NCBI GenBank assembly: GCA_964437795.1 | Contig: CAYTIC010000004.1 | Coordinates: 3,475-67,474 of the forward strand | Length of the DNA stretch: 64,000 nucleotides | From: an uncultured Dehalococcoidales bacterium | Lineage (GTDB): Bacteria > Chloroflexota > Dehalococcoidia > GIF9 > UBA5629 | Direction of reading: 5' to 3' | Part shown: piece by piece, positions 1-64,000 of the stretch | Layout: every line of letters starts with the position of its first letter | Position numbering within the stretch: position 1 is the first letter of the stretch | Position numbers and translations under genes: made by a program | The notes under the pieces: generated by a model | What the model was told of the DNA's origin: nothing | Database searches by the model: none | The model's input: only the letters and a program-made list of their open reading frames with translations

Positions 1-1
1 C

Positions 2-424
2 TGCCTGAGGGACAATAACATCCCTCTGCCCGCAGCCTGCGTCTGCCTCTCGCCCTGGACCGACTTGGCCTTCACAGGAGAAACCTGGAAGACAAAACTC
101 GCGGCCGACCTGATCATTTATCCTTATAAGGAATACGCATTCGCCAAAATGTATCAGGGAGGTCTCGATCCGGCAACGCCCCTGGTGTCCCCGCTCTACG
201 CCGATTTGAAAGGATTGCCGCCCCTGCTGGTACAGGTGGGGACGGATGAAGTATTGCTCTCGGACTCAACGCGCCTGGCAGAGCGCGCTAAACAGGCCGG
301 GGTCAACGTGACCATCGAGGAGTGGGAAAAGATGCAACACGTATGGCAGTTCGCCTCCGGCTTTATCCCCGAAGGACGCCGCGCTGTCCAACGGATCGGC
401 GAGTTTATCGACAAATGGGCGTGA
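2..424 (+). CDS. alpha/beta-hydrolase (esterase/lipase, HSL-like fold-3) C-terminal fragment; 5' end lies outside the window
   Basis: Frame is open from nt 2 (…AACVCLSPWTDLAFTGETWK…) and continues into the listed ORF 65..424; C-terminal esterase-like sequence with no stop upstream. Confidence 0.6.
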   Translation, partial: CLRDNNIPLPAACVCLSPWTDLAFTGETWKTKLAADLIIYPYKEYAFAKMYQGGLDPATPLVSPLYADLKGLPPLLVQVGTDEVLLSDSTRLAERAKQAGVNVTIEEWEKMQHVWQFASGFIPEGRRAVQRIGEFIDKWA

Positions 425-477
425 ACCGGCGTATAATTTCTTAAAGGCTAATAAGATTATCATAGAAGTCAAATATT

Positions 478-687
478 ATGCAGGAGATTGAGTCAACTCA
501 ACCCCCGCAGAGCGAACCGGAACTGGCAGCGCTGAGGGCGAAGTCGGCCTCATTAGAGACGAGAATGAGGGAGCTTGTTCAGAAAATCGACGGCAATTCG
601 AATTACAGAAACGACATCATCTGGCTCGCACAGGAGATCAACAAGGTCCAGAAGCAGATCAAGGACCTGGGATCAAAGGACGTTTAA
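478..687 (+). CDS. hypothetical small coiled-coil protein (69 aa)
   Basis: ORF with charged, heptad-like sequence; weak RBS; no recognisable family. Confidence 0.3.
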   Translation: MQEIESTQPPQSEPELAALRAKSASLETRMRELVQKIDGNSNYRNDIIWLAQEINKVQKQIKDLGSKDV

Positions 688-702
688 AGGCGAACCCGAA
701 GG

Positions 703-720
703 TACACCCCTACAGGTGTA
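703..720 (+). terminator. weak hairpin (tacacc-cctaca-ggtgta) after the small ORF
   Basis: 6-bp stem, 6-nt loop, no U-tract. Confidence 0.25.
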
Positions 721-812
721 AATTCCAAGCTCCAAAAACCAAATTCCAATTAATATAATTCAAATTATGATTTTGGAATTGTTTGGAGTTTGGAATTTGG
801 TTATTGGAATTT
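721..812. repeat. AT-rich imperfect palindromic element with reiterated TTGGAATT/AATTCCAA motifs
   Basis: aattccaa(721-728) pairs with ttggaatt(773-780); ccaaattccaa(739-749) pairs with ttggaatttgg(~790-800); three direct ttggaattt copies; sits between convergent genes. Confidence 0.5.
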
Positions 813-1488
813 AGTGATCAACCGGCAGGTCCAATCCTCTTGAAACAGCCCGTTTTATAGCCCGCACTGCCTTTTGGTCGAAGCCGGCTATTTTCTCTGC
901 CAGCGCATCAGCTTCACTCAATAGATCGGGGCGCGGCACCACGCGGTTAACCAGCTTCATATCAAGCGCCTCTTGTGCGCCGACGCGGCGGCCGGTCAGC
1001 AGCAGGTCGAGGGCCGGGCCGGGTCCTATGGTGCGGGGCACGGTCTGCGTGGCCCCAGCTGCTGGGATGAAGCCCAGCGCCACTTCCGGCAGGCCGAATA
1101 CAGCGTCTCCGGAGGCTATTCTTATATCGCAGCACATGGCCATCTCGATGCCGGAGCCGAAGACATAGCCGTGCAGCGCAGCTATCACAGGCTGGGGCAG
1201 GCTCAGGAATAGGCCCCACACATCCCTGTGCCAGCGGACATGGCGGGCGGCCGTAGGCGCCGGGGCGGAGAGGAATTCGCTCAGATCTGCGCCGGCACAG
1301 AAGGCCTTCTCACCGGCGCCCTTTATTATGACAACGTGGACATCGCCATCGGTTTTGATTGCCGAGAGGGCCTCATGCAGCTCATCCCGCATGCGGACGT
1401 TATAGATATTCAATACGTGGGGGCGGTTGAGCGTAATATAAGCTATGTGCCCCCTCTTCTCGTAGAGGATGGTCTCGAATCCGCCCAT
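811..1488 (-). CDS. enoyl-CoA hydratase/isomerase (crotonase) family protein
   Basis: Crotonase motifs (…KGAGEKAFCAGADLSEF…); ATG at 1488 overlaps the upstream gene's stop (ATGA); tracker start 1491 is GTG. Confidence 0.85.
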   Translation of the reverse strand: MGGFETILYEKRGHIAYITLNRPHVLNIYNVRMRDELHEALSAIKTDGDVHVVIIKGAGEKAFCAGADLSEFLSAPAPTAARHVRWHRDVWGLFLSLPQPVIAALHGYVFGSGIEMAMCCDIRIASGDAVFGLPEVALGFIPAAGATQTVPRTIGPGPALDLLLTGRRVGAQEALDMKLVNRVVPRPDLLSEADALAEKIAGFDQKAVRAIKRAVSRGLDLPVDH

Positions 1489-2219
1489 CACTTCCCCTTG
1501 AACTCGGGCCTGCGCTTCTCTTTAAAGGCCGTGATACCCTCGGTCCGGTCTTCGGTGGTATGCAACAGGAAGTACAGGTCGCCCTCGAGCTGCAGCCCCT
1601 GTGACAGTGTCATGTCCAGCCCCTTATACACGGCCTCCTTGCAGTACCTCAGGGCCATCGATGCCTTGCCGGCCATCTCATTGCCCATAGCCAGTGCAAC
1701 ATCCAGCGTATCTTTAGCCGGCACTACCCGGCTGACCAGTCCGATCTGCAGGGCTTCGGCGGCCGTTACGGCCCGGCCTGTCAGCATCAGTTCCACAGCA
1801 TTTGCCCGGCCCACCAGGCGCGGCAACCGCTGCGTGGCGCCGTCAGAAGGAATTACACCACGATTGATGCCGGGTAACGAGAAGAGCGCTGTTCTGGCTG
1901 CGATCCTGATATCGCAGGCAAGCGCCAGCTCCAGGCCGATGCCTATGGCGTCCCCGTTAATGGCCGCGATTGTCGGGCAGTTGAGAGACGCCATAGGCGT
2001 TGCCAGCGAAAAACCGGCCTGCGCCCTTCGGTTGGCAGCAATGTCACTGCAAAAGACAGGGCCGCTGCCTGTGATGACAGCGGCCCTGATCTCCGTATCG
2101 TAATTCAGCTCATCGCATATTGCGGCAAGGTCCTCAGCCAGGGCGGGTCCGGGACTTCCCTTCGCCAGCCTGATCACGGCCAATCCGCAATCGCATTCGA
2201 GCCGTATACTTGAGCTCAT
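1488..2219 (-). CDS. enoyl-CoA hydratase/isomerase family protein
   Basis: Crotonase fold sequence (…AINGDAIGIGLELALACDIRIA…); operon with the adjacent genes. Confidence 0.85.
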   Translation of the reverse strand: MSSSIRLECDCGLAVIRLAKGSPGPALAEDLAAICDELNYDTEIRAAVITGSGPVFCSDIAANRRAQAGFSLATPMASLNCPTIAAINGDAIGIGLELALACDIRIAARTALFSLPGINRGVIPSDGATQRLPRLVGRANAVELMLTGRAVTAAEALQIGLVSRVVPAKDTLDVALAMGNEMAGKASMALRYCKEAVYKGLDMTLSQGLQLEGDLYFLLHTTEDRTEGITAFKEKRRPEFKGK

Positions 2220-2224
2220 AACGG

Positions 2225-3415
2225 CTACTTCTTGGCGGGCACTTCGGCCTGCAGGATCAGCTTTTTGGCCTTGAAGTCCTCGATTTGCTCCTTTGTAAAG
2301 CCGATCTCCAGCAGTACTTCGATGGTATGTTCGCCCAGCATAGGCCCGGGCCTTGCCACTTTACCCGGGGTCTCAGAGAACTCTGCGTTAATGCCCTGGA
2401 GCTGTACTTTGCCCCACTGGGGATGGTCCTGAAACTCGTACACGCCTGTGGCCTTGCAGTGAGGATCATTTGCCAGCAGGTCGACGATGCCCTGACCCTG
2501 TGCGGCGGGTACGCCCTGCATCGCCAGGAGCAGCGCCCAGGCGTTGGCGGGGGTGCTGAAGAATGTCTCCTCCAGTATGGCCGTGAGCTCTTTGTCGTGC
2601 TTTTTGCGTGCGCCGGCCGTGGCGAAGCGCCGGTCGGTTGTGAGGGCGGTCAGGCCCAATACCTTGCAGAGGGTTTTCCAATGCGCATCCTTGGGACAGT
2701 AAATGTAAAGCCAGCCGCCGTCGATGCCCTGGTAAAGACGGTCGAGCGCGCCCAGTCCCTTGATGTCCGGCTTGCCCAGGTATTTGCGCTTCATGCCCTT
2801 GTACTGGATGAAATTGCCCGACTGCAGCGTGACGGCCGAGCGCAGTAGCGAACTCTCCACGAACTGGCCCTGTCCCGTGCGCAGCTTATTGAAGAGCGCC
2901 AGCGATGCGCCGAAGGCGCCCAGCATGGGCCCCATCTCATCGTTCAGCTGTATCTTATGGAAGATCGGTGTCTTGCCGGGTCCGCCCTGTCCCAGCATCT
3001 GGCCGCTCATAGCCTGGAAAAGGGGATCGTATCCGGGCCTCTCGGCATCAGGACCTGTAGATCCGAATGCTGGCATGGAGACATATAGTATGTCCGGCTT
3101 GATCTTCTTGACCGTCTCATAGTCCATGCCGAGCTTTTTCATGATGCCCGGGCGGGAGTTTTCCACCACCATGTCGCAGGTGGCGATAAGCTTATAGGCG
3201 ATCGCCCTGGCCTCCTCCTTCCTGAGGTCGATAACTATGCCGCGCTTGCCGCGGTTTACGCCCATGAATCCGCCGGCCAGCATGCGCCAGGAATCTCCGT
3301 CGATGGGCTCGATCTTGATTACGTCGGCGCCAAGGTCGGCAAGTTCACGGCATACGCCGGCGCCGGCCAGCATGGTGGTAAAGTCTGCTACTCTGATCTT
3401 CTCTAATGCCATCAT
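2225..3415 (-). CDS. family III CoA-transferase (CaiB/BaiF/Frc family)
   Basis: N-terminal IRVADFTTMLAGAG…GADVIKIE motif; GGAGG RBS. Confidence 0.85.
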   Translation of the reverse strand: MMALEKIRVADFTTMLAGAGVCRELADLGADVIKIEPIDGDSWRMLAGGFMGVNRGKRGIVIDLRKEEARAIAYKLIATCDMVVENSRPGIMKKLGMDYETVKKIKPDILYVSMPAFGSTGPDAERPGYDPLFQAMSGQMLGQGGPGKTPIFHKIQLNDEMGPMLGAFGASLALFNKLRTGQGQFVESSLLRSAVTLQSGNFIQYKGMKRKYLGKPDIKGLGALDRLYQGIDGGWLYIYCPKDAHWKTLCKVLGLTALTTDRRFATAGARKKHDKELTAILEETFFSTPANAWALLLAMQGVPAAQGQGIVDLLANDPHCKATGVYEFQDHPQWGKVQLQGINAEFSETPGKVARPGPMLGEHTIEVLLEIGFTKEQIEDFKAKKLILQAEVPAKK

Positions 3416-3419
3416 TTTC

Positions 3420-4598
3420 TTATTTCCTCCTCGGAGCCAGTTTTATCACGTTTTCCTGCTTCAGTCTCTTGATCTCCTGCGCCGAATAACCCAGCTCTCT
3501 GAGCACTTCACGCGTGTGCTGGCCGGGCAGCGGCGAGGGTCCCTGTATCTTCCCCGGCGTGTCCGTCAGGGACACCGGAATTCCCATCTCCTTTACGTTG
3601 CCCTTTTTGGGATCTTTGACGGTCTGCACCATATCGCTGGCTATGACCTGCTTGTAAGCCATGAAGTCGTCGATATTTTGCACCGGCGCCACGGGGATGC
3701 TTGCGTCCACGAACTGCTTCATCCACTGCTCGCGCGTCTTGGTCTTGTAGAGGGGCTTGAGCATGGACATGACCTGCGCGTTGCGGGGCGGGAAGATAAG
3801 GAATGGAGCTCCCTCAAAAAGCGGGTCGGTCAGCCATTCATCGTGGCCCAGCTCAACGGCAAACTGCATGAAGAATTTAGGATTGCCAAGTCCTGTGAAC
3901 AGCCACTCGCCATCCTTGCACTGGTACGGCCGGTATAGCGGCATGGGCCCTGTGGGACCCCAGGGGGCGCGGAACATGCCCTCGAAATCGACGTTGAACT
4001 GACGGAAGGTGCTCAGGATGGTGCGGAAAAGCGAGACATCGATCCTCTGCCCCCTGCCGGTCTTCTCGCGCACGCATAGGCCGGATACGATGTAGAAGGC
4101 TGCGTCTACAGCGGTATAAAGGCTTGCCAGCGGCAGCACCACGAAGAGCGGGTGCGTCGCCAGTCCCTGCTCGTTGTAAACAGAGGCCACCGTGCTGACG
4201 ATCTGGTCGTAGCCGGCCCAGCCTGCGTAAGGCCCGGTGCGGCCGAATCCCGAGATCGAGCAGTAGACAGCCCGCGGATTCAATTCCTTTACCTTGTCGT
4301 AGCCGATGCCCAGCTTGTCTGCTGTGCCCGGTTTGAAGTTCTCGATGATAACATCGGCTTTTTTAGCCAGGTCGAGGGCGATCTTGAGGCCCTCGGGCTT
4401 CTTCAGGTCCAGCGTGATACCTTTCTTGCTGCGGTTCCAGACCATGAACCCGTCCTGGTCGCGCATGGGGTCCCCACCCGGCCTTTCAACCTTGATGACT
4501 TCGGCGCCCTGATCCGCCAGCAGCGCGGCCGCGAACGGTCCCGCAATGTACTGGCCGAAATCGAGCACCCTGATACCGGATAATGCTCCTTGTGACAT
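3420..4598 (-). CDS. family III CoA-transferase (CaiB/BaiF/Frc family)
   Basis: IRVLDFGQYIAGPFAAALLADQGAEVIKVE; AGGAGG RBS. Confidence 0.85.
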   Translation of the reverse strand: MSQGALSGIRVLDFGQYIAGPFAAALLADQGAEVIKVERPGGDPMRDQDGFMVWNRSKKGITLDLKKPEGLKIALDLAKKADVIIENFKPGTADKLGIGYDKVKELNPRAVYCSISGFGRTGPYAGWAGYDQIVSTVASVYNEQGLATHPLFVVLPLASLYTAVDAAFYIVSGLCVREKTGRGQRIDVSLFRTILSTFRQFNVDFEGMFRAPWGPTGPMPLYRPYQCKDGEWLFTGLGNPKFFMQFAVELGHDEWLTDPLFEGAPFLIFPPRNAQVMSMLKPLYKTKTREQWMKQFVDASIPVAPVQNIDDFMAYKQVIASDMVQTVKDPKKGNVKEMGIPVSLTDTPGKIQGPSPLPGQHTREVLRELGYSAQEIKRLKQENVIKLAPRRK

Positions 4599-4625
4599 GG
4601 GTAACCTCCTTATTACTTGCTAAGC

Positions 4626-6089
4626 TCACTTGCATGAGCTGGTAATCAAACGTATATAGAAGCTGATCATCTCTGCATAGCTGTCGATTTTGATGTGCTC
4701 GTTAATTCCGTGTATCGACGGCAGTTCATCCGACCTGATGCGCTCGGGAGCAAACCGGTAGCAACAGGGCGACATGTCTACGAAATAGCTGCAGTCGGTC
4801 CTGCTCTGCACGAGCGTGGGCGCCACTATGGCATCGGGCATGGTCTCTCTGATGGCGTTGTTGAGCATGCCGAAGCTCCATCCGGTGGTGGGTGAGGTGG
4901 GTGCGGGCTCAAAGATGTTGCCGGGAAGGGGACTTATTTTAATACGCGGATCGGCTATCACGTCCGTCACACGCTTGATCACGCTTTCAACGCTGTCACC
5001 CTGTAATATACGGAAGTTGATCATAGCCGTCGCCAGCATGGGCAGTATGTTATCCCGTTCGCTGCCCTGGAACTGGGTGGGGGCCGTGGTGGTCCTGAGG
5101 AAAGCGTCGGTCGCGGGTTTTGCTGACATTTGCCGTTTAACCAGGCCCCTGAACAGCCACATGTTGGCGAAGATCATCTTTGCGGGGAAGGGCATCTCCG
5201 GCCCCAGGTAGTCGAAAAGGGAAGCCGCAGGACCCGTAAGGCGCGCCGGGAAAGGCCTTGCCTGAAGCCTGGCGATGGCCGCCGCCAGTATGCCGACGGT
5301 GGTCTGGCGTGGAGGCTGAGACGAATGGCCGCCCGACGCCTCGGCTCTCAACTCCAGCGATAAATAGCCCTTTTCGGCTGTGCCTACCAGGGCTACCCAG
5401 CCAGGTATGCCTGCCGCGATCCCCTGAGTGACCGCCATGCCTTCGTCTATGATGTATTCGAACTTCAGCCCCTGTGCCCTGAGATGTTGGGCGATCTTGC
5501 GTGCCCCCTCGTTGCCGCCAACCTCTTCGTCGAAGCCGGAGGCCAGGTAGATCGAACGGGACGGTTGGAAACCATCCTTCACAAGGTACTCGATAGCCTC
5601 CATCATGCTCAGCAGGCTGCCTTTATCGTCCAGCGTTCCCCTGCCCCAGATGAAGCCGTCGGCTATCTTCCCGGAGAAGGGAGGATGCTCCCATCCATCA
5701 TCTGAAGCCGGTATAACGTCCTGGTGTGCTATCAACAATATGGGTTTCAGGCCCGCATCGCTTCCTTTCCATGTATAAAGCAGACCGTAGCTGTTTATAA
5801 CCTGCTTTTGCAGGACGGCGTGCGCACGTGGGAAGGATTTTTCAAGGAAATTATGGAAAGCCGAAAACTGGCTGAAGTCGAACTCGGAACGGTCGAGGCT
5901 GGAGACCGTTTTGAATGTAATGGCCTCGGAGAGGCGCGTGACGGCGGCGTCAACGTCTAAAGCATAGGTTATTTTGGCAGCGGGGGTTGTCTGTCTGGAC
6001 TTATAGGTGGCAGTCCTGACCGCAACGACGGCTATGATTATTAAGATGGCCAGTGCCGCGAGCGACACTGCTATGACCCAAGGTAACAT
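4626..6089 (-). CDS. membrane-anchored M20 family peptidase/amidohydrolase (Cps1/PM20D1-like)
   Basis: M20 motifs (LIAHQDVIP…GRGTLDDKG…SGFDEEVGG); the N-terminal TM helix follows a GAGGAG RBS if the start is 6089; the tracker start 6149 (ATG) has no RBS. Confidence 0.75.
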   Translation of the reverse strand: MLPWVIAVSLAALAILIIIAVVAVRTATYKSRQTTPAAKITYALDVDAAVTRLSEAITFKTVSSLDRSEFDFSQFSAFHNFLEKSFPRAHAVLQKQVINSYGLLYTWKGSDAGLKPILLIAHQDVIPASDDGWEHPPFSGKIADGFIWGRGTLDDKGSLLSMMEAIEYLVKDGFQPSRSIYLASGFDEEVGGNEGARKIAQHLRAQGLKFEYIIDEGMAVTQGIAAGIPGWVALVGTAEKGYLSLELRAEASGGHSSQPPRQTTVGILAAAIARLQARPFPARLTGPAASLFDYLGPEMPFPAKMIFANMWLFRGLVKRQMSAKPATDAFLRTTTAPTQFQGSERDNILPMLATAMINFRILQGDSVESVIKRVTDVIADPRIKISPLPGNIFEPAPTSPTTGWSFGMLNNAIRETMPDAIVAPTLVQSRTDCSYFVDMSPCCYRFAPERIRSDELPSIHGINEHIKIDSYAEMISFYIRLITSSCK

Positions 6090-6228
6090 GATGGCCGCTC
6101 CTCTGCCGGTTTCTGACACGGAAATTGTAGCATAACGGCTCGATTGCATCCATTACGCCGATGTAGTATAGTGCGTTGAATTTGTATTGCGGGGCAGGGC
6201 GGCGGACGGGAAACAGGAGGTGACAGCT

Positions 6229-7527
6229 ATGGCAAACGTGACCGGCCAGAATGAGGTAAAAGAGTACAAGACAGGCGGCTGGAGCGCGCATTACGTCCTT
6301 ATCATCTGTACTCTGCTGTATGCCATCAACTACATGGACAGGCAGGTGTTCTCGGTTATCCTGCAGCCCATGAAAATGGAGCTGGGCCTGTCCGACGCCG
6401 AGTGCGGGCTGGCTTCAACCGTGCTCATACTGGGCATGGCGCTATTCTCCTTCCCCATCGCACATATGATCGACCGCTGGAGCCGCCGGAAATCGATCGG
6501 CCTTATGGCTATTTTATGGAGCGGTTTCACCTTTCTGACCGGCCTGGCGACCAACTTCGTCGGAGTGCTCTTCCCGCGCGCCTTCGTGGGCCTGGGTGAG
6601 GCCGGCTTCGTGCCGGGCGGCACCGCCATGATCAGCGCCTCGTATTCTAAGGAGAAGCGTGGCCGTGCCCTGGGCATCTTCCACATTGCCATCCCGCTGG
6701 GTGCGGCAGTGGGCGTTATGCTGGGCGGCATCATCTCCGCCAAGTTCGGCTGGCGCACACCCTTCTACTATTTCGCCATACCCGGCGTAATCCTGGGTAT
6801 ACTGGCCTTCTTCATGAAGGACTATAAAACGGCTGTGGACGCTGGGGCATCGACGGGAGTCAAGGGCTTTTTTGTTGCGCTGGGCAACGTGCTGAAGCTA
6901 CCCACAATTAAATGGTTCTACCCCGCCCTGGGGCTGGCCGTCTTCATGTCCACATCGGTGCTGATCTGGCTGCCCAGCTTGATCATGCGAGTTATGAACG
7001 TCTCCGAGGCTACCGCCGGCATGCTGGTGGGTGGAATCGGACTGACCGCCATCATCGGCGCCCCCCTGGGCGGAGTGCTCTCGGATTTCTGGCGCAAGAG
7101 AAACCCGCGCGGCAGAATGTACGTGCCGGCCGTGGCCTACCTGATCTCCGCTGTGCTGATCGTGATCGTCATATTGACAAAGTTCAGCCCCGTGGGCATC
7201 GCGCTGGCCGTGCTTTACGGCATCGCCGCCTCTATGGCTGTACCGGCCTTCGCCACGGTTTCGCAGGACATCGTGCCGGTGGCGCATAAGGGCCTATCCA
7301 TGGGGCTGGTGGTATTTGCCCAGTATCTGTTCGGCGGAGCCTGGGGCCCATGGCTGATAGGCTGGCTTTCCGACCTGCTGGGCGGCGGCGCCGAAGGGCT
7401 GAGCGTCGCTGTCATGCTCTCGGCAATAGCAGGGGTACTGGGAGGCATATTCTTCCTCATCGCCGCACGCACGTACCCGGCCGACGCCGAGAAGGTCAGG
7501 CAGGAGACGCTGCTGGCCGAGGCCTGA
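6229..7527 (+). CDS. MFS transporter (first of three paralogs in the window)
   Basis: 12-TM MFS sequence; AGGAGG RBS 7 nt before ATG 6229. Confidence 0.8.
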   Translation: MANVTGQNEVKEYKTGGWSAHYVLIICTLLYAINYMDRQVFSVILQPMKMELGLSDAECGLASTVLILGMALFSFPIAHMIDRWSRRKSIGLMAILWSGFTFLTGLATNFVGVLFPRAFVGLGEAGFVPGGTAMISASYSKEKRGRALGIFHIAIPLGAAVGVMLGGIISAKFGWRTPFYYFAIPGVILGILAFFMKDYKTAVDAGASTGVKGFFVALGNVLKLPTIKWFYPALGLAVFMSTSVLIWLPSLIMRVMNVSEATAGMLVGGIGLTAIIGAPLGGVLSDFWRKRNPRGRMYVPAVAYLISAVLIVIVILTKFSPVGIALAVLYGIAASMAVPAFATVSQDIVPVAHKGLSMGLVVFAQYLFGGAWGPWLIGWLSDLLGGGAEGLSVAVMLSAIAGVLGGIFFLIAARTYPADAEKVRQETLLAEA

Positions 7528-7601
7528 ACGAACTATTGACCTGCTTGTGTTAGCTGTGTGTTAAAATAGTCTATTACGCATTAAAAAAAGGAGGTAATTG
7601 C

Positions 7602-8522
7602 ATGGGTTTACTGGACGGTAAGGTTGTCGTTATCACCGGCTCGGGGCGAGGCCTGGGAAAGGCCGAGGCGCTGCTCTTCGCATCGGAAGGCGCCAAGGTC
7701 GTTATCAATGACCTGGGCGGTGGTGCTGACGGCGCCGGAGCCGCATCTGTACCGGCCGACGAGGTCGTGGCCGAGATCAAGAAAATGGGCGGCCAGGCCG
7801 TGGCCAACTACGATTCGGTGGCCACCTGGAAGGGCGGCGAGGCCATAATCAAGGCCGCCGTCGACGCCTTCGGCAAAATAGACATACTGGTCAACAACGC
7901 GGGCATCCTGCGCGACCGCATGGTCTTCAATATGACCGAAGACGAGTGGGACATCATACAGAAGGTGCACCTCTACGGGCACTTTTTCTGCACGCGGCAC
8001 GCCACTGCCTTCTTCCGACAGCAGCGTAGCGGCCGCATCATCAACACATCTTCGCAGGCCGGCCTGGGCAACCTGGGACAGGCCAACTACAGCGCAGCCA
8101 AGGAAGGCATCGTGGGCTTCACGCGCACCGTGGCCCTGGATATGGGCAAATACGGCGTGACCTGCAACTGCATACGTCCTATCGCCGCTACACGTCTAAC
8201 CCTGACACCGGAGCTGCAGGCGGCCATGGAGAAAAAGGCCAAGGAAGGCGGCAGCGGGCTGGGGCTGGATATCGGCGCAGAGCTGAAAAAAATGGCGCCC
8301 GAACATATTGCCCCGCTGGTTGTTTTTCTGGCAACCGATGCCGCGGGCGGAATCAACGGCAAGACGTTCTTTGTGGGTGGAGGCGAGGTTGGGTTATACT
8401 CCGAGCCAACCATCGTTTCCAGCATCTTCAAAGACGGTGTATGGACGGTCAAAGAGCTGGCCGACCTTATGCCCAAGAGCCTGACCAAGGGCATGGTGCC
8501 CCCGCCGCCGCAGCCGAAATAG
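7602..8522 (+). CDS. SDR family oxidoreductase (3-hydroxyacyl-CoA dehydrogenase/MFE-2-like)
   Basis: TGSGRGLG Rossmann motif, NNAG, YSAAK catalytic motif; AAGGAGG RBS. Confidence 0.85.
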   Translation: MGLLDGKVVVITGSGRGLGKAEALLFASEGAKVVINDLGGGADGAGAASVPADEVVAEIKKMGGQAVANYDSVATWKGGEAIIKAAVDAFGKIDILVNNAGILRDRMVFNMTEDEWDIIQKVHLYGHFFCTRHATAFFRQQRSGRIINTSSQAGLGNLGQANYSAAKEGIVGFTRTVALDMGKYGVTCNCIRPIAATRLTLTPELQAAMEKKAKEGGSGLGLDIGAELKKMAPEHIAPLVVFLATDAAGGINGKTFFVGGGEVGLYSEPTIVSSIFKDGVWTVKELADLMPKSLTKGMVPPPPQPK

Positions 8523-8530
8523 AATATTTT

Positions 8531-8570
8531 TGCTATAGTATCAGCGGCGGTATTGATACCGCCGCTGATA
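8531..8570. other. perfect inverted repeat (19-bp arms) immediately after the SDR stop and before the tlyA start
   Basis: atagtatcagcggcggtat-tg-ataccgccgctgatactat; the reverse complement is identical except the central 2 nt. Confidence 0.6.
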
Positions 8571-8575
8571 CTATT

Positions 8576-9307
8576 ATGTCCAAACAACGTCTCGATAGTC
8601 TGCTGGTGGCCAGGGGCCTGGCTGAGAACAGGAGCAGGGCCCAGGCCATTATAATGGCAGGTGAGGTGACCGTTGACGGAAGTGTGCAGACCAAAGCGGG
8701 CTGCCCTGTGCCGGAAGACTGCGAAATACTCCTCAAAGAGAAGATGCCCTATGTAAGCAGGGGCGGCCTCAAGCTTGAACATGCCCTGAAGGAGTTCGGC
8801 ATAAATGTATCCGGCCTGGCCTGCCTGGATGTAGGCGCATCGACAGGGGGATTCACCGATTGCCTGCTGCAGCACGGGGCCGAAAAGGTTTACGCTCTTG
8901 ATGTCGGCTATGGACAAATAGATTACCGTCTGAGGCAGGACGAGCGCGTTACAGTATTTGAGAAGGTCAACGCACACTACCCCTTCGAACTACCCGGTAA
9001 GGTAGGCTTGGCCACCATGGATGTCTCATTCATATCGGTGACCATGGTTATACCCAACGTCCTTACGCACCTGAGTCCCGGTGGCGAGATGGTCGTCCTT
9101 TTCAAGCCGCAATTCGAGGCGGACAGGAAGGATGTGGGGAAGGGAGGTGTGATCAGGGACCCAGCGGTCCATGCCGGGTGCATAGGCAAATTCGTAACAT
9201 GGATGAATTCAAATAGCTGGACGCTTCTGAACTTAACGGCGTCACCCATTTCCGGCGCCGATGGAAACAGGGAGTTTTTAATACATATGAGGCCGTTCAA
9301 GCCGTGA
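8576..9307 (+). CDS. tlyA: TlyA-family rRNA 2'-O-methyltransferase (hemolysin A-like), S4 domain + FtsJ-like MTase
   Basis: RLDSLLVARGLAENRSRAQAII (S4) and LDVGASTGGFTDCLL (SAM motif); in-frame ATG at 8576 just after the palindrome. Confidence 0.8.
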   Translation: MSKQRLDSLLVARGLAENRSRAQAIIMAGEVTVDGSVQTKAGCPVPEDCEILLKEKMPYVSRGGLKLEHALKEFGINVSGLACLDVGASTGGFTDCLLQHGAEKVYALDVGYGQIDYRLRQDERVTVFEKVNAHYPFELPGKVGLATMDVSFISVTMVIPNVLTHLSPGGEMVVLFKPQFEADRKDVGKGGVIRDPAVHAGCIGKFVTWMNSNSWTLLNLTASPISGADGNREFLIHMRPFKP

Positions 9308-9930
9308 GCTTCAGTAGAATTGAACTGCGCGACCTTGCCATCTGCTGGCTGGCGCTGGGATTCTGTTTTTCCCTGCAGTACCTTATCCCTCAGCAGGGGA
9401 CACCCTATTTGCAGTCGCTGGCGCAATTTGTAGGTTTCCTGGGTATTGCGCTTATCGGAATCGGGACGGGATTCCTCTTCCATGAGCTGGCCCACAAGGG
9501 AGTGGCCCAGCGCTATGGCTACCATGCAGAGTTCCGTATGTGGAAGCTGGGCCTGATAATAGCGGTTGCCTCCGCCGTCATCAGCTTCGGCCAGTTTCTT
9601 TTCTTCGCACCGGGGGCGGTCTACACGTCGACATACAAGCAGCCGGACCCCGGGGAGGAGGGCAGGATATCCGCTGCCGGCCCCGTCGCCAATATCATAC
9701 TGGCAGGTCTTTTTTTTCTGCTGGCTATGGGAACGGGAAGCTCGGAGACCTGGAGACTGATCGGCACATTCGGCTTCCAGGTCAACCTCTGGCTGGCGGC
9801 CTTCAACCTTATCCCTTTCCCTCCTCTGGACGGTGTAAAGATACTGCGCTGGAACAAGCTTGCCTGGCTTGCCCTGGCAGCGCTGTCATGGGGGCTGCTG
9901 CTGATGTTTATGCTGGGGATAATTAGATAA
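9304..9930 (+). CDS. site-2 protease (peptidase M50) family membrane metalloprotease
   Basis: HELAHK (HExxH) in a TM helix and a C-terminal LIPFPPLDG motif; GTG start overlapping the tlyA stop. Confidence 0.7.
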   Translation: MSFSRIELRDLAICWLALGFCFSLQYLIPQQGTPYLQSLAQFVGFLGIALIGIGTGFLFHELAHKGVAQRYGYHAEFRMWKLGLIIAVASAVISFGQFLFFAPGAVYTSTYKQPDPGEEGRISAAGPVANIILAGLFFLLAMGTGSSETWRLIGTFGFQVNLWLAAFNLIPFPPLDGVKILRWNKLAWLALAALSWGLLLMFMLGIIR

Positions 9931-10697
9931 TGAGAGATTCGATGGTAATCCTTTGCGCCGACGAAATCATGCTGGCCGGAGAGGTTTTCCTCCCGGACGA
10001 CTGTACCGGGGTTTACCCTGCGGTATGCCTCTGCCACGGCATCCCGGCAGTGCCGTATAACCCGGATGAGAAGGGTGGATATCCGGAGCTGGCAGCCAGG
10101 TTCTGCCGCGCTGGCTTTGCCGCGCTGGTATTCAACTTCCGGGGGTGCGGCCCGAGCCAGGGCAACATCGACATGCCCGGATGGACCTGCGACCTTGAAG
10201 CTGCCGTCGAATTCCTCTACATGCTGCCCGAGGTGGACAGGAGCAAGATATACCTGCTGGGCTCATCCGGAGGGGCGGCGGCCAGCATTTACGCTGCCGC
10301 CCATGACAAACGCGTAAGCGCGGTGGCCACGCTGGCCTGCCCGGCTGAGTTCGACTTTATGGCCGATGGATACACTGCGGAGTCGCTGATCGCCAGGTTC
10401 AGGGAGATCGGCATAATCAAAGATGCGGATTTTCCTCCTTCGGTGAAGAAATGGCTTGACGGATTCAAGACCGTTGCGCCCATAGAACATGTGGGCAAGC
10501 TATCGCCCAAGCCGCTCCTGCTGGTGCACGGCGATAGTGACGACGTGGTGCCGGTTGAACATGCCGAGCGCCTGTACGCCAAGGCCGGACAGCCCAAAGA
10601 AAAAATCATACTGCCCGGCGCAGGCCACAGGCTGCGCCAGGATGAGAGGGCCATAGGGGCGGTCATGTCGTGGCTGCAGAAACTGGCCGGCCTTTAG
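9930..10697 (+). CDS. alpha/beta hydrolase (dienelactone hydrolase/peptidase S9-like)
   Basis: GSSGG nucleophile elbow; HGDSDDVVP and a late His. Confidence 0.75.
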   Translation: MRDSMVILCADEIMLAGEVFLPDDCTGVYPAVCLCHGIPAVPYNPDEKGGYPELAARFCRAGFAALVFNFRGCGPSQGNIDMPGWTCDLEAAVEFLYMLPEVDRSKIYLLGSSGGAAASIYAAAHDKRVSAVATLACPAEFDFMADGYTAESLIARFREIGIIKDADFPPSVKKWLDGFKTVAPIEHVGKLSPKPLLLVHGDSDDVVPVEHAERLYAKAGQPKEKIILPGAGHRLRQDERAIGAVMSWLQKLAGL

Positions 10698-10814
10698 AGA
10701 GGCTGGATTCAAATACGGCGACTATTAACTTGCAGCATGTTATGGTAGATTATTAATATATTGTTAATGCAGCATCCTACCTGGCATTAATCTGAATTTA
10801 CAGGAGGCAGGCAG

Positions 10815-12164
10815 ATGTCGAAGTTACTATACCTGGCATTGGCATTGATCATTACTCTCAGTTCAGCTTGTATCACAGTTGTCCAACCCGGGACCAATAC
10901 GCCAGGCGGCACAACAGCCGATGGAAATAGGCCCGCAGCTTTCATAGATCTGATATCGCCCAGCAGCCTTACCTGGGGACAGGAAGTCAGCTTCACCGGG
11001 CACGGCACCACACCCACCGGCAGCATTACAGCCTATCGCTGGCGTTCCAGTATCGACGGTGACCTGAGTTCAAGGCCCACCTTTGCTACCAGCAATCTTT
11101 CGCGCGGCAATCATATAATACTGTTCTCAGTACAGAACACCGCGGGGAACTGGTCACTCGAGACCCAGGGCACGGTGAATGTCATGACCGAGGCCGGCGG
11201 CGATACCGGCGGTACTCCTCCGCCCGATGATACGATTCCGGCAACGACGCCGCCGGTGATCAATTCGTTCAACGCTTCACCGGCAGGCATCACAGCCGGC
11301 TCCAGTTCGACTCTCAGTTGGGATGTCGGCAACGCCATAGCAGTCACCATCGATAACGGCGTCGGCAGCGTGGGGCTTACAGGTACACGTGTCGTGTCCC
11401 CGGCCGTCGATACGACCTATACCCTGACCGCTGCCAATACGGCTTATTTCAGCCAGGCAACGGTAACTGTAACGGTTGCCGCCGCGGCCGCTACGAAGCC
11501 CGACCTGATAATCGAGGACATATGGAAATCGGGCGACAGGATATATTACCGCATCAAGAACCAGGGACCGGCGGCAGCGCCGGGAACGGTCACAAGGTTG
11601 ACCATCGACGGGGCTGTGAAATCTACGGATTCCGCACCGGCGCTTGCTGCCGGCGCAGCCAGCACCCAGAGTTTCAGCGGCTATGCTTATGCCTGCACCG
11701 GGGTGTCGGATACCGTGATGGTTACGGCCGATTCAACCAATGTTGCCAACGAGTCCAACGGGGGCAACAACAGCATGACCTCGACTTTCAGCTGTCTGGT
11801 ACTCGGGCCCGTGATGCCGCCGCTGGTCGCATTGAAGCCCGACCTGACCATAACAAATATATCTTTCCAGCCGGCGCCCCTTAATAAGGTGTCATTCACC
11901 GTAAAAAACGCGGGCACACTGAATTCGGGCGGCTTCGATGTCAAGCTGTATGTCGGCGGCGCATATAAAGATACGGTCCATATACCAGGCGGAATTGTAT
12001 CCGGGGGCCAGGCCACATTCACTTTCCCGATGTATCACCACGTATGTGTAATCGGCACTCATACCACCATGATGGTAACAGCCGATACGGGTGGGGCAAT
12101 CTCTGAGTCGGACGAGACCAACAACTCGCGCTCCGAGTGGTGGGGCTGTCCTCCCGCTCCGTAG
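10815..12164 (+). CDS. secreted lipoprotein with an Ig-like domain and two CARDB domains
   Basis: Signal peptide with LSSAC lipobox; two KPDL…KN(Q/A)G CARDB repeats; the Ig-like unit (SFNASP…TLSW…TTYTLTA) is shared with the FHA-protein ectodomains. Confidence 0.7.
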   Translation: MSKLLYLALALIITLSSACITVVQPGTNTPGGTTADGNRPAAFIDLISPSSLTWGQEVSFTGHGTTPTGSITAYRWRSSIDGDLSSRPTFATSNLSRGNHIILFSVQNTAGNWSLETQGTVNVMTEAGGDTGGTPPPDDTIPATTPPVINSFNASPAGITAGSSSTLSWDVGNAIAVTIDNGVGSVGLTGTRVVSPAVDTTYTLTAANTAYFSQATVTVTVAAAAATKPDLIIEDIWKSGDRIYYRIKNQGPAAAPGTVTRLTIDGAVKSTDSAPALAAGAASTQSFSGYAYACTGVSDTVMVTADSTNVANESNGGNNSMTSTFSCLVLGPVMPPLVALKPDLTITNISFQPAPLNKVSFTVKNAGTLNSGGFDVKLYVGGAYKDTVHIPGGIVSGGQATFTFPMYHHVCVIGTHTTMMVTADTGGAISESDETNNSRSEWWGCPPAP

Positions 12165-12216
12165 CAGCGTCTGCCCGGGGCTCTCTGACAGAGCGCTTTG
12201 CGACACGTTCAGCGCA

Positions 12217-12245
12217 TTGACCGTGCTGCTATAAAAACGTATAAT
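12217..12245 (+). promoter_or_regulatory. sigma70-type promoter of the pur operon (TTGACC-N17-TATAAT)
   Basis: -35 12217-12222, -10 12240-12245, ~14 nt upstream of the purF ATG. Confidence 0.5.
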
Positions 12246-12259
12246 TCACGTGCAAGCCA

Positions 12260-13690
12260 ATGCAAGATTTGCACGAAAGCTGCGGCATATTCGGTATTTA
12301 CGCCCCCGGAGTAGATGTAGCCCGTGTTACTTTCTTTGCGCTGTATGCCCTTCAGCATCGCGGGCAGGAAAGCGCGGGCATAGCTACGGCCGAGGGTGGA
12401 AAGATCTATATCCATACGGATATGGGACTGGTTTCACATGCATTCAATGAGGAGGAATTGCTGCGCCTTAAGGGCAATATCGCCATCGGCCATAACCGCT
12501 ATTCCACCACCGGCTCCAGCGTTGCCTGTAACGCCCAGCCTGTCCTGGCGGGCACCACAGAACTGAAGTTAGCGCTGGGTCACAATGGCAATATAACCAA
12601 CTCCGCCGCCCTGCGGGCCGGCCTCGAGGAGCAGGGCTTCACTTTCAACTCGTCCACGGACTCGGAAGTAATAGCCTACCTGATGCTCACCTCTCCCGAG
12701 AAAGATGTCGAGGCTAAAATCAAGTATGCCATGCGGCGCCTGCAGGGCGCCTACTCGCTGGTTATACTGGCCGGCGAAAGGCTTTACGGCGTACGCGATC
12801 CCATGGGCGTCAGGCCCCTGTCGCTGGGAACCCTCGATGGCGGATGGGTGCTGGCATCGGAGACGTGTGCTTTCGACCACACAGGGGCTCAGTTCGTCAG
12901 GGAGATAGAGCCCGGCGAGATAGTTACCATCGACAGCAACGGCGCTCGCAGCACCCGTGTCGAAAGCGAACGCAAAGCCCTCTGCATCTTCGAATATATC
13001 TACTTTGCGCGCCCCGACAGCGTGCTCAACGGCAAACTGATTTACTCCACACGGGAGCAGATGGGAGCAATACTATCCCAGCAGTACCCGGTGGATGCCG
13101 ATATGGTGATGGGTGTACCGGACTCAGCCACGGCTGCCGGTATAGGATATGCCAGGGCTTCCGGCATCCCATACCATGAAGGACTTCTCAAGAACCGCTA
13201 TGTCGGACGCACTTTCATTGAGCCGGACCAGCGCCTACGCGAGCTGGGAGTCAGGCTCAAGTTCAACCCGTTGACGCAGGAGATCTCCGGCAAACGTCTG
13301 GTCGTGGTGGACGACAGCATAGTGCGCGGCACGACTACACCGCGTGTTATCAACATGCTGAAGAAAGCCGGGGCCAGGGAGGTGCATATGAGGATCTGCG
13401 CACCGCCCATACGTTACCCCTGCTTTTTCGGCGTAGATATGGCTACTCGCTGGGAGCTGATAGCCGCCCACAAGACCGTGCCGGAGATTAAAGATGCCAT
13501 CGGCGCGGATACACTCGGCTACATCAGCATGGACGGACTGATCGAGGCAATAGATCTGCCCAAGGATATATTCTGCGCAGCCTGCTTTACCGGCGATTAC
13601 CCGATGCCGGTACAGCTTGAGATGGATAAGTTACAACTGGAGACTCTTCCTTTAAACACGGCAAGGAGCCTCAGTGAAATCGAAACCTAA
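12260..13690 (+). CDS. purF: amidophosphoribosyltransferase with a short N-terminal propeptide
   Basis: MQDLHES-CGIFGIY Ntn-hydrolase start; PRTase motif VVVDDSIVRGTT; C-terminal Cys-rich Fe-S region. Confidence 0.9.
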   Translation: MQDLHESCGIFGIYAPGVDVARVTFFALYALQHRGQESAGIATAEGGKIYIHTDMGLVSHAFNEEELLRLKGNIAIGHNRYSTTGSSVACNAQPVLAGTTELKLALGHNGNITNSAALRAGLEEQGFTFNSSTDSEVIAYLMLTSPEKDVEAKIKYAMRRLQGAYSLVILAGERLYGVRDPMGVRPLSLGTLDGGWVLASETCAFDHTGAQFVREIEPGEIVTIDSNGARSTRVESERKALCIFEYIYFARPDSVLNGKLIYSTREQMGAILSQQYPVDADMVMGVPDSATAAGIGYARASGIPYHEGLLKNRYVGRTFIEPDQRLRELGVRLKFNPLTQEISGKRLVVVDDSIVRGTTTPRVINMLKKAGAREVHMRICAPPIRYPCFFGVDMATRWELIAAHKTVPEIKDAIGADTLGYISMDGLIEAIDLPKDIFCAACFTGDYPMPVQLEMDKLQLETLPLNTARSLSEIET

Positions 13691-14702
13691 GGGCGCCTAC
13701 GCCCAGGCCGGCGTCGACATATCGGCCGCCGACAAGACCAAGGACCTGATCAGGGAACTGGTGCGGCCCACGTTCGGCCCCGAGGTGTTGACCGATATAG
13801 GTCATTTCGGCGCCTTTTTCCGGTTGAAACAGTACAATGACCCCGTGCTCGTATCGAGCTCGGACGGTGTGGGCACCAAGCTCAAGATAGCAGTCGTGAT
13901 GGATAAACACGATACTGTCGGCATGGACCTGGTCAACCATTGCACCAACGATATACTTTGCTGCGGCGCCAGCCCCCTCTTTATGCTGGACTACGTGGCC
14001 CTTGGCAAGCTTCACCCGCACAAGGTGGCGGCTATAGTGTCCGGCCTGGCCCAGGCCTGCAAAGAGGTTGGCTGCGCACTGATAGGCGGAGAGACAGCCG
14101 AGATGCCCGGCATGTACAAATCGGCGGACTACGACCTGGCGGGATTTATTGTAGGTGTGGTGGAAAGAGACAGGTTGATCAGCGGAGATAAGATAAGTGA
14201 AGGTGATACCGTGATCGGGCTGGATTCCAGCGGCCTGCATACCAATGGCTACTCGCTGGTGCGCAAGGTATTTGGTATAGATCGCGATGCGCTCGCCCTC
14301 AAGATGATCTACCCCGAGCTCGGCGGCAAGACGCTGGGAGAAGAGCTGCTGCAGCCGCACCGGTGTTACCACAATGACCTCAAGCCTCTGCTGGGGGATG
14401 TCCATGGTATGGCGCACATAACCGGCGGGGGATTTGTGGGGAACATACCGCGTATACTCCCGCAGGACTGCTCAGTCCTGATAGACCGGCCGTCCTGGCA
14501 GGTGCCGGCCATATTCGACCTGATACAGAAGAAAGGCAACATCAAGGATGAAGAGATGTTCAGGGTTTTTAATATGGGAATAGGCATGATTGTGATCTGC
14601 GGGAAGGATGACGCCGCTAAAATGGTGGAAAGCCTGCCCGGCGCCCATAATATCGGCAGGATTATCAAGGCAAACGGCAGCGAGAGAGTGATAATACGGT
14701 AA
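13674..14702 (+). CDS. purM: phosphoribosylformylglycinamidine cyclo-ligase (AIR synthetase)
   Basis: AYAQAGVDI…GHFGAFF…DGVGTK motifs; GTG start with AAGGAG RBS overlapping the purF end. Confidence 0.9.
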   Translation: MKSKPKGAYAQAGVDISAADKTKDLIRELVRPTFGPEVLTDIGHFGAFFRLKQYNDPVLVSSSDGVGTKLKIAVVMDKHDTVGMDLVNHCTNDILCCGASPLFMLDYVALGKLHPHKVAAIVSGLAQACKEVGCALIGGETAEMPGMYKSADYDLAGFIVGVVERDRLISGDKISEGDTVIGLDSSGLHTNGYSLVRKVFGIDRDALALKMIYPELGGKTLGEELLQPHRCYHNDLKPLLGDVHGMAHITGGGFVGNIPRILPQDCSVLIDRPSWQVPAIFDLIQKKGNIKDEEMFRVFNMGIGMIVICGKDDAAKMVESLPGAHNIGRIIKANGSERVIIR

Positions 14703-14712
14703 GGGGGGAGAT

Positions 14713-16245
14713 ATGCGAGCAATCCTGAGCGTTTCCAACAAGGCCGGGCTGGTCGGCTTTGCCAAACAGCTGGAGAGCCTCAAATTCGAGGTGTTCAGCA
14801 CGGGCGGTACCAAGAAATCGTTGACCGAGTCGGGCCTCAAGGTCCGCGGCATATCAGACATTACGGGATTTCCCGAGATACTGGACGGGAGGGTCAAGAC
14901 GCTGCATCCCATGGTGCACGGCGGCATACTTGCAAGACGAGACCTGGACCGGCATATGCAGGAACTGGACAGCCACAAGATCGGCCTGATAGACCTGGTA
15001 GTGGTCAACCTTTACCCCTTTGTCGAGACTGTTTCCAAGGCGAACGTGACGCTGGAAGACGCGCTGGAGAATATCGATATCGGCGGGCCGACCATGATCA
15101 GGGCAGCGGCCAAGAATTTCCCGGCGGTGCTGGTAGTGGTGGACCCTGCGGATTACGATACGCTGATTGAAAAATTGAAGGCGGGCCAGGTTGACCAGTC
15201 CTTTCGCCGCAAGCTGGCACAGAAAGCCTTTCAACACGTCGCGCTCTATGACACTGCGATATCTCAGTACTTGCTCGAGGGCGAGACCTTTCCTCAGGAC
15301 CTTACACTGGCAGTACGGAAAATGTACAACCTTCGCTACGGCGAGAATCCGCACCAGTCGGCGGCCCTGTATGTGGAGAAGGTGGCGGGACGCAAGCCAT
15401 GGGGGATCACGCAGGTCAAACAGGAGTCGGGACCCGAGCTGTCCTTTAATAATTTCCTGGATATCGATTCGGCCTGGAACGTGGTAAGCGATTTTGTCGA
15501 GCCTGCAGTGGCCGTCATCAAGCACACCAATCCCTGCGGCCTTTGCAGCAACAACGACCTCCCGGAAGCTTACCGCAGGGCACTGGCCGGGGACCCCATA
15601 GCGGCCTTCGGAGGGATCGTGGCTGTAAACCGGGTAATGGATATCGCCCTGGCCACCGAGGTGGACAAGACCCATTTTGATGCCGTCATAACCGGGGGAT
15701 ATACGGAGGAGGCGCTGGCATTGCTGGGCCGCAAGAAGAGCCTGAGGCTGCTATCCATGCAGGCTGAGGCGCGCGCACCCGAGGGCAATGTTGTGGAATT
15801 CCGTCCCATCACGGGAGGATTCCTCGCACAACTTAAGGATTTCTATACCGGTGATGAATTCAAGCCTAGGGTCGTAACCAAACGGGAGCCGACCCAGCGG
15901 GAGTGGGACGACCTCTTCTTCGCCTGGAAGGCGGTCAAGCACATAAAGTCCAACGGCATAACGCTGGTCAAGGACCGCACGCTGTTGGGCATGGGCGCGG
16001 GACAACCCAACCGATCGGTGAGCGCACAGATCGCTTTAGAGAGGGCAGGCGACAAATCAAAGGGGGCCGTACTGGGATCCGACGCCTTCATACCTTTCCC
16101 GGATACCGTGGAGCTGGCGGCCGCAGGTGGTGTGACGGCCGTGATTCAGGTCGGAGGATCGATAAGAGACCAACAATCCATCGAGGCGGCCGATAAACAC
16201 GGCATGGCCATGGTATTCACCGGTGTGAGGCATTTCAAGCATTGA
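14713..16245 (+). CDS. purH: bifunctional AICAR transformylase/IMP cyclohydrolase
   Basis: MGS-like N-terminus (RAILSVSNKAGLVGFAK…STGGT) and AICARFT domain; GGGGGAG RBS. Confidence 0.9.
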   Translation: MRAILSVSNKAGLVGFAKQLESLKFEVFSTGGTKKSLTESGLKVRGISDITGFPEILDGRVKTLHPMVHGGILARRDLDRHMQELDSHKIGLIDLVVVNLYPFVETVSKANVTLEDALENIDIGGPTMIRAAAKNFPAVLVVVDPADYDTLIEKLKAGQVDQSFRRKLAQKAFQHVALYDTAISQYLLEGETFPQDLTLAVRKMYNLRYGENPHQSAALYVEKVAGRKPWGITQVKQESGPELSFNNFLDIDSAWNVVSDFVEPAVAVIKHTNPCGLCSNNDLPEAYRRALAGDPIAAFGGIVAVNRVMDIALATEVDKTHFDAVITGGYTEEALALLGRKKSLRLLSMQAEARAPEGNVVEFRPITGGFLAQLKDFYTGDEFKPRVVTKREPTQREWDDLFFAWKAVKHIKSNGITLVKDRTLLGMGAGQPNRSVSAQIALERAGDKSKGAVLGSDAFIPFPDTVELAAAGGVTAVIQVGGSIRDQQSIEAADKHGMAMVFTGVRHFKH

Positions 16246-16280
16246 GGAAAGGCAGTAAAATAGTAGCAGGCGGTGCAACT

Positions 16281-16640
16281 ATGATGATGATAAACATTGA
16301 CACATACAACGAGGCCAGGAGCAAGCTGGCCAACCCTGCAACGAGGCAGGAGGGCATCGAGGATTTGCGCAGAATGCTGGATATAAAACAGGCGCACCTG
16401 TGGAGGTCCGAGGTCATAGCGCCCTGTTGCGGCAACCTGGGCGGGTTTGCCTGCCAGCTCAACGAGGAGACACAGCTGCTGGAGAAAGCGCTGCCTCTTT
16501 TAGAGAAAGGCGACCTGGACGGGGCGAAGCCGATGCTTGACAGGCTGGCGCAGCTTATCGGTTACGGCATGGGACAGAAGGAGACACCGGACCTCATCCA
16601 GCGCCTGACCGATTCACCCAGGCCGGCCCATTCAAAATAG
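16281..16640 (+). CDS. hypothetical protein
   Basis: ORF after purH; first in-frame ATG at 16281 (tracker start 16242 is TTG); no recognisable domain. Confidence 0.4.
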   Translation: MMMINIDTYNEARSKLANPATRQEGIEDLRRMLDIKQAHLWRSEVIAPCCGNLGGFACQLNEETQLLEKALPLLEKGDLDGAKPMLDRLAQLIGYGMGQKETPDLIQRLTDSPRPAHSK

Positions 16641-16668
16641 TCTTAATTTCAGCTAGGCGGAGGGAGAC

Positions 16669-17073
16669 ATGAGCAAGAGGCGGGCTATTATTCCCAAGGG
16701 CTGGGAGATCTTCGAGCACCTGACCTTCGCGCCGGCTGTGCGCAGGGGCAACATGCTCTTCATCTCGGGCACCGACGCCAGCGAAATCGACCTGCAGACG
16801 GGCAAGCTCGTTATTAAGGGCGATATCGTGCAGCAGTACAGGACGATCTACCAGAAGATGAAGATGATACTGGACGCCGCGGGCGCCACCTTCGACGATG
16901 TGGTCTGGACCTGCGATTATATAAAAACCAAGGAAGGGTATAAAGGCACCACCGCTGTCAGGCGCGAGTTCTTCGGCGCCAGCTTTCCTGCCTCCACAGG
17001 CATCGTGGTCCAGGACCTTCTGAGCAAAGGCGCCCTGGTGGAGATGGACGCCGTGGCCATGCTCGGCGATTAA
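16669..17073 (+). CDS. RidA/YjgF family reactive-intermediate deaminase
   Basis: Typical RidA length and sequence (…TWTCDYIKT…REFFG…PASTGIVV…LVEMDAVA); GGAGGGAG RBS. Confidence 0.8.
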   Translation: MSKRRAIIPKGWEIFEHLTFAPAVRRGNMLFISGTDASEIDLQTGKLVIKGDIVQQYRTIYQKMKMILDAAGATFDDVVWTCDYIKTKEGYKGTTAVRREFFGASFPASTGIVVQDLLSKGALVEMDAVAMLGD

Positions 17074-17074
17074 G

Positions 17075-17746
17075 ATGCACAAAACTGTGGTCATCGCCCA
17101 TCGCGGCTTCCACAGGGACTTCCCTGAGAACACCATCGAGGCTTTAAAGGCCGCCCGGGATCTCGGGGCAGATGGGGTTGAGTTCGATGTGCAGGAGACC
17201 GCAGATGCCGGGTTCATCATTCACCACGATGCCTATATCGACGGACACAGCATTGATGGTCTTTCGCTGACAGAGATAGCCGCACTCAGGACGAGTGGTG
17301 ATTATCATATACCCACACTGGAAGATGCTCTGAAAGCGGTTGGCAGGGGTATGGTGCTGCTGGTGGAGCTAAAGAAGGTGCGGTCCCTGGAGAGATTTCT
17401 GGCGATACTACGCAGGTATATTGATCCGGCATGGACGGTGCTGGTTTCCTTCGATGCCGGGCTGATCGAAAAACTGGCCGCGCTTGCCCCTGGGTTTTCC
17501 CGCGCCGTTATCAGGGAACCCGGAGGGGCAGGGAATTCCGCCGCTGTCCGTTCCTCCGGATTTACACAGTTAGCTGCCGGCGCAGTGACAGCCGACCTGG
17601 TGAAGGAGGCACACGCCAGTGGTGACCTGGTATTCGTCTGGGATGGTGGAGAGGAGGATGACCTGCGGCGGGCATTGCGTTGCGGTATAGATGTCATCAT
17701 GACCGACCGTCCCGATGTGGTAATCAGGGAAGTCCGCAATCTATAA
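17075..17746 (+). CDS. glycerophosphodiester phosphodiesterase (GDPD family)
   Basis: VIAHRGF…ENT…GADGVEFDVQ…DG…IHHD motif set. Confidence 0.8.
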   Translation: MHKTVVIAHRGFHRDFPENTIEALKAARDLGADGVEFDVQETADAGFIIHHDAYIDGHSIDGLSLTEIAALRTSGDYHIPTLEDALKAVGRGMVLLVELKKVRSLERFLAILRRYIDPAWTVLVSFDAGLIEKLAALAPGFSRAVIREPGGAGNSAAVRSSGFTQLAAGAVTADLVKEAHASGDLVFVWDGGEEDDLRRALRCGIDVIMTDRPDVVIREVRNL

Positions 17747-18538
17747 GATCAGGCTATTGATGCGTTCTCTGGCCAGTTTACAGGCGGCGGCTGAGATGTC
17801 CATGCCGATCCACCTGCGTCCCAGGTTATGGGCGGCGGCCAGTGTAGTGCCGCTGCCGCAAAAGGCATCCAGCACGACGTCCCCCGCGTTACTGCTGGCC
17901 GAGACTATTCTCTCCAGCAGGGCCAGGGGCTTCTGTGTGGGATAGTCCAATCGCTCGCCGCTGGTCCTCCCCACCATGTTTATCTCCCAGTAGTCTTTCA
18001 TGCCGACCTGCGTATACCAGCCGGCCTCATCATGATATTCCTCCACGCCCTGGAACCTGTAGGGCTTCAGCCCGCGGTTATAGGATTTCTCCCGCAATCC
18101 GTTAAAGACATAGTCGCCGGTTTTGGAATAGAAGAGGATGATGTCATGCTTGCGCGAGAAGCGCCTGCGCGGGCTGGCGCCTCCCGACCTGTAGCACCAG
18201 ACTATTTCATTCTGGAAATTGGCGTAACCGAACAGGTCGGGGCTGTCCAGCAGCACCTTGACGTAATGCGATGCGTGCCAGTCGCAGTGGTAGTAGAAGC
18301 TCCCCGTCGGCTTTAACACGCGGTGCAGCTCTTTGAGACGCGGCTTCATATAGCCCAGATAGGCGTCGATGCCGTTGAATTTGTCGTTAAAGCGCCTGCC
18401 GTCAGCGGCCATTGCCGTGGCGCCGTAGTTACGGTTTGAATTGAAAGGCGGATCGATATAAATCAGGTCTATGCTTCCCGTAGGCATATCCTTAAGCTTC
18501 ACCAGGCAATCGCCACAATGGATGACGCCGGTCTTCAT
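17741..18538 (-). CDS. beta-class DNA methyltransferase (N6-adenine or N4-cytosine), apparently orphan
   Basis: Motif IV IDPPFNS precedes motif I FCGSGTT (beta permutation); no restriction endonuclease gene adjacent; 6-bp convergent overlap with the GDPD gene. Confidence 0.8.
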   Translation of the reverse strand: MKTGVIHCGDCLVKLKDMPTGSIDLIYIDPPFNSNRNYGATAMAADGRRFNDKFNGIDAYLGYMKPRLKELHRVLKPTGSFYYHCDWHASHYVKVLLDSPDLFGYANFQNEIVWCYRSGGASPRRRFSRKHDIILFYSKTGDYVFNGLREKSYNRGLKPYRFQGVEEYHDEAGWYTQVGMKDYWEINMVGRTSGERLDYPTQKPLALLERIVSASSNAGDVVLDAFCGSGTTLAAAHNLGRRWIGMDISAAACKLARERINSLIL

Positions 18539-18585
18539 GGATTTATTGTATCATGCGTGATGTCCCGATTTAATGCTATCATTTA

Positions 18586-19125
18586 GTGAAATCAGGCACG
18601 CGGGCCATTTTGTGTGCGAAGGAGCCGGCAATCAACCAGGTTAAATCGTTTGTTCTGCCTTTAACAGCGCTGCTTATCATACCGGCTGCTATCCTGTGGG
18701 TGACCGGTTTCAGGATTGGCTGGGAGCTGGGAATGCCCTGGGATGCTGTGGTAGTGCTGGCAGGCGCGCTGCTGATGGGGAACGGGCTGTACTACCTGTT
18801 CATTACCATCTGGCTCTTCAACAATATCGGTAAAGGCACACTGGCGCCCTGGTCGCCGACTAAAAAACTGGTGATCCTTGGCCCTTACCGCTATGTCCGC
18901 AATCCCATGATCAGCGGTGTATTGATGACACTGCTGGGTGAATCAATAGCCTTCGGTTCGTTGGGCATATTCACGTGGTTCCTGCTGTTTTTCGTCATAA
19001 ACCATATCTATTTCATATATTCGGAGGAACCGGGACTGACCAGGAGGTTCGGCGAGGAATACCTGATCTATAAGAAGAACGTGCCCCGCTGGATACCCAG
19101 GTTGCGGCCGTGGGCCGGCCACTAA
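18586..19125 (+). CDS. isoprenylcysteine carboxyl methyltransferase (ICMT/PEMT) family membrane protein
   Basis: C-terminal YRYVRNPMISG…LGESIAFGS signature; start uncertain (GTG). Confidence 0.6.
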   Translation: MKSGTRAILCAKEPAINQVKSFVLPLTALLIIPAAILWVTGFRIGWELGMPWDAVVVLAGALLMGNGLYYLFITIWLFNNIGKGTLAPWSPTKKLVILGPYRYVRNPMISGVLMTLLGESIAFGSLGIFTWFLLFFVINHIYFIYSEEPGLTRRFGEEYLIYKKNVPRWIPRLRPWAGH

Positions 19126-19135
19126 GGGAGTTAAG

Positions 19136-19783
19136 ATGGCATTTCAGAGGTCAGACCTGGTAAATTTCTATTCCCACCTGCTGGCTGCTGTGGCAGCGCT
19201 GGCAGGCTACATAGTGCTGCTGTGCAACTCGTCCGGATCCGTCACCAAGATCGTCCTTTCCAGTATCTACAGCCTGAGTGCGATATTCATATTTACCTGC
19301 AGCGCCATTTACCACGGGCAAAAAGCCGGCGAAGACGAGCGCAATCCCTGGCGCCGGCTGGACCATATAGCGATATTCTTCATGATCGCCGGCACGTATA
19401 CACCGATAAGCTTTATCTACCTGGATGGCTGGTGGCGCTGGGGCACGATCGGCGCTCAATGGCTGCTTGTCATCCTTGGATTGATCTTCAAGCTCGTTTA
19501 TATCCACGGCCCGCGCTGGCTGACCACTGTGATCTATGTCCTGATGGGCTGGATGTTGCTGGTACCCCTTATCTGGGGCCCTTTGCTGACAACGATGCCG
19601 GCTAAATCGCTCTGGCTGCTATTGGCCGGCGGAGTTGCTTACACCCTGGGGGCGGTCTTCTATGCACTCAAGAAGCCCAATCCGCTTCCGGGTGTCTTCG
19701 GTTTTCACGAGATATTCCACCTGCTGGTCATCGCAGGGGCAGTGCTGCACTACATGGTGGTCTACTACGCGATAACTAATTAA
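19136..19783 (+). CDS. hemolysin III/PAQR family channel protein
   Basis: 7-TM protein with the HlyIII signature (…YHGQK…RRLDHIAIFFMIAGTYTP…); GGGAG RBS. Confidence 0.8.
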   Translation: MAFQRSDLVNFYSHLLAAVAALAGYIVLLCNSSGSVTKIVLSSIYSLSAIFIFTCSAIYHGQKAGEDERNPWRRLDHIAIFFMIAGTYTPISFIYLDGWWRWGTIGAQWLLVILGLIFKLVYIHGPRWLTTVIYVLMGWMLLVPLIWGPLLTTMPAKSLWLLLAGGVAYTLGAVFYALKKPNPLPGVFGFHEIFHLLVIAGAVLHYMVVYYAITN

Positions 19784-19786
19784 CAT

Positions 19787-19877
19787 GTCATTGTGAGCCG
19801 GGAGGACGCGGCAATCTGTGGATTCGAAGGCGTCATGCGATGAGATTGCTTCGTCGCCGAAGGCTCCTCGCAATGAC
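19787..19877. repeat. MITE/REP-like palindromic element, copy 1 (terminal inverted repeats GTCATTG(T/C)GAG…GCAATC)
   Basis: gtcattgtgagccgggaggacgcggcaatc … gattgcttcgtcgccgaaggctcctcgcaatgac; ~30-bp TIRs around a ~27-bp core; upstream of the MBL gene. Confidence 0.6.
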
Positions 19878-19901
19878 GCAATGATGTGACGGAGGACGAG
19901 C

Positions 19902-20675
19902 ATGAAAATCGAGATGCTGGGTGCGCACAATACAGAGACCGATAAGGCCCGACTGCCCGCATTGCTGGTGGACGATGTGATTGCGCTGGATGCAGGCGGG
20001 CTGACCTCGTCACTGCCATTGGAAAGGCAGCAACGTATTAAAACCGTATTGCTTACGCACCATCACTTCGATCACTGCAAGGACCTGATCATGCTGGGGG
20101 CAAATAATAGCCAGCCTCCCTCAACGGTCGATGTTTACGGGCTGCGGGATACGCTCGAAATAGTTTATCTTTACCTGCTGGATGGGAAGATGTACCGCGA
20201 TTATACCTGCTGGCCTTCTGCGGAGAATCCACGGCTGAAGCTCAAACCCGTTGCATTATTTCAGACGATGATCCTGCAAAATCTGGAAGTGATGCCGTTG
20301 CCGGTCAGCCACTCTGTACCCGCGGTCGGCTATTTCGTCAGGGTGGAAAACGGCAAAAGCATCTTTTATGCGGGCGATACGGGGCCGGGCCTGTCCGGCT
20401 GCTGGGAGCGCATAGCCCCGGACCTGCTGGTTATAGAGGTCACGCATTTGAATCGCGAACAGGAAAATATGGACAGGCTGCGTCACATGACGCCCGGGAT
20501 GCTGGCGGGGGAGCTTACCGAGTTCCGCACGGCCAGGGGTTACCTGCCACGAGTAATCGTCAACCATCTACCCGTGGCATACGAGGACGAGATGAGAGCG
20601 GAGCTAACCGCAGCCGGTAAACAGATCGAGATGGAGATAGAGATCGGCTACGAAGGCCTGACGATAGAACTATAA
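19902..20675 (+). CDS. MBL-fold metallo-hydrolase
   Basis: LLTHHHFDHCKDL metal-binding motif. Confidence 0.8.
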   Translation: MKIEMLGAHNTETDKARLPALLVDDVIALDAGGLTSSLPLERQQRIKTVLLTHHHFDHCKDLIMLGANNSQPPSTVDVYGLRDTLEIVYLYLLDGKMYRDYTCWPSAENPRLKLKPVALFQTMILQNLEVMPLPVSHSVPAVGYFVRVENGKSIFYAGDTGPGLSGCWERIAPDLLVIEVTHLNREQENMDRLRHMTPGMLAGELTEFRTARGYLPRVIVNHLPVAYEDEMRAELTAAGKQIEMEIEIGYEGLTIEL

Positions 20676-20726
20676 CCGTAATGCAGGAGCGTACCTTCAG
20701 CTGCGCCCGATTCGACCACCGGGCAT

Positions 20727-20808
20727 GTCATTGCGAGGAACGTAGTGACGAAGCAATCCTGTACGTGATGATGAGTTCACAAGATTGCCACGCTTCGCTC
20801 GCAATGAC
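20727..20808. repeat. MITE/REP-like palindromic element, copy 2
   Basis: gtcattgcgaggaacgtagtgacgaagcaatcc … gattgccacgcttcgctcgcaatgac; same TIR family as 19787-19877; between convergent MBL and hbd genes. Confidence 0.6.
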
Positions 20809-20838
20809 GAGGGTGTAAATGCCTGCCGCACCTTCGTT

Positions 20839-21723
20839 TCACAGCTTGGTAACGTCGAAGGGGACCATCTTGCCGTCGGGCGAGTAATCGTAGAAGCCCT
20901 TTCCGACCTTGCGTCCCAGCCTTCCTGCCTTGAGCATTTTCTCTAAAAGGGGCGATGAAGTCGCGATATCAGAGGCTCCCAGCGCCGCGAAGGATTTGCC
21001 CACCCGCACATAGGTATCGATGCCCGCGTTGTCGGCGATCTCGAAGGGCCCCACATTCCAGTTGAACCCGTACCGCATGCCTTTGTCGACGTCTTCCACA
21101 GACGCGATGCCGTTCTCGACCAGCGACAGCGCCTCACGGAAAGCGACACCGCTGACGCGGTTCATGATGAAGCCAGGTATATCCTTCATGACCTTTACCG
21201 GGTACTGTCCGAGGGAAGCTATGAAATCCACGCTCTTTTTGAACACTGCGTCAGACGTCTTCTCCCCCTTGATGACCTCGACCAGCCGCATCATGGGCAC
21301 CGGGCCGAAAAAATGCAGGCCGACCACCCTCTCAGGATGCTTCGTAAGGGAAGCCAGACGCGTGATGGGGATGCTGGAGGTGTTGGAGGCTAAAATAGTC
21401 TCAGCCGGGCAGGATGCGTCCAGGCCCCGGAACAGCTCTTTTTTCATTTTTTCGTCTTCGAAGACAGCTTCGATAACCCATTGACACTTCGGGGCGATAG
21501 AGAGGTCGCTGACGGCGCTGATCCTATCCTGGACCGCCTTGGCGCTGTCTTTGATCCTGCCTTTGCCGGCAAGCTTCTCGGTCGACCATTTGATCTGCGC
21601 CATGCTCTTTGCGACAGATTCGGGATTCATATCCTGCAGGTAGACGGTATAGCCTGCCTGCGCTGCCACCTGGGCGATGCCCCCACCCATGAACCCGGCG
21701 CCGATGACCATGACTTTATCCAT
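20839..21723 (-). CDS. hbd: 3-hydroxybutyryl-CoA/3-hydroxyacyl-CoA dehydrogenase
   Basis: VMVIGAGFMGGGIAQV NAD-binding motif; GGAG RBS before ATG 21723 (tracker start is further upstream). Confidence 0.85.
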   Translation of the reverse strand: MDKVMVIGAGFMGGGIAQVAAQAGYTVYLQDMNPESVAKSMAQIKWSTEKLAGKGRIKDSAKAVQDRISAVSDLSIAPKCQWVIEAVFEDEKMKKELFRGLDASCPAETILASNTSSIPITRLASLTKHPERVVGLHFFGPVPMMRLVEVIKGEKTSDAVFKKSVDFIASLGQYPVKVMKDIPGFIMNRVSGVAFREALSLVENGIASVEDVDKGMRYGFNWNVGPFEIADNAGIDTYVRVGKSFAALGASDIATSSPLLEKMLKAGRLGRKVGKGFYDYSPDGKMVPFDVTKL

Positions 21724-21941
21724 GATAAAGCTCCTCAAATAGATTTTGTGTTGTGAAATATAACCTGCTTATTGTGCATAAATACGGTGTATTTTACAAC
21801 AGTATCCTGAAATATGTTCCATTTTCCCGATGTGAGTGCGGATAAGGCGCGGTAGCCTGCTTTGTTATATAATTAACAGCGCCGCCTTAAAAGGTGCCCG
21901 CATGTAGGCGGCCGCCAAATAACTTTAATGGAGGTATCCCC

Positions 21942-22658
21942 ATGCCGTTAGTCGAATGGGCCGTTGACGAAAATATCGCCTTGCTCACCATGAAAAGTGG
22001 TGAGAACAGGTTCAACATGGGCTTTTGTAACGAGCTCCTCAAGGCCCTGGATGATATCGAAAAGAAGACCGCTGCCAATGCGCTGGTGGTCAGGTCCGCC
22101 GACGAAAAGATCTGGTGCAACGGTATGGACCTCGACTGGCTGGTGCCCGCTATCGGCCGTAAAGACCCCGAGGTGGAGAAATTCTTCGAAATACAGGACC
22201 AGGTATACAGGCGTATAACTTTCTATCCCATGGTAACGGTGGCCGCGCTGACAGGGCACGCGTTCGCCGGCGGCGCCATATTGGCCTGCTCCTTCGATTT
22301 TCTCTTCATGCGCTCCGACCGCGGTTTCCTGTGTTTCCCGGAAGTCGATCTTAACATCCCGTTCCTGCCGTACATGGATGCCCTGATCAAGAGGACCTTG
22401 CCCTCAACCAGAGTACGCGAAGCCCAGTTCACCGGCAAGCGCTACACGGCTGCAGAGCTTGAGAAAATCAGCGTTGTACGCAAGGCCTGCCCCTCGGCAG
22501 ACGAGACTGTTAAAGAAGCTGTGGCCTTCGCTAAAAGCCTGAATAAGGGCAGAGGTATCATTGGCGAGATGAAAAAAGTCATGAACGCCCGGATCGGATA
22601 TTTGATGGATAACGTGGTGAGGCCTAAACTGGATACGGGCGGCGTCCCCATCAAATAG
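21942..22658 (+). CDS. enoyl-CoA hydratase/isomerase family protein
   Basis: Crotonase fold; GGAGG RBS 8 nt before ATG 21942. Confidence 0.8.
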   Translation: MPLVEWAVDENIALLTMKSGENRFNMGFCNELLKALDDIEKKTAANALVVRSADEKIWCNGMDLDWLVPAIGRKDPEVEKFFEIQDQVYRRITFYPMVTVAALTGHAFAGGAILACSFDFLFMRSDRGFLCFPEVDLNIPFLPYMDALIKRTLPSTRVREAQFTGKRYTAAELEKISVVRKACPSADETVKEAVAFAKSLNKGRGIIGEMKKVMNARIGYLMDNVVRPKLDTGGVPIK

Positions 22659-22676
22659 GTGCGTCAGATCAACTTT

Positions 22677-24326
22677 ATGAGAATTAGTCATATTCGAATC
22701 AGGGCGGTCCCCGTCCTGATACTGCCTTTGGTTATCGTAGCAGCGGTGCTAAGCGCCTGCAGCGGTCCCGGCATTGCGGATTCACTTGTAAAAGTACAAT
22801 CCGGTGACACGGTTGTCAACGGTATAATCATCGATAGCACCGGCTACATAGTCACCGGCGCTGGCGCGCTGGGCGACGCCGGCGCCCTGTCCGTTGAGCT
22901 TAAACCCGGGCAGAGCTATACAGGCCGTTTGATATGCAGGGATAGCGCCAGGAACCTGGCAATCCTCAAGATCGAAGGCGGTTACCCTGCGCTCAAGCCT
23001 GCCCTGCTGGGAGATTCTGATCTGGTTCATCAGTGGGATGAAGTGACTGTCTGGGGTAACATGCCGGGCACTTCAAGCCCGGTAGAATCAAAGGGCGCCG
23101 TAACTTCACTGCCCAAGGACGAGGGAACTGCCTACCTGCAGACGAATGCCGCTCTGGACCCGTCGGCGGCCGGAAGCGCCGTCCTGAACAAGGCCGGTGA
23201 GCTGGTCGGGATGGTTTCCTGGAATGCCGGACAGGTGGGCCGGGAAGGGTTCGTGCTATCTTCCAACGAGGTGAAGACGGTACTGACCCAGGCGCAGGAA
23301 GCAGAGGCTGATCCGCTTACTATCGTGTTGCCCGACCCACCGGACGTTTTCAGCGACCGCGCAGTAATATCCTGGAAGACTAACCGCCCGGCAACCGGAC
23401 AGGTGGAGTTCGGTCCAAAAGACTCGTACGGCAACAAGACGGCTTTGGATACGACCATGCTGACTACTCATGCGGCAGTACTGCAGGGACTTGTGCCGAA
23501 AATGACCTATTATTTCCGTGTGCTTTCTGAGGACTGCTGCGGCAACACGGCGGCATCCAGGGGATATACGCTCACCACCACGGCAGCAGGCGCCCAGGGG
23601 GGCAAATTCACGATCTCAAATATAGACGTCTACGATATCACCAGTTCAGCCGCGTCGGTGAGATGGATTACCAACAAACCGGCCACGGGCGCTGTAACCT
23701 ACCGGGCGGATAAAGCGACGGAATCCGATAGTGAAAGCGATAATAGTTTTGTGTACGAACACAAATTCAGGCTGAGCGGCCTGAGCCCGGAGACGCGCTA
23801 TAACGTGAGCATCAAATCTGAGACGGATTTCGATGAATCTGCCGGGCAGGCCCTGGACCCCTTCATGACGCCGCCGACTTCACCGGTCTGTTGTAAGATC
23901 AACTGCAGGATCCCCGATTTCTCTTTTAAAACACTCCAGGGGACCGATTTTACCAACAAGGATATTGCGGGCAAAAAGGTGTTCATCGTGTTTACCAAGA
24001 CCACATGCCCGACCTGCATGAAGCAGGCCCTTTTCCTTAACGATGTCATTCGAGATTGGCCAAAGGGGACCGATATGATGATGTTCATGGTGGCCAGCAG
24101 CGAGAAGAAAGCCGATGTCGAGGAGTGGATCAAGAAATACGGGCTGAACATGCCCGTTTATATAGACTCGACGGCCAACCTGGTCAGCGGGTGCCAGTTC
24201 AGGACCATACCCACGGCGCTTTTCCTGGATACCGGGTCGGTTATCAGGGACTACAAGAGCGGCGGATTCGGCAGCAAAAAAGACATGGAAGAGTCGTTGA
24301 AGCAGTTCTATCAGAAAGAGCGATAG
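22677..24326 (+). CDS. lipoprotein: degenerate S1 (HtrA-like) protease domain + two FN3/PAP-N-like domains + TlpA/ResA-like thioredoxin domain
   Basis: Lipobox LSAC; the trypsin-like region has PSAAGSAV where the GNSGG catalytic-Ser motif is expected (Ser to Ala); C-terminal TTCPTC thioredoxin motif. Confidence 0.7.
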   Translation: MRISHIRIRAVPVLILPLVIVAAVLSACSGPGIADSLVKVQSGDTVVNGIIIDSTGYIVTGAGALGDAGALSVELKPGQSYTGRLICRDSARNLAILKIEGGYPALKPALLGDSDLVHQWDEVTVWGNMPGTSSPVESKGAVTSLPKDEGTAYLQTNAALDPSAAGSAVLNKAGELVGMVSWNAGQVGREGFVLSSNEVKTVLTQAQEAEADPLTIVLPDPPDVFSDRAVISWKTNRPATGQVEFGPKDSYGNKTALDTTMLTTHAAVLQGLVPKMTYYFRVLSEDCCGNTAASRGYTLTTTAAGAQGGKFTISNIDVYDITSSAASVRWITNKPATGAVTYRADKATESDSESDNSFVYEHKFRLSGLSPETRYNVSIKSETDFDESAGQALDPFMTPPTSPVCCKINCRIPDFSFKTLQGTDFTNKDIAGKKVFIVFTKTTCPTCMKQALFLNDVIRDWPKGTDMMMFMVASSEKKADVEEWIKKYGLNMPVYIDSTANLVSGCQFRTIPTALFLDTGSVIRDYKSGGFGSKKDMEESLKQFYQKER

Positions 24327-24356
24327 GTAGAGGTTTAACCGGAAAGAGGTTATACC

Positions 24357-24388
24357 AAGGCCGGCGCCCCGACAGGGGCGCCGGCCTT
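24357..24388. terminator. GC-rich perfect hairpin between convergent genes (candidate bidirectional terminator)
   Basis: aaggccggcgcccc-gaca-ggggcgccggcctt (14-bp stem); flanked by aaaatt/aatttt rather than a classic U-tract. Confidence 0.45.
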
Positions 24389-24399
24389 AAAATTAGTGG

Positions 24400-26037
24400 T
24401 TAAGACCTGAATACGAAGCTGAGCGCGCCTGCAAGATCGATGGTATCACCGTCGTTCAGGGCGTGCTTGCCCGTACCCTTTATGGAGGAGCCGTTCAGCC
24501 TGGTGCCGTTAGTGCTGCCCCGGTCCTCGACATAGTACTGGCCGTTTTCATAGCTGACCGTGATATGTTGCCTGGATATCAGGTCGGCTTTGTCGGGGGC
24601 TACCATGGACTGGAAGTCCCTGCGCCCCAGAGGATTGCCGTCACCCGCCAGCGAAAGCTCGCTGCCGTTGGAGGCAACGAATTTGGCCGGTGGGCCAACG
24701 GATACCGGCGTGGTTTTGGGAGAACCTGTGGCCGGCAGTGTGGCAACGGGTGAAGTGACAGCAGGCATGGTGCCACCACGTGCGGTGCCATAATGAGCGA
24801 CCTGCGCAGCAGGCTTTCGCAGCAGCAGTATAACTATTATGATGGCGGCGGCGCCTAACAGGGCGATGAGCAGGAGATAAGGCAGCCACCAGGCCAGCGT
24901 CGAATTGCCGTTGCCTGCGCTGGGGATGGTGCTGATCTGGCTTGCAGCGGGAATTGATTCCGTTGTACCGGTATAGGCACTATCGGTGTAATAAGTGCTG
25001 CCGATATAGGGAGCTACTGTAACCGTAGTGCTGGCTACCGCCGTACCCCCGCTGTTGGATGCTGACAGGGTATACGTGGTCGTATAAGCGGGCGTTACAA
25101 CATACATACCGTTATTGGGCACCGAGCCCACCGACGGCGATATGCTGACGTTGGCCGTGTTGTCCACCATCCAGGACAATGTGGCAGTTTGTCCCGACTG
25201 TATATAGCTGGGATTAGCTGTGAATGAGCTGATCACAGGCGCGTAGACCGGGGTAGGTGTGGAAGGCACCACTACGATTGGGTAGGAAGGTGTGATCCAG
25301 GACCTGTACCACGGATAGGGATAGGGATTATATGGGGGGTAGGGAGGATATGGCGGCCGCGGATGTGGAGGAGGTGGTGGCGGCCATGGTGATGGCGGCC
25401 CCGGAGGTGGCGGACCTGGAGGTGGCGGCCATGGAGGTGGCGGACCCGGAGGCGGTGGCCCCGGAGGAGGCGGTCCTGGAGGAGGTGGTCCCGGGGGAGG
25501 TGGAGGAGGCGGATATGGGTATGCCGGCCCGCCGACGGGCGGCGCAGGTGTTATAACCTGGTCTATGATTGTTGGTGACGAGGACGGTGGTGTCGCCGGC
25601 GGCAAAGGGGGTGGTGGGAGAGTGACCTCCGGCGGAGGTGGCGTAGCCTCGGCTACAAGTGTAGGGGGCAATGGCGGCGCTGGATCTGAAGCAGGCATAA
25701 CGGTAGTCTCAGCTACCGGGGCGGAGATAACAGGAAGAATCACAGCCGACGCGTCGATTACCGGAGGCGAGAGTGGCGGAGGTGTATATATGGCTCCCGG
25801 CCCGCCGACGGGCGGCGCAGGTGTTATAACCTGGGCCATGATTGTCGGTGACGAAAGCGGCGGTGTCGTCGTATCAACAGGAGTTTCGGATGGCGCCGGT
25901 TCATCGGCGTAGAACACGCTTGCAGACCGGCTTGTTGAAACATCCTGCGCTGCAGAGGCAGGCGTAAGCGGCAGCATGAGTGCAGAGCAGATTAATAGCG
26001 CTGCCGCAAGGAACTGTATAGTTTTATTTATGTTCAT
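24400..26037 (-). CDS. single-pass membrane protein: signal peptide, Pro-rich stalk with internal repeat, Ig-like domain, TM, C-terminal cytoplasmic FHA domain (FHA paralog 1)
   Basis: AGGAGG RBS; signal peptide; extreme (PPPPG)n tract; TM LLLIALLGAAAIIIVILLL; FHA signature GRRD…SRQH…STNGT. Confidence 0.8.
   Translation of the reverse strand: MNINKTIQFLAAALLICSALMLPLTPASAAQDVSTSRSASVFYADEPAPSETPVDTTTPPLSSPTIMAQVITPAPPVGGPGAIYTPPPLSPPVIDASAVILPVISAPVAETTVMPASDPAPPLPPTLVAEATPPPPEVTLPPPPLPPATPPSSSPTIIDQVITPAPPVGGPAYPYPPPPPPPGPPPPGPPPPGPPPPGPPPPWPPPPGPPPPGPPSPWPPPPPPHPRPPYPPYPPYNPYPYPWYRSWITPSYPIVVVPSTPTPVYAPVISSFTANPSYIQSGQTATLSWMVDNTANVSISPSVGSVPNNGMYVVTPAYTTTYTLSASNSGGTAVASTTVTVAPYIGSTYYTDSAYTGTTESIPAASQISTIPSAGNGNSTLAWWLPYLLLIALLGAAAIIIVILLLRKPAAQVAHYGTARGGTMPAVTSPVATLPATGSPKTTPVSVGPPAKFVASNGSELSLAGDGNPLGRRDFQSMVAPDKADLISRQHITVSYENGQYYVEDRGSTNGTRLNGSSIKGTGKHALNDGDTIDLAGALSFVFRS
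25385..25510 (-). repeat. coding tandem repeat, ~15-bp unit (GGAGGTGGCGGNCCN on the + strand) encoding (PPPPG)n
   Basis: about 8 consecutive units visible in the DNA; lies within FHA paralog 1. Confidence 0.7.
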
Positions 26038-26057
26038 TTTATCCTCCTCTTGAATTG

Positions 26058-27641
26058 CTATATTTTAAAGGTGATACTAAGTTTATCGGCCAGCTCAACT
26101 ACATCACCGTCGACAAGGGCCTGCCTTCCATTGCCGCGGATCTCGGAGCCGTTGACCCTGGTGCCGTTTGTGCTGCTGCGGTCCTCGATATAGTATTTTC
26201 CATCTTCATACCATACGTTTATGTGCTGCCTGGATATGAATGAGGACCTTTCTCCGGGAAGAAGCTTTTCAAAGTCCTGGCGGCCTAACGTCCTGGTATT
26301 GCCGGCCAGCAGCATCTCGCTTCCGTCGGGCATAACCAACTTGGCCGGCGGAGCTTCCGTGACTGAAGTAGACGGTCCGGAATCGCCCGCTGTTGAAGTG
26401 GCGGCAGTCGATGTGGCGGCGGCAGAGGTAGAGGCAGCAGATGTAGCTGAGGCTGCCCGGGCGCCCGCTGCGCCGGTCGGATGGGATGCCCGGGGTCTCC
26501 TGACCAGCATTATGACTATCACGGTGGCCGCTATGGCCAGAAGTCCCAGAAGGCCGTAAAGCAGGTAGGGCGGTTGCTCAACTAATAAGGTTACAGCCAC
26601 CGCCTGTGTGGTACCGTCGATGTATGTGGCGGTTAGGTTGTAGGTGGTTGTTTGATCGGGCGTCACCGTCATAGTCCCCATAGCGTCGAAGTTACCCAGC
26701 CCTTCTATAAAAACCTTTACAGCGGCCGGGGCATTCCACGAAAGTACAGTGGATTGACCGGACTGTATGGTGGGCTGCTGTACGGTCAAAGTCGGTGATA
26801 CCCTCGGTATAACACTGATACTGGTGTTGGCGGTAACCGTGCTGCCTGAACTGCCCGTTGCCGACAGGGTGTAAGTGGTGGTTGCACCTGGGGTAACGGT
26901 CGTTGAACCCGATGTGCCCACTGTCCCAATCCCCGGAGTAATGGCGACGTTATTAGCGTTTGTGGTGGTCCAGGTAAGGGTGACCGTCTGTCCGACATCT
27001 ACCGACGATGCATTTGCACTGAAGGAGTTGATCACAGGCGGGTAGATCGGCCTGGGCGATGGCCCGCTGTAAGGGGAAATACTTCCGCGCGTATAGTTGA
27101 AGCTCAGGGTGCGTGTCGACCATGAGAAGCCGGAGTTGTACCACATCTTCCAGACATAGAGACCGTCGGGGTCCCATGATTCGGCGCTGAACGGCCCGAT
27201 CCGCCACATGCCCGCGTAGGGCCTGTACCACCTGTAGCACAGCCAGTGGCCATAGGGGGTGCTTCCCTGTGGGTAGTATTCCCACAGGTAAAAGTAACCC
27301 GGGCCGTTAAATGATACAACCAGGTAGCACAGGTCATTGCGGTACAGGTTGTACAACGTTTGCCCGTAGCTGGTCACAAGGTAGGCATTTACGATCGAAC
27401 CGGCAGCTCCCGGCGGGGGTGGTGTCGGGACCGTCATCTGGAGGCTGGGCCAGGTCTGATTGTAAGTATCAACTGCGACCGGGGGCTCAACCATTTCGCC
27501 GCCATCGTCCGGCGGTTGCCAGCTTTCATCGGGATTGACCGGTGGGGATGGCTGAGCCTGAACAGGCGAAAATACTGCAGCCGCTGCAGATACGACCATG
27601 AATGTGATCAGCAACGGTATAATTATCTTTTTCATATACAT
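26058..27641 (-). CDS. single-pass membrane protein: signal peptide, aromatic-rich ectodomain, two Ig-like domains, TM, C-terminal FHA (FHA paralog 2)
   Basis: AGGAGGTGA RBS; YLWEYYPQG…WR(I/L)GPF domain shared with paralog 3; Ig-like repeats shared with paralog 1; FHA GRQD…SRQH…STNGT. Confidence 0.8.
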   Translation of the reverse strand: MYMKKIIIPLLITFMVVSAAAAVFSPVQAQPSPPVNPDESWQPPDDGGEMVEPPVAVDTYNQTWPSLQMTVPTPPPPGAAGSIVNAYLVTSYGQTLYNLYRNDLCYLVVSFNGPGYFYLWEYYPQGSTPYGHWLCYRWYRPYAGMWRIGPFSAESWDPDGLYVWKMWYNSGFSWSTRTLSFNYTRGSISPYSGPSPRPIYPPVINSFSANASSVDVGQTVTLTWTTTNANNVAITPGIGTVGTSGSTTVTPGATTTYTLSATGSSGSTVTANTSISVIPRVSPTLTVQQPTIQSGQSTVLSWNAPAAVKVFIEGLGNFDAMGTMTVTPDQTTTYNLTATYIDGTTQAVAVTLLVEQPPYLLYGLLGLLAIAATVIVIMLVRRPRASHPTGAAGARAASATSAASTSAAATSTAATSTAGDSGPSTSVTEAPPAKLVMPDGSEMLLAGNTRTLGRQDFEKLLPGERSSFISRQHINVWYEDGKYYIEDRSSTNGTRVNGSEIRGNGRQALVDGDVVELADKLSITFKI

Positions 27642-27798
27642 AAATCACCTCCGGGTGAGCTGTATGCTTTTATCCAGTATAAAGGTGTCGTCCCCACTCT
27701 GCTTGACCACTGCCTTACAAGTGCCTGACAATTTTATGATAAGACGGAGGTTAACCGATTTTGAGACAGGATAATATCACACTGAAGGGGAAAACAGA

Positions 27799-28905
27799 CT
27801 ACTGGTCGGACCTGAGCTTAATGCTGGCCTTGCCGGCCATCTCTATTACATCTCCGTCATGCAAATCCACCAACCCCGCACCCCTTATATCCCGGCCGTT
27901 GACGGTAGTGCCGTTTGCGCTGTCCATATCCTCGATAAAAGGCTTTCCTTCCTCGAAACTGATCCTGAAGTGCCGCTTGGATATCGCTCCCAGTTCATCC
28001 AGTCCCAGCGACCTGGCGATATGGGCCCGTCCGATTATTTCGCTTTCGCCGCCCAGCCGTATCTTCTGCCCGTTGGGCAATTCCAACGTAGCCAGGGCTG
28101 TTCCGCGCACCTGTGTGCGTGCCGGCGCCGACGGTTTCTCGAGCAGTTCTACCAAGGGTTGATTCACCTCGTTTTGCGGATAACGCCGTTCTCGCAGGGA
28201 CCGGCGCACGAGCCACCCCATCAGTACGATGAGGACTATGATTGAAGGGGCAATCAGCAGGGTCACGGGATTGGTGATGAATTTAATAAACTGGTCGCCA
28301 GGTGATACCGGCGGCACTGCTGCGGGGGTTGAAACGGCCTGCGTATTTTCTCCCGTGCCTTTTTCGTAGTCCCAGTAGACAAGGTCGCTTTTCTGTGTAC
28401 CGCCAGTCGCCCACTGTCCGTTTCCATAGAAGAAAAACCTGTAGATATGCTGCCCTACAAGCTCGTCCTCACCCGGCCAGAACGGACCAAGCCGCCATCT
28501 CCCGGGCTCCAGCAATTGCCATTTATAGGCTATCCATTTTCCCTGGCTTTCACCCCCTGAGGGGTAATACTCATATATATACAGCCAGCCCGGGGTATTG
28601 ATGTCGACATCGAGGTACCATTGCTCATCCCCCGACACTTTGTGGCCGCCAGCGGTGAACTTCCCCCACAGGCCGGCAATCAGCCCCGGCGGCGCGTCTG
28701 AAGGCTGTGCCGTAGCGCCCTGTAACACGAGGGTAACGGGCGGCTTTATCTCGCTATGCTGGGTATCGCCCTCGGGTTCGGGAATTGTGTAGTTCTCGGT
28801 CGGGGCGCCCATGGCATAAGCAGGTACGTGTGTAATAACGGCGGCGCCCAGTGATGACAGTAGAATGGCCAGCGTAAATACAAGTGCAGGTATCCGCCGG
28901 CTCAT
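27799..28905 (-). CDS. single-pass membrane protein: signal peptide, aromatic-rich ectodomain, TM, C-terminal FHA (FHA paralog 3)
   Basis: Start ATG overlaps the STK stop (ATGA); FHA GRAH…SKRH…SANGT. Confidence 0.8.
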   Translation of the reverse strand: MSRRIPALVFTLAILLSSLGAAVITHVPAYAMGAPTENYTIPEPEGDTQHSEIKPPVTLVLQGATAQPSDAPPGLIAGLWGKFTAGGHKVSGDEQWYLDVDINTPGWLYIYEYYPSGGESQGKWIAYKWQLLEPGRWRLGPFWPGEDELVGQHIYRFFFYGNGQWATGGTQKSDLVYWDYEKGTGENTQAVSTPAAVPPVSPGDQFIKFITNPVTLLIAPSIIVLIVLMGWLVRRSLRERRYPQNEVNQPLVELLEKPSAPARTQVRGTALATLELPNGQKIRLGGESEIIGRAHIARSLGLDELGAISKRHFRISFEEGKPFIEDMDSANGTTVNGRDIRGAGLVDLHDGDVIEMAGKASIKLRSDQ

Positions 28906-29921
28906 TTGGATACCTCCAGTGCTTTCACCTCGCCGGTGCTTGAAACCAGGAGGGCTGTCCTCATGGCCACGGCGCTGGCAAACCTGCTGCCGGGGGAGTA
29001 CATAATGGACTGCGCGAGACAGCGGGCAGTCTTTTTAGAGAAGCCTGCTGAAATCATGTGGTCCGCCACCGTGCCGGCCTCCGCATAACTGCGCGGCCAG
29101 GAGGTGTGGATCAACTCGGTGCACAGGTCGTTGGGTTGCCTGAGTGTGAGCAGGTATATGCAGGTCTGGGCCAGGCCGCACAGGTCGCAGCGCTGGTCGC
29201 TCTCACCGCCGATGAAAAGTTCAGGTATGTCAAAACCCTTGTTAGCTATCTGGGTGAAGGGGTCAGTCCTGATGGTGTCCTTCTTCATGCTTTCCAGGCT
29301 TTTGGCCGTGCCGAAGTCGATCAGCTTAATGCCGCCATTGCCGCTCAGCATGATGTTCTTGGGATTGATGTCCCTGTGCACGATGCCGGCAGCATGGATA
29401 TAGGCCAGGGCATCCAGCGCCTGGCCGGCCCAGAACAGGACCTTTTGCTCACCGGCCGATGTCCTTGGCGAGGAGGACATGATGGTTTCACCTGTTATCA
29501 ACTCAAGCACCAGGTGGAATTCTCCCCTGTAATAAAAATCATCCAGATATGTGACTATGTTGGGGTGCTGCAGCCTTTTCAGGAAACCTGCCTCCTGGCG
29601 CAGCTTGTCCAGGTATACGTTGTCCATGGTAGTGCCCCTGCGGGGCGTCTTGATGATGCATTTCCTGCCGTTGGTGCGGTCCCTGGCCAGCCAGATATTC
29701 GCCATGCCCCCCTGTTTGAATGCCGGCGCTTTGAGCTCATAGCGGCCGTTAACGCGATGTTTGCTTTCAGGCTGGGCCGGCTGCGGCCGCAGGGGCTCTC
29801 CGCGGCGCAGTGCGGAAGCCCTCATTTTGCGCCTCTGGATTGCCTGAATAATGGCCACAATCACAGGTACACTGGTGAAAACCAGCGCAATGACTATTAC
29901 GAAAAGGGTAGGATCGTCCAT
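28902..29921 (-). CDS. Hanks-type Ser/Thr protein kinase, N-terminal TM anchor, no extracellular sensor
   Basis: VAIK-like lysine (CIIKTP), HRDINPKN catalytic loop (atypical spacing), DFG, IPE; ATGA overlap with the PP2C stop. Confidence 0.85.
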   Translation of the reverse strand: MDDPTLFVIVIALVFTSVPVIVAIIQAIQRRKMRASALRRGEPLRPQPAQPESKHRVNGRYELKAPAFKQGGMANIWLARDRTNGRKCIIKTPRRGTTMDNVYLDKLRQEAGFLKRLQHPNIVTYLDDFYYRGEFHLVLELITGETIMSSSPRTSAGEQKVLFWAGQALDALAYIHAAGIVHRDINPKNIMLSGNGGIKLIDFGTAKSLESMKKDTIRTDPFTQIANKGFDIPELFIGGESDQRCDLCGLAQTCIYLLTLRQPNDLCTELIHTSWPRSYAEAGTVADHMISAGFSKKTARCLAQSIMYSPGSRFASAVAMRTALLVSSTGEVKALEVSK

Positions 29922-30724
29922 CAGGCTGTTCTTACCCCCGTCTTTGCCGATATCAAAGCCTGCCAGGAAGGAAGGCCGCCCGGCCTGGCGATAATGACCG
30001 ATATATTGTCCGGGCCGCCGACCAGGTTGGCCTGCGAGACCAGGTCGGAGCAGGCCTGCGAGGGACTGGCCGAAGCGAGCACCGTTTCCTCGATTTTATC
30101 CGTAGGGAGCACTCCGCAAAGGCCGTCCGAGCACAGGAGCACGTTGTCGCCGGCGTATAGCTTGATCTGTATGAGGTCCGGCACGCTGTTTGCACTGTAT
30201 CCCAGCACGCGTGTTATCTCGTTGCGGCGAGGGTGGGCTAAGGCTTCACCGGACGATATCTGCCCGGTATCTACAAGCTCCTGCACCACTGAATGGTCCG
30301 TTGTGACCTGTATGGTCTCCCTGGAGTTGATAATATAACAGCGGGAGTCTCCAATATGCGCCACGTACATGTCCTGGCCTATCAAAAGGGCGGCAGTGAG
30401 AGTGGTACCCATGCCCTGCAGCGATTTTTCCGCTGCGGCTTCGAGGACAGCGCTGTTAGCCTTGCTGAAGGCAGCGCCCATCAGTGGCAGCCCCGGCTTC
30501 GACGACCTGGTCAGCAAACCGGAGATACATTCAGCCTGGAAAATCCTGATAGCCAGGTCGCTGGCTATCTCCCCGGCATCGTGGCCGCCCATCCCGTCCG
30601 CGACGGCTAACAGGCCTGCCGATACCATTCCGGAGTGCGTCCGCAGGTCAAAGGTGCTGCAGAAGATGCTGTCTTCGTTAAGCTTTCTCACCAGGCCGGT
30701 GTCCCAGCCGTAACCAGTGTCCAA
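29921..30724 (-). CDS. PP2C-family Ser/Thr phosphatase
   Basis: LAVADGMGGHDAGEIAS metal-binding motif; TTG start 6 nt after an AAGGAG RBS. Confidence 0.85.
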   Translation of the reverse strand: MDTGYGWDTGLVRKLNEDSIFCSTFDLRTHSGMVSAGLLAVADGMGGHDAGEIASDLAIRIFQAECISGLLTRSSKPGLPLMGAAFSKANSAVLEAAAEKSLQGMGTTLTAALLIGQDMYVAHIGDSRCYIINSRETIQVTTDHSVVQELVDTGQISSGEALAHPRRNEITRVLGYSANSVPDLIQIKLYAGDNVLLCSDGLCGVLPTDKIEETVLASASPSQACSDLVSQANLVGGPDNISVIIARPGGLPSWQALISAKTGVRTA

Positions 30725-30746
30725 TCATTTCTCCTTAGTTACTTTA

Positions 30747-31229
30747 TTAACCTGACCTGAAGATCAGTGTGGCGCCCGGCTGCCTGGCCAGTTCTATCCT
30801 GTCGCCATCTTTAAGAGGCTGCTTACCTTTATGATGGATATCAATGTTGTTGACCCTGGTGTGATTGGTGCTGCCGGTCCCGTCGCGTCCGTGATCCTGC
30901 ACATAATAGGTTCCCTTTTCATATGTCAGCAGCAGATGCTGCCTGGAGATGCTCATTAAAGCGTCCTGCTGGAGTTTGCCCTCAAAGTCACTGCGCTGAA
31001 TGAACTGAGGAATGCTATTGAGGACGATTTCATTACCCCCCGGCAAGATCAGCCTGGCCGTAGACCCCAGCGGCTCAGCTTCAATGATCTCCTCAACAGC
31101 CATGCCGCCGAGCGCAGGTTCCGACTCTGTGAACAGGTAATTGCCGCAACTATAACAGAAAAAACTGCCGGCGCCGTTCAAACCGTGACAGGCCGGGCAG
31201 ATTACACTGACGCTTATTACCTCTTCCAT
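30747..31229 (-). CDS. zinc-ribbon + FHA domain protein
   Basis: CPACHG…CYSCG zinc ribbon followed by FHA SRQH…STNHT. Confidence 0.75.
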   Translation of the reverse strand: MEEVISVSVICPACHGLNGAGSFFCYSCGNYLFTESEPALGGMAVEEIIEAEPLGSTARLILPGGNEIVLNSIPQFIQRSDFEGKLQQDALMSISRQHLLLTYEKGTYYVQDHGRDGTGSTNHTRVNNIDIHHKGKQPLKDGDRIELARQPGATLIFRSG

Positions 31230-31268
31230 AACGATCGTACAATTGTAAGCTGCCGAAGATGATATTGC

Positions 31269-31297
31269 TTGACAGCTTACTGACGAATACCTAATAT
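31269..31297 (+). promoter_or_regulatory. sigma70-type promoter (TTGACA-N17-TAATAT) for the FHA-wHTH regulator
   Basis: -35 31269-31274, -10 31292-31297; in the divergent intergenic region. Confidence 0.45.
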
Positions 31298-31387
31298 AAA
31301 TCTGACATATTTAAACTCTATGACGATTGTCCTTGATATATTATACTGCAAGAGGATATACAGACTTTACAAGGCTGGAGTCCGGTG

Positions 31388-32071
31388 ATGGCTTTCATCA
31401 TAGTTAAGAAAGGTGATGCTGAGGATATCGGTAAAATATTTACCCTGAGCAGGGCTAATATGGTGATAGGCCGCCGCACACCAAAGTATAAGCCAGACAT
31501 CGAGTTAAGCGATGAAGCCGTCTCAAGGCGGCATGTCGAGATCATTGAGAAAGACGGCCGTTATCAATTGCGTGACCTGGGCAGCACAAATGGGACTATG
31601 CTGGATGATGACAGGATACTGCCCGGCAAGCTATATGAGTTGAAACACAACTGTAAAATTGGATTGGGGGTAGCAGCAGGCCCGGCGCAGGTCTTGTTGA
31701 TTTTCAAGCAGTCGGAGAGTACTAACCTGATGGGGAGGCAGGGGGCAAGTCCGGTTGAAAAGGTCATTGCAACGGACGTCAGCTGGCTGAAGATCGACGA
31801 GGCCAGGAAGGAGGTCTGTGTGGACGGCGAACCCGTAAAACTGTCGCGCAAGGAGTACGAGTTGCTGATGTTCCTTTACCAAAACGCCGGCGCAGTCTGC
31901 CTGCGCGACGAGATTATTAAGGTTGTGTGGTCCGAGAGCCAGGACCCGGCTGCCATATCCGACGCAACCCTCGACCAGCTTGTGCACCGTCTGCGCGAGA
32001 AGGTTGAACCCGAGCCTGTTAATCCAACACGCATCATAAGCCGAAAAGCCTTCGGCTATATGCTGGTTTAA
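31388..32071 (+). CDS. FHA domain + OmpR/PhoB-type winged-helix DNA-binding domain transcriptional regulator
   Basis: N-terminal FHA (GRR…SRRH…STNGT); C-terminal trans_reg_C (KLSRKEYELLMFLYQNAGAVCLRDEII…LDQLVHRLREKVE). Confidence 0.8.
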   Translation: MAFIIVKKGDAEDIGKIFTLSRANMVIGRRTPKYKPDIELSDEAVSRRHVEIIEKDGRYQLRDLGSTNGTMLDDDRILPGKLYELKHNCKIGLGVAAGPAQVLLIFKQSESTNLMGRQGASPVEKVIATDVSWLKIDEARKEVCVDGEPVKLSRKEYELLMFLYQNAGAVCLRDEIIKVVWSESQDPAAISDATLDQLVHRLREKVEPEPVNPTRIISRKAFGYMLV

Positions 32072-32081
32072 AACAGGCTGT

Positions 32082-32951
32082 CTAATATTTGAACGGCCGC
32101 TCTTTCCACCAGGGATAAAACGCGGGCATGTCCTTGCCCGTTTTCATAGGGAAGGCAGGCTGCCGTTTCTCAAGGAATGACATGATGCCCTCCTTTGCCT
32201 CCGGTGTGCCGAAGATCCAGTTGAGCCCCTTTGATTCCAACTGGTGGGCCTCCATAGGATGGTCGGCGCCCAGCATCTTCCACATGAGCTGACGGCAGAG
32301 GGCTATGGAAATAGAAGAGGAGTTCTGCGCGATTTGGGCGGCTATCTCTCGAGCACGCGGCAGCAGCGCGTCGGGCTCAAGAAGTTCGCTCACAAGGCCC
32401 CGTTCGAATGCCTCCTGTGCTTTAAACACCCTGCCGCTGTAAACCCATTCGGTCGCCACGCCCATGTTCACCAGCCGTGTTAAAAACCAGCTGGCGCAGC
32501 CGTCAAAGATGATACCGCGTCTGCAAAAGACCAGCCCCATCTTAGCGTTGGTCGAGGCTATGCGGATATCCATGGGGAATGTCATGGTTATGCCGAATCC
32601 AACTGCCGGCCCGTTGATGGCAGCGATAATAGGCTTCTTCAGGTCGAATATGCGCAGTACAACGATGCCACCCTCATCCCTGTGCGGCTGGTCATCCTCT
32701 CTGCCCATAAACCTTTCCATGAAGTACGAGGAGTCCTCTGTGTCGCCTCCCAGGGCCGCCCCTGCGCTGAACGCCCTGCCGGCGCCGGTGACTATGATGA
32801 CACGCACTTCATCGTCGTTATCCGCGCGATCGAATGCGTGAAGCAGCTCTGTGCAGGTAGACGCTGTGATCGAGTTCATCTTGTCGGGATTGTTAAGCGT
32901 CAACGTGAGGATGCCCTCCGACACCTCGTATTTCAGCTCCTTGTACTCCAT
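32082..32951 (-). CDS. enoyl-CoA hydratase/isomerase family protein
   Basis: Crotonase motifs (VTGAGRAFSAGAALGG…). Confidence 0.85.
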   Translation of the reverse strand: MEYKELKYEVSEGILTLTLNNPDKMNSITASTCTELLHAFDRADNDDEVRVIIVTGAGRAFSAGAALGGDTEDSSYFMERFMGREDDQPHRDEGGIVVLRIFDLKKPIIAAINGPAVGFGITMTFPMDIRIASTNAKMGLVFCRRGIIFDGCASWFLTRLVNMGVATEWVYSGRVFKAQEAFERGLVSELLEPDALLPRAREIAAQIAQNSSSISIALCRQLMWKMLGADHPMEAHQLESKGLNWIFGTPEAKEGIMSFLEKRQPAFPMKTGKDMPAFYPWWKERPFKY

Positions 32952-33023
32952 GGGATCCTCCTTTATGCAGAATTTGATTGGCCCTTTAAATCAGGCTTGA
33001 TGGAGACGAACAGTGGAGAACAT

Positions 33024-34049
33024 TTACACCTGTATCGCTATGCCGTGGTCCCTCAGGTCGGTGAGGATCTCAAATGCCGCTCGGTGTCTGGTGTAGAGAA
33101 GCTCCGATACGCCTTTATTGCCGCCCTCTTTATAGGTGATCCTGAGTTCGCACGAGGCCAGTTTGCTGTTCAGGCAGTGCTTGTCGCCACCCGGCGGATT
33201 ATAGTAATTGAGGCCGGCGAACAGCTCGTGCCCGGCAAATATGCGGCCCACCAGGTCAATTTCATCGTTGGCTGACGCGAAATGCCAGTCGAAATAAGTG
33301 AATTTTCCCTGCGCCCTGATCGTTTGCGCCATGTTGTTGAGCGCGTATTCCCGCCCTTTATGCCTGAGCACGACGGGAGTCATACGGGGGGTCCACAACG
33401 GCCCTATTTTGACCCTGGCCGTAGCTACCTCGAGGAAGCTCTCAGGGCTGTTATCGAAGCCCGCAACCTGTCCCCAGGCGTAAAGGTCGGTATGTTTTGA
33501 TCCCCAGTTGTGGTTCTGGCTGCCCACCCAGTTTTCGATCTTGACCTGGCTGCCGTCGATGGTCAAAGCGCCGTTGAATACGGCCATGGGAAGCGGGACG
33601 CAGGCCTTGGCCTTGGGGAATTTGCCTGAATACATTTTAAGGGGCAGCAGGAACAGCGGCCGGCCCTCACCGTGGTAACCCAGGTCCCAGGAAATCGTGT
33701 GATTGTGCGAGCTTGCACTTCCGTTCAGCCGGTCCTTGTTCAGGACGGCATCGCCGATCCTGACATCCAGCCCTGACCGGTTGAATGAGCCCTGGCTGAT
33801 GGGGAGTTCCTTCTTAACAGCTATGCTGGAGGAAGTTTCGCCGTTAAAATAGACCGCCCATAGCTCGCAGATTGCTTTTTCGGGGTGATTGTGGGGATTG
33901 AAAATGGTGTACCTTATCCAGAAAGCCAGGGGCCGGTCGGGATGGTTGGCCCGCAGGAAGTAGCTCTCATAGTGTCCCGTTTGTTGGCCGGGCCGGTAGA
34001 TCGCGTTATTGGCAGAGCTTAACCAGTTTGTCTCCGTTTTCTTCATCAT
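33024..34049 (-). CDS. hypothetical protein (possibly AttH/CrtC-like beta-fold; uncertain)
   Basis: GGGAGG RBS; no firm motif recognised. Confidence 0.5.
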   Translation of the reverse strand: MMKKTETNWLSSANNAIYRPGQQTGHYESYFLRANHPDRPLAFWIRYTIFNPHNHPEKAICELWAVYFNGETSSSIAVKKELPISQGSFNRSGLDVRIGDAVLNKDRLNGSASSHNHTISWDLGYHGEGRPLFLLPLKMYSGKFPKAKACVPLPMAVFNGALTIDGSQVKIENWVGSQNHNWGSKHTDLYAWGQVAGFDNSPESFLEVATARVKIGPLWTPRMTPVVLRHKGREYALNNMAQTIRAQGKFTYFDWHFASANDEIDLVGRIFAGHELFAGLNYYNPPGGDKHCLNSKLASCELRITYKEGGNKGVSELLYTRHRAAFEILTDLRDHGIAIQV

Positions 34050-34093
34050 TTACCTCCCGGGACCCCATAATCATAGCTTATAATCGAATAAAA

Positions 34094-35344
34094 CTAAATA
34101 CCACCCTCGATGCAGTATTCCCGTAGCGTATTGAGCGCGGCGAAAAACTCTTTCATCATGGTGCCTACTGTATACATACCGCGCCTGGTGACTGAGATCC
34201 GTCCGCCGTTTTCCCTGACTATTCCGGCGGCTTTGAAAAAGAGCAGTTCGGCCCACAACTTCGCATGGATATCAGAACCGAAGCGCTCCCGGAACCGCTG
34301 AGATTCCAGGCTCATGCCGAAAAACCTGGTCAGCATGAAATACCGGTAATGCTCCATAGTCGAGAGGCGGCGCATGCGCACTATGGGCAGACGCTGTTGT
34401 GAAATCAGCTTATGGTAGCCGTCCAGCGAGAAGGAGTTCACCAGGAAGTCTCCTCCCAGGAAGCTGACGGATCCCGCGCCGATTCCGATATAGTCGTCGT
34501 AATCGATGATGTACTCGTCGATCATGAGGTCGCCGCGCGAGAAGCACCAGGCGGTGGAAGCCTTGTATCCGCTATCCAGCAGCTCTCTCAGTATTATCTC
34601 GTAATACTGCCTCTCAAGGGAGGTATCCACCCTGCGGAACTTCTTTGTCAACGCATCCAGTTTATGAGGTGACGGCATGAGCGGGTAAAATGTGGCCTGG
34701 TCCGTGCCGAGGTCTTTGAAAATCCGGAGGTCCGACCGGAATTGCTCCAGTGTCTGAGTAGGGAAGTTAAACATGAGGTCCACGTTGACCGTGTCGAACT
34801 TACCCTGAGCCAGCTTCAGCTTTTCGATGGAATCCTCGCCTTTGAAAAGCGTCCTTCCCATTGCCTTGAGCAGCGAATTATCGAAGCTCTGCACGCCTAC
34901 CGAGAGCCGGTTAACGCCGAGGTGTTTCAGCTGGTTAATGGTGTCCGGCGTGAGCTCTCGCGGCGTCGTCTCAAGGGAGATGCGCTTGATGTCGAATTTC
35001 GATCCCAGGTAATCTATAAAGCCGGACAGCTCGTCCATGAGAACTGTGGGCGTGCCGCCCCCGAAATAGAAGTCGTTGAACTTGAATCCCAGTTTGGCGT
35101 ACATATCGACTTCCTTACGCAGGTCCGCGAAATAGCTGCGGGCCTGGTCCTCCTTGAACAAGAAGCGGTTGAAACAGCAGAAAGGGCAGAGCGTGCGGCA
35201 GAACGGTATGTGGATGTAGAGAGAGACGCGGTCACCCCGCATCTTGCCTTCGGAGGAGATGCGCGTAAGGTCCACGTCGCCCGTGAATCCGAGGAACTTT
35301 TTGCCTTCGTAGCGAACAACGGAGCCGGCAAACCTCGATATCAT
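34094..35344 (-). CDS. radical SAM protein, HemN/HemW (oxygen-independent coproporphyrinogen oxidase-like) family
   Basis: LYIHIPFCRTLCPFCCF (CxxxCxxC) near the N-terminus; HemN-like C-terminal domain; the true start may be the internal ATG at ~35242. Confidence 0.8.
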   Translation of the reverse strand: MISRFAGSVVRYEGKKFLGFTGDVDLTRISSEGKMRGDRVSLYIHIPFCRTLCPFCCFNRFLFKEDQARSYFADLRKEVDMYAKLGFKFNDFYFGGGTPTVLMDELSGFIDYLGSKFDIKRISLETTPRELTPDTINQLKHLGVNRLSVGVQSFDNSLLKAMGRTLFKGEDSIEKLKLAQGKFDTVNVDLMFNFPTQTLEQFRSDLRIFKDLGTDQATFYPLMPSPHKLDALTKKFRRVDTSLERQYYEIILRELLDSGYKASTAWCFSRGDLMIDEYIIDYDDYIGIGAGSVSFLGGDFLVNSFSLDGYHKLISQQRLPIVRMRRLSTMEHYRYFMLTRFFGMSLESQRFRERFGSDIHAKLWAELLFFKAAGIVRENGGRISVTRRGMYTVGTMMKEFFAALNTLREYCIEGGI

Positions 35345-35367
35345 GACAGGGAATTATACATTGATGG

Positions 35368-36663
35368 CTACTTAGCTTCCAATAATCCCATAGCGCGGTC
35401 CACCTCGCGGGCGCGCTGGTAATCGGCGTTGAAGTATTTGGAAGACCACAGGTAGCCAAAGCTACTGAGGAAACCGATGCCGGAGATGACGAGGAATGAT
35501 GTTTGTATGTTAACAGCGTCGGAAATCGCCCCCATCAGTATGGGACCCCACATGCCGCCCAGGATGTAGCCGGTGAGCATATAGAGGCCCATGGCCGTGG
35601 AGCGCTGATAGGCGGGCACTATCTCCTGCACCGCGTTAAGCTGGGCTGCAACAAATGCGGAGGTGAAGAATACGCCGATGGCGAATACCGGCAGCGAAAC
35701 GAAGTAGGTGCCTGCCGCCATGAAAAGGCTTGCCAGCAGCATAGTCACGACGATGACCAGCACTTTGTTACGGGGATTATGCTGTGAGACCTTGTCCGTC
35801 ACCCATCCGCCGAGTGGCATGGCGATGATAGCCGTCAATGCCAGGCCGGCCGAGACTGAGCTGGCCAGCACCGTATCCATGCCCATGCTGCGGTTTAAGA
35901 GCACCGGTACCCAGGGCACATAGCCCAGTATGTAGCACATTTCCAGCGCGATGGTGAGATAGAGGATGGGCAGCGTCTTGATTTTGACGAATTCCTTGAG
36001 GGTGGACCCCAGCGCAGTGCTGCGGGGGACGTCCCCCGCTTTTTGCAGCGCCGATTTATCTATTTTATAGTCCGGCATGAACCAGGCCAGGATGCCAAAG
36101 ATAATGCCGGGGGCAGCCACTGCCATGAACGCCGCCTGCCAGCCAAAGCTCTTGGTGACAAATCCTCCGATGAGGAAGCCGAAAGCCGAGCCAAATGGTA
36201 TGGCAGCCACCCAGATGCCCGTAACCAGTGCGCGCCTGGTCTTGTTGATCATACTGGCTATAAGGGCCATTCCACCCGAGACGAAACTGGCCTCACCCAC
36301 TCCTACCACCGTGCGGGTGGCCAGAAGCTGTCCGAAATTAGTACAGAAGCCGGAAAACAGGCTGGCCACGCTCCAGACAATAGACATCAGCGAGATCATC
36401 CTGGAACGTCTCCAGCGATCGATAAGATAGGACAGCGGCAAGGCGAAGACTGCTACGCCTATAAGTACCACTGACATCAGCCAGCCTACCTCGGTATCGC
36501 TTAAGCCCAGCTCAGCCTTCAAGGCCGGTGTCATGGGGCCGATCACCGACCGCAGCGCGTAGTCCATCATATAGAGGACGAAAAGGACTGATATCGTGTA
36601 CCACACCTGCCACGGTTTGACTTTGATCAGGACATCGCTCTTTTCCGTTTGCCCTATTTTCAT
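35368..36663 (-). CDS. MFS transporter (paralog)
   Basis: AGGAGG RBS; 12-TM MFS. Confidence 0.8.
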   Translation of the reverse strand: MKIGQTEKSDVLIKVKPWQVWYTISVLFVLYMMDYALRSVIGPMTPALKAELGLSDTEVGWLMSVVLIGVAVFALPLSYLIDRWRRSRMISLMSIVWSVASLFSGFCTNFGQLLATRTVVGVGEASFVSGGMALIASMINKTRRALVTGIWVAAIPFGSAFGFLIGGFVTKSFGWQAAFMAVAAPGIIFGILAWFMPDYKIDKSALQKAGDVPRSTALGSTLKEFVKIKTLPILYLTIALEMCYILGYVPWVPVLLNRSMGMDTVLASSVSAGLALTAIIAMPLGGWVTDKVSQHNPRNKVLVIVVTMLLASLFMAAGTYFVSLPVFAIGVFFTSAFVAAQLNAVQEIVPAYQRSTAMGLYMLTGYILGGMWGPILMGAISDAVNIQTSFLVISGIGFLSSFGYLWSSKYFNADYQRAREVDRAMGLLEAK

Positions 36664-36731
36664 CTCAACCTCCTACAATTTTTATAACAACGTTGAATTT
36701 CTGCAGCTCTATATTACAGGAATCTATCGTC

Positions 36732-37925
36732 CTATTTTTTTACGACCGTGGCTGAGCAATTACCCTGTTTGCCGGCATTGACTGTGAAACCTACTTTGGC
36801 TCCATCGACCTGCCTCGGTCCTGAAGCGCCCCTCATCTGCCATGTGAGCTCGCATACCTGTGCCATGGCCTGGGCCGGGATAGCTTCGCCGAAGGAAGCA
36901 CAGCCGCCGCTGGTATTGACCGGCATCCTGCCCCCTATGCCCGTAACGCCTTCCCGCAACAGCTTTTCCGCATCCCCGCGCTTGCATAGTCCGATCTCCT
37001 CATACCAGCCCAGCTCGAAGGCGGAACTGAGGTCATATACTTCCGCCAGGTCCAGGTCTTCGGGCCCGATACCCGCTTCCTCGTAGGCATTTTTAGCCGC
37101 CCGTACACCCATACAGTTATCGAACTCGAGTTCACCTGAATCACTGGCTATATCCAATCCATAGCCTCCGCTTTTGGGATCGGGGTATTTGGGAGTAGCT
37201 ATTCCGACGCTCGCCAACCTCACAGGCTTGCGGGTGTGCTTTTTGGCCGCCTTCATGCTGCTGAGGACGATTGCGGCTGCGCCGTCACTGGTTGCGCACA
37301 GTTCATACAATCGCAGGGGATAAGTTACCATGGGGGATTTGAGCACATCTTCTACGGTAAAAGCTTTTTTAAAGCGCGCCAGGGGATTGAGTGATCCGAA
37401 TTTGCTGTTCTTGACCTTTACCAGGGCAAGGTCGTTTTCGGTCATCCCATAGAGATACATTCTATTTGTAGCCATGAAAGCAAAACCAGTGGGATTTGTC
37501 AGCCCCAGTATCCTGAAACGCTGGGAATCCAGGTCGTTAGGATCATCTTCCCTGGGAGCGGTAACACCAAAAAAACCATCGGGCGAAATGCTGGCTGCGA
37601 CAACAAGGACATAATCGCAAAAGCCCGAGTTGATGTAGGCCTGCGCTGTCTTCAACGCATATCCGCCTGTTGCGCAGGCGTTATATACATTGACTACCGG
37701 TATGCCGTTGTTGCCTATTTTCTGCGATAACCTGCAGCCGGCTAACAGGCCATCGACACCGCTCCAGGGATCCGAACCTGCCACGACAAACTGGATATCT
37801 TTCCACTCCAAGCCGGCATCTTTCAGGGCTTTTTGAGCCACTTCGAGATTCAGCTCCGGAACGCTCTTATCCTTTATTTTTCCCCAGGGATGCATAGCAA
37901 CTCCCAGAATGGCGACTTCATTCAT
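36732..37925 (-). CDS. SCP-x type thiolase (thiolase-like, DUF35-partnered)
   Basis: Thiolase fold without the classical degradative signature; adjacent DUF35 OB-fold partner. Confidence 0.8.
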   Translation of the reverse strand: MNEVAILGVAMHPWGKIKDKSVPELNLEVAQKALKDAGLEWKDIQFVVAGSDPWSGVDGLLAGCRLSQKIGNNGIPVVNVYNACATGGYALKTAQAYINSGFCDYVLVVAASISPDGFFGVTAPREDDPNDLDSQRFRILGLTNPTGFAFMATNRMYLYGMTENDLALVKVKNSKFGSLNPLARFKKAFTVEDVLKSPMVTYPLRLYELCATSDGAAAIVLSSMKAAKKHTRKPVRLASVGIATPKYPDPKSGGYGLDIASDSGELEFDNCMGVRAAKNAYEEAGIGPEDLDLAEVYDLSSAFELGWYEEIGLCKRGDAEKLLREGVTGIGGRMPVNTSGGCASFGEAIPAQAMAQVCELTWQMRGASGPRQVDGAKVGFTVNAGKQGNCSATVVKK

Positions 37926-37966
37926 TATTTCACCTCATTATTTAATGCGGATATTTGGATTGCCCC

Positions 37967-38416
37967 CTATTTGTGAGCAGGCCTGAACTTCCATGCCATG
38001 ACGTCGTTGCCCTGGCTGTCCTCATACAGCTTCTCAATCACGACGTCCATATCCATACCGACCTCCAGATTTTTCTCGTCATAGCCGGAGGAAATCTGGC
38101 CGGTGATGCTGATGCCTTCAGGCAGACTGACCATTCCGACCCCAAAGGGGACGAAAGGATCGGGGGCGTGATACGGCGGTGGCGGCGAAAAATAATTGAC
38201 GGAGTAGGCTTCTAAATTGCCCTTGTTGCTGAGCATTACGGATTCCATGGCCCCATCTTTTTTGCAGTTCGGATTTCGGCATACCTGCGCCGGCGGGAAG
38301 AAATAGCCGCTGCACAAAGAACATTTGCTGGCTATGATGTGAGGCTCCCGGGGTGGCATGGTAAACCAACCCTGGATGGCGGGAACCTGCTGATTCGGTG
38401 CGTCTTTACTGCTCAT
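37967..38416 (-). CDS. DUF35 OB-fold/zinc-ribbon protein (thiolase partner)
   Basis: CSLCSGYFFPPAQVCRNPNC zinc ribbon + OB fold; GGGAGG RBS before ATG 38416. Confidence 0.75.
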   Translation of the reverse strand: MSSKDAPNQQVPAIQGWFTMPPREPHIIASKCSLCSGYFFPPAQVCRNPNCKKDGAMESVMLSNKGNLEAYSVNYFSPPPPYHAPDPFVPFGVGMVSLPEGISITGQISSGYDEKNLEVGMDMDVVIEKLYEDSQGNDVMAWKFRPAHK

Positions 38417-38479
38417 ATACGTCCTCCCTGATCTATATTCCAATGTAGCTAAACACGCATAACAAAAATGTGATCTTTC

Positions 38480-39775
38480 TTATTTCTCGGCCAATAGATA
38501 CTCGTGTTTGACCTTATCCATGTCAGCAATATAAGGCCTGGAAGCCATGAAATAGCACAGGCCGCCCAGGACGCCGCCCAGGGTGGCGATTATCAGTGCA
38601 GTGCCCAGCGCTTGCGCGTCCTGCCCCAGCGCGTTGGAGATGGCGCCGACCAGGTAAGGGCTCCAGCCGCCGCCGAACACGTACATGAAGAAGATCATGG
38701 CGCCCCATACCAGACCTTTCTGGGCTACCGGGGCGACATCCTGCGCCATAGCCATGATGCAGGGGATCGCCATCACGTTTAAAATGCCATAAGTAACGAT
38801 CAAGATCATGCCCATCGGCCCCTTTAACTGTAAAAACAGGGCTGCAGCAAGGAAAAAGGCGCTGAGTATAATGGTGATCGCCGGCACATAGAGCCTGCCC
38901 CTGGGATTTTTCCTGAACCACAGGTCCGCCAGGAATCCGCCCAGCGGCGAACCGATAATGGCAGCCAGGACTATGGGAACAAGTATGCTGTTGGCGGCCT
39001 GCACGTCCACCCCCCAGGCACGTCCGATATAAGCCGGCGACCAGAAGAGGAAGGACATCGACATAATGTTGGCCAGGCCGTAGCCGACGAAGGTCCAGAC
39101 CAGGGTGGGGATTTTAAACAGCCCGACTATTGATCGGCCGAAATCCACCTTAGCACCGGGCGTCTGGTCTGCTTCCACGGTCTTGTAATCTTTCATAAAG
39201 AAGGCCATTACTGCTAGGGCGATGCCCGGTATGGCGAAGATAAAGAACGGCGCCTGCCATCCGTACTGCTTGGCTACAATGCCTCCTGCAAGTGAACCCA
39301 GCGCTATTCCCAGCGGCACCGCCGCGTTGAAGACGCCCATGGCTATGCCGCGCGCCTTTTTGGAGTAAGCTGCGCCGATCATGGCCGCTCCGCCCGGCAC
39401 AAATCCGGCTTCACCCACTCCGACAAGACTGCGAGGGATCAGGAAGCTCCAGAAGTTCCAGGCAAATCCATTGGCGGCCGTGAACATGCTCCAGAGCAGC
39501 GCCATTATGCCGACAGCCTTGCGCCTGCTCCAGCGGTCTATCAGATAGGAAATGGGAAAAGAGAAGACCGCGATGCTCAAAAGGAATACCGTCCCGAGGA
39601 TACCCATCTCACTGTCATTAAGCCCCAGGGCGGCTTTCATGGGCTCTACAACGGCGGCCACGACCTGCCGGTCCATGAAGTTGACCATCAGGAGGAGAGT
39701 ACAGATTATTAGAATATATAGTTTTCCTCCCGCTCCGGCCTTATACTCTTTGGGCGCGCCTCTATCTGTCGACAC
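38480..39775 (-). CDS. MFS transporter (paralog; GTG start)
   Basis: AAGGAGGTG RBS; N-terminus aligns with MFS 6229. Confidence 0.8.
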   Translation of the reverse strand: MSTDRGAPKEYKAGAGGKLYILIICTLLLMVNFMDRQVVAAVVEPMKAALGLNDSEMGILGTVFLLSIAVFSFPISYLIDRWSRRKAVGIMALLWSMFTAANGFAWNFWSFLIPRSLVGVGEAGFVPGGAAMIGAAYSKKARGIAMGVFNAAVPLGIALGSLAGGIVAKQYGWQAPFFIFAIPGIALAVMAFFMKDYKTVEADQTPGAKVDFGRSIVGLFKIPTLVWTFVGYGLANIMSMSFLFWSPAYIGRAWGVDVQAANSILVPIVLAAIIGSPLGGFLADLWFRKNPRGRLYVPAITIILSAFFLAAALFLQLKGPMGMILIVTYGILNVMAIPCIMAMAQDVAPVAQKGLVWGAMIFFMYVFGGGWSPYLVGAISNALGQDAQALGTALIIATLGGVLGGLCYFMASRPYIADMDKVKHEYLLAEK

Positions 39776-39832
39776 TGACCACCTCCTTTTTAACGGGCTG
39801 TTATCATATCTTCCTGCCGATTACTATTCTTT

Positions 39833-41191
39833 TTACCAGTCCAGGCCTTTGGATTTGCGGACTTTCCTGTAATGGTCCATGGTCTGTTCGAAGGCCTCTG
39901 CCCTTGCCAGTACCTCCTGGGGATTGAAGACGCGCTTGTCGATGATATCGCCCTCGACCCACAGGCTTGGAACGTCCAATTTCTTGTGGAGGAAATCTTG
40001 TATTGGTCTCAGATTGGAACTGGCTGCACGGCAGGAGATGAGCGGGTGCAGGAAAAAGCCATCGGCACGGTATCCCCTGGCATAATTCAGATAGCACGCT
40101 ACGATGGGATTATTGATGCCGTTCTTCCTGGCATGCTGATGTATATTGAATACGAAATTACGAGAGAGGCGTGCCAGCTTCTCCACTGGATCGCTGATCC
40201 TGCTCAAGTCCGGCGGTTTGGGAGCGTGATAGCCGTAACCCTCGAAGACGAAATTCCAGCCTTTTTCGGCCAGGGCGTCGAAGAACCTGAGGCTGTGCCA
40301 GGGAGGAAGCTCGGCGAAGATCAACCGATATCTTTCGGGATAGTTGATAGCCGCTTCTTTGTTTTTTATCCTCTCCTGTATCTCGGTCAGCATGTCCTGG
40401 TACAGATTGAGCGCTACCTTCATATCGCCGGCGAAGAAAAGCGACGGCGGCATGCTGCTCCAGAAGTCCGTGCTGTGCATGGGCCCGGGTACGGCCTTGC
40501 GGGCCTCGCTGATCAGGGAAACGGTTTCGTGGATCTGAATTGCCAGGCCGATAAGCTCTTCGAACCTGTTCCAGTCCATCTTTTTCTTGAAAAGTTTCTC
40601 CAGGAAAGAGATGTAATCGTTGAGCTCTTTAACCAGAAATTTCACCTGGTACCCTTCGAGATCCTCCTCCGAGCCCTCGGCAGTTCCCATCACCGGCATC
40701 TCAAGGCACCATTGCGGGGCGTCGAAGTACCTGGCCAGCGCCTGAAACCACTTAAAGCGCGCATCGCAAAAGATGCCCGAGCCGAGCAATAGCGATGGCC
40801 TGGCCATGCCGCCCAGCGGGGCATCGGGGGGTATCTTGCCGCCGTTTTCCTTCATCATGCGGTAGGAATAGCCGATCGTGGCCCTGCCGTATCCGCACAT
40901 ATGTGTGGGGAAGCCGTCCGAATCCGAGGCATCGAGGAACGGCTCGGCCGTGCCGGAAGCCGCCAGCAGCGTTGCGTAATTCTCAGGATAGATTATGTTG
41001 AGGTCCATGGCCTTGAGGGGTATATCGCCTTCGAATATAGTGAGCATGGACCATACGGTCGGTTTGCCCTCTTTGCTGGCCTGGAGCGTATTAACATAGT
41101 CCTGCTGTACCAGGTTGCGCAGCGGGTACATGCTCTTCAGCCGGTTTATGGCCCTCTTACCGGTTTTAACCGTAGTTTCTGGTTCACTCAT
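39833..41191 (-). CDS. HGD-D family subunit (benzoyl-CoA reductase B/C / 2-hydroxyacyl-CoA dehydratase component), extra paralog
   Basis: About 80-90% identical to ORF 46697-48058, including identical DNA stretches. Confidence 0.8.
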   Translation of the reverse strand: MSEPETTVKTGKRAINRLKSMYPLRNLVQQDYVNTLQASKEGKPTVWSMLTIFEGDIPLKAMDLNIIYPENYATLLAASGTAEPFLDASDSDGFPTHMCGYGRATIGYSYRMMKENGGKIPPDAPLGGMARPSLLLGSGIFCDARFKWFQALARYFDAPQWCLEMPVMGTAEGSEEDLEGYQVKFLVKELNDYISFLEKLFKKKMDWNRFEELIGLAIQIHETVSLISEARKAVPGPMHSTDFWSSMPPSLFFAGDMKVALNLYQDMLTEIQERIKNKEAAINYPERYRLIFAELPPWHSLRFFDALAEKGWNFVFEGYGYHAPKPPDLSRISDPVEKLARLSRNFVFNIHQHARKNGINNPIVACYLNYARGYRADGFFLHPLISCRAASSNLRPIQDFLHKKLDVPSLWVEGDIIDKRVFNPQEVLARAEAFEQTMDHYRKVRKSKGLDW

Positions 41192-41298
41192 AAAATACAC
41201 TCCCTGCGGAGAAAAGAATTCTCCAGGCGAGAAAGCTGCTGCTCACAGCGCGCAGTGAATATAAAAGCGGATAAAAGACGTAGCTTCTATATCGGCTG

Positions 41299-42858
41299 CT
41301 ATATTATTCTGTTATCTTTGCCCTCCCAGTATTTTTCCTTGACCAGGCGGCGTAATATCTTGCCTGTGGGAGTCATGGGCAGCTCTGTGACGAAGTCCAC
41401 CGTGCGCGGACGTTTATAGCCGGCCAGCTTTCCCTTGGTGAACTCGACGATCTCTTCCTGTGTAGCGCGCATCCCGTCCTTCAGCAGGACCACCGCCTTG
41501 ACCGACTCACCCCAGAATTCATCCGGTACGCCGACGATGGCGACCTCTCTGACGGAAGGATGTGTATAAATGACGTTCTCAACTTCAGTTGGGTAGATGT
41601 TCTCACCGCCGGAGATTATCATGTCGTTTTTACGGTCTACCAGGTACAGGTAATTTTCCTCATCGACATATCCCATATCGCCTACAGCACACCATTCGCC
41701 GCGGAAGGCGGCCTTGGTGGCCTGGGGGTTCTTTAAATACTCTTTAAAAATGTTAATGCCGCGGGTATATATCTCACCTATCTCCCTGGCTGCCATCTCC
41801 TTTCCTTCGGGGTCCAGGATCTTGATCTGCTTTCCGAAAACGGCCTGCCCCACCGATTTCATCTTCCTGATCTGGTCCTCGGGACGCAAAGCAGTTACCA
41901 CCCCCGTCTCTGTGGCGCCGTAGCCTTCGTAAAGCTTGGCGTTCTTAAAAAAGGACAGTATCTCGGTCTTGGTTTTGGCCGATATCGGCGCAGAGGAGGA
42001 GAGCAGAGTTGTCATACTCGAGACATCGTATTTGTTGCGTACCTCTTCGGGTAAAGCCAGGATAATGTTGTACATAGTCGGCACCATGCTGGAGATATTC
42101 ACCTTATACTTATCGATTATCTGCAGGATCTCCTCGCCGTTGAATCCGCGCAGGTGATATATGTGGATGGTCATACCGCTGAGGAACGAGGCCATGACAT
42201 TATTGATGGAATTTGAATGGAAGGTGGGCATGACGATAAGGTTGACCATATATGAGGTTACGAATTCAATATTCATTACCACTGCAGTCTCAACGCCCGT
42301 TTTGTGCAGGGTGACCGCCCCTTTTGGGAAGCCGGTTGTGCCTGATGTATAGCCGATGCACAGGATGTCCTCCGGAACGATTTTAACATCGGGCTCTTCC
42401 GCGGAGCCTTCTTTTACCAGGTCCTGATAAAGGCCGCCCGCATCGCGGAATTTTTTACTCCCCACTACCCAGTATTTATCAACCGGTATTTGTTTGATAT
42501 CCTTAGCCGCTATTTCCATGGTCGGGATGAATTCTTCTCCCAGTATCATGGCGCAGGCATCGGAGTTCTCGACGACAAACTTGATCTCCGGCGCCTGGAA
42601 GCGCCAGTTCACGGGAACCATGATAATACCGGTTTTGGAGCAGGCCATAATTAACTCGACGAACTGATAGCAGTTCATGAGCAATATCCCCAGCCTGTCT
42701 CCCTTCTTTAATCCGCTGGCAAGCAGATTGTTGGCAATGCGGTTAACCCGGCGGTTGAATTCCTCGTATGTAAAAGAGGCATCGTCACCGACGATAGCAT
42801 TGCGCTTGGGATACCTGTTGACACTGTTGAGCAGAAGTTCGCCTACTACCAGATTCAT
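41299..42858 (-). CDS. AMP-dependent acyl-/aryl-CoA ligase
   Basis: YTSGTTGFPKG AMP-binding motif; AGGAGGAGG RBS. Confidence 0.85.
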   Translation of the reverse strand: MNLVVGELLLNSVNRYPKRNAIVGDDASFTYEEFNRRVNRIANNLLASGLKKGDRLGILLMNCYQFVELIMACSKTGIIMVPVNWRFQAPEIKFVVENSDACAMILGEEFIPTMEIAAKDIKQIPVDKYWVVGSKKFRDAGGLYQDLVKEGSAEEPDVKIVPEDILCIGYTSGTTGFPKGAVTLHKTGVETAVVMNIEFVTSYMVNLIVMPTFHSNSINNVMASFLSGMTIHIYHLRGFNGEEILQIIDKYKVNISSMVPTMYNIILALPEEVRNKYDVSSMTTLLSSSAPISAKTKTEILSFFKNAKLYEGYGATETGVVTALRPEDQIRKMKSVGQAVFGKQIKILDPEGKEMAAREIGEIYTRGINIFKEYLKNPQATKAAFRGEWCAVGDMGYVDEENYLYLVDRKNDMIISGGENIYPTEVENVIYTHPSVREVAIVGVPDEFWGESVKAVVLLKDGMRATQEEIVEFTKGKLAGYKRPRTVDFVTELPMTPTGKILRRLVKEKYWEGKDNRII

Positions 42859-42926
42859 ATTTGTCCTCCTCCTAAATTGTGTGAATAAAATGATCGGAAT
42901 TTGAGCCGGATTTCGCGTCGCCGATG

Positions 42927-43490
42927 TTATTTCTGTTTTTTACTATCAGTCGATTCATCAAAATCGGTGATTACTTGTATAGTGCTCTCTGTCCACTCCA
43001 ATAAAGCTTCGTACTGTGCAAGGACCCTGTCCACAACCAGCGTCCAGTAAAGCTTATCCAACGGTGCTGCCAATCCCCACAGATCTGATTCAATGGCGGG
43101 CTTGGCCATTGACTTATATTTCTCAATCTCGCCTTTCAATTTCTTAGAATATTTCTTAATGTTGTTAATCATGTCTTTTTTTGGTGCGCGGCTTCCATAC
43201 CATAGCTTTAATAGAAGTGTTTCACGCGGGACAACAAATTCAGGAGGCTCTTTGAGCCATCTCGTCAATTCCGTTTTACCCTTATCGGTGATGGTAAATA
43301 CGTTTTTGTATGGAAGCTTCTCCTGGTCGACCCTTTCACATTCGATTAATCCTTCCTCAGTCAGCATGTTCAATTTGCGATAAATCTGACTCTGGGAGGG
43401 CCGCAGGGGTTCGAAAAACATTTTTGATAAATCGTAACCTGTTTTCGGCCCGTAACTTAAAAATCCCAGTAGACCGTATTTCAATGACAT
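42927..43490 (-). CDS. PadR family transcriptional regulator (with C-terminal extension)
   Basis: N-terminal wHTH typical of PadR (GLLGFLSYGPKTGYDLSK…). Confidence 0.8.
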   Translation of the reverse strand: MSLKYGLLGFLSYGPKTGYDLSKMFFEPLRPSQSQIYRKLNMLTEEGLIECERVDQEKLPYKNVFTITDKGKTELTRWLKEPPEFVVPRETLLLKLWYGSRAPKKDMINNIKKYSKKLKGEIEKYKSMAKPAIESDLWGLAAPLDKLYWTLVVDRVLAQYEALLEWTESTIQVITDFDESTDSKKQK

Positions 43491-43756
43491 AACAATAAGC
43501 CCCTATAACTAACTCATTTATTAGCGAATGGCATCCGCCCAGGGGGATATATGCCCAGGTCAATATACGCCGGGGCATAAGATAACATATGGTTGAAATG
43601 CTTGTCAACCCCAATTATTTCGAAATAAAAGGGTGATTAAGAGAGGTGTTAATCAGGTGCTTGTCATGAATATGGAATGGAGCATCCCGTTCATAGTTGG
43701 GACAAACTACATATTGAGAGGAAAGAAAAGTTCATGGAAAATGGGCGTGTCCGGTA

Positions 43757-44536
43757 TCAGCTGGAATGGTTTTTTGCGATAACTGCCGCTCCCAGTGCGG
43801 CCATGAGGCGTGGGTTGTCGGGCACCAGGGCTTTGACGGCGAGCTTTTCTTCGATGGCCTGCACCAGGCCGATATCGAGCGCCCCGCCGCCGATGACGGC
43901 AAAATCCTTCTCCAGGGCAACACCGCGTGACATGCCGCTGATCTTATCGGCGATAGAACGATGTATGCCGGACAGAATGTCCTCGGGTTTATCGCCCTGA
44001 GAGATGCGGGTGATGACCTCGGTTTCCAGGAACACCGTGCATGAGGTGGAGAAGCTGGAAGGCCTGGTAGACTTTAGCGAGAGCGGCCCGATCTCATCGA
44101 TGCCGATCTGCAGTATGCGGGCCACGACCTGCAGCAGGCGGGCGCTGCCGGTGGCGCATATCTCGGAGACATTGAAGTTAATTACGTGCCCTTCGCCGTC
44201 CATGGTAATCACCTGGCTGCCCTGTCCGCCGATATCGATGATTGTGCGAACAGTGGGGAAAGTCAGGTTGACGCCCCGGGCATCGCAGATGATCACGCCG
44301 TGATAGCTGTCGGCGTTGGCGTTTCTCCCTCCAATGCCGGTAGCTGCGCTGGCTGTAATGGCGGAAGGTTGAAGGCCGGCCCGTTTGAGGGCTTCAGCTT
44401 TGACGGCCGCAGATGTCGTGGCATAGTTGGTGCCGGAGGGTATCACAATAGAACCCACGATGTTCTTCCGGCCGTCTATTATGACGGCTTTGCTGGCGGC
44501 CGCACCGATGTCTATGCCGAGGTAGAATTCAGTCAT
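43757..44536 (-). CDS. BcrAD/BadFG/HgdC-family ATPase (activator/electron-transfer subunit)
   Basis: Acetate/sugar-kinase ASKHA fold (LGIDIGAAASKAV…). Confidence 0.8.
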   Translation of the reverse strand: MTEFYLGIDIGAAASKAVIIDGRKNIVGSIVIPSGTNYATTSAAVKAEALKRAGLQPSAITASAATGIGGRNANADSYHGVIICDARGVNLTFPTVRTIIDIGGQGSQVITMDGEGHVINFNVSEICATGSARLLQVVARILQIGIDEIGPLSLKSTRPSSFSTSCTVFLETEVITRISQGDKPEDILSGIHRSIADKISGMSRGVALEKDFAVIGGGALDIGLVQAIEEKLAVKALVPDNPRLMAALGAAVIAKNHSS

Positions 44537-44592
44537 TTTCAATATCCGTCGAGTCTGTCATTTTGCTTATGTGCAGCATAAAAGGTTGCGCC

Positions 44593-45474
44593 TTACGCGG
44601 CCGGCTTTTTCTCCGTGAATTCAATATATGCTTCGCTGAGCTGTTTTTTCTCCATTTTGTAGCGGCCGTCCTGCACCAGTTTAAAGGCCTCGTCTCTTGC
44701 CAGTATGGCGGCGCCCAGGGCGCCGGTGATGAGCGGTTCCTCCGGCACAAGCACCGGCATGCCCAGCACGGTCTCCATGGCTTTGACCATGCCAGCATTC
44801 TTGGCCACCCCACCTGTAAAGACTACGGGCGGCTCGACTTTGAGCTGCCGGGCCAGCTTGACCACACGGGTGGTAACGGCTATGTAGACGCCGGCCAGTA
44901 TATCCGGCAGCGGCTGACCCTCGGAGAGACGCGAGATGATCTCCTGCTGGGCGAAGATAGTGCAAAGGCTGTTTATCTTAACGGGCGTATCGCTCTGCAA
45001 CGATACCTGCCCCATCTCGTTAAGCCCCAGCCCCAGCGTCTCAGCAGCCACCTCCAGGAACCTGCCGGTGCCGGCTGCGCACTTATCGTTGGTAAGGAAG
45101 TCGGTCAGCCGGCCTCCCTTGATCTTGAGTACCTTGGCGTCCTGGCCGCCGATGTCGATGGCGGTGCGAACGTCGGGGAAAAGCGAGGAAACTCCTTTAG
45201 CGTGGCAGGTGAGCTCGGTGACCTGTTTGTCGGCGAATGGAACATTGACACGGCCGTAGCCCGTGGAGATGATATAGGCTATTTGATCGAGCGTGACACC
45301 GGATTTAATGAGCACGTCCTCCATAACCCGGTTGGCGCGCCGGCGGTGCTCGGCGCCGGTCTGGCCGACCACGTAGCCGAGCATCTGTCCTGCGGCGTCT
45401 ACCACAGCTGCCTTGGACATGGTAGAGCCGATATCGATGCCGGCGAAAAAGAGTTTAGAAGCTTCGTATTCCAT
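44593..45474 (-). CDS. BcrAD/BadFG/HgdC-family ATPase, second copy
   Basis: FAGIDIGSTMSKAAV… ASKHA fold; paired with the previous ATPase. Confidence 0.8.
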   Translation of the reverse strand: MEYEASKLFFAGIDIGSTMSKAAVVDAAGQMLGYVVGQTGAEHRRRANRVMEDVLIKSGVTLDQIAYIISTGYGRVNVPFADKQVTELTCHAKGVSSLFPDVRTAIDIGGQDAKVLKIKGGRLTDFLTNDKCAAGTGRFLEVAAETLGLGLNEMGQVSLQSDTPVKINSLCTIFAQQEIISRLSEGQPLPDILAGVYIAVTTRVVKLARQLKVEPPVVFTGGVAKNAGMVKAMETVLGMPVLVPEEPLITGALGAAILARDEAFKLVQDGRYKMEKKQLSEAYIEFTEKKPAA

Positions 45475-45493
45475 GCGGGACTGCTGCTTTACC

Positions 45494-46666
45494 TCAGCCC
45501 AGGGTCTCCACGAAGGCCTCTACCCTCGTCTTGATAGGGGCCAGCGACCGCTCGCTGTAGTCATGCTCGATGTATATGCTGGGTATGCCCAGAGTATCAA
45601 GGTAGTGCCGCAGGTTGGGCACCTCGTATCCGTGCGTATCGCAGTATTTGACGCTCTGCAGTATGGCCCCGTTCACGTGCCAGTCGGTAATGGCCTTCTT
45701 GATATAGTTAAACCTGCTGTCGAGGTCCTTATCATAGTTCCTGGCAGTCTCATGGTGTTCAGTGTCACGATAGGTGCGCGGGCATTTGAGATCGACCAGG
45801 TATCTCTGTGCCAGGGCGTGCAGGTTGTAAGGGGCCTTAACGTCTGCCCAGAAGGCCCTGGTGCCGACGCAGGTGTCATCGACCACAACGCTGGCATTAG
45901 CGCTCTCTATGAGCTCGTAAAGCGACGTGTTGTCGAAAACAGGTCCCCACACCAGCAGGCGCGCCTTTTTCTTGGACGGCTTTATGCTTCGTCCCTTGAT
46001 CTCCTTGATGACGTCTTCCAGGAGCTCGTTGCCCTCATCCACGGGCAGGCTGAAAAGCGCTACCAGCACCTCGATATTTTCCATCGATGTCATGAGGGGC
46101 GGGTCTGATTTTCGCAGGTCGTAGAGCTCCCTTACAAGCTTACGTTGTTTATTGTGCAGCTCGCAGGCTTTTTTCAGCTTATCATCGGTCAGCTTTTCAC
46201 CGGCGAACTCCTCGAGGTGGCGTTTGAAGGAATTAATCTGGCCCTCGAAATAGTCGACAGCCGGCGCATGGTCGGTGTGCGGCACATCTATCAGGTGAGT
46301 GAAGGGCGCATCCTTGACATAATCACGCCACGATATGACCAGGGTCATGCCGATATCGCAGGTATGCGCTCCGACGATGCCGTCCAGGAAGTTAAATTTA
46401 CCTTTCATACCGAGGTCGATGATGCTGCGCAGGAACGGGCAGACCACCGTGGTTGATACCTGGTCGGCCGCTGTGATGGGCTCGCTCATATCACCGAAGA
46501 CGCGGAAAGGCACCATGCCCAGCGCGCTGATAATCTCGACAGGCGGGTAGAGGCAAATATAGCCGATGACCTTCTTGCCGGCCTTGCGCAGCTCGCGCAC
46601 GCGCATCCCCCTGTCCGCGTAGAGTTCGTGTGCCCTGGAAAGCCCCTTAGTTGTAGCTATTACCAT
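45494..46666 (-). CDS. HGD-D family subunit (BcrC/BadD/HgdB-like)
   Basis: HGD-D family sequence, Cys-containing. Confidence 0.8.
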   Translation of the reverse strand: MVIATTKGLSRAHELYADRGMRVRELRKAGKKVIGYICLYPPVEIISALGMVPFRVFGDMSEPITAADQVSTTVVCPFLRSIIDLGMKGKFNFLDGIVGAHTCDIGMTLVISWRDYVKDAPFTHLIDVPHTDHAPAVDYFEGQINSFKRHLEEFAGEKLTDDKLKKACELHNKQRKLVRELYDLRKSDPPLMTSMENIEVLVALFSLPVDEGNELLEDVIKEIKGRSIKPSKKKARLLVWGPVFDNTSLYELIESANASVVVDDTCVGTRAFWADVKAPYNLHALAQRYLVDLKCPRTYRDTEHHETARNYDKDLDSRFNYIKKAITDWHVNGAILQSVKYCDTHGYEVPNLRHYLDTLGIPSIYIEHDYSERSLAPIKTRVEAFVETLG

Positions 46667-46696
46667 CTCAATCTCCCGGTTTTTATTATTCTTCGT

Positions 46697-48058
46697 TTAC
46701 CAGTCCAAACCCTTCGATTTTCGAACCTTCCTGTAGTGGTCCATGGTCTGCTCGAAGGCCTCTGCCCTTGCCAGCACCTCCTGGGGATTGAAGACACGCT
46801 TGTCGATGATATCGCCCTCGACCCACAGGCTGGGTATATCCAGTGTATCCTGCTCGAAGTGCTGCACCGTCCTGAGGCTGCAGCTGGCAGCGCGGCAGGA
46901 GATGAGCGGGTGCATGAAAAAGCCATCGGCCTTAAAGCCCCGGGCTATCTTGAGGTAAGTTTCAACGACTGGATTGGAGACATTGTCCTTCTTGGCCTCG
47001 GGGAAGACATTGAACCAGAAATTGCGTGAGAAGCGCGCCAGCTTCTCGCAGGGATCGCTAATCTTGCTCAGGTCGAGCGGCCTGGTGTTGTGATAACCGA
47101 AGCTCTCGAAGACGAAATTCCATCCTTTCTCCGCCAGGTTGTCAAAAAACTTCAGGCTGTGCCAGGGAGGGAGCTCCGCGAAGATCAGGCGGTATCTTTC
47201 GGGGTAGTTGATGCCCGATTCCTTGACCTTGACGCGCTCCTGCACCTCGGCCAGCATGTCCTGGTACAGCTTGAGAGAGACGTTCATATCGCCGGCGAAA
47301 AAGAGGGCGGGCGGCATGCTGCTCCAGAAGTCCGTGCTGTGCATGGGCCCGGGGATGGCCTTGCGGGCCTCGCTGATCTGGTAGGTGGTCTCGTGTATCT
47401 TGGTGGCCAGGACGATCAACTCCTCCAGCCTGGCCCAGTCCATCTTCTTTTTCAGCAGCTTTTCCAGGAATGCGATAAAGTCCTTTATCTCTTTGGTCAG
47501 GAATTTGACCTGGTACTCTTCAAGGTCGGGCTCATTGCCTTCGAAAGTGGCCATCATGGGCATTTCGAGGCACCATTCAGGAGCATCGAAGTATCTTGCC
47601 AGCGCTTGAAACCACTTGAAACGGGCGTCGCAGATAATGCCCGATCCGAGCAGCAGCGCCGGTTTGGCCATGCCGCCCAGCGGGGCATCGGGGGGTATCT
47701 TGCCGCCGTTTTCCTTCATCATGCGGTAGGAATAGCCGATCGTGGCCCTGCCGTAGCCGCACATATGAGTGGGGAAGCCATCGGAATCCGAGGCATCCAG
47801 GAACGGCTCGGCTGCGCCGGAGGCCGCCAGCAAAGTGGCGTAGTTCTCAGGGTAAACGATATTCAGCCCCATGGCCTTGAGCGGGAGATCGCCCTCCCAG
47901 TAATTGAGCATGGACCATACGGTCGGCTTGCCCTCATTGCTGGCCTGGAGTGTATCAACGTAGTCCTGCTGCACGAGGTTGCGCAGCGGATAAACGCTCT
48001 TAAGGCGGTTAATGGCTCTTTTCTTCTCGGTCTTGGCGGGAGTTGCGGTTTCGCTCAT
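46697..48058 (-). CDS. HGD-D family subunit (BcrB/BadE/HgdA-like)
   Basis: Paralog of 39833-41191. Confidence 0.8.
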   Translation of the reverse strand: MSETATPAKTEKKRAINRLKSVYPLRNLVQQDYVDTLQASNEGKPTVWSMLNYWEGDLPLKAMGLNIVYPENYATLLAASGAAEPFLDASDSDGFPTHMCGYGRATIGYSYRMMKENGGKIPPDAPLGGMAKPALLLGSGIICDARFKWFQALARYFDAPEWCLEMPMMATFEGNEPDLEEYQVKFLTKEIKDFIAFLEKLLKKKMDWARLEELIVLATKIHETTYQISEARKAIPGPMHSTDFWSSMPPALFFAGDMNVSLKLYQDMLAEVQERVKVKESGINYPERYRLIFAELPPWHSLKFFDNLAEKGWNFVFESFGYHNTRPLDLSKISDPCEKLARFSRNFWFNVFPEAKKDNVSNPVVETYLKIARGFKADGFFMHPLISCRAASCSLRTVQHFEQDTLDIPSLWVEGDIIDKRVFNPQEVLARAEAFEQTMDHYRKVRKSKGLDW

Positions 48059-48185
48059 CTTTCACTCCTTATATGTTTTCAATGCGGAATATAAAAAGAT
48101 CGGCAGACTTAAATATTAGAATATTGCCGGTCTTAATGCAAAGACATCTGTGCACCGTTTCACTCATAGGTTAGCCGTTCCTTTC

Positions 48186-49703
48186 TCAGCTTATCTGACC
48201 GGTGTCCAGCATTTTGACCAATTCCTTTTTTAGTATCTTGCCCACAGGGCTGCGCGGCACCTGCTGCAGTATATAGACACGCCGGGGAATCTTGAAGCGC
48301 GCCAGCTTCTCGCTTAAATAATCGGTCATTTCCTTTTCGGTTAATGTGGCGCCGGGCCGCGGCACTACGATGGCTACGGGTACTTCCCCCAGCCGCACAT
48401 CCCTCTGTGGGACCAGTACTGCGTCGGCCACTGCAGGGTGCTTGTACATGATCTCCTCCACCTCGCGGGGGAAGACCTTCTCGCCTCCCACGTTGATAAG
48501 CTCCTTCTTGCGGTCGACCATGAAGAAGTAGCCGTCCTTATCGTAATATCCCATATCTCCCGTGTGCAGCCACCCTCCGCGCAGGGCCTCGGCCGTCTCC
48601 TTGGGCTTTTTATAGTAGCCTTTCATCACCAGCGGCCCCTGGATGACCAGCTCACCTACCTCCCCCGTTCCCAGCAGCTTACCCGACTCGTCCATTGCGC
48701 CCACCTTCACGCCGGGGTAGGCCAGCCCGACGCTGCCCTCCTTGTAGGTAAGGTCCGAGCGCTGCATTGTCGCCGAGGCGGAGCATTCGGTCAGGCCCCA
48801 GGCCTCGAGGATCTTGATGTTAAGCGCGCTGGAGGCGTCCTTCATGAGCTGGGCCGGCATGGCCGAAGCGCCCGAGATGCCGATGCGCAGCGACGAAAGG
48901 TTATACTTGCTGCGGTCCGGATGGTTTATCAACATGAAATACATGGCTACTACCATGGGTATGAAGGTGATCTTATGTTTCTCGATCTGCTCGAATATCT
49001 CGACGGGATTAAAGGGGTCAAGCAGTACGAAGGAGGAACCGGTCACCAGCGAGCAGAGAATCACGGTGATACCGAAGCCGTGGAAGGCCGGCACGACCAT
49101 CAGGGCGCGGTCATTGTCTCCCAGCTTGAGCAGTTTGACGATAATGTCGGCGTGGAAGAACAGGTTGGCGTGGGTCAGCATGGTGCCCTTGGGCTCGCCG
49201 GTAGTGCCCGAAGTATAGAGGATCTCGACCACATCGTCTTCCTTGCAGAGGGCTTTAAAAGGAGTGGACGGGGCCTCCGCTTCGAGCTTTGAGAACTCCA
49301 ACCCCTCGCGGTAGGCGCCGTTTACGATCAGGTGTTTGAAGAGGGGAGGCTTGTTTGCGATTTTGCTGTAGTGCTCGGCGAAGGCCGGATTTGCTACCAG
49401 CGCCACCGCATCGCTGTCACGCAGCAGATACTCCAGTTCGCGCTCCTTATAAAATATGTTGACCGGCACGGCCACTGCTCCCAGGTAGGCGCAGGCGAAA
49501 TAGGTCACGATGAACTCGGGGCAGTTGTTGAGCATGATGGCTACCTTGTCGTCGGGCTTGATGCCGAGACCGTGCAGGGAGTGTGCCAACCTCTGTGCCC
49601 TGGCCAGAAGCTGGCTGTATGTTACAGGCTGGTCCTTGAATATGAGCGCTGGTTTGTTTCCAATCTTGGAGGCTCTGGCCTCCAACATGCCGGGCAGATG
49701 CAT
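48186..49703 (-). CDS. AMP-dependent acyl-/aryl-CoA ligase
   Basis: YTSGTTGEPKG motif; AGGAGG RBS. Confidence 0.85.
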   Translation of the reverse strand: MHLPGMLEARASKIGNKPALIFKDQPVTYSQLLARAQRLAHSLHGLGIKPDDKVAIMLNNCPEFIVTYFACAYLGAVAVPVNIFYKERELEYLLRDSDAVALVANPAFAEHYSKIANKPPLFKHLIVNGAYREGLEFSKLEAEAPSTPFKALCKEDDVVEILYTSGTTGEPKGTMLTHANLFFHADIIVKLLKLGDNDRALMVVPAFHGFGITVILCSLVTGSSFVLLDPFNPVEIFEQIEKHKITFIPMVVAMYFMLINHPDRSKYNLSSLRIGISGASAMPAQLMKDASSALNIKILEAWGLTECSASATMQRSDLTYKEGSVGLAYPGVKVGAMDESGKLLGTGEVGELVIQGPLVMKGYYKKPKETAEALRGGWLHTGDMGYYDKDGYFFMVDRKKELINVGGEKVFPREVEEIMYKHPAVADAVLVPQRDVRLGEVPVAIVVPRPGATLTEKEMTDYLSEKLARFKIPRRVYILQQVPRSPVGKILKKELVKMLDTGQIS

Positions 49704-49888
49704 ATCAACCTCCTGTCTCGTTTATACGGACCAATTCACGCGGTCTTTTGCTTAATAAAAATACGATCCCCAAGGGATTTCAACCGGGGCAGTTGAGCCC
49801 GCCGTAAATGGTAAATCATCGCCAGATTAAATGTAAAGGCAGCCATTGAAACACGCATAATCATCGCCGGCCCCCCGTTAACAGATAC

Positions 49889-49916
49889 TTGACTATTGAT
49901 ACCCTTCTGTTAGAAT
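49889..49916 (+). promoter_or_regulatory. candidate promoter TTGACT-N16-TAGAAT for the downstream ligase/RdhA/phosphoesterase cluster
   Basis: -35 49889-49894, -10 49911-49916; a GACTGTCAGTC palindrome just downstream. Confidence 0.4.
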
Positions 49917-50033
49917 AAGCGACTGTCAGTCAGTTATCATCAAGATTTGTTTGGAGGGAGCCGCGGGCCAAGCAGCATTCTCACCCGATATCAAACGGGT
50001 AAATAACAGTGAATATCATAAGGAGGTGCAGGA

Positions 50034-51632
50034 ATGAACCTGGCCAACCTTGTAGTTGAAGGGATCAGGAAATTCGGGGAATACGAGTGCTGTTATTTCG
50101 AGGGGAAATGGTACACCAATGTGGAACTGGACGATATGTCCAGCCGCCTGGGCAATGCGTTGAAATCGATCGGTGTCGGCAGGGGAGACCGAGTGGTCAC
50201 GCAATTGCCGAACTGCCCGGAGATCGGGTGTACGTTCAATGCCGTATATAAGATAGGCGCCGTTGCCGTGCCTATGAATCCCATACTTCGCCCGGACCAA
50301 ATATCCCATATCTACAGGAACTGCGGCGCCGGGGTAACCATCACGACATCCGATTATCTACCCTGGATCAGGGAGGCGCAGAAAAATGCCCCGGGGCTCA
50401 AGCAGATCATTTTAGTTGACAGGGATGATGAGCCGGGCACACTCTCTTTTAAAAAGTTGCTGGAAAGCTCCAGCAGCGAGCTGAAGGTGGAGGACATGGA
50501 TGGCGAGGACCTGGCTGCGCTTATCTATACGTCCGGCACCACCGGCAATCCCAAGGGAGTTATGCACACCCACTACTCACTGTGGATCAACGCGGTGTGC
50601 TTCGCCGATTTTACCGCAATGTGCTCGCCCACAACCCTGCGTGATGTCCGCCGGGACCTCAACAAGCACACGTACAAGATCGAGGAGACCATGCAGGAAG
50701 TTACCGGACACGACCGCAACGTGCTGTTCCTGGCGGTCCTGCCGCTGTCCCACTCGTACGGGTTGTCCTTCATGAATTTCGGCAGCCTGGTCGGGGCCAG
50801 GTACGTAGTGATGAAGTGGTGGAACCCCGCGGGCGCACTCAAAATCATCGAAGATATGCGCGTAGGATATATTGCGCTGGTGCCGACCATGTACGTTCAC
50901 CTGCTTGACCAGCCCGACTTCGACAGGTATGATCTCTCATCGCTCCAGTACTGCAACTCGGGGGCCGCAGCGCTGGACACAGGCATCGCAATGAAGTGGA
51001 AGGAGAAGACGGGAGTTCATATCCATGAGGGTTGGGGCATGACGGAATCCGGCGCGACCACTTCGGGAAATCCCACCACGTGCCCACCCAAGATCGGTTC
51101 CATCGGCGTTAACATGCTCAAGTGCAACACGATGAAAGTATTCGACAACGAGGACCACGAGTTGCCGCCGGAAAGCATCGGCGAGCTGGTTATCAAGGGC
51201 CCTACGGTAATGAAGGGCTACTGGAATATGCCCGATGAAACCGCGGAGGCGCTCAAGAACGGCTGGCTGCATACCGGGGATATCGGGTACATGGATAAGG
51301 ACGGCTATTTCTATATTACCGACCGAAAAAAGGACATAATCATCCGCGGCGGGGAAAATGTATCGCCCAGAGAAGTTGAAGATGTTGTCTGTCAGCATCC
51401 CAGGGTGCTTGAAGCGGGTTGCGTGGGAATCAAGGACCGGGTATACGGGGAGGAGATAAAGGTGTTCGTCGTGCTCAGGGAGGGGGAACAGTGCAGCGAG
51501 GCAGAGATTATTGAGCATTGCAGGAAGCATTTACCCTCTTTTAAAACACCCGGCAAGGTCCAGTTCATAAGTTCGCTGCCCAAGAATATTCTGGGGAAGA
51601 TATTGAGGGCCGACCTGCGCAAGGCGGGATAG
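50034..51632 (+). CDS. AMP-dependent acyl-/aryl-CoA ligase
   Basis: YTSGTTGNPKG motif; AAGGAGGTG RBS. Confidence 0.85.
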   Translation: MNLANLVVEGIRKFGEYECCYFEGKWYTNVELDDMSSRLGNALKSIGVGRGDRVVTQLPNCPEIGCTFNAVYKIGAVAVPMNPILRPDQISHIYRNCGAGVTITTSDYLPWIREAQKNAPGLKQIILVDRDDEPGTLSFKKLLESSSSELKVEDMDGEDLAALIYTSGTTGNPKGVMHTHYSLWINAVCFADFTAMCSPTTLRDVRRDLNKHTYKIEETMQEVTGHDRNVLFLAVLPLSHSYGLSFMNFGSLVGARYVVMKWWNPAGALKIIEDMRVGYIALVPTMYVHLLDQPDFDRYDLSSLQYCNSGAAALDTGIAMKWKEKTGVHIHEGWGMTESGATTSGNPTTCPPKIGSIGVNMLKCNTMKVFDNEDHELPPESIGELVIKGPTVMKGYWNMPDETAEALKNGWLHTGDIGYMDKDGYFYITDRKKDIIIRGGENVSPREVEDVVCQHPRVLEAGCVGIKDRVYGEEIKVFVVLREGEQCSEAEIIEHCRKHLPSFKTPGKVQFISSLPKNILGKILRADLRKAG

Positions 51633-51676
51633 GCGCTCTTCCCGGATGGGGAGAAATATGTAGCGGGAGGCAGGAT

Positions 51677-52681
51677 ATGCGAATATGCAAAGGCTACAGG
51701 CGGCTATCTTTCATCACAGATACGAGGGGGATTAAAAGCGCCATAGGCGAGATGCGGGGGCTTGGACATCCTCAACAGCCGGTGTTGAACAAGAGCTACC
51801 TGCCCGCGGCGGACGACCCGGTAATCGATGAGCAATGGTTCATAGACACCATAACTCAGAAGGTAGAAAGCCATCCTATGAACAGTATGGAGTACCCTTT
51901 GGACGGAGAGAGGATATTCGATTCACCCCTGGTGGGTTTTGTGAGAGGTGACGACCCGCTTCTGGCTGATTACAGGCGGATCATAGGCCCGCACCATTTC
52001 ACACCGGCTGCCATTATGGCCTGGCAGGCCAAGAGAAACGGCGTGCCTGCCCCCGACGCTGCCGACCTCAGCGTTGTTTCGTTTATCCTGCCCATAACGG
52101 GCATAACCAGGGAGGAGAATGCAGCTATGAGTGAATGGCCCTCCGAGCGCTGGGCCCAAACCAGGCTGTTGGGCGAAATATTCAGCCAGGTCATGGTGAG
52201 GGAGATTGTATCCAACCTTATGCAAAGGGGGATACTGGCCATCGCCCCCGATGTGACGCCTCTTTTCAGAAAACAGCGCTACCCCGAAGTTGGGTGGGCT
52301 TCGCCCTGGTCACACCGCCATATGGCCTATGCGGCGGGATTGGGGACATTCGGCATGCATGATTTCCTCATAACGGAGAAGGGGGCGGCACACCGCTGCG
52401 GAAGTTTTATCGTGAACCTGAAGCTGCAGCCCAACAGGTCGAGGCCGGACAACATACACGCGGGCTGCCTCCAGCACAACGGCGCCAAGTGCCTTAAATG
52501 CGCCACCAAGTGCCCGGTCGGGGCTATCGGCGAGAGAGGGCATGACAAGGAAGCCTGTTATAACCGTGTGTCCAAAACCCTGGCATACTGCAATAAAAAT
52601 TACCACATTTTCATCTATGGCTGCGGGCTGTGCTCGGTAGGTGTGCCCTGCGCATCGGCCATACCGGCCAGGAAGCAGTAA
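51677..52681 (+). CDS. RdhA/QueG-superfamily cobalamin/[4Fe-4S] protein (reductive dehalogenase/epoxyqueuosine reductase-like), cytoplasmic
   Basis: SHRHMAYAAGLGTFGMH…RCGS core resembling QueG/RdhA; two Cys clusters (Cx7CxxCxxxCP; CGLCx5C); no TAT signal. Confidence 0.55.
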   Translation: MRICKGYRRLSFITDTRGIKSAIGEMRGLGHPQQPVLNKSYLPAADDPVIDEQWFIDTITQKVESHPMNSMEYPLDGERIFDSPLVGFVRGDDPLLADYRRIIGPHHFTPAAIMAWQAKRNGVPAPDAADLSVVSFILPITGITREENAAMSEWPSERWAQTRLLGEIFSQVMVREIVSNLMQRGILAIAPDVTPLFRKQRYPEVGWASPWSHRHMAYAAGLGTFGMHDFLITEKGAAHRCGSFIVNLKLQPNRSRPDNIHAGCLQHNGAKCLKCATKCPVGAIGERGHDKEACYNRVSKTLAYCNKNYHIFIYGCGLCSVGVPCASAIPARKQ

Positions 52682-52712
52682 ATATAATGGCAATCACCAC
52701 GTATATGCGGTA

Positions 52713-52769
52713 TTGACAGGCCGCTGATATATGTTAGAATGTGGTCTGTAACTGACCGTCGGTCATTTA
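52713..52769 (+). promoter_or_regulatory. promoter TTGACA-N16-TAGAAT plus palindromic operator TAACTGACCG-T-CGGTCATTTA upstream of tetR
   Basis: -35 52713-52718, -10 52735-52740; 21-bp imperfect palindrome 52749-52769 at the expected TSS. Confidence 0.45.
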
Positions 52770-52777
52770 TAAAAACC

Positions 52778-53371
52778 ATGTCGAAACAGGCTGATCCACG
52801 GCACAGGGAGGACATACTTGAGGCGGCGCGCCGGGTTTTCCGGGAGCAGGGCTACGAGAAGGCGCGCGTGGAGGATGTGGCCAGGCTGGCGGGCGTTGCC
52901 AAGGGCACCGTTTACCTTTATTTCAATTCCAAACTTTCCATATTGGAGGCGCTGGTCGATTCGTATTATGTGATGATGCTGCAGGCGATCGTACCCCACC
53001 TGTCTGATCCTGATAGCAGGCTTGCGCTTAAAAAGGCGGTGCATGCGGGCTTTGTACTGGCGGCCCGTGAGCAAGACCTGGTCGTACTGCTGGACCTGCG
53101 CCTGGGCTATGCAAAAAACAGGAAAGTGGCGACAATCGGGAATCCTCTGGCGCTGAGGGAGATCCGGCGCTTCCTGAAGAGGTGCCACGATAGGGGCGAG
53201 CTGCGCAACTATGAAACGGACATCGCCGCTGTCTTGATGGGAGGCCTGTTGCAGTGGATAACCAAGCTGTGCCTGGTCTGGCAGGGTGATGACCTCGCCA
53301 AATACGAAGATACCGCTGTAAAAATGCTGCAGTTTGCGCTTTTTAATAGCAGCCGAAAAGGTGGTAAGTAA
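52778..53371 (+). CDS. TetR/AcrR family transcriptional regulator
   Basis: N-terminal HTH ILEAARRVFREQGYEKARVEDVARLAGVAKGTVYLYF. Confidence 0.8.
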   Translation: MSKQADPRHREDILEAARRVFREQGYEKARVEDVARLAGVAKGTVYLYFNSKLSILEALVDSYYVMMLQAIVPHLSDPDSRLALKKAVHAGFVLAAREQDLVVLLDLRLGYAKNRKVATIGNPLALREIRRFLKRCHDRGELRNYETDIAAVLMGGLLQWITKLCLVWQGDDLAKYEDTAVKMLQFALFNSSRKGGK

Positions 53372-53395
53372 AAACCGGGATACGAGGAGGACTTC

Positions 53396-54988
53396 GTGAA
53401 AAACAAAGCGGGATTGATCGCGATACTGGCGTTGTTGCTGTGTGCGCTGTTGCCTGCCTGCACGCCGGGCCAGACGTTGTCGCAACGGAGTGATCAGCAA
53501 TACGTGGTAGTCATCGTCATAGACGCCTGCCGCCCGGATTATTTCGACATCGCTGATATACCCAATATTAAGAAGCTGGCAGATGGTGGGGTCACTTATA
53601 CTGATGCCTGGGTAGGGCAGAACCCCAACGTCACGCCTCCCAGCCATGCAACCATCACAACGGGCGCCTTCCCCAGGCGGCATGGAATTCTCAACTTCCT
53701 GTGGAGGAATCCCAGGACCGGACTGGCTTACTGGTACACATACTGGGACGATGTATATACGGGGGACTATAACAAAATGATTAAGGGCAACGATGTTGTC
53801 AGCATCGGGTCGCTGTACAAGCAGAAGTTCCAGGGAGCCAGGGTCGCCGCAGTGGGATCGGGCAAGTTTTATGCGGTGGCTTCCATGGCGGCCGATGACA
53901 GCGACTATATACTCTTCCTGAATGCCGCCGGGGTGGTCAATCCTGAGGCGGAGTCACCCGACAGCTTCGAGGTGAGCGGGGTAAAGGGCCACCTGGCCCC
54001 TCAGGAGATCATGAAGGACCCTGCATTGAACCGGCCCAAGGGGAGTGGTTGGGATGCTGACAACTGGGCGACGGATGTGGCGCTCAAGCTATTTGAAAAA
54101 GAGAGGCCGCAAGTGCTGTATCTAAGTCTCTCTGAAACCGATGAGGCCGGCCACTGGAGCCTCTCTATCAATGACGCCAACGTTATGGGCAGTTGCGTCA
54201 GCAATGCTGACAGGCAGATCGGCCGCTTGATGGAGGCGTACAGCAAGGCCGGGATCTTCGACAGGACGCTCTGGGTGATCGTTGCCGACCACGGCATGAC
54301 ACCGACACTACATACAATACCGCAGAAAGCCGTCGATGCGGAGATTACCAAAACCGGTACCCGGGTGCAGGTGCAGAATCCGGAGACATTGCTCTTCGAT
54401 CCTTCAAAGACTGCCCAGGCGGTTGAGAACGTGATCAAAGCCGGCATACCCGGCATTAAAGGCGCTTATATCCATGTGCAGAAGCCCGACGGGAGTTGGA
54501 CCACCGAGCCGGCGCCGTCCTCTGCCACATTGATTACGGGGGACCTGGACAGGTGTTTCCTCTACCTCAAATCTACCGATACCGGACCGAACAGCGCCGA
54601 CTTTACACTCATAGAAAAAGAGAACTGGAGGCAGGACTGGTCGATACTGGGGGCCAAACCGATGCTCAGCAGCCACGAGACCATTACATGGAACGACCAG
54701 CATATCCCACTCATCATATCGGGGCCGGGAGTGAAGAAGGGGGTGAAACTGAACACTCCTGCACGGCTGGCCGACATCGCTCCCACCGTGGTTTCCCTGC
54801 TGGGCATAACACCGGAGAAGATGGACGGGGTGGTATTGGCTGACTGCATGGAGCGGGCAACTGTACAACAGGTTGAGGCACAGAAAGAAGTGACCCGTTT
54901 CCTGGAACCGTTGAGGGCTGCCCTCAAGGCTTCCTCCCAGGCCGACCTGGCCGACAACGAGAAACAGTTCGGTCAAAAAGAACGGTAG
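53396..54988 (+). CDS. secreted alkaline-phosphatase-superfamily type I phosphodiesterase/nucleotide pyrophosphatase family lipoprotein
   Basis: Lipobox LLPAC; VVIVIDACRPDY…TPPSHATITTG metal/nucleophile motifs; GTG start with GAGGAGG RBS. Confidence 0.8.
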   Translation: MKNKAGLIAILALLLCALLPACTPGQTLSQRSDQQYVVVIVIDACRPDYFDIADIPNIKKLADGGVTYTDAWVGQNPNVTPPSHATITTGAFPRRHGILNFLWRNPRTGLAYWYTYWDDVYTGDYNKMIKGNDVVSIGSLYKQKFQGARVAAVGSGKFYAVASMAADDSDYILFLNAAGVVNPEAESPDSFEVSGVKGHLAPQEIMKDPALNRPKGSGWDADNWATDVALKLFEKERPQVLYLSLSETDEAGHWSLSINDANVMGSCVSNADRQIGRLMEAYSKAGIFDRTLWVIVADHGMTPTLHTIPQKAVDAEITKTGTRVQVQNPETLLFDPSKTAQAVENVIKAGIPGIKGAYIHVQKPDGSWTTEPAPSSATLITGDLDRCFLYLKSTDTGPNSADFTLIEKENWRQDWSILGAKPMLSSHETITWNDQHIPLIISGPGVKKGVKLNTPARLADIAPTVVSLLGITPEKMDGVVLADCMERATVQQVEAQKEVTRFLEPLRAALKASSQADLADNEKQFGQKER

Positions 54989-55027
54989 ATTTCTATATAG
55001 AGGAAGATTAGTTCAGGAGGATGATGA

Positions 55028-55579
55028 ATGTCGAATAAACTCATGCTGCATTTAGTATTAATCACCGTTGCTCTGTTTACAGCCTCTGTGGCCGCATGCA
55101 CGCAGACACCTGCCGGCGCGGGCAAAGAGCTTTCTTTCAGTCCGCTAACGTATACAAACGACCAGTATGGTTTCTCGCTGCAATATCCCGACAACTTTAA
55201 GGAGGATAAATCCAAGGAGAAGGACACGATGCTTTTCAATGCCGTCGGGCCGCTGGTAGGTGGAAGGATACCGGTGTTGACCGTCAATATTTTCGACCGT
55301 AACAGGGCGCAGGAGCAGGCCATCGAGCTGATCAAGGCCGGCAGCGGCTCGGATATTAAGATCACACCGCTCAGGGAGATAACGCTGCAGGATGGCAAGA
55401 CCAGTGGCAAGATAAGCACGACAGCCTGGTACCATAACGATGCTAAATTCGATATGCGCGGATTGTCGCTGGGTGTGGTCAAAGGTGAATACCAGATCAC
55501 GGTCACGCTGACATCCATCTTTGCCATGTATAACGAGGATAAGTATATGGAGATTCTCAATACGTTTACGTTGAAATGA
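55028..55579 (+). CDS. hypothetical lipoprotein
   Basis: Signal peptide with VAAC lipobox; AGGAGG RBS. Confidence 0.55.
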   Translation: MSNKLMLHLVLITVALFTASVAACTQTPAGAGKELSFSPLTYTNDQYGFSLQYPDNFKEDKSKEKDTMLFNAVGPLVGGRIPVLTVNIFDRNRAQEQAIELIKAGSGSDIKITPLREITLQDGKTSGKISTTAWYHNDAKFDMRGLSLGVVKGEYQITVTLTSIFAMYNEDKYMEILNTFTLK

Positions 55580-55631
55580 AGCGGCATTGTCCATGTGAAC
55601 AGGTAACAAATTGTTGAAGGGGAATGAGATC

Positions 55632-56465
55632 ATGAGTAAGTTGGAAAGTTACCGCAGGGCCGGCAGGCGAATATACGACAGGCTACACCTGGCTTCTTAC
55701 CCTGTGGGCATCAGGTATATTAAAAGTGAAAGTGAGATACCACAGGGAAGTATGAGGCCTTCGGCGCTGGGACAAAAAAGTAGTCTGTGCCAGGCATTCA
55801 CCTATGCCAGGCGTTTCGGCTTCACCATGGCTATGACAGCCGACGATAATTTCTGCACACCCGCCACGGCCATGCACCGTTGGGTAGATATACCCTTCGA
55901 AGTGTTGGTGGAGAGCCAGGTTATCCAGGGATGGCACAAAGATGCAGAGGCTGAGAAAAAGAGGATAGAGCACGGGCAAAAAATGATTGGCAAAGCCAAT
56001 CTTCCGAAGCTGTTGAAATATAAAGGATTCATCTGTTTCCCGTTGCATAATGCTCCAGCCAGGCCGGACAGCGTGCTTATTTATGGTAATGGTGAAAATG
56101 TAATGCACATAATACATGCGCTTACATATGGAGGCGAGAATTTTCCCACCTCGTCCTTTGAAGGATTTGCCGAGCCGTGCCTGAAAGGTGGCCTGATCCC
56201 TTTTATTACCGGGGTCCCGCAGGTAATAATTCCCGGCATGGGTGACCGCTCTTTCTCGGGGACTTACGATTACGAGATAGCCATCGGCATACCGGCAGAA
56301 CTCATCTTCGATGCCGAGCGCGACCTGTTTAAGACGGGTGGGCCGATGAACATGGGCCAGCCGGCCAAAACACTGCTTCCACAAAGCCTGACTGAAAACA
56401 TCACACCCGGTTTCAAATTCATGAGAGAAAAGTTCGATGCAAAGAAGGGTAAAAAAGCGGTCTGA
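55632..56465 (+). CDS. hypothetical protein, DUF169-like (tentative)
   Basis: In-frame ATG with AAGGGGA RBS; family assignment from memory only. Confidence 0.45.
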   Translation: MSKLESYRRAGRRIYDRLHLASYPVGIRYIKSESEIPQGSMRPSALGQKSSLCQAFTYARRFGFTMAMTADDNFCTPATAMHRWVDIPFEVLVESQVIQGWHKDAEAEKKRIEHGQKMIGKANLPKLLKYKGFICFPLHNAPARPDSVLIYGNGENVMHIIHALTYGGENFPTSSFEGFAEPCLKGGLIPFITGVPQVIIPGMGDRSFSGTYDYEIAIGIPAELIFDAERDLFKTGGPMNMGQPAKTLLPQSLTENITPGFKFMREKFDAKKGKKAV

Positions 56466-56502
56466 ACCTCGATACTGCCTGTTTTGATTTAAGGGGTAAA
56501 AC

Positions 56503-57639
56503 ATGCGTGGATTTATAAATGCAAATACGGCCGGCTTCCTGGCCCTTTTGCTTATCGCCGCAATAGCGGTTTCAGGATGCGTTACCCCGGTCCCAGTTGC
56601 GTCTACCGAGCCGGTTCCCGTACAGGCAAAGGAACAGGAAGCAGCTGTCATTGAGCCCACACCCCCGGGTATGGTCAACACAGTGCTGGGACCCATATCT
56701 CCCGACCAACTCGGCCAGGTGCTGGTGCATGAGCACTTCGTTTTCAGCCGTGCGGGATGGTACGCGGATGCAACGATTGCCCCGTATGACCGCGGCGCTG
56801 CCATGCAGGCCGGGCTTAATGCCTGCCTGCTGGCCAGGGCAGCGGGGATCAATGCTATTATCGATGCAACGCCCAACGATTGCGGCAGGGACCCCGAGCT
56901 TTACAGGGGGCTGAGCAGGAAAACCCTGATGAACATAATCTGCTCAACCGGGCTTTATTACGAGAAGGGAGGCGCTCCGGGCTACTGGGAGGCCAAGGCA
57001 CAGCTCGGCCAGGATATATCCAGAATGATAGCCGAGCTTTTTATCAAAGAGATCAGGGATGGTATCGGCGCCACCGGTATCAGGGCGGGTGTCATCAAGG
57101 TCTCTTCGAGCGAGATTATCACACCTTATGAAGAGGCTGTCTTCAAGGCGGCTGTGATAGCCCAAAAGGCTACCGGTGTGCCGATTATCACACATACGCA
57201 GGGGCCAGGACCGGGCATAGCGCAGGCGGACCTTTTCATCAGGGAAGGCGCCGACCTTAAAAAAATCATGATCGGGCACGTTTCCAATAACGCTGATATC
57301 GGATATCATCAGGCCATAATCGAGAAGGGATTGAATGTGGGATTTGACCAGCTCGGGTTGAACTATATACCGGACGAGCAAAATGTGCGTAATATCGCTG
57401 ATCTGTGTAAACGCGGATATGCCGATCGGATCATGCTCTCCCAGGATACGGTCAATTACTGGCTGGGACGTTCACTTGTAGAAGATGCGCCGCTGAAGGT
57501 CACCGAAGCGATCTCTAAATGGAAAATCGACCACGTTGCACGGGACATTTTACCTGCGCTGAAAAAGGCCGGGGTCACCGATGAACAGATCACGCAGATG
57601 ATGGTTGACAATCCACGTAACATGTTCGCGGGGCGGTAG
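56503..57639 (+). CDS. phosphotriesterase (PTE/aryldialkylphosphatase, amidohydrolase superfamily) family lipoprotein
   Basis: Signal peptide with AVSGC lipobox; HEH metal motif (LVHEHFVF), IKV, ITHT, GH, SQD typical of PF02126. Confidence 0.8.
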   Translation: MRGFINANTAGFLALLLIAAIAVSGCVTPVPVASTEPVPVQAKEQEAAVIEPTPPGMVNTVLGPISPDQLGQVLVHEHFVFSRAGWYADATIAPYDRGAAMQAGLNACLLARAAGINAIIDATPNDCGRDPELYRGLSRKTLMNIICSTGLYYEKGGAPGYWEAKAQLGQDISRMIAELFIKEIRDGIGATGIRAGVIKVSSSEIITPYEEAVFKAAVIAQKATGVPIITHTQGPGPGIAQADLFIREGADLKKIMIGHVSNNADIGYHQAIIEKGLNVGFDQLGLNYIPDEQNVRNIADLCKRGYADRIMLSQDTVNYWLGRSLVEDAPLKVTEAISKWKIDHVARDILPALKKAGVTDEQITQMMVDNPRNMFAGR

Positions 57640-57684
57640 TACGTGCGATACTGAATTAGATATACTTCTATAGGAGTAGTAGTC

Positions 57685-59076
57685 ATGAATAAGATTGAAG
57701 AAAGCATCAGGGAATTTGCTCTAAAGGCCGGCGCCGGGCTGGTCGGCATGGCCGGGCCAGAGAGGCTGGATGGTCCGCCTTCGCTAGATCCCGGTTATAC
57801 CTTGAGAGGGGCCAAATCGGTTGTATCTTTGGTTATACCCATGAATGTGCCCGCTATCTACGATTTTCTAAGTAAAAAATCATCCGGGCCGCACAATGTC
57901 GACCAGATGCGCATGAACCAGCGGGTACACCGCATAGCCGGAGAGGTCGCAGATTACATAGAGAGTCTGGGTCATAAGGCAAAGGCGGTGCCTGCAAATA
58001 ATACTTACCGCCGCGCACTGGACCCTTTCTGCACGCGTCCCAGCTTCTCCCACCGCTTCGGCGCCGTGGTGGCCGGATTGGGCACATTCGGGCTTTCGGG
58101 CAATGTGGTCACAAAAGACTTCGGCGCAGCGGTCTACCTGGGCTCGGTTGTGACTACTGCCGTGCTTGAATCAGACTCCTCATTGCCCGCGCGACATGCG
58201 ATGGACACCCGCTGCCGCACGTGCAAGCTGTGCGACAAATCCTGCACCCTGCGCATGTTCGAGGACAACGAAGAAGAGTACCTTCTGTTGAACGGCGAAT
58301 TGCACGCGCGCGGCAAGCGCAATAACGTCGATTTCTGCAACCTTTCATGCTTTGGGCTGCATGCCATATCACAGGATAAAAAATGGTCCAACTGGGGGCG
58401 GCATGTGGTCAAGGAATGGCTGGACAACCAGCCGGACCCGCAGAAAAGCGAGTATGTCAGGGGTATGCTCATGAGGCAGGGCGCAATGAGCGGCGACAGC
58501 ACACCGCGCTTCGAGGTCATCCGCCGCGTTGGCGCGAAGCTCTGGCCCAGGGAGGCCATCGAAGATTCCTTGCCTGATTACAAAGACCTGCCGGAGGCGG
58601 AGAAGGACATTTGCGATTTGCTGGTAAAAGCAGAGGAGAGGTTGGGGATATATGGACTTAAGGATCCCTATGTGCTGACCTGCGGACAGTGTGCGCTGGT
58701 CTGCGGGCCGGACTTTGAGGAGACTAAGAAACGTTTTGATCTGCTGACGCAGAGCGGCTACGTTGTCCCCGGACCCGAAGGAAAGATGGTGCGCGTAAAA
58801 ACGCTGGAGGAGTATTTTAAGGTTAAGGAACAGTATCCGGTCAAAATCGATCGCTCGCAGATAATGAAGGATGCCAATGCTTCTGGCTCGGTTTGGCTGC
58901 GCGACTACTTCGGATTTGAGCCGGCGGGTGAATTGAAGAACAGCATCTATCAGGCCAGGAATAAAAAGGCCTGTTCAAAGGCCGGCCTGGCTGGCAAGGA
59001 AGCCAGGCCCTTGTATATCGGCAACCCGGGCTACCTGTTGTCGGTAATCGCACCCAAGAAGAAAAAGAAGAGGTGA
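57685..59076 (+). CDS. RdhA/QueG-superfamily cobalamin/[4Fe-4S] protein, cytoplasmic
   Basis: IREFALKAGAGLVGMAG N-terminus; SHRFGAVVAGLGTFG core; CRTCKLCDKSC and CGQCALVCGP ferredoxin motifs; no TAT signal. Confidence 0.65.
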   Translation: MNKIEESIREFALKAGAGLVGMAGPERLDGPPSLDPGYTLRGAKSVVSLVIPMNVPAIYDFLSKKSSGPHNVDQMRMNQRVHRIAGEVADYIESLGHKAKAVPANNTYRRALDPFCTRPSFSHRFGAVVAGLGTFGLSGNVVTKDFGAAVYLGSVVTTAVLESDSSLPARHAMDTRCRTCKLCDKSCTLRMFEDNEEEYLLLNGELHARGKRNNVDFCNLSCFGLHAISQDKKWSNWGRHVVKEWLDNQPDPQKSEYVRGMLMRQGAMSGDSTPRFEVIRRVGAKLWPREAIEDSLPDYKDLPEAEKDICDLLVKAEERLGIYGLKDPYVLTCGQCALVCGPDFEETKKRFDLLTQSGYVVPGPEGKMVRVKTLEEYFKVKEQYPVKIDRSQIMKDANASGSVWLRDYFGFEPAGELKNSIYQARNKKACSKAGLAGKEARPLYIGNPGYLLSVIAPKKKKKR

Positions 59077-59170
59077 GCGGTGTCCCTCGCCTGAAGAGTG
59101 ATAAGATATATGTCAGAAATATCCTGAAATAGCTTTTTAATTATTTTAAGCAGGAGGATAGGGAGAGAAA

Positions 59171-60880
59171 ATGAGGTTATTGATGCTGTTAAAAAAGTTT
59201 ACACATTCCCTTATTGCGCTATTACTCGTGATCTCGTTTACAATTTGTATCCCGGCTAATAGTGCCATAGCTGATGAAGCGGCGCCACCGTCAGCGAAAT
59301 ACCTGGTGTTGATAAGCATCGACTCATGCCGGCCGGACTACCTCGCCCTGACGCCGACGCCTAACATCGATAGTTTAAAAGCGTCCGGAACTTACTACTC
59401 CAACTCCTGGGTCGGGCAGGTGAGCAACGACACACCGCCCGGGCAGACCAGCATGTCGACGGGATCATTTGGTAAAAACACTCGCATTATAAGCTTCAAC
59501 TGGAGGGACAGAGTCGCACTGCCTGCGGATTGGGAGTTCAAGCTCGCCATCACTAACAAGGTGCTGGAGCTGATTAAGGCAACAGGATGGGATGCGCTCG
59601 GCCTATGGTATCAGCAGAACATGGTGCGCAAGACCATCGAGGGTAACTTTATAACCAATTTCGATAATGTCGTATCCGGATTTTTCAACAGTTATATCAG
59701 GAAATCCGGCGTCCCCAGCATCGGTTCTCTCTATAAAAAGGCCAATCCCGGCGCCAAGGTGGCTGCAATAAGCTGTGATAAGTGGTATGCCTGTGCCGGC
59801 CTGGCCGCGGATAGCGCTGATTACACGGTGTTCGCTGAGGCCAAGGGAGTAGCACCGATCGGTTACAACAATGTTTCACATCTGAAGCCGGTGGGAGTGA
59901 CAGGGATGCTGCCGCCGGATTACATCATGAACGATCCGTCTCTGATCAGGGAAGTGAAGGACGAACGCGATACCGACACCTGGGCAACCGACGTGGCCCT
60001 GCAGGTGATTGAGAAGACCGGCCCTCAGGTACTGCTTATCAACCTGCCGGCAACCGACGATGCCGGGCATGCCACCGGTGGGATCACCGATCCGCAAAAG
60101 ATGTCCGCTGTAATTGCCAACGTCGATGTGCAGATCGGGCGCATCATAGATGCCTATAAAAAAGCGGGCAAATATGATGACACAGTGTGGGTAATCACCT
60201 CGGACCATGCCATGACTCCTCTCAGCATTAAAATAGAGCAACCGGTAATAGATAAACTGCTGGTAGAGGCACGCAACTTTTCCAACGTGGGGACCCACGT
60301 ATACCTGATGGACCAATCGCAGACACAGCAGGTGGCAGAGAAGCTTACAGAGGCTGGCATACCCGGCATTTTCGGCGCCTATTACAAGGTCAAGTCATCA
60401 AGCGGCAGCTACAGCTATGTGCCTGCCAGGGCTACCGCGCCAAAAGTGGAGGGGAACCTGGATACATGTTACAGGTATTTGCTTGATACCTATGCGGGCG
60501 AGAGCAGCCCGGATATTGAGTTGCTCCCAGTGGAGAACTGCCACATTAACTGGACCATGTTCGATTGCAAACCCTTTGTTGGCAACCACGATTCCATCTC
60601 CTGGCTGCAGCAGCATAATATCCTGATCATATCGGGTCCCGGGACCAAAAAGGGCTTCGTCTCTGAAAGCCCTGCACGGCTGGTCGATATTGCTCCGACG
60701 GCACTGACGCTACTGGGGATCAGGCCGGAGCGCATGGACGGCATTGTGCTGTCCGATGCACTGGAGTCGCCTACCACCACACAGCTCCATACTCAGATGA
60801 CGGTGAACGGCCAGCTCATTCCCCTGGAGCAGGCACTGAAAGAGCGGTCTGAGGCCGATATCAAGGCGCAAGTTAAGTAA
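59171..60880 (+). CDS. secreted alkaline-phosphatase-superfamily type I phosphodiesterase family protein (paralog of 53396)
   Basis: Signal peptide; LVLISIDSCRPDY…TPPGQTSMSTG. Confidence 0.8.
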   Translation: MRLLMLLKKFTHSLIALLLVISFTICIPANSAIADEAAPPSAKYLVLISIDSCRPDYLALTPTPNIDSLKASGTYYSNSWVGQVSNDTPPGQTSMSTGSFGKNTRIISFNWRDRVALPADWEFKLAITNKVLELIKATGWDALGLWYQQNMVRKTIEGNFITNFDNVVSGFFNSYIRKSGVPSIGSLYKKANPGAKVAAISCDKWYACAGLAADSADYTVFAEAKGVAPIGYNNVSHLKPVGVTGMLPPDYIMNDPSLIREVKDERDTDTWATDVALQVIEKTGPQVLLINLPATDDAGHATGGITDPQKMSAVIANVDVQIGRIIDAYKKAGKYDDTVWVITSDHAMTPLSIKIEQPVIDKLLVEARNFSNVGTHVYLMDQSQTQQVAEKLTEAGIPGIFGAYYKVKSSSGSYSYVPARATAPKVEGNLDTCYRYLLDTYAGESSPDIELLPVENCHINWTMFDCKPFVGNHDSISWLQQHNILIISGPGTKKGFVSESPARLVDIAPTALTLLGIRPERMDGIVLSDALESPTTTQLHTQMTVNGQLIPLEQALKERSEADIKAQVK

Positions 60881-60907
60881 CAGCGATCGATGATGAGGGG
60901 ATAATAA

Positions 60908-61498
60908 GTGAAAAAGCCGCTGAAAATCATACTTGCGGTGCTGGTGGTGCTGGTAGCAGGTGGGGCTATCGGCTACTGGTCCGCCATGTGGTCCTATGAT
61001 CCTCTGTACCGGGCAGGCACAATTAAAAATGGCCCGTGGATGACAAACCTCACTATCGGCAGCCGGGAAGCCGGCCTGCACATCAAGGCTGTCATAGCGA
61101 TGACTTCCCTTCTGGCACTGACAAAATCGGAGGCTGTCTACTATCAGGCGGAGGTAGATGGGAGCGGCAAACCTCTCAGCACGAAATGTGTTTATCGGAT
61201 TGATGGCAAAGGGCTTGATGCAGGATGGTGGAGTATCACAGTTTATGGACAGGACAATTTCCTCATACCAAATGAGAAGAATATCTACTCATATAACATG
61301 GACACCGTAAAAACTAGTCCAGACGGCAGCTATAGCATCTACCTGTCGTCAAGCCCACAGGAACAGAACTGGCTGCCCGTGGGCACCGGAGACCAGAAAA
61401 TAACCCTTCTTCTGCGCCTGTATAATCCGGGTCCCACCGTTTATGCCGACCCGGGAGGTATAGAGCTTCCCCGTATCGTTAGGGATGGCTGCAAATGA
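60908..61498 (+). CDS. DUF1214 family protein (secreted/membrane-anchored)
   Basis: GTG start with GAGGGGA RBS; N-terminal TM; family call from memory. Confidence 0.55.
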   Translation: MKKPLKIILAVLVVLVAGGAIGYWSAMWSYDPLYRAGTIKNGPWMTNLTIGSREAGLHIKAVIAMTSLLALTKSEAVYYQAEVDGSGKPLSTKCVYRIDGKGLDAGWWSITVYGQDNFLIPNEKNIYSYNMDTVKTSPDGSYSIYLSSSPQEQNWLPVGTGDQKITLLLRLYNPGPTVYADPGGIELPRIVRDGCK

Positions 61499-62022
61499 AG
61501 AAGTGGATTTTGTGGACAGCACTGGCGACAATTCTTTTCGCGCTGGCCGTGCATCTTGCCGTGGTGGCCTACATTCCTTACAAAGTCATGGACACGGTCA
61601 TGAATGTCCGCTTCAAGGATTTGCCGCGCAACACCATGAATTTCGGCCCGCCGACGACTGTTGAATCCAGGGATGTGGTCAGACCTTCACCGGATATCCT
61701 CTACTCAATTTGCATATACGATGTTTCAAAGAAACCCCTCCTCATAACATGTCCGTTGCCTGAAGGGTATTGGTCAGCCTCGTTTTATGCCGATAATACG
61801 GACAATTTCTTTGTTATTAACGACAGACAGGCAAGGTCAAACCCTGTGCAGCTTTTACTGGTGGGTAAAAATAACACAGCTACTGAACTGGCCAATGCAA
61901 TAACCGTCAAGGCACAGAGCGATAGGGGTCTGGTACTGATACGCATGTTAGTGCCGGACGAGAATGCGCTGCCCTCGCTGATAGATGTCCAGCAGAAGGC
62001 CGGTTGTAAACAATTGGAATAG
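61495..62022 (+). CDS. DUF1254 family protein
   Basis: ATGA overlap with the previous gene; N-terminal TM; DUF1254/DUF1214 are a known co-occurring pair. Confidence 0.55.
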   Translation: MKKWILWTALATILFALAVHLAVVAYIPYKVMDTVMNVRFKDLPRNTMNFGPPTTVESRDVVRPSPDILYSICIYDVSKKPLLITCPLPEGYWSASFYADNTDNFFVINDRQARSNPVQLLLVGKNNTATELANAITVKAQSDRGLVLIRMLVPDENALPSLIDVQQKAGCKQLE

Positions 62023-62071
62023 GCTATTTCCAATTGTGATGGATGAGTTTAGTATTAACAAGGAGATAGAT

Positions 62072-62599
62072 ATGGCTAAGAAAGATAAAACCGAAGCGGA
62101 CTATGACAAAGAGCTGGCGGCAGTCTGCGGCCTGTTCTGTCCTTCTTGTACCCTCTATATCGGTACTCAGGAAGATCCGCAGAGGCTTAAATTCCTGGCT
62201 GAAAGATTCAAGCTCCCGCCGGAAGAGGTCCGATGCGGCGGATGCCGTTCGGAGTTGCGCTCCTTTTACTGTCGGGATATCTGCAAGATGGCCAGGTGCG
62301 CTGCTGAAAAGGGGATCGAGTTTTGTGGAAGCTGCGAGTCATATCCCTGCCAGGAGTTAAAAGATTTCCAGTGCGCCATGCCGCACAGGATCGAGCTTTG
62401 GAGTTCGCTGGACCGCATCCGTGAGGTCGGTCCCGAGATATGGTATTCCGAGATGTTGGAGCACTACGCGTGCCCCTCCTGCGGGACGATCAACTCCGCT
62501 TACGATTTCCAGTGCCGCAAGTGTGGTGGCGAGCCGGGCAGCAGGTATGTGGCGGAGCATAAGGATGAGATAGTCAGGCAGCTTGGCAAAATGAAATAA
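62072..62599 (+). CDS. Cys-rich DUF3795-like protein
   Basis: AAGGAG RBS before ATG 62072; multiple CxxC pairs (CPSC, CGGC, CGSC, CPSC, CRKC). Confidence 0.55.
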   Translation: MAKKDKTEADYDKELAAVCGLFCPSCTLYIGTQEDPQRLKFLAERFKLPPEEVRCGGCRSELRSFYCRDICKMARCAAEKGIEFCGSCESYPCQELKDFQCAMPHRIELWSSLDRIREVGPEIWYSEMLEHYACPSCGTINSAYDFQCRKCGGEPGSRYVAEHKDEIVRQLGKMK

Positions 62600-62630
62600 T
62601 TCATTTTTACGAAGGTATTGGCTACGAAAT

Positions 62631-62670
62631 GAGGGGCGGACTTTTAAGTCCGCCCCTCATTATTTTATTT
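62631..62670. terminator. bidirectional intrinsic terminator between convergent genes
   Basis: gaggggcggactt-tt-aagtccgcccctc hairpin followed by attattttattt on the + strand. Confidence 0.7.
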
Positions 62671-64000
62671 ACAGTAGTTCTTGATCAGTTGAATATAGAA
62701 GCTGATCATCTCGCCATAGTTGTTGACTGAGATGCGCTCGTTGGTGCCGTGGAGAAGCACCAGATCCTCGCTGGTGAACCTCTGGGGCAGGAAACGCAGA
62801 ATGTTGGGCGACAGGCCTACGTAGCGTGAAGCGTCCGAGGCGGAGTTTACCAGCGCAGGCGTGACCAGCGCCTCAGGGAACACGTCCTTAATAGACTGGT
62901 TGAAGGTCTTGAAGGCCCAGGTATCCGTGCCAGAAACCGGTGATGCCTCGGTACCCCCCTTTCCGTATTGTTTAACAGTGACGCGCGGGTCGTCGATCAC
63001 TTTTATTACGCGCTGCGTCACACTTTTAATGGAATCTCCCGGCATGAGGCGGAAATTGACCACGGCTGAAGCGCGTGTGGGGAGAACATTTTCGCGCTGG
63101 CTCCCCTGCAACATGGTGGGCGCAGTGGTAGTCCTCAGCGTGGCATCGGTAGGAGGTGAGGCGGCCAGCTGGCTCTCGATGACAGGGCCCAGCAGCCACA
63201 TATTGGCGAAGATGGTCTTATACAGCGGTGTCATCTCCGGACCCAGGTATTCAAACATCCATGACGCCGGGCCTGCCAGGTTGCCGGGGAAGGGATTTTT
63301 CTCCAGCTTATCCACGGCAGCGGCAACAATGCCGGCGGCGGTCTGCCGCGGAGGCATGGATGAATGCCCGCCCGCTGATTCGGCTGAAAGCTCCAGGTTC
63401 AGATAACCCTTCTCGGCGGTGCCGATGAGAGCAACCGGAGCTTTTACGCCTGGTATTGCCCCGGTAATGATCAGCTCACCTTCATCGGTGATCATCTCGA
63501 AATCCTGGCCCTGATCCTTGAAGTACTGCGCGATCTTGCCCGCGCCCTCCAAACCGGTTATCTCCTCGTCAAAACCTGAGGCCAGGTATACTGAGCGAAC
63601 CGGCTGAAAGCCGTCCTTTATCAGGTATTCCATGGCTTCCAACATACTGAGCAACGTGCATTTATCGTCGAGTGTGCCGCGGCCCCATATGTAGCCGTCG
63701 GCGATCGTTCCCGAGAACGGCGGATATTTCCAGCCTTCAGCTACCGCCGGGACCACGTCCTGGTGGGCCAGCAGCAAAATGGGCTTCTTCTGCGGGTCGC
63801 TTCCCTTCCACATATAGAGCAGGCCGTAGTTGTTGATGACCTTTACATCCAGGGTGGAATACACCAGGGGGTAGGTCTTCTTAAGGTATTCCTGCTGTTT
63901 GGCGAAGGGCTCGTAATCCACCGTCGATGCATCCTCGTTAAAAACGGTCTGGAACTTTATGGACTCCGACAGCCTTTGCGCTGCCTGGTTGCTGTCTATT
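62665..64000 (-). CDS. M20 family peptidase/amidohydrolase (paralog of 4626-6089), 5' end beyond the window
   Basis: LLAHQDVVP…GRGTLDDK…SGFDEEITG; the reading frame remains open and homologous to the paralog up to nt 64000. Confidence 0.8.
   Translation of the reverse strand, partial: IDSNQAAQRLSESIKFQTVFNEDASTVDYEPFAKQQEYLKKTYPLVYSTLDVKVINNYGLLYMWKGSDPQKKPILLLAHQDVVPAVAEGWKYPPFSGTIADGYIWGRGTLDDKCTLLSMLEAMEYLIKDGFQPVRSVYLASGFDEEITGLEGAGKIAQYFKDQGQDFEMITDEGELIITGAIPGVKAPVALIGTAEKGYLNLELSAESAGGHSSMPPRQTAAGIVAAAVDKLEKNPFPGNLAGPASWMFEYLGPEMTPLYKTIFANMWLLGPVIESQLAASPPTDATLRTTTAPTMLQGSQRENVLPTRASAVVNFRLMPGDSIKSVTQRVIKVIDDPRVTVKQYGKGGTEASPVSGTDTWAFKTFNQSIKDVFPEALVTPALVNSASDASRYVGLSPNILRFLPQRFTSEDLVLLHGTNERISVNNYGEMISFYIQLIKNYCK

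Follow-up and report, generated by a model that had tools for sequence, protein, structure and literature searches.

Routes from Hanks-type Ser/Thr kinases to transcription are known in few cases, and the main one that contains an FHA domain is EmbR of Mycobacterium tuberculosis, a substrate of the kinase PknH. EmbR is arranged as an OmpR-type winged helix (wHTH), a BTAD domain and an FHA domain, the last of which is required for kinase interaction (PMC4601284), and its gene lies beside that of a Hanks kinase. In the OmpR family itself, PhoB, PhoP and RegX3 are partnered with histidine kinases; OmpR-family domains bind direct repeats head-to-tail and the E. coli Pho box has the core CTGTCAT (PMC4415409), and M. 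tuberculosis PhoP binds 7-bp repeats with 4-bp spacers (PMC4832192). N-terminal FHA domains are also found fused to other outputs, as in the FHA-GGDEF protein DgcB of Bdellovibrio bacteriovorus, whose FHA domain binds in trans to a phosphorylated tail peptide that belongs to a second chain (PDB 6HC1, 6HBZ). GarA and OdhI are FHA proteins with no fused output domain and control enzymes through an intramolecular switch, in which a Thr of the N-terminal ETTS motif, outside the FHA core, is phosphorylated by a kinase and then bound by the FHA domain. Jelsbak and colleagues are said to have described, in 2005, sigma-54 enhancer-binding proteins of Myxococcus xanthus in which an FHA domain replaces the receiver and links the activator to Ser/Thr kinases.

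The regulator analyzed here, encoded within a window of 64,000 nucleotides (the whole stretch of DNA under analysis), shares features with each of these systems. It is an OmpR/PhoB-type winged helix with an FHA domain in the place of the receiver domain, and its gene is composed as follows.

31377..31380, plus strand: Shine-Dalgarno sequence GGAG of the regulator gene
31388..32071, plus strand: FHA-wHTH regulator gene, 227 aa plus stop (open reading frame list, Pfam, alignment)
31388..31717, plus strand: FHA domain, residues 1-110 (Pfam, AlphaFold2, Foldseek, conservation)
31718..31771, plus strand: disordered linker, residues 111-128 (AlphaFold2, conservation)
31721-31723, plus strand: codon of T112 in the linker, candidate phospho-acceptor
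31772..32068, plus strand: OmpR/PhoB-type winged helix, residues 129-227 (Pfam, AlphaFold2, Foldseek, conservation)

The listed reading frame opens at a GTG (31385..32071, plus strand, 228 aa). On the basis of the GGAG at 31377-31380 and of 90 aligned relatives, the start was set at the ATG at 31388, a start codon that is TTG in most orthologues; the GTG at 31385 is in frame. The earlier note on this DNA had proposed an N-terminal FHA domain followed by a C-terminal OmpR-type wHTH, in the reverse order of EmbR and lacking BTAD. Each domain was recovered by Pfam with an E-value of about 1e-17, namely FHA at residues 27-95 (E 8.1e-17; score 61.9 bits, threshold 20.7) and Trans_reg_C (PF00486) at residues 148-227 (E 1.3e-17; score 64 bits, threshold 26.2; model positions 1-77 of 77 covered), and the resulting layout of FHA, linker and wHTH agrees with the proposed order, with no Response_reg (REC) or BTAD match in the regulator. 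The wHTH-BTAD order of the EmbR/SARP proteins is thus missing, whereas their adjacency to a cognate Hanks kinase is present (55/55 loci). Nor is the protein a response regulator, as it has no REC domain and its N-terminal half is an FHA beta-sandwich (Pfam, AlphaFold2); NCBIfam response-regulator models match the C-terminal ~100 residues only, far under their cut-offs.

AlphaFold2 modeled two confident domains (residues 1-110 and 129-227, pLDDT about 90), and the PDB search returned single-domain matches only, none of them full-length to the regulator. The FHA domain is closest in fold to GarA and OdhI (rmsd 1.5-2.0 A), with Foldseek TMt values of 0.83-0.93 across GarA, OdhI, DgcB and FhaA and with DgcB among the best matches (0.87-0.89). 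Its pThr-binding residues are canonical (G28 R29; S46 R47 H49; S66 N68 G69 T70) and, as the GR, SxxH and NG positions of PF00498, invariant in 78 close homologues. The C-terminal half matches the DNA-binding domains of PhoB, RpaB, RegX3 and VicR (E 1e-17 to 1e-10), and the modeled winged helix, which resembles those of RpaA and VicR by Foldseek, is built of helices 154-165, 173-180 and 192-206 and a beta hairpin at 216-226. The residues of the recognition helix (192-206, TLDQLVHRLREKV) and the wing (216-226), whose loss would have spoken against the OmpR-family assignment, are intact and conserved, including W181, R201, R203, G223 and Y224 (the W, RxR and GY signature). Overall, the key residues of both domains are conserved in the 78 close homologues and in about 60-70 of the 72 distant ones. 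The linker residue T112 is conserved to the same degree as the pThr-binding residues, being kept in all 78 close family members and in 62/72 distant ones (the other 10 lack the Thr), and all close relatives carry a hydrophobic residue at its +3 position.

These features define how the regulator departs from the described systems. Like PhoB, PhoP and RegX3, it has the C-terminal DNA-binding domain, a predicted operator of 11-bp-phased repeats with a Pho-box-like TGTCA core over the -35 region and predicted autoregulation; unlike them, it lacks the receiver and its phospho-acceptor Asp, and its partners are a Hanks Ser/Thr kinase and a PP2C phosphatase instead of a histidine kinase. It shares with DgcB the fusion of an N-terminal FHA to an output domain, which in DgcB is a diguanylate cyclase, and the phospho-site of DgcB is N-terminal whereas the candidate site of the regulator lies in the linker that follows the FHA. 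The candidate site resembles those of GarA and OdhI in lying outside the FHA core. The M. xanthus FHA proteins have an AAA+/sigma-54 output, in contrast to an OmpR-type wHTH on sigma-70-type promoters.

The genes on either side of the regulator are listed below, with the number of loci in which the gene was found for most of those on the kinase side.

32082-32951, minus strand: crotonase, convergent with the regulator
30747..31229, minus strand: Zn-ribbon and FHA protein, 160 aa, first gene of the divergent operon (77/77 loci)
29921..30724, minus strand: PP2C Ser/Thr phosphatase (64/64 loci)
28902..29921, minus strand: Hanks-type Ser/Thr kinase, Pkinase (55/55 loci)
27799..28905, minus strand: TM-FHA 1, an extracytoplasmic domain and a cytoplasmic C-terminal FHA (51/51 loci)
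26058..27641, minus strand: TM-FHA 2, 527 aa (40/43 loci)
24400..26037, minus strand: TM-FHA 3, 545 aa, FHA at residues 470-535

The gene order is as the earlier note had it, with the regulator divergent from a minus-strand kinase operon, and the Zn-ribbon-FHA, PP2C, kinase and TM-FHA 1 genes are all divergent from the regulator at fixed distances across loci. The kinase has an N-terminal TM anchor and HRD and DFG motifs, and lacks an extracytoplasmic domain. Adjacency to Hanks kinases extends to three distant family members: in a Bacillota MAG (28% identity) the regulator is divergent from a PP2C-STK(TPR) pair, on a high-GC contig (31% identity) two kinases follow it, and in another member of 31% identity a TPR-kinase follows it. 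The same FHA and wHTH architecture was present in at least about 75 of the best 150 clusters at 50% identity, and a single-protein scan of genome contigs gave six full-length relatives. A functional link between the regulator and the divergent kinase operon is therefore strongly supported by this comparative gene order. The obligatory linkage to the kinase/phosphatase operon suggests that the regulator acts as the output of a kinase/phosphatase pathway and not as a sensor in its own right. The label 'one-component' given to it earlier holds insofar as input and output share one polypeptide with no histidine kinase or REC domain, and is loose insofar as a separate kinase would write the mark.

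The intergenic region and the stretch upstream of TM-FHA 2 carry the following elements.

31266..31307, minus strand: array A, four 11-bp-phased direct repeats, predicted operator (conservation in 70 unique sequences); repeats TGTCAG 31307-31302, TATTAG 31296-31291, CGTCAG 31285-31280 and GTCAAGCA 31273-31266
31269..31297, plus strand: P1, the regulator's own promoter, TTGACA-N17-TAATAT (-35 at 31269-31274, -10 at 31292-31297)
31242..31247, minus strand: -10 box TACAAT of the Zn-ribbon-FHA operon (TAnnnT in 61/64 unique sequences)
31340..31350, no strand assigned: second conserved block ATTATACTGCA, with ATTATA at least 95% conserved (TATAAT on the minus strand)
27700..27741, minus strand: array B, upstream of TM-FHA 2, with the four-repeat architecture of array A; repeats TATCAT, TGTCAG, TGTAAG and GGTCAAGCA in the window, consensus three TGTCAG and GGTCAAGCA
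27676..27681, minus strand: -10 box TATACT, predicted promoter of TM-FHA 2/3 (TAnnnT in 35/35 unique sequences)

Across the 70 unique sequences, 29 of the 42 columns of array A are at least 95% conserved, and the intergenic stretches flanking it reach that level in 3/36, 0/32 and 0/25 columns. The promoter TTGACA-N17-TAATAT that had been reported to face the regulator is present and nearly invariant in these sequences, and it is embedded in array A, with its -35 on repeat a1 and its -10 on the degenerate repeat a3, such that the array spans P1 from -35 to about +3. The same array with an embedded promoter (TTGACA-N17-TAACAT) occurs in relatives of 49% and 40% identity, and CTGACC-N5-CTGACC lies upstream of one relative of 31% identity.

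Arrays A and B align in register, and each is followed by a -10 box 18 nt past its GTCAAGCA element, which at array A is also 12 nt ahead of the Zn-ribbon-FHA ATG. This spacing (GTCAAGCA-N18-TAnnnT) is found in 61/64 unique sequences for array A and 35/35 for array B, and the N18 itself is not conserved. Both minus-strand promoters are thus Pho-box-like, with an array over the -35 region, a -10 box and no -35 consensus. The proximal TGTCA core stands 22 bp from the -10 box, about one helical turn more than in E. coli Pho-box promoters, which counts against the activator model described below. Since the Zn-ribbon-FHA promoter region shows neither a -35 consensus nor a Shine-Dalgarno sequence on the minus strand and its -10 box is 12 nt from the ATG, its mRNA should be near-leaderless. 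The full four-repeat pattern had an expectation of 0.00 in shuffles, and a search of 877 kb of related loci and the 64-kb window gave no strict match beyond arrays A and B; an apparent third site in the related loci L104 and L109 proved to be array B, moved by an insertion. The two arrays found in the searched 64 kb may be part of a larger regulon.

The second conserved block (31340-31350) falls outside what the activator model accounts for, and it is missing from the relative of 49% identity. A second plus-strand promoter, ATGACG-N16-TATACT, is a doubtful explanation of its ATTATA, with a poorly conserved -35 broken by indels. From 13 sequences, RNAalifold predicted no base pairs in the 83-nt 5' UTR of the regulator, and Rfam at gathering threshold gave no match in the whole window.

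Taken together, these observations are best described by a model to which we give somewhat better than even chances, in which the regulator, a PhoB-like protein coupled to the kinase, activates the kinase cluster and represses its own synthesis. As the transcription-factor arm of a Hanks-kinase/PP2C-phosphatase module, it probably turns kinase signaling directly into gene control. OmpR/PhoB-type winged helices bind tandem direct repeats of 10-11 bp periodicity, and the conserved 11-bp-phased arrays at the regulator's promoter and inside the partner operon are indirect evidence that it would do likewise. Its wHTH domains would bind arrays A and B head-to-tail, in the manner of PhoB and PhoP on Pho boxes, and because each array holds the -35 position, the bound regulator would act as a class-II-type activator at the two minus-strand promoters, that of array A driving Zn-ribbon-FHA, PP2C, kinase and TM-FHA 1 and that of array B driving TM-FHA 2/3. 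We infer activation rather than repression of these promoters solely from the missing -35 consensus. Because P1 lies within array A on the opposite strand, the same binding would shut off synthesis of the regulator (negative autoregulation). The FHA domain would read the state of the kinase, most likely by a route in which the kinase phosphorylates linker T112 (T-N-[ILV]-[ILM]), a modification suggested by conservation alone, and the FHA of a neighboring protomer then binds pT112 in trans, giving oligomers whose head-to-tail arrangement fits tandem direct repeats, with PP2C reversing the mark. Besides DgcB, binding of FHA to pThr in trans is known from MDC1 dimerization (PMC3351161).

An opposite sign of control, which we regard as unlikely, would have the regulator, free while the system is unphosphorylated, repress all three promoters until the membrane kinase autophosphorylates and docking of the FHA domain on its pThr sites titrates the regulator to the membrane and derepresses the cluster. 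P1 at least must be repressed on binding, as array A overlaps it between -35 and about +3, and sequestration would also be in keeping with a membrane-anchored kinase, with the common docking of FHA domains on phosphorylated kinases such as EmbR on PknH (PMC4601284) and with the constitutive DNA binding of which an isolated OmpR-family effector domain is capable (PMC4415409). However, an array placed exactly at -35 with no -35 consensus is a hallmark of activator-dependent promoters, and sequestration alone leaves the conserved T112 unaccounted for. It is improbable that the arrays are instead bound by another factor, such as an ordinary PhoB/OmpR-type response regulator with its gene elsewhere, and that the FHA-wHTH protein regulates other targets. 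The repeat core TGTCA does resemble the E. coli Pho box CTGTCAT, and the portion of the genome searched was 64 kb; yet the arrays accompany the regulator gene in orthologues of 60-100% identity and in the relatives of 49%, 40% and 31%, one array holds the regulator's own promoter, as is typical of autoregulation, and no other wHTH gene was found in the conserved kinase cluster among related loci.

The earlier note had tentatively explained the locus by autoregulation through an inverted repeat and by coupling of envelope signals to the crotonase and acyl-CoA genes, an account that comparative data largely refute and that we now consider very improbable. The repeat it described (gtaagctg 31245-31252 and cagcttac 31273-31280, N20) does exist; as an operator it was rejected on its shuffle frequency and poor conservation, an 8-bp inverted repeat arising by chance in 313/5000 shuffles of the intergenic region (about 6%), and the repeat being perfect in 3/70 unique orthologous sequences, with at most 5/8 complementary positions in 53/70 and a left arm 24-61% conserved apart from two bases of the minus-strand -10 box. 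OmpR-family domains, moreover, bind direct repeats, and by conservation the cis-element in this region is the 11-bp-phased direct-repeat array instead of an inverted repeat. Crotonase adjoins the regulator here and lies directly downstream in 15/20 close relatives, but it is convergent rather than co-oriented and has this position in none of 41 relatives of 60-68% identity; the kinase operon stays in place throughout, and no repeat array was found near catabolic genes within the 64-kb window. Least credible of all is an anti-phage defense module built on the Ser/Thr kinase. The kinase domain matches the PADLOC PD-T4-6 and mad6 kinase profiles (E 1e-43 to 1e-19), but the PADLOC matches cover the generic kinase and, weakly, PP2C, and neither the regulator nor the four other FHA proteins; the cluster also occupies the same chromosomal site, between conserved flanks, in many species-level relatives, unlike mobile defense islands.

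A full-text literature search found no characterized regulator joining FHA to Trans_reg_C, and absence from that search is not proof. More tentatively than the activator model for this locus, we suggest that FHA-wHTH proteins, Hanks kinases and PP2C phosphatases could form a widespread, Thr-based counterpart of two-component systems, in which head-to-tail FHA polymerization driven by pT112 would fit the four tandem repeats. This reading covers Chloroflexota, Bacillota and other phyla. If true, it would mean that OmpR-family proteins can be activated by a new mechanism, and that the family's geometry problem of symmetric dimers on tandem repeats has a different solution here. The regulator itself offers a minimal system of 227 aa and two domains with a concrete circuit, comprising a defined kinase, a phosphatase, a candidate phospho-site and two predicted operators at base-pair resolution; the predicted logic of this circuit combines positive feedback on the sensor module with negative autoregulation. 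As the family is broad and its kinase linkage is kept in other phyla, characterizing one member would annotate many genomes, among them those of uncultured Dehalococcoidia.

The regulator gene is listed as an open reading frame at 31385..32071 on the plus strand, and comparison with relatives places its start at the ATG at 31388 (227 aa), 7 nt past a GGAG at 31377-31380. Most orthologues carry TTG as the start at this codon and some carry GTG, which suggests deliberately low translation initiation. The proposed order of an N-terminal FHA domain and a C-terminal winged helix was confirmed by Pfam searches, which placed FHA at residues 27-95 (E 8.1e-17) and the OmpR/PhoB-type Trans_reg_C domain at residues 148-227 (E 1.3e-17), both well over the curated thresholds, with no match to a receiver (REC) domain or to BTAD, whose absence the earlier note had stated. 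NCBIfam response-regulator models (PhoB, RpaB, YycF, RstA, MtrA) match only the C-terminal ~100 residues, FhaB/FipA and OdhI FHA models match the N-terminal part only, and sequence matches in the PDB cover single domains.

An AlphaFold2 model built on a 28-sequence alignment gave two confident domains (residues 1-110 and 129-227) joined by a disordered linker (111-128, pLDDT <50), with a pTM of 0.50, so that inter-domain packing is not fixed. By Foldseek against the PDB, the N-domain resembles the FHA domains of GarA, OdhI, DgcB and FhaA (TMt 0.83-0.93, rmsd 1.5-2.5 A) and the C-domain the DNA-binding domains of RpaA and VicR, while no solved chain was found to span both. The phosphothreonine (pThr) pocket (G28-R29, S46-R47-H49, S66-N68-G69-T70) is conserved, and the recognition-helix and wing residues W181, R201, R203, G223 and Y224, on which the earlier note had made its assignment depend, are intact and conserved in the regulator family.

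A search of 5.8 billion proteins returned 410 matches, the best 120 of which all share this architecture (222-236 aa, 60-100% identity); the few of these 120 that carry names derive from Dehalococcoidia/Chloroflexota MAGs, and their annotations go no further than "FHA domain-containing" or "winged helix-turn-helix domain-containing" protein. An exhaustive HMMER search over 1.84 billion cluster representatives yielded 666 matches at E <=1e-10. Of the top 150, about half are ~200-240 aa long with one continuous match over both domains, so the architecture defines a broad family and is no one-off fusion. Its named members include Chloroflexota and Bacillota MAGs.

The gene neighbourhood was examined in 90 loci with regulator orthologues (60-93% identity) by locating the window's neighbours with tblastn.

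Minus-strand genes beside the regulator gene, with their presence near it among loci with flank long enough to judge
30747-31229, minus strand, Zn-ribbon-FHA protein, 77/77 loci
29921-30724, minus strand, PP2C phosphatase, 64/64 loci
28902-29921, minus strand, Hanks kinase, 55/55 loci
27799-28905, minus strand, TM-FHA1, 51/51 loci
26058-27641, minus strand, TM-FHA2, 40/43 loci
24400-26037, minus strand, third TM-FHA gene

The five counted genes all lie on the strand opposite to the regulator at nearly fixed distances. A crotonase orthologue directly downstream was found in 15/20 loci of the clade with at least 75% identity versus 0/41 of the 60-68% clade, and it is convergent with the regulator; the suggested coupling to the crotonase and acyl-CoA island is therefore unsupported, in contrast to the kinase-operon link. 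This link reaches far beyond the 60-93% clade: a Bacillota MAG relative at 28% identity is divergent from a PP2C/TPR-kinase operon, two kinase genes come after a 31% relative on a high-GC contig, another 31% relative is followed by a 1586-aa TPR-kinase, and a 49% relative on short contigs is divergent from an FHA gene.

Several features of these neighbourhoods were observed alongside. The 49% relative has FHA genes on both sides of its regulator, and in its loci L135 (2-979) and L136 (3-1847, minus strand) a caspase/legumain-like Peptidase_C13/C14 gene follows the divergent FHA gene where PP2C is expected. In many relatives, including ones that lack the crotonase, a HemN-like radical SAM gene (34094-35344, minus strand; 74-96% identity) remains downstream of the regulator at a variable distance of ~0.7 to 4.7 kb, probably reflecting conserved gene order rather than co-regulation. 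At the far end of the FHA cluster, 22659-24326 (plus strand) encodes an unusual Trypsin_2, purple-acid-phosphatase-N, fn3 and Redoxin/AhpC-TSA protein, which also borders the cluster in the related loci L001 and L004.

The Hanks kinase carries a single transmembrane segment, an N-terminal anchor at residues ~6-28, and lacks an extracellular sensor domain; its start and stop codons overlap those of the PP2C and TM-FHA1 genes, suggesting translational coupling. Each of the three TM-FHA proteins combines a signal/TM segment, a large extracytoplasmic part, a second TM helix and a C-terminal cytoplasmic FHA domain, and they may act as a sensing surface or partners for the ectodomain-less kinase. 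An aromatic-rich motif that carries no annotation is common to TM-FHA1 and TM-FHA2 (WLYIYEYYPSGG...GKWIAYKW...GRWRLGPF and FYLWEYYPQGS...GHWLCYRW...GMWRIGPF). The Zn-ribbon-FHA protein (160 aa) joins an N-terminal CPxC...CxxC zinc ribbon to an FHA domain, the same combination as in Sulfolobus ArnA.

Alignment of 70 unique upstream regions (10 in a first pass) revealed a 42-nt block at 31266-31307, TGCTTGACAGCTnnCTGACGAATACCTAATATAAATCTGACA, in which 29 columns are at least 95% conserved, against 3/36, 0/32 and 0/25 columns in the neighbouring intergenic stretches; the same contrast held when the set was reduced to the 47 sequences with protein identity below 70%. The block contains the predicted promoter facing the regulator, here P1 (TTGACA 31269-31274, 17 nt, TAATAT 31292-31297). 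Given that the P1 spacer and the region past its -10 box are conserved as strongly as the boxes themselves, a promoter alone is an insufficient explanation. The block instead forms four units at 11-bp spacing, with cores TGAC (31270-73), TGAC (31281-84), TAAT (31292-95) and TGAC (31303-06), hereafter array A. Its repeat 3 departs from TGTCAG exactly so that the plus strand reads TAATAT (TAACAT in more distant relatives), and the embedded TTGACA-N17-TAAnAT promoter recurs in the 49% and 40% identity relatives; these two observations make P1 look like a real promoter interleaved with array A. Upstream of a 31% relative lies CTGACC-N5-CTGACC, with a third copy 22 bp off.

When the window was searched for the phased-repeat pattern, a single further intergenic match emerged at 27703-27729, within the 157-nt gap that separates TM-FHA1 from TM-FHA2. 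Aligning this gap from 42 unique loci revealed a second conserved array (array B, 27700-27741), which reads TTTTGTCAGnAAACTGTCAGnnACCTGTCAGCCnGGGGTCAAGCAG on the minus strand and superposes in register with array A.

Repeats and -10 boxes of arrays A and B, minus strand
Repeat 4 (distal): array A TGTCAG, array B consensus TGTCAG
Repeat 3: array A TATTAG, array B consensus TGTCAG
Repeat 2: array A cGTCAG, array B consensus TGTCAG
Repeat 1 (proximal): array A GTCAAGCA, array B consensus GTCAAGCA
31247 to 31242, minus strand, array A -10 box TACAAT, 12 nt ahead of the Zn-ribbon-FHA ATG
27681 to 27676, minus strand, array B -10 box TATACT, then a ~35-nt leader with GGAGG and the TM-FHA2 start

Each array is followed by exactly 18 unconserved nt and then TAnnnT (61/64 unique sequences for array A, 35/35 for array B). 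Both minus-strand promoters lack a -35 consensus, whose place is taken by the proximal repeat. Shuffling the window gives an expectation of 0.00 for the complete four-repeat pattern, and the strict pattern was not found elsewhere on either strand of 877 kb of related loci; in two of these loci (L104 and L109) array B is merely shifted by an insertion. The short distance from -10 box to ATG, with no Shine-Dalgarno sequence ahead of that ATG, suggests a near-leaderless Zn-ribbon-FHA mRNA. A further block at 31340-31350, ATTATA(CTGCA), lies in the regulator 5' UTR; its ATTATA, at least 95% conserved, gives a perfect TATAAT when the minus strand is read. No conserved -35 accompanies the block on either strand, no RNA structure was found there, and the 49% relative lacks it. 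The block could serve as the -10 box of a promoter that works independently of the arrays, or as another factor's site.

Pho boxes stand in for the -35 element at activated promoters. OmpR-family effector domains bind direct repeats in tandem, head to tail, and CTGTCAT forms the core of the E. coli PHO box (PMC4415409); M. tuberculosis PhoP recognises 7-bp repeats with 4-bp spacers (PMC4832192). Arrays A and B match such sites in unit length, orientation to the activated genes and TGTCA core, on which basis we infer that the FHA-wHTH protein would bind both arrays, activate both minus-strand promoters and occlude its own P1. Another regulator may bind the arrays instead, but this would be hard to square with array and regulator gene having been inherited together over deep divergence. 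Our second choice is a repressor whose FHA domain docks on the phosphorylated membrane kinase, pulling it off the DNA. Phage defence as the function of the kinase/FHA cluster is unlikely. So is the model of the earlier note, in which an inverted repeat serves autoregulation and the crotonase is a target. The repeat does exist (arms 31245-31252 and 31273-31280, 20 nt apart), but it was rejected as an operator: it is perfect at the aligned columns in only 3/70 unique orthologous sequences, with five or fewer of its 8 positions complementary in 53/70, and 313/5000 shuffles of the 158-nt intergenic region contain an inverted repeat of 8 bp whose loop is 3-30 nt long. Its left arm is 24-61% conserved, bar T31246 and A31247, which belong to the minus-strand TACAAT.

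Three features suggest kinase input to activation by the array-bound FHA-wHTH protein: the synteny is obligatory, the pThr pocket is intact, and a threonine where the disordered linker begins, T112, is conserved. T112 occurs in 78/78 close homologues and in 62/72 distant ones, versus 61/72 for R29 and 54/72 for N68 among the latter, and within the close clade position +2 after it is [ILV] and position +3 is [ILM]; FHA domains commonly prefer a hydrophobic residue at +3. Since T112 lies just a few residues past the last FHA strand and the loops that carry the pThr pocket are at the other end of the fold, binding of pT112 in cis seems unlikely. Phosphorylated T112 may rather be bound in trans by the FHA domain of a neighbouring molecule, yielding head-to-tail chains and oligomerisation. 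FHA-pThr self-association in trans has precedents in DgcB (PDB 6HC1/6HBZ) and MDC1 (PMC3351161).

The closest characterised protein is EmbR, an OmpR-type winged helix with an FHA domain, encoded beside the kinase PknH (PMC4601284). EmbR has the opposite domain order and an additional BTAD domain, whose absence sets the regulator outside the EmbR/SARP group, as the lack of REC sets it outside the response regulators. DgcB (FHA-GGDEF) and the Myxococcus FHA-containing sigma-54 activators are analogous. Full-text literature searches found no characterised FHA plus Trans_reg_C protein, and public annotations of such proteins are generic. The parts and the concept of FHA-coupled transcription factors are already known, while the FHA-wHTH architecture, its pairing with a kinase operon and the operator arrays are, as far as we found, without earlier description. 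In function, the regulator looks like a PhoB-type response regulator with an FHA domain in place of REC.

What the first reader, a model, noticed from the sequence alone, without database searches (positions are those of the whole stretch)
39833..51632. Four-subunit Bcr/Hgd-type ATP-dependent radical enzyme with three aryl/acyl-CoA ligases and a PadR regulator
Two HGD-D-family subunits (46697-48058, 45494-46666) and two ASKHA ATPases (44593-45474, 43757-44536) form the complement of class I benzoyl-CoA reductase (BcrCBAD/BadDEFG) or of a 2-hydroxyacyl-CoA dehydratase with a duplicated activator. They are flanked by three AMP-dependent CoA ligases and a PadR regulator, and by hbd, crotonases and an SCP-x thiolase nearby. 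This is consistent with anaerobic dearomatisation or dehydration of CoA-activated aromatic or alicyclic acids; the substrate is not deducible from sequence.
Basis: partly seen in the sequence, partly recalled or inferred. Interest (0 to 1): 0.65.

Follow-up and report, generated by a model that had tools for sequence, protein, structure and literature searches.

The report
Uncharacterised ATP-driven radical enzyme with spare catalytic subunit
A Dehalococcoidia operon encodes an unstudied relative of benzoyl-CoA reductase and 2-hydroxyacyl-CoA dehydratase that has a predicted double iron-sulfur cluster, two ATPases and two swappable catalytic subunits, each with its own CoA ligase; public annotation calls it benzoyl-CoA reductase, which the sequence does not support.

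Summary
The genes are real and sit at the stated coordinates.

The set is alpha1, beta, two unlike ATPases, PadR and three CoA ligases. Transporters and beta-oxidation genes follow. There is no acyl-CoA dehydrogenase in the 64 kb.

The system belongs to the BCR/HAD radical-enzyme superfamily but to none of its characterised families. No subunit reaches an NCBIfam equivalog cut-off.

Beta keeps all six cysteines of the [8Fe-9S] double cubane of BzdN and DCCP, in 35 of 35 orthologues, and groups with BzdN (100% bootstrap). Dehydratase HadC and reductases BcrC and MbdN have only three.

Alpha is 19-24% identical to each of BzdO, BcrB, MbdO and HadB. It sits in its own clade and has Arg where BzdO has His131.

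Relatives are almost all Dehalococcoidia MAGs. Several carry more alpha than beta genes.

Best reading (about 0.5): an ATP-coupled low-potential reductase of CoA-activated, probably phenylpropanoid-derived, acids with exchangeable specificity subunits. The main rival (about 0.3) is a radical dehydratase that feeds beta-oxidation. The substrate is unknown.

The parts
48186..49703 (-). ligA, an AMP-forming acyl-CoA ligase. It is the first gene of the operon and always sits upstream of alpha1-type genes.
   Evidence: PF00501 and PF13193. NF004837, 510 bits. Best solved-structure matches are feruloyl-CoA synthetase 8wev and 4-coumarate-CoA ligase at about 288 bits; benzoate-CoA ligase scores 173 bits. 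ligA precedes alpha1 in L002, L008-L010, L029, L030 and L037.
46697..48058 (-). alpha1, the large catalytic HGD-D subunit. A [4Fe-4S] cluster with an open coordination site is predicted (Cys100, Cys143, Cys388; Glu71, Tyr102, Arg146).
   Evidence: PF06050. 21-24% identical to BzdO, BcrB, MbdO and HadB. Ligand and catalytic columns. AlphaFold model pLDDT 90, with TM 0.78-0.80 to MbdO, HadB and BzdO.
45494..46666 (-). beta, the small HGD-D subunit. A [8Fe-9S] double-cubane carrier is predicted (Cys38, 76, 103, 266, 295, 342).
   Evidence: All six Cys align with those of BzdN and DCCP. They are invariant in 35 orthologues. Beta groups with BzdN at 100% bootstrap. Best NCBIfam hit is double_cubane at 208 bits, below the 350 cut-off.
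44593..45474 (-). ATP1, the canonical ASKHA electron-activating ATPase.
   Evidence: PF01869; TIGR00241, 267 bits. MbdQ 3e-71 and HadI 2e-70. GIDIGSTMSKA is near-invariant (26 of 29, the rest conservative); DIGGQD is in 29 of 29. Both cluster-bridging Cys are present.
43757..44542 (-). ATP2, a divergent partner ATPase. The gene caller starts it at 44536.
   Evidence: PF01869. 35% identical to ATP1. The P-loop is degenerate (GAAASK, GSVGGK and others) and DIGGQG replaces DIGGQD. Both bridging Cys are kept.
43491..43756 (-). 266-bp AT-richer intergenic region holding a promoter-like site and the palindrome GGTTGAAATGCTTGTCAACC. It is a possible internal promoter and PadR operator.
   Evidence: TTGACA-18-TATCTT at 43608-43579 on the minus strand, and an inverted repeat at 43591-43610. 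This is a consensus match only; function was not tested.
42927..43490 (-). PadR-family transcriptional regulator.
   Evidence: PF03551 and PF10400. It is conserved upstream of ligB-alpha2 in L002-L004, L008, L028, L029 and L049.
41299..42858 (-). ligB, a second acyl-CoA ligase that is always paired with alpha2-type genes.
   Evidence: PF00501 and PF13193. 32% identical to ligA. Best solved-structure matches are FadD13, feruloyl-CoA synthetase and 4CL. Pairing with alpha2.
39833..41191 (-). alpha2, a second catalytic HGD-D subunit with no beta or ATPase genes of its own.
   Evidence: PF06050. 80% identical to alpha1. It has the same catalytic residues but T-I-F instead of N-Y-W at residues 52-54, which align with BzdO S44-A45-W46.
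38480..39775 (-). MFS organic-anion transporter.
   Evidence: PF07690. Weak similarity to aromatic-acid:H+ symporters and MhpT.
37967..38443 (-). DUF35/ChsH2-type OB-fold partner of the thiolase.
   Evidence: PF01796 and PF12172. Weak BbsA hit.
36732..37925 (-). SCP-x / lipid-transfer-type thiolase.
   Evidence: PF22691; NF004715, 483 bits, above its cut-off.
35368..36663 (-). Second MFS transporter.
   Evidence: PF07690.
34094..35344 (-). HemN-like radical SAM protein. It recurs next to the alpha-beta-ATPase core; its role is unknown.
   Evidence: PF04055; NF006385, 410 bits. This gene and/or the 341-aa barrel protein lies within 4 kb downstream of ATP2 in 13 of 25 distinct loci.
33024..34049 (-). 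341-aa protein with a predicted AttH / kievitone-hydratase / 25-phosphosteroid-lyase-like double-barrel fold. It also recurs next to the core.
   Evidence: No Pfam hit for the window protein; relatives hit PF14249 weakly. Model pLDDT 85; Foldseek matches 2ich, 7a0q and 9fzn.
32082..32951 (-). Enoyl-CoA hydratase, the last gene of the operon.
   Evidence: PF00378; NF006109, 383 bits.
50034..51632 (+). ligC, a divergently transcribed third acyl-CoA ligase.
   Evidence: PF00501 and PF13193. 29-33% identical to ligA and ligB. Syntenic in L002, L008, L029 and L047.

Best explanation

Proposed mechanism:
1. Organic acids enter through the MFS transporters. Dedicated ligases turn them into CoA thioesters: ligA serves alpha1 and ligB serves alpha2.
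2. ATP1 and ATP2 form an asymmetric heterodimer with a bridging [4Fe-4S] cluster. It uses ATP hydrolysis to push a ferredoxin-derived electron to very low potential.
3. The electron lands on a [8Fe-9S] double cubane in beta, which can store two electrons.
4. It then moves to the open-site [4Fe-4S] cluster of whichever alpha subunit (alpha1 or alpha2) is bound to beta. There the acyl-CoA is attacked by radical chemistry.

I judge a two-electron, ATP-stoichiometric reduction the most likely chemistry. The likeliest substrate is a substituted aroyl-CoA ring produced when the enoyl-CoA hydratase, the 3-hydroxyacyl-CoA dehydrogenase (inside the operon in relatives, 11 kb outside it here) and the DUF35/SCP-x thiolase shorten a phenylpropenoyl-CoA.

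Shown: gene content, family membership, the cysteine patterns, the phylogenetic placement, and the surplus of alpha genes over beta genes.

Inferred: cofactor identity, the heterodimer, sharing of beta by both alphas, the direction of the chemistry, and the substrate class.
For: Superfamily and architecture:
- Pfam and NCBIfam hits.
- Solved relatives are BzdNO, MbdONQP, HadBC/HadI and DCCP.

Beta carries all six double-cubane ligand cysteines. These are defined for DCCP (PMC7317905) and BzdN (PMC11971306).
- Three-way alignment.
- Invariant in 31 + 4 orthologues, down to 46% identity.
- Arg55, Arg270 and His345 match BzdN Arg53, Arg267 and His330.
- Beta groups with BzdN at 100% NJ bootstrap, away from HadC, BcrC and MbdN.
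- Fuchs et al. interpret the double cubane as a two-electron store and state that dehydratases have lost it.

Two distinct ATPases are conserved in 28-29 loci. One is canonical and one has a degenerate P-loop, as in the MbdQ/MbdP pair. Both keep the bridging Cys.

Alpha keeps the three Cys, Glu and Tyr of the catalytic site.

Modularity:
- Alpha2 lacks its own beta and ATPases.
- L056 has alpha-alpha-beta-alpha.
- L005 has a solitary alpha.
- Each alpha type has its own ligase.
- Paralogues are invariant at catalytic residues but hypervariable at the tripeptide that aligns with BzdO S44-A45-W46, which lines the benzoyl pocket.

Aromatic or phenylpropanoid context:
- The ligases are closest to feruloyl-CoA synthetase and 4CL.
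- Hydratase, dehydrogenase and DUF35-thiolase are present but there is no acyl-CoA dehydrogenase in 64 kb.
- A PadR regulator is present.
- An O-demethylase-like cassette is inserted in L003.
- Genes resembling 4-hydroxybenzoyl-CoA reductase (molybdopterin, 2Fe-2S and FAD subunits) sit next to a solitary alpha in L005.
Against: - No biochemical data exist for any member of the clade.
- Alpha's best pairwise and HMM scores are to the dehydratase subunit HadB (111 bits, against 61-64 for BzdO and BcrB).
- BzdO His131 is not conserved (it is Arg), so the BzdO proton and hydrogen-atom relay cannot simply be transferred.
- The double cubane is not universal in reductases: BcrC and MbdN have three Cys. 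Its link to reduction rests on BzdN and DCCP only.
- No separate ferredoxin gene lies next to the core. No Dch/Had/Oah family was among the listed matches for the operon genes scanned.
- A family III CoA-transferase sits beside the alphas in L056, as in the Fld and Had dehydratase systems.
- The hydratase-dehydrogenase-thiolase set without an acyl-CoA dehydrogenase fits an upstream dehydratase equally well.
- Stoichiometric ATP use is costly for strict anaerobes.
- Trees are neighbour-joining only, lack Hgd, Fld and Lcd sequences, and are weakly supported at deep nodes.
Confidence: 0.5

Rival explanations
1. It is a radical 2-hydroxyacyl-CoA dehydratase working in the oxidative direction. Imported 2-hydroxy acids, such as aryl-lactates or 2-hydroxy fatty acids, would be ligated to CoA and dehydrated to 2-enoyl-CoA by alpha-beta. 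A single ATP-energised electron would be recycled. The product would then be hydrated, oxidised and thiolytically cleaved by the ECH, 3HCDH and DUF35-thiolase. That would explain why no acyl-CoA dehydrogenase is needed.
For: - Alpha's highest scores are to HadB (111 bits; 1e-27; 119 bits).
- ATP2's best solved match is the dehydratase activator HadI.
- There is no acyl-CoA dehydrogenase in the window.
- A family III CoA-transferase lies next to three alphas in L056, as with FldA and HadA.
- Catalytic ATP use suits energy-limited strict anaerobes.
Against: - Beta has the six-Cys double cubane that Fuchs et al. say the dehydratases have lost. HadC, the dehydratase small subunit compared here, has three.
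- Beta clusters with BzdN, not HadC.
- Two different ATPases are conserved, whereas the characterised dehydratase activators with solved structures (HgdC, HadI) are described as single-gene products (plus established knowledge).
- HadB and HadC equivalog scores are 111/750 and 166/700.
- Alpha does not group with HadB in any tree.
Confidence: 0.28
2. It is a genuine benzoyl-CoA reductase, a Bzd/Bcr orthologue that dearomatises benzoyl-CoA itself. This is what the JGI/KEGG labels and sediment metagenome papers imply.
For: - Several homologues are labelled 'benzoyl-CoA reductase subunit B' by JGI.
- Class I BCR has been reported in marine Dehalococcoidia (PMC5736913; PMC10116835).
- The subunit complement is BCR-like and beta is BzdN-like.
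Against: - TIGR03190, TIGR03191, TIGR03192, TIGR02260 and TIGR02263 scores are 59-187 bits against cut-offs of 380-487.
- Alpha is 19-24% identical to BzdO, BcrB and MbdO and lies outside their clade.
- His131 is Arg, and Gln274 and Tyr298 are replaced.
- The ligases are not benzoate-CoA-ligase-like.
- No Dch/Had/Oah family was among the listed matches for the operon genes scanned, and no separate ferredoxin gene lies next to the core.
- Multiple alpha paralogues with different pocket residues argue for several non-identical substrates.
Confidence: 0.07
3. It performs another low-potential radical reaction on non-aromatic or unusual CoA esters. Examples are reductive dehydroxylation or dehalogenation, or a reaction on isoprenoid, steroid-like or lipid acids. 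This would be done in concert with the co-located HemN-like radical SAM protein and the AttH/kievitone-hydratase-like protein.
For: - The radical SAM gene and/or the barrel protein lie within 4 kb of the core in 13 of 25 distinct loci.
- The barrel protein's fold relatives act on isoprenoid double bonds or tertiary alcohols.
- Three SCP2 lipid-carrier genes, Fe-ADH and AOR lie next to the core in L057.
- SCP-x thiolases handle 2-branched substrates (established knowledge).
- Arg146, invariant near the open Fe site, could bind an extra polar group.
Against: - The barrel protein is not exclusive to this system; in Syntrophaceae it sits beside an alkylsulfatase.
- Half of the loci lack both genes nearby.
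- Nothing ties either protein mechanistically to the HGD-D enzyme.
Confidence: 0.15

Closest known systems
Bzd-type class I benzoyl-CoA reductase BzdNOPQ (Aromatoleum sp. CIB; BzdNO structures 8S02, 8S1T, 8S2R; Fuchs et al. 2025, PMC11971306)
   Same: - Two HGD-D subunits plus two ASKHA ATPases.
- The small subunit has the same six Cys as the [8Fe-9S] carrier BzdN, plus Arg53, Arg267 and His330 equivalents. It is 29% identical and is sister to BzdN at 100% bootstrap.
- The large subunit has the 3-Cys, Glu and Tyr set of BzdO.
   Different: - The large subunit is only 22-24% identical and lies outside the BzdO/BcrB/MbdO group.
- His131 is Arg, Gln274 is Leu and Tyr298 is Trp.
- Equivalog cut-offs are missed by a wide margin.
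- No ferredoxin gene lies next to the core, and no Dch/Had/Oah family was among the listed matches for the neighbours scanned.
- The ligases are not benzoate-type.
- Extra alpha subunits are present.
3-Methylbenzoyl-CoA reductase MbdONQP (Thauera chlorobenzoica; 9G87, 9GAI)
   Same: - The large-small-ATPase-ATPase gene order matches the O-N-Q-P naming. This rests on my knowledge of the mbd cluster.
- ATP1's best solved match is MbdQ (3e-71).
- The ATPase pair is asymmetric, with one divergent member.
- The best Foldseek match of the alpha model is MbdO, TM 0.80.
   Different: - MbdN has only three of the six Cys.
- Alpha is 19-21% identical to MbdO.
- ATP2 is much closer to HadI and MbdQ than to MbdP.
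(R)-2-Hydroxyisocaproyl-CoA dehydratase HadBC with activator HadI (Clostridioides difficile; 3O3M, 4EHT)
   Same: - It gives the highest sequence score for alpha (111 bits).
- It shares the YPEN and SC(R/K) motifs.
- The catalytic subunit has a 3-Cys cluster with an open site.
   Different: - HadC has a 3-Cys [4Fe-5S] cluster, not six Cys.
- It has a single homodimeric activator.
- It works in reductive amino-acid fermentation.
- Scores are far below the HadB and HadC cut-offs of 750 and 700.
Double-cubane cluster protein DCCP with its reductase DCCP-R (Carboxydothermus hydrogenoformans; 6ENO, 7YYL)
   Same: - Beta's top NCBIfam hit is NF040772 at 208 bits.
- The six ligand Cys are conserved.
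- Reduction is ATP-dependent, by an ASKHA ATPase.
   Different: - DCCP is a homodimer with a seventh Cys, acts on small molecules and has one reductase gene.
- Here beta is paired with a 3-Cys alpha and with CoA ligases.
- The score is below the 350 cut-off.

Membership tests
BCR/HAD radical-enzyme superfamily (HGD-D subunits plus ASKHA electron-activating ATPases) | HGD-D (PF06050) catalytic and partner subunits, and BcrAD_BadFG (PF01869) ATPases that keep the two Cys forming the subunit-bridging [4Fe-4S] cluster | tested here: met
   Three HGD-D proteins score 140-284 bits and two ATPases score 151-208 bits. The bridging-Cys motifs are conserved in 28-29 orthologues of each ATPase.
Class I benzoyl-CoA reductase, Bzd type (BzdNOPQ) | Small subunit with the six-Cys [8Fe-9S] double-cubane site | tested here: met
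   Cys38, 76, 103, 266, 295 and 342 align with the BzdN and DCCP ligands and are present in 35 of 35 orthologues. The cofactor itself was not observed.
Class I benzoyl-CoA reductase, Bzd type (BzdNOPQ) | Subunits reach the curated equivalog scores (TIGR03190 BzdN, TIGR03191 BzdO, TIGR03192 BzdQ) | tested here: not met
   Scores against cut-offs: 179.6 vs 453.8; 63.8 and 60.9 vs 448.6; 186.5 vs 380.2.
Class I benzoyl-CoA reductase, Bzd type (BzdNOPQ) | BzdO active-site set: three Cys and Glu65 plus His131, with Tyr97, Tyr298 and Gln274 on the thioester | tested here: not met
   The Cys, Glu and Tyr97 equivalents are present, but they are universal in the superfamily. His131 is Arg (116 of 120 sequences), Tyr298 is Trp and Gln274 is Leu. 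MbdO and BcrB also lack His131, so this is a Bzd-specific feature.
Class I benzoyl-CoA reductase (any type) | Catalytic subunit groups phylogenetically with BzdO, BcrB and MbdO | tested here: not met
   Alpha forms its own clade. With 119 cluster representatives added, it lies in a 53-member clade that holds no characterised protein. The trees are NJ only and deep support is weak.
Class I benzoyl-CoA reductase (any type) | Pathway context: a benzoate-CoA-ligase-type ligase, a dedicated ferredoxin, and dienoyl-CoA hydratase / Had / Oah | tested here: not met
   The ligases resemble feruloyl/4CL/FadD types. Among the operon genes scanned against NCBIfam, none of TIGR03189, TIGR03200 or TIGR03201 was among the listed matches. 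No separate ferredoxin gene was found next to the core. Only the window and 10-kb flanks of relatives were examined, not whole genomes.
Class I benzoyl-CoA reductase (any type) | ATP-stoichiometric reduction of an aroyl-CoA to a dienoyl-CoA | not testable with these tools
   Needs an enzyme assay.
2-Hydroxyacyl-CoA dehydratases (Hgd/Had/Fld/Lcd) | Small subunit with a 3-Cys [4Fe-5S] cluster and no double cubane | tested here: not met
   HadC has three of the six Cys; the window's beta has all six.
2-Hydroxyacyl-CoA dehydratases (Hgd/Had/Fld/Lcd) | A single homodimeric activator ATPase | tested here: not met
   Two ATPase genes, 35% identical to each other, are conserved in 28-29 loci.
2-Hydroxyacyl-CoA dehydratases (Hgd/Had/Fld/Lcd) | Equivalog-level similarity (NF052455 HadB, NF052456 HadC), or grouping with dehydratase subunits | tested here: not met
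   111 vs 750 and 166 vs 700. In some searches neither subunit groups with HadB or HadC.
Double-cubane cluster proteins (DCCP) | Homodimeric protein with the 7-Cys motif that reaches NF040772 | tested here: not met
   Beta has six of the seven Cys, scores 208 vs 350, and is encoded next to a 3-Cys alpha partner.

The most novel reading that the evidence does not exclude
One double-cubane beta subunit and one ATPase pair act as a shared ATP-driven 'electron injector'. Several interchangeable catalytic alpha subunits dock onto it, and each is supplied by its own CoA ligase. This would give peat and sediment Dehalococcoidia a plug-in platform for dearomatising or otherwise reducing a range of lignin-derived acyl-CoAs. 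Such an arrangement has not been described for any BCR/HAD enzyme. It might also involve the co-located HemN-like radical SAM protein and the AttH-like protein.
Probability: 0.3. Interest if true: 0.75.

Novelty: new variant of a known kind. Interest (0 to 1): 0.55.

Why it matters
Dehalococcoidia are abundant in peat, lake and marine sediments. Homologues of these genes are labelled 'benzoyl-CoA reductase' by JGI, and bcr genes are used to argue that Dehalococcoidia degrade aromatic compounds. This analysis shows that the clade is not an orthologue of any characterised BCR or dehydratase, so claims that rest on these homologues need care.

If the predicted cofactors are real, this would be only the third protein family with a biological [8Fe-9S] double cubane, and the second with a defined catabolic setting.

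Sharing one electron-activation module among several specificity subunits would be a new organisational principle for ATP-dependent radical enzymes. It would also give a route to new Birch-type or ketyl-radical biocatalysts.

Tried and rejected
- **Fold comparison of the alpha model.** MbdO, HadB and BzdO match equally well (TM 0.78-0.80), so fold does not separate reductase from dehydratase.
- **BzdO His131 as a reductase marker.** Rejected, because MbdO and BcrB have Phe there.
- **The three Cys, Glu and Tyr of alpha.** Universal in the superfamily, so uninformative.
- **The window's own contig in public assemblies.** Only 4.5-kb and 8.5-kb Logan fragments turned up. The source organism is therefore inferred from 94-95% relatives, which are Dehalococcoidia MAGs.
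- **A paper on the MbdONQP structures.** Not in the library.
- **Hgd, Fld and Lcd reference sequences.** Not obtainable. The references I could use were BzdN/O, BcrB/C and MbdN/O from the Source Data of PMC11971306, and HadB, HadC and DCCP fragments copied from HMMER alignments.
- **Tree building.** Only neighbour-joining was possible, as no maximum-likelihood program is installed.
- **Gene conversion between alpha1 and alpha2.** Identity is patchy, with a longest identical run of 91 nt. No clear conclusion.
- **The 341-aa barrel protein outside Dehalococcoidia.** It is not linked to HGD-D genes there, so it cannot be called an obligate component.
- **Pocket-region substitutions between alpha1 and alpha2.** They are not enriched overall (0.12 against 0.21 per site). 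Only the 52-54 tripeptide stands out.

Full report
**Observation.**
- HGD-D proteins at 46697-48058 (alpha1, 453 aa) and 45494-46666 (beta, 390 aa).
- BcrAD_BadFG ATPases at 44593-45474 (ATP1) and 43757-44542 (ATP2).
- PadR at 42927-43490.
- AMP-forming ligases at 48186-49703 (ligA), 41299-42858 (ligB) and 50034-51632 (ligC, plus strand).

This alpha2 is 80% identical to alpha1.

All genes from ligA down to an enoyl-CoA hydratase at 32082-32951 lie on the minus strand. Gaps are 19-127 bp, apart from one of 266 bp before padR. That gap contains a promoter-like site and a 20-bp palindrome.

Downstream of alpha2 lie an MFS transporter, a DUF35/SCP-x thiolase pair, a second MFS, a HemN-like radical SAM protein, a 341-aa protein with no Pfam hit, and the hydratase. 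hbd (20839-21738) is 11 kb outside the operon here. In 91-95% relatives it sits inside the operon, between the MFS and DUF35 genes.

No acyl-CoA dehydrogenase was found among the window ORFs scanned against Pfam. These cover most of the 64 kb; a few short ORFs were not scanned.

**Origin.** The closest homologues (94-95%) are from Dehalococcoidia MAGs. All 42 loci recovered from GTDB species representatives are Dehalococcoidia or Chloroflexota from peat, fen and lake or river sediment. More distant alpha-beta pairs (about 54% identity) occur in Syntrophales and other bacteria, without adjacent ATPases.

**Family placement.** None of the subunits reaches a curated equivalog score.

| Subunit | NCBIfam model scores in bits (cut-off) |
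|---|---|
| alpha1 | HadB 111 (750), BzdO 64 (449), BcrB 59 (487) |
| beta | double_cubane 208 (350), BzdN 180 (454), HadC 166 (700), BcrC 139 (421) |
| ATP1 | BzdQ 187 (380) |

Against solved structures:
- alpha is nearest HadB (1e-27), then MbdO and BzdO;
- beta is nearest BzdN (2e-49), then HadC and DCCP;
- ATP1 matches MbdQ and HadI about equally;
- ATP2 is nearest HadI.

Fuchs et al. 2025 (PMC11971306) showed the following.
- BzdO carries a 3-Cys [4Fe-4S]-OH2 cluster.
- BzdN carries a six-Cys [8Fe-9S] double cubane.
- Dehydratases have lost the double cubane; HadC holds [4Fe-5S].

The DCCP review defines the six ligand Cys within a 7-Cys motif (PMC7317905).

I used full BzdN/O, BcrB/C and MbdN/O sequences from that paper's Source Data, and HadB, HadC and DCCP fragments from the HMMER alignments.
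- The window's beta has Cys at all six ligand columns (38, 76, 103, 266, 295, 342), as do BzdN and DCCP.
- HadC, MbdN and BcrC keep only three of the six ligand positions.
- The six are invariant in 35 orthologues, down to 46% identity and including the Syntrophales pairs.
- BzdN's second-shell Arg53, Arg267 and His330 are also matched.
- In NJ trees beta is sister to BzdN (100% bootstrap), apart from the HadC/(BcrC, MbdN) group.

**Alpha.** It keeps the three cluster Cys (100, 143, 388), the Glu (71) and the thioester Tyr (102). These are identical in BzdO, BcrB, MbdO and HadB, so they do not discriminate.

Where BzdO has His131, the family has Arg (116 of 120 sequences). Gln274 and Tyr298 are Leu and Trp.

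Alpha is 19-24% identical to each reference and forms its own clade. With 119 representatives from a 1.84-billion-protein library added, it sits in a 53-member clade that holds no characterised protein. Deep nodes are weak.

A confident AlphaFold model (pLDDT 90) matches MbdO, HadB and BzdO equally well.

**ATPases.** ATP1 and ATP2 are 35% identical, and both keep the two Cys that bridge the shared [4Fe-4S] cluster. ATP1 keeps DIGGQD in all 29 orthologues, and its GIDIGSTMSKA loop is near-invariant (26 of 29, the rest conservative changes). ATP2 has a degenerate P-loop and DIGGQG. That asymmetry recalls the MbdQ/MbdP pair. The alpha-beta-ATP1-ATP2 order is conserved in about 28 loci.

**Modularity.**
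- Alpha2 has no beta or ATPase genes of its own, either here or in its orthologous cassettes. Those cassettes read PadR-ligB-alpha2-MFS-(hbd)-DUF35-thiolase-MFS.
- ligA always precedes alpha1-type genes and ligB always precedes alpha2-type genes. The ligases are only 29-33% identical to each other.
- One contig carries TRAP transporter, family III CoA-transferase, then alpha-alpha-beta-alpha.
- Another genome has a solitary alpha beside TetR, MFS and genes resembling 4-hydroxybenzoyl-CoA reductase.
- Several MAGs also have a second complete module.
- Across paralogues the catalytic residues are invariant. The tripeptide aligned with BzdO Ser44-Ala45-Trp46, which lines the benzoyl pocket, varies: NYW, TIF, VKW, NNW, SSW, TWW, NFF.

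I infer that several alpha subunits with different specificities use the same beta/ATPase electron-delivery module. This is an inference from gene content, not a demonstrated interaction.

**Pathway context.**
- ligA and ligB are closest to feruloyl-CoA synthetase, 4-coumarate-CoA ligase and FadD-type enzymes. Benzoate-CoA ligase scores far lower.
- The hydratase, dehydrogenase and thiolase set has no acyl-CoA dehydrogenase. That suits substrates that already are, or become, 2-enoyl-CoAs.
- One relative has a corrinoid protein and two URO-D methyltransferases inserted in the cluster. This looks like an O-demethylase.
- PadR regulators classically respond to phenolic acids (established knowledge).

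Together these point, weakly, to phenylpropanoid-type acids.

Two pathways fit the context equally well.
1. The HGD-D enzyme reduces the aroyl-CoA that side-chain beta-oxidation releases.
2. It dehydrates a 2-hydroxyacyl-CoA, such as an aryl-lactyl-CoA, to the enoyl-CoA that enters beta-oxidation.

**Weighing.** Enzyme-intrinsic evidence favours a two-electron reductase: the double cubane in beta, beta's affinity to BzdN, and a conserved heterodimeric ATPase. Several points keep the dehydratase alive: alpha's slightly higher similarity to HadB, the CoA-transferase next to the alphas in L056, the absence of a ferredoxin gene and of listed Dch/Had/Oah matches nearby, and energetic cost. I give 0.5 to a reductase, 0.28 to a dehydratase, 0.07 to a true benzoyl-CoA reductase, and 0.15 to other radical chemistry.

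**Conserved neighbours of unknown role.** The HemN-like radical SAM protein scores 410 bits on NF006385. The 341-aa protein has a predicted AttH / kievitone-hydratase / 25-phosphosteroid-lyase-like double barrel. One or both lie within 4 kb downstream of ATP2 in 13 of 25 distinct loci.

The window's layout looks as if the PadR-ligB-alpha2 cassette was inserted between ATP2 and these two genes.

Outside Dehalococcoidia the barrel protein sits beside an alkylsulfatase, so it is not an obligate partner.

**Verdict.** Filing the locus as BcrCBAD/BadDEFG or as an Hgd-type dehydratase is not justified.

It is a new variant of a known kind: an uncharacterised clade, largely from Dehalococcoidia, with a Bzd-like predicted cofactor set, an Arg-containing active site and surplus catalytic subunits. 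JGI labels several homologues 'benzoyl-CoA reductase', and bcr genes are cited as evidence of aromatic degradation by Dehalococcoidia. For this clade the label is not supported.

Noticed in passing
window 33024-34049 (-); L012, L014, L021, L025, L033, L040, L045: A 341-aa protein with no Pfam hit is predicted (pLDDT 85) to adopt the AttH / kievitone hydratase / 25-phosphosteroid lyase / pericyclase double-barrel fold. It often sits directly after ATP2. In a Syntrophaceae genome its homologue is next to an alkylsulfatase instead.
   Followed up: partly
window 34094-35344 (-): A HemN-like radical SAM protein (NF006385, 410 bits) recurs within 4 kb of the alpha-beta-ATPase core in many loci. Its role is unknown; it could act in cofactor maturation or in substrate chemistry.
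   Followed up: partly
window 43579-43610 (-), in the 266-bp gap between ATP2 and padR: A promoter-like site, TTGACA-18-TATCTT, overlaps a perfect 6+6 palindrome, GGTTGA-N8-TCAACC. This is a candidate PadR operator and internal promoter for the padR-ligB-alpha2 unit.
   Followed up: no
window 51677-52681 (+): A 334-aa protein has no Pfam hit. Its Cys-rich C-terminus is weakly similar to QueG and reductive-dehalogenase Fe-S domains. It co-occurs with ligC and ligA in L030 and L047.
   Followed up: no
window 24400-32071: A cluster of five FHA-domain proteins abuts the operon end, including an FHA + Trans_reg_C regulator at 31385-32071. A near-identical contig (L053) adds PP2C phosphatase and Ser/Thr kinase genes.
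   Followed up: no
window 2225-4598 (-): Two tandem family III CoA-transferases sit next to an M20 peptidase, an MFS transporter and an SDR. The same transferase family lies directly upstream of three alpha paralogues in L056.
   Followed up: no
window 53396-62599 (+): A run of hydrolase-like and DUF genes: two alkaline-phosphatase-superfamily (Phosphodiest/sulfatase-like) proteins, a phosphotriesterase-family protein, DUF169, a DUF1214/DUF1254 pair and DUF3795. Relatives carry an alkylsulfatase in the same neighbourhood (L002).
   Followed up: no
L003 1904-7368: In a relative, a corrinoid-binding protein, an unknown 374-aa protein, an MFS transporter and two URO-D-type methyltransferases are inserted between ATP2 and padR. 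This looks like an O-demethylase set.
   Followed up: no
L056 8559-13938: One contig encodes alpha-alpha-beta-alpha (58-64% identical to alpha1). The block is preceded by a TRAP transporter and a family III CoA-transferase instead of ligases and MFS transporters.
   Followed up: partly
L057 4171-8720: Three small SCP2-domain proteins, an Fe-ADH and an aldehyde:ferredoxin oxidoreductase lie just upstream of an alpha-beta-ATP1-ATP2 module. This hints at hydrophobic alcohol- or aldehyde-derived substrates and a local source of reduced ferredoxin.
   Followed up: no
window 44563-45534 (+) and 39872-40792 (+): Long antisense ORFs (323 and 306 aa) overlap ATP1 and alpha2. They are shadow ORFs in GC-rich coding sequence, not genes.
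   Followed up: no

Follow-up and report, generated by a model that had tools for sequence, protein, structure and literature searches.

Old paralogs of a putative benzoyl-CoA reductase/2-hydroxyacyl-CoA dehydratase α subunit, with short tracts of apparent gene conversion, in an uncultured Dehalococcoidales bacterium

Relation of the locus to described enzymes

The Bzd-type class I benzoyl-CoA reductase of Aromatoleum, BzdNOPQ (PDB 8S02; PMC11971306), is built from an α subunit (BzdO), a β subunit (BzdN) and two different BcrAD/BadFG ATPases. In BzdO, the [4Fe-4S] cluster is held by Cys95, Cys128 and Cys380, Glu65 is the active-site glutamate, the catalytic His131 adjoins a cluster-bound water, and Ser44-Ala45-Trp46 have pocket roles (PMC11971306). 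Two further relatives are HadBC/HadI, the (R)-2-hydroxyisocaproyl-CoA dehydratase of Clostridioides difficile (PDB 3O3M), and the 3-methylbenzoyl-CoA reductase MbdONQP (PDB 9G87), which is related to ordinary benzoyl-CoA reductase but has a variant substrate. The window analysed here, a 64-kb stretch of DNA, shows the same four-gene logic as BzdNOPQ and holds, in addition, a second α gene:

48186..49703, minus strand: CoA ligase 1, directly upstream of αB (AMP-binding and AMP-binding_C; NF004837, 510 bits, above cutoff)
46697..48058, minus strand: αB, operon copy of the catalytic α subunit (453 aa; HadB/BzdO-like)
45494..46666, minus strand: β subunit, BzdN-like (PDB BzdN 8s02_B, E=2e-49, 172 bits)
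44593..45474, minus strand: ATPase subunit 1, BcrAD_BadFG family, BzdQ-like (Pfam PF01869, 208 bits; TIGR00241, 267 bits)
43757..44542, minus strand: ATPase subunit 2, BcrAD_BadFG family (Pfam PF01869, 151 bits; TIGR00241, 175 bits)
39833..41191, minus strand: αA, orphan paralog of the catalytic [4Fe-4S] α subunit (452 aa; HGD-D family, HadB/BzdO/MbdO-like)

αB is part of a complete unit composed of CoA ligase 1, αB, the BzdN-like β and ATPases 1 and 2; an adjacent CoA ligase gene is also found with BzdNOPQ. The two ATPase subunits are 35% identical, both score above the TIGR00241 cutoff of 125 bits, and their genes adjoin αBβ, not αA. Pairwise alignment showed that β has in common with BzdN the six Cys of the [8Fe-9S] double cubane, among them the DDxC and CP positions, absent from HadC, suggesting that β probably carries a double-cubane cluster; its scores against the NCBIfam models double_cubane (208 bits) and bzdN (180 bits) are both below cutoff. 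The αA reading frame starts with ATG, and an upstream GTG at 41200 is also open.

Both α proteins and β belong to Pfam PF06050 (αA 140.5, αB 144.3 and β 284.5 bits; cutoff 28.4), the family that also contains HadBC. Among PDB entries, the best α match is HadB (αB against 3o3m_A, E=1e-27, 100 bits), followed by MbdO (9g87_A, 1e-15, 60 bits), which aligns over nearly the full length including the SCR motif at the third Cys, and BzdO (8s02_A, 2e-11, 47 bits); α thus scores higher against HadB than against BzdO. Residues C101, C143, C389 and E71 (in the YPEN motif, equivalent to BzdO Glu65) align with all three proteins and are invariant in 26 copies. The position of BzdO His131 is, however, Arg146 (CDARFKW) in all α copies, and both proteins fall below the cutoffs of the equivalogs TIGR03191 (αB 63.8 and αA 60.9 bits; cutoff 449) and TIGR02260 (αB 59.2 and αA 63.6 bits; cutoff 487); neither the residue nor the scores support a bona fide class I benzoyl-CoA reductase of the BzdO/BcrB equivalogs. 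Assignment as a 2-hydroxyisocaproyl-CoA dehydratase is likewise unsupported, αA and αB each reaching 111 bits against the HadB equivalog NF052455 (cutoff 750). In the dehydratases, moreover, one gene product forms the activator as a homodimer, whereas the window has two different ATPase genes. We conclude that αA and αB encode the substrate-binding [4Fe-4S] subunit of a putative ATP-dependent enzyme, acting perhaps by reduction or perhaps by dehydration, in the class I benzoyl-CoA reductase/2-hydroxyacyl-CoA dehydratase (HGD-D) family. A second, orphan BzdO with its own ligase is not described for BzdNOPQ; the new specificity of MbdONQP comes with a complete second four-subunit enzyme, while in the window only the α gene is duplicated.

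Age of the two α genes

αA and αB share 363 of 453 residues (80%, one gap; BLASTP), at the low end of the 80–90% given in a preliminary description of this DNA, and 79.4% of their nucleotides. They are separated by 5.5 kb, as that description had it, with a start-to-start spacing of 6,864 bp. A recent tandem or segmental duplication, as proposed there, would account for the high overall identity and for the location of both genes on one strand and in one cluster, and the identical stretches would then be leftovers of the original identity in a pair that is still diverging. However, homology ends at the borders of the coding sequences, the flanks are unrelated, and the accompanying CoA ligases 1 and 2 are 32% identical. 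Moreover, in a neighbor-joining (NJ) tree of 26 copies, A-type and B-type genes are reciprocally monophyletic, forming separate clades that span at least seven species-level Dehalococcoidia genomes, and dS between A and B is 0.97–1.10 in the three genomes holding both copies on one contig, compared with 0.48–0.75 between orthologs. L043, an independent metagenome contig 93.3% identical to the window over 14.3 kb, further indicates that the longest identical stretch was not identical in the recent ancestor. Recent duplication, contradicted by the tree and by L043, was therefore rejected as the least probable of the readings considered, and αA and αB are old paralogs.

Both genes are under purifying selection. 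Orthologs of αA with 90–93% identity occur in L001, L017, L019, L021, L022 and L045, and dN/dS among them is 0.05–0.09. The two clades differ at the triplet aligned with BzdO Ser44-Ala45-Trp46:

47897..47905, minus strand: pocket triplet N-Y-W in αB
41033..41041, minus strand: pocket triplet T-I-F in αA

N-Y-W is found in 19 of 20 operon-type α sequences (the exception, L027, has T-Y-W) and T-I-F in six A copies, L045 having T-I-W. A copies also carry a clade-fixed replacement of I142 by F. In total, 17 residues are A-specific compared with two that are B-specific, and several of the αA substitutions lie at pocket or cluster-adjacent positions. αA is the derived copy, having clade-specific substitutions beside the cluster ligands and at the predicted pocket.

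Tracts of identity between αA and αB

A pairwise DNA alignment of genes and flanks mapped the identity tracts, and the long stretches noted earlier are borne out: the longest perfect run is 91 nt, followed by 44 and 35 nt, and the 90-mer quoted in the preliminary description occurs exactly twice (40802–40891 and 47666–47755; chance expectation 0). The 3' ends, said to be identical, are so as protein over the last 45 aa but not as DNA, which carries about 12 synonymous differences there. Two candidate conversion tracts were delimited:

40801..40891, minus strand: tract 1, recipient side in αA (gene nt 304–394, codons 102–131)
47665..47755, minus strand: tract 1, donor side in αB (identical in the window and in L043 αB)
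39888..39968, minus strand: tract 2 (older), recipient side in αA (gene nt 1227–1307)
46752..46832, minus strand: tract 2, donor side in αB (79/81 identical to αA)

In tract 1, window αA shows 0/91 differences to both window αB and L043 αB, which are themselves identical (0/91), compared with 9/91 to L043 αA and at least 6/91 to any B copy from another species' genome. The αA tract differs from every ortholog in other species' genomes; that of αB is unchanged only in L043 and differs from all orthologs in other species' genomes, and the exact 90-mer was located only in window αA, window αB and L043 αB. Window αA has the B state at all nine sites that separate it from L043 αA, two of which change the amino acid. 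Since L043 keeps an unconverted αA together with an identical αB tract, αB would be the donor that overwrote αA. On either side, window αA has the A state at every diagnostic site but one up to gene nt 1205.

The length of the run is well outside expectation. It comprises 30 identical codons, whereas a null in which only synonymous variation was shuffled, among codons with identical amino acids, gave a mean of 10.7 and a maximum of 28 in 20,000 shuffles. Over 782 family-polymorphic sites, the window pair has 42 consecutive concordant sites (gene nt 306–394), a run reached in 0/10,000 permutations. Among 54 A×B pairs, the top three ranks are taken by the three pairs from a single genome, with the run at a different position in each; the L001 run falls in a generally conserved stretch, and the L022 run is not significant once corrected for 54 pairs (p about 0.003 × 54). 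Across gene nt 301–390, the distance between window αA and αB is 0.01, while the nearest A ortholog stands at 0.11 and the nearest B ortholog at 0.07. Over codons 101–131 the pS of the window pair is 0.045, whereas cross-genome A×B pairs average 0.40 and do not fall below 0.24.

Alternatively, this tract might be kept identical without any conversion if its nucleotides were under strong constraint, whether from codon bias, from an mRNA structure or from an embedded element. The segment lies next to the first Cys ligand and is conserved as protein across the family, and gene nt 162–394 have no clade-fixed A/B differences. Identity of the tract is not required, however, because cross-genome A×B pairs differ there at 6–15 nt (median 11; mean pS 0.40), window αA with the near-clonal L043 αB being the sole exception, and because the closest relative's αA differs at nine sites, two of them amino-acid-changing. 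We consider constraint a highly improbable explanation.

Tract 2 points in the same direction. Across gene nt 1227–1310, window αA has two differences to L043 αB and four to window αB, compared with 10–15 to other A copies. It carries B states at diagnostic sites 1229, 1282 and 1283 and shares the lineage-specific bases of window and L043 αB at nt 1290 and 1296, while the tract 2 mismatches at nt 1263 and 1284 are changes private to window αB relative to L043 αB.

The perfect tracts could also be artefacts of assembly, αB k-mers having been threaded through αA or strain variants merged. The window apparently stems from a metagenome, as MAG or metagenome contigs account for all relatives found, and paralogs with common 20–40-nt identical stretches tangle de Bruijn graphs. 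The window αA tract is also without an independent replicate, exact-protein look-ups having found no copy of the αA or αB protein on record elsewhere. Against this, a patch requires two path switches within about 100 nt with both flanks remaining A-type, excess identity of same-genome pairs is also seen in L001 and L022 elsewhere in the gene, and the later private αB mutations of tract 2 are easier to reconcile with an old biological event than with an error in the graph. Gene order, moreover, agrees with five or more independent assemblies, and the recurrence of the two-copy order in L001, L022, L043, L045 and, partly, L042 excludes mis-assembly of a single gene. An artefact is therefore very unlikely, although less so than constraint.

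These results support gene conversion between αA and αB: within the tract, the window paralogs resemble each other more than they do their orthologs, paralog-specific ancestry persists in the flanks, and the unconverted state in the outgroup L043 identifies the probable donor and recipient. The earlier proposal of conversion can accordingly be narrowed to short, non-reciprocal transfers from αB to αA, whose direction is given by a close relative. As read from these comparisons, two short stretches of αA appear to have been overwritten in the window lineage, αB itself remaining unchanged; tract 1 would measure 75–91 bp and be very recent, tract 2 about 80 bp and be older. RecA-type homologous recombination may have produced the tracts, the two direct repeats lying 6.9 kb apart and the exchange being resolved as short heteroduplex patches. 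With selection filtering such occasional events, conversion would homogenise shared parts but never the pocket positions. Likewise, conversion in rRNA operons (PMC8022953) and in antigen families of Mycobacterium tuberculosis (PMC12046097) copies non-reciprocally between dispersed repeats of one genome and leaves paralogs locally closer than orthologs. Compared to those cases, the αA/αB tracts are very short (about 80–90 bp) in a pair with dS of about 1, and there is no overall concerted evolution, clade-specific sites being kept.

The αA module and possible sharing of β and ATPases

αA, a conserved orphan, belongs to a second unit, which comprises a PadR regulator, CoA ligase 2, αA, an MFS transporter, DUF35/thiolase-like genes and others:

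43540..43610, minus strand: conserved promoter-like and operator-like block upstream of PadR (TTGACA-18-TATCTT with TG)
42927..43490, minus strand: PadR-family regulator heading the αA module (Pfam PF03551 and PF10400)
41299..42858, minus strand: CoA ligase 2, directly upstream of αA (AMP-binding domains)
32082..39775, minus strand: downstream genes MFS1, DUF35/ChsH2-like, SCP-x-type thiolase-like, MFS2, HemN-like radical SAM, 341-aa unknown and enoyl-CoA hydratase (Pfam)

Ligase 2 and αA are always paired in related loci. The order PadR–ligase 2–αA is kept in L001, L021, L022, L045 and L046, and in L043 up to its truncated αA; in L042, PadR–ligase 2 is kept and the contig stops before αA. Downstream, the gene order is identical in L017, L019 and L045. 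The TTGACA-18-TATCTT with TG is the region's best sigma-70-like match, and TTGACA, TGTTATCTTAT and repeated GCATATAT are kept in eight loci in a spacer that is otherwise unalignable; the block is conserved even where the upstream neighbour differs. αA is indeed not adjacent to the ATPase genes, as stated in the preliminary description, yet it and they are part of one co-directional cluster, in which αA follows 2.5 kb downstream.

No second β gene is present within the 64-kb window, and it is plausible that αA shares β and the ATPases with αB. αA may be an alternative subunit with specificity for another acyl- or aryl-CoA, produced by ligase 2, and would use the single β and the ATPase pair encoded upstream. 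Conserved linkage, purifying selection, a ligase, transporter and regulator of its own and clade-specific pocket changes argue for such a specificity variant, and the earlier suggestion that αA swaps into the complex fits all that was found. Alternatively, αA could be functional without sharing the partners of αB, acting as a homodimer, alone or with partners encoded elsewhere in the genome, its linkage to αB being historical. Double-cubane cluster proteins, the archetypes of the family, form homodimers (PMC11971306); αA comes with a promoter block and a regulator of its own, and the visible genome amounts to 64 kb only. αA, however, keeps all α-type features and has gained no β-type Cys set, and in no locus does a β or ATPase gene lie beside it. 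The αBβ–ATPase unit is, moreover, found upstream of αA wherever upstream sequence is available, even with five genes inserted, and L044 has three α genes around one β (α-α-β-α), each with a different pocket triplet. αβ pairs with no ATPase gene within 10 kb occur in L016 and L027. We regard separate partners as unlikely, if clearly less so than the alternatives weighed above. The best explanation overall, to which we assign a probability of roughly 0.7, is that αA and αB are old paralogs, that patches of αA derive from αB by conversion, and that αA is an alternative subunit working with the upstream β and ATPases.

The finding is sound but largely ordinary. A wider reading, which we offer only tentatively, is a plug-in system in which one electron-activating core (double-cubane β and ATPase heterodimer) would serve interchangeable α subunits, each with its own CoA-activating enzyme, transporter and regulator; candidates are αA and αB in the window and the three α subunits around one β in L044. 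Conversion from the operon copy might keep the core-docking parts of the spare α compatible, an idea drawn from four tracts only, while selection would protect the pocket. In class I benzoyl-CoA reductases and 2-hydroxyacyl-CoA dehydratases, new specificities are known from complete extra enzymes. If true, the plug-in arrangement would be a way of widening substrate range that is not described for either group.

The α genes and their cluster

Both α proteins, the orphan paralog αA and the operon copy αB, match the HGD-D family model PF06050, with 140 and 144 bits, respectively. Their nearest relatives of solved structure are HadB (3O3M, E=1e-27), MbdO (9G87, 1e-15) and BzdO (8S02, 2e-11), and these sequence matches to PDB entries already establish the fold. 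Residues C101, C143 and C389 align with Cys95, Cys128 and Cys380 of BzdO, the three ligands of its catalytic [4Fe-4S] cluster (residue roles from PMC11971306). E71, in a YPEN motif, aligns with BzdO Glu65, and the position of BzdO His131 is taken by Arg146. Because αA and αB score far below the equivalog cutoffs of BzdO, BcrB and HadB, they constitute an uncharacterised lineage of the family, neither a benzoyl-CoA reductase nor a known dehydratase. The partner subunit β is closest to BzdN (E=2e-49), with which it has six cysteines in common, two of them at positions absent from HadC; these cysteines fit a double-cubane electron-storage cluster and would lean towards a reductase. Public annotations of these α proteins are generic, the family counting at least 766 homologs, and the literature on BCR-like enzymes of Dehalococcoidia and on paralogous or orphan subunits yielded generic metagenome annotations or nothing.

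Genes of the cluster, in order of transcription
48186-49703, minus strand: CoA ligase 1, first in the cluster
46697-48058, minus strand: αB, ORF
45494-46666, minus strand: β
44593-45474, minus strand: ATPase 1
43757-44542, minus strand: ATPase 2
42927-43490, minus strand: PadR
41299-42858, minus strand: CoA ligase 2
39833-41191, minus strand: αA, ATG start; an upstream GTG at 41200 is also open
38480-39775, minus strand: MFS transporter
37967-38443, minus strand: DUF35/ChsH2-like
36732-37925, minus strand: thiolase-like
35368-36663, minus strand: second MFS transporter
34094-35344, minus strand: HemN-like radical SAM
33024-34049, minus strand: 341-aa protein, no family
32082-32951, minus strand: enoyl-CoA hydratase, last in the cluster

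Within the 64-kb window there is no further α, β or ATPase gene. Ligases 1 and 2 are only 32% identical, and for the CoA ligases the generic subfamily model alone exceeds its cutoff. The 341-aa protein gave no Pfam, NCBIfam or PDB sequence match; many operon-type loci (L005, L007, L014, L018, L026, L033 and L038) have a homolog right behind ATPase 2, and the protein would seem to be a conserved companion of α-β-ATPase 1-ATPase 2, the four-gene unit common across loci.

The surroundings hold further genes of related type. An MFS transporter at 6187-7527 (plus strand) is 49% identical to the one downstream of αA and is another paralog of it, ~31 kb off. A third AMP-binding CoA ligase (50034-53371 region, plus strand), 33% identical to ligase 1 and divergently transcribed from it, is followed by a 334-aa protein that matches no family and by a TetR regulator, an arrangement also kept in four related loci (L001, L022, L040 and L043). 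A signalling cluster adjoins the catabolic genes at 26058-32071, with four FHA-domain proteins, a PP2C phosphatase, a Ser/Thr kinase and an FHA/Trans_reg_C regulator; the end of contig L045 also bears an FHA/Trans_reg_C gene. Two type I phosphodiesterase/sulfatase-like proteins and a phosphotriesterase-family protein, clustered at 53396-60880 (plus strand), are apparently unrelated to the α genes.

Age of the duplication and exchange between the copies

The preliminary description had presented αA and αB as near-identical paralogs, and both are indeed real ORFs whose proteins are identical at 363/453 positions (80%, one single-residue gap) and whose DNA is 79.4% identical. The proposed pairwise alignment of genes and flanks confines the homology to the coding borders, the 400 nt on either side being unrelated. 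A 90-mer said to be common to both genes occurs exactly twice, at 40802-40891 and 47666-47755, where chance would give none, and is part of a perfect run of 91 nt (tract 1); beyond it, the longest runs are 44 and 35 nt. The 3' ends, described as identical, are so only as protein: the last 45 residues are the same, with ~12 synonymous differences in the DNA. When only the assignment of synonymous differences among amino-acid-identical, degenerate codons was shuffled (20,000 trials), the longest run of identical codons averaged 10.7 and never exceeded 28, compared with 30 observed.

A scan with one genome per species gave 42 loci, all from Dehalococcoidia/Chloroflexota MAGs. The 26 full-length copies compared, aligned in register, fall into three groups: an A clade (the window, L001, L017, L019, L021 and L022, joined later by L045), a B clade, and further operon-type copies that we named C-type. 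Where a single contig bears both copies (three genomes), A and B are separated by a dS of 0.97-1.10, as against 0.48-0.75 between orthologs, and dN/dS is 0.04-0.13 in all comparisons. The separate clades and the higher A-B dS show that the duplication predates these species, and selection maintains both copies. Of the two explanations first offered for the likeness, recent duplication is thereby ruled out, while gene conversion stands.

The most divergent stretch of the pair (d = 0.40-0.43) spans αA codons ~320-400 (39990-40235; αB 46860-47100). Here αA is more like C-type copies (e.g. L014) than αB is, reflecting either fast evolution of αB or an older exchange that left mosaic genes. The αA genes of the window and of contig L043 lack one codon near the N-terminus (~41159-41161, αA codon 11) which is present in every other A, B and C copy; its loss is a lineage marker common to the two.

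Conversion was assessed at 782 family-polymorphic sites by taking the longest run of concordant sites in each A×B pair and permuting site order. The window pair has a run of 42 sites (gene nt 306-394), a length reached in 0/10,000 permutations. Runs in the L001 pair (29 sites, nt 686-725, p ~5e-4, within a generally conserved stretch) and the L022 pair (24 sites, nt 82-122, p ~3e-3, failing Bonferroni correction) are shorter; these three same-genome pairs occupy ranks 1-3 among 54 A×B pairs, and the ranking carries more weight than the L001 and L022 p-values. By 90-nt windows, the distance between the window's two copies is 0.01 at nt 301-390, where their nearest orthologs are at 0.11 (αA) and 0.07 (αB), and 0.03 at nt 1231-1320, compared with 0.09 and 0.06. 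For codons 101-131, pS is 0.045 in the window pair, while cross-genome pairs average 0.40 with a minimum of 0.24. Identity imposed by constraint at the nucleotide level is not tenable, as the tract 1 segment differs at 6-15 sites in every cross-genome A×B pair except that of the window's αA with the near-clonal αB of L043.

Conversion tracts
40801-40891, minus strand: tract 1, αA side, 75-91 bp long
39888-39968, minus strand: tract 2 near the 3' end, αA side, gene nt 1227-1307
46752-46832, minus strand: tract 2, αB side, gene nt 1227-1307

Strict clade-diagnostic A/B sites cannot polarise tract 1, since none lies between nt 162 and 394. Metagenome contigs scanned with its sequence gave a single match, L043, which is 93.3% identical to window 40278-54564 with the same gene order. 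The L043 αB tract is identical to that of the window (0/91 differences), whereas αA and αB of L043 differ at 9/91 positions; within the tract, the window's αA differs from L043 αA at exactly those nine sites, and outside it by 4.4%. The conversion therefore ran from αB as donor to αA as recipient, and it postdates the split from L043. At tract 2, αA is B-like at the diagnostic sites and carries two bases otherwise private to the αB lineage of the window and L043. It differs from the window's αB solely at two positions that changed later in αB itself, for which reason tract 2 is the older of the two tracts.

That the window's tract is an assembly artefact is an unlikely alternative. Exact-protein look-ups of αA (both starts) and αB in public assemblies gave no match, so that the window's own tract is without an independent replicate. 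However, an artefact would require two path switches within ~100 nt, and the two-copy arrangement recurs in the independent assemblies L001, L022, L043 and L045, with L042 spanning β to ligase 2. Bacterial paralogs are well known to undergo gene conversion (e.g. PMC8022953, PMC12046097); the phenomenon is not new, and αA/αB is a clean, polarised, short-tract example, with tracts of 80-90 bp between paralogs at saturated synonymous divergence. Such conversion is a caution for phylogenies and assembly of these families.

Possible role of αA

In every locus αA is without a β or ATPases of its own. Wherever the contig extends upstream, PadR and ligase 2 come ahead of αA, in that order, and across loci the genes behind αA are MFS and then DUF35/thiolase-like ones. 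The αBβ-ATPase unit lies upstream of this module wherever upstream sequence exists, including L045 (1904-7368), from a related lineage, where five genes separate ATPase 2 from PadR (also L046:772-3014): a B12-binding protein, a 374-aa protein with no assignment, an MFS transporter and two URO-D-family genes. We take this inserted set to resemble a corrinoid-dependent O-demethylase set, a hint that the cluster acts on methoxylated aromatic acids.

The region's highest-ranking promoter-like match falls in the spacer preceding PadR.

43540-43610, minus strand: non-coding block conserved ahead of PadR; TTGACA followed by TGTTATCTTAT and a pair of GCATATAT repeats

An alignment of upstream regions shows the block kept in eight loci amid otherwise unalignable sequence. 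A hairpin, GGTTGACAAGCATTTCAACC, overlaps the -35 hexamer; a search for palindromes around the PadR promoter, in the window only, gave nothing above chance. The block is a candidate promoter and PadR operator, and the promoter-like match together with conservation in eight loci suggests that PadR, ligase 2 and αA form a separately regulated unit.

The two clades have diverged asymmetrically: clade-only residues occupy 17 positions in the A clade versus 2 in the B clade. Position 53 lies within a triplet aligned to BzdO Ser44-Ala45-Trp46. Of 20 operon-type copies, 19 have N-Y-W at this triplet and L027 has T-Y-W; six A copies have T-I-F, and the αA of L045 has T-I-W. Position 142 (I to F) immediately precedes the Cys143 ligand, and positions 393 and 394 follow Cys389. 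Judged from the alignment, some A-specific positions are thus predicted to lie at or beside the active site.

An unrelated contig, L044 (Logan SRR16297628, 8682-15380), encodes a TRAP transporter (DctPQM) and a family III CoA-transferase followed by α-α-β-α, and ends before any ATPase genes could appear. Its three α paralogs, 58-67% mutually identical around a single β, each have a different pocket triplet. Two αβ pairs, L016:9691-12252 (from the same MAG as L001, R125_62) and L027:10001-12558, lack ATPase genes in the 10 kb to either side, which suggests that αβ cores in these genomes share ATPase modules.

Taken together, the linkage, the A-specific pocket residues, the promoter block, L044 and the L016/L027 pairs favour a modular enzyme in which αA would be an alternative specificity subunit on a shared β and ATPases, a tentative reading to which we give about one chance in three. 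That αA instead acts independently of the β and ATPases of αB is a serious rival, rated at a little under one chance in three. In known cases a new specificity comes as a complete extra enzyme, as with MbdONQP alongside the ordinary benzoyl-CoA reductase, and the limited literature accessible yielded no account of an orphan α that comes with a ligase of its own.

Class I BCR/HAD enzymes catalyse reductions and dehydrations that rank among the hardest in anaerobic carbon turnover, and Dehalococcoidia abound in sediments of peat, lakes and aquifers, from which the related MAGs derive. If one ATP-driven core takes alternative α subunits, metagenome counts of 'bcr-like' genes would give a false picture of enzyme number and of substrate range alike. 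In that case the αA/αB pair would be a natural experiment on the determinants of specificity, narrowed to 17 residues, several of them aligned to the BzdO pocket.
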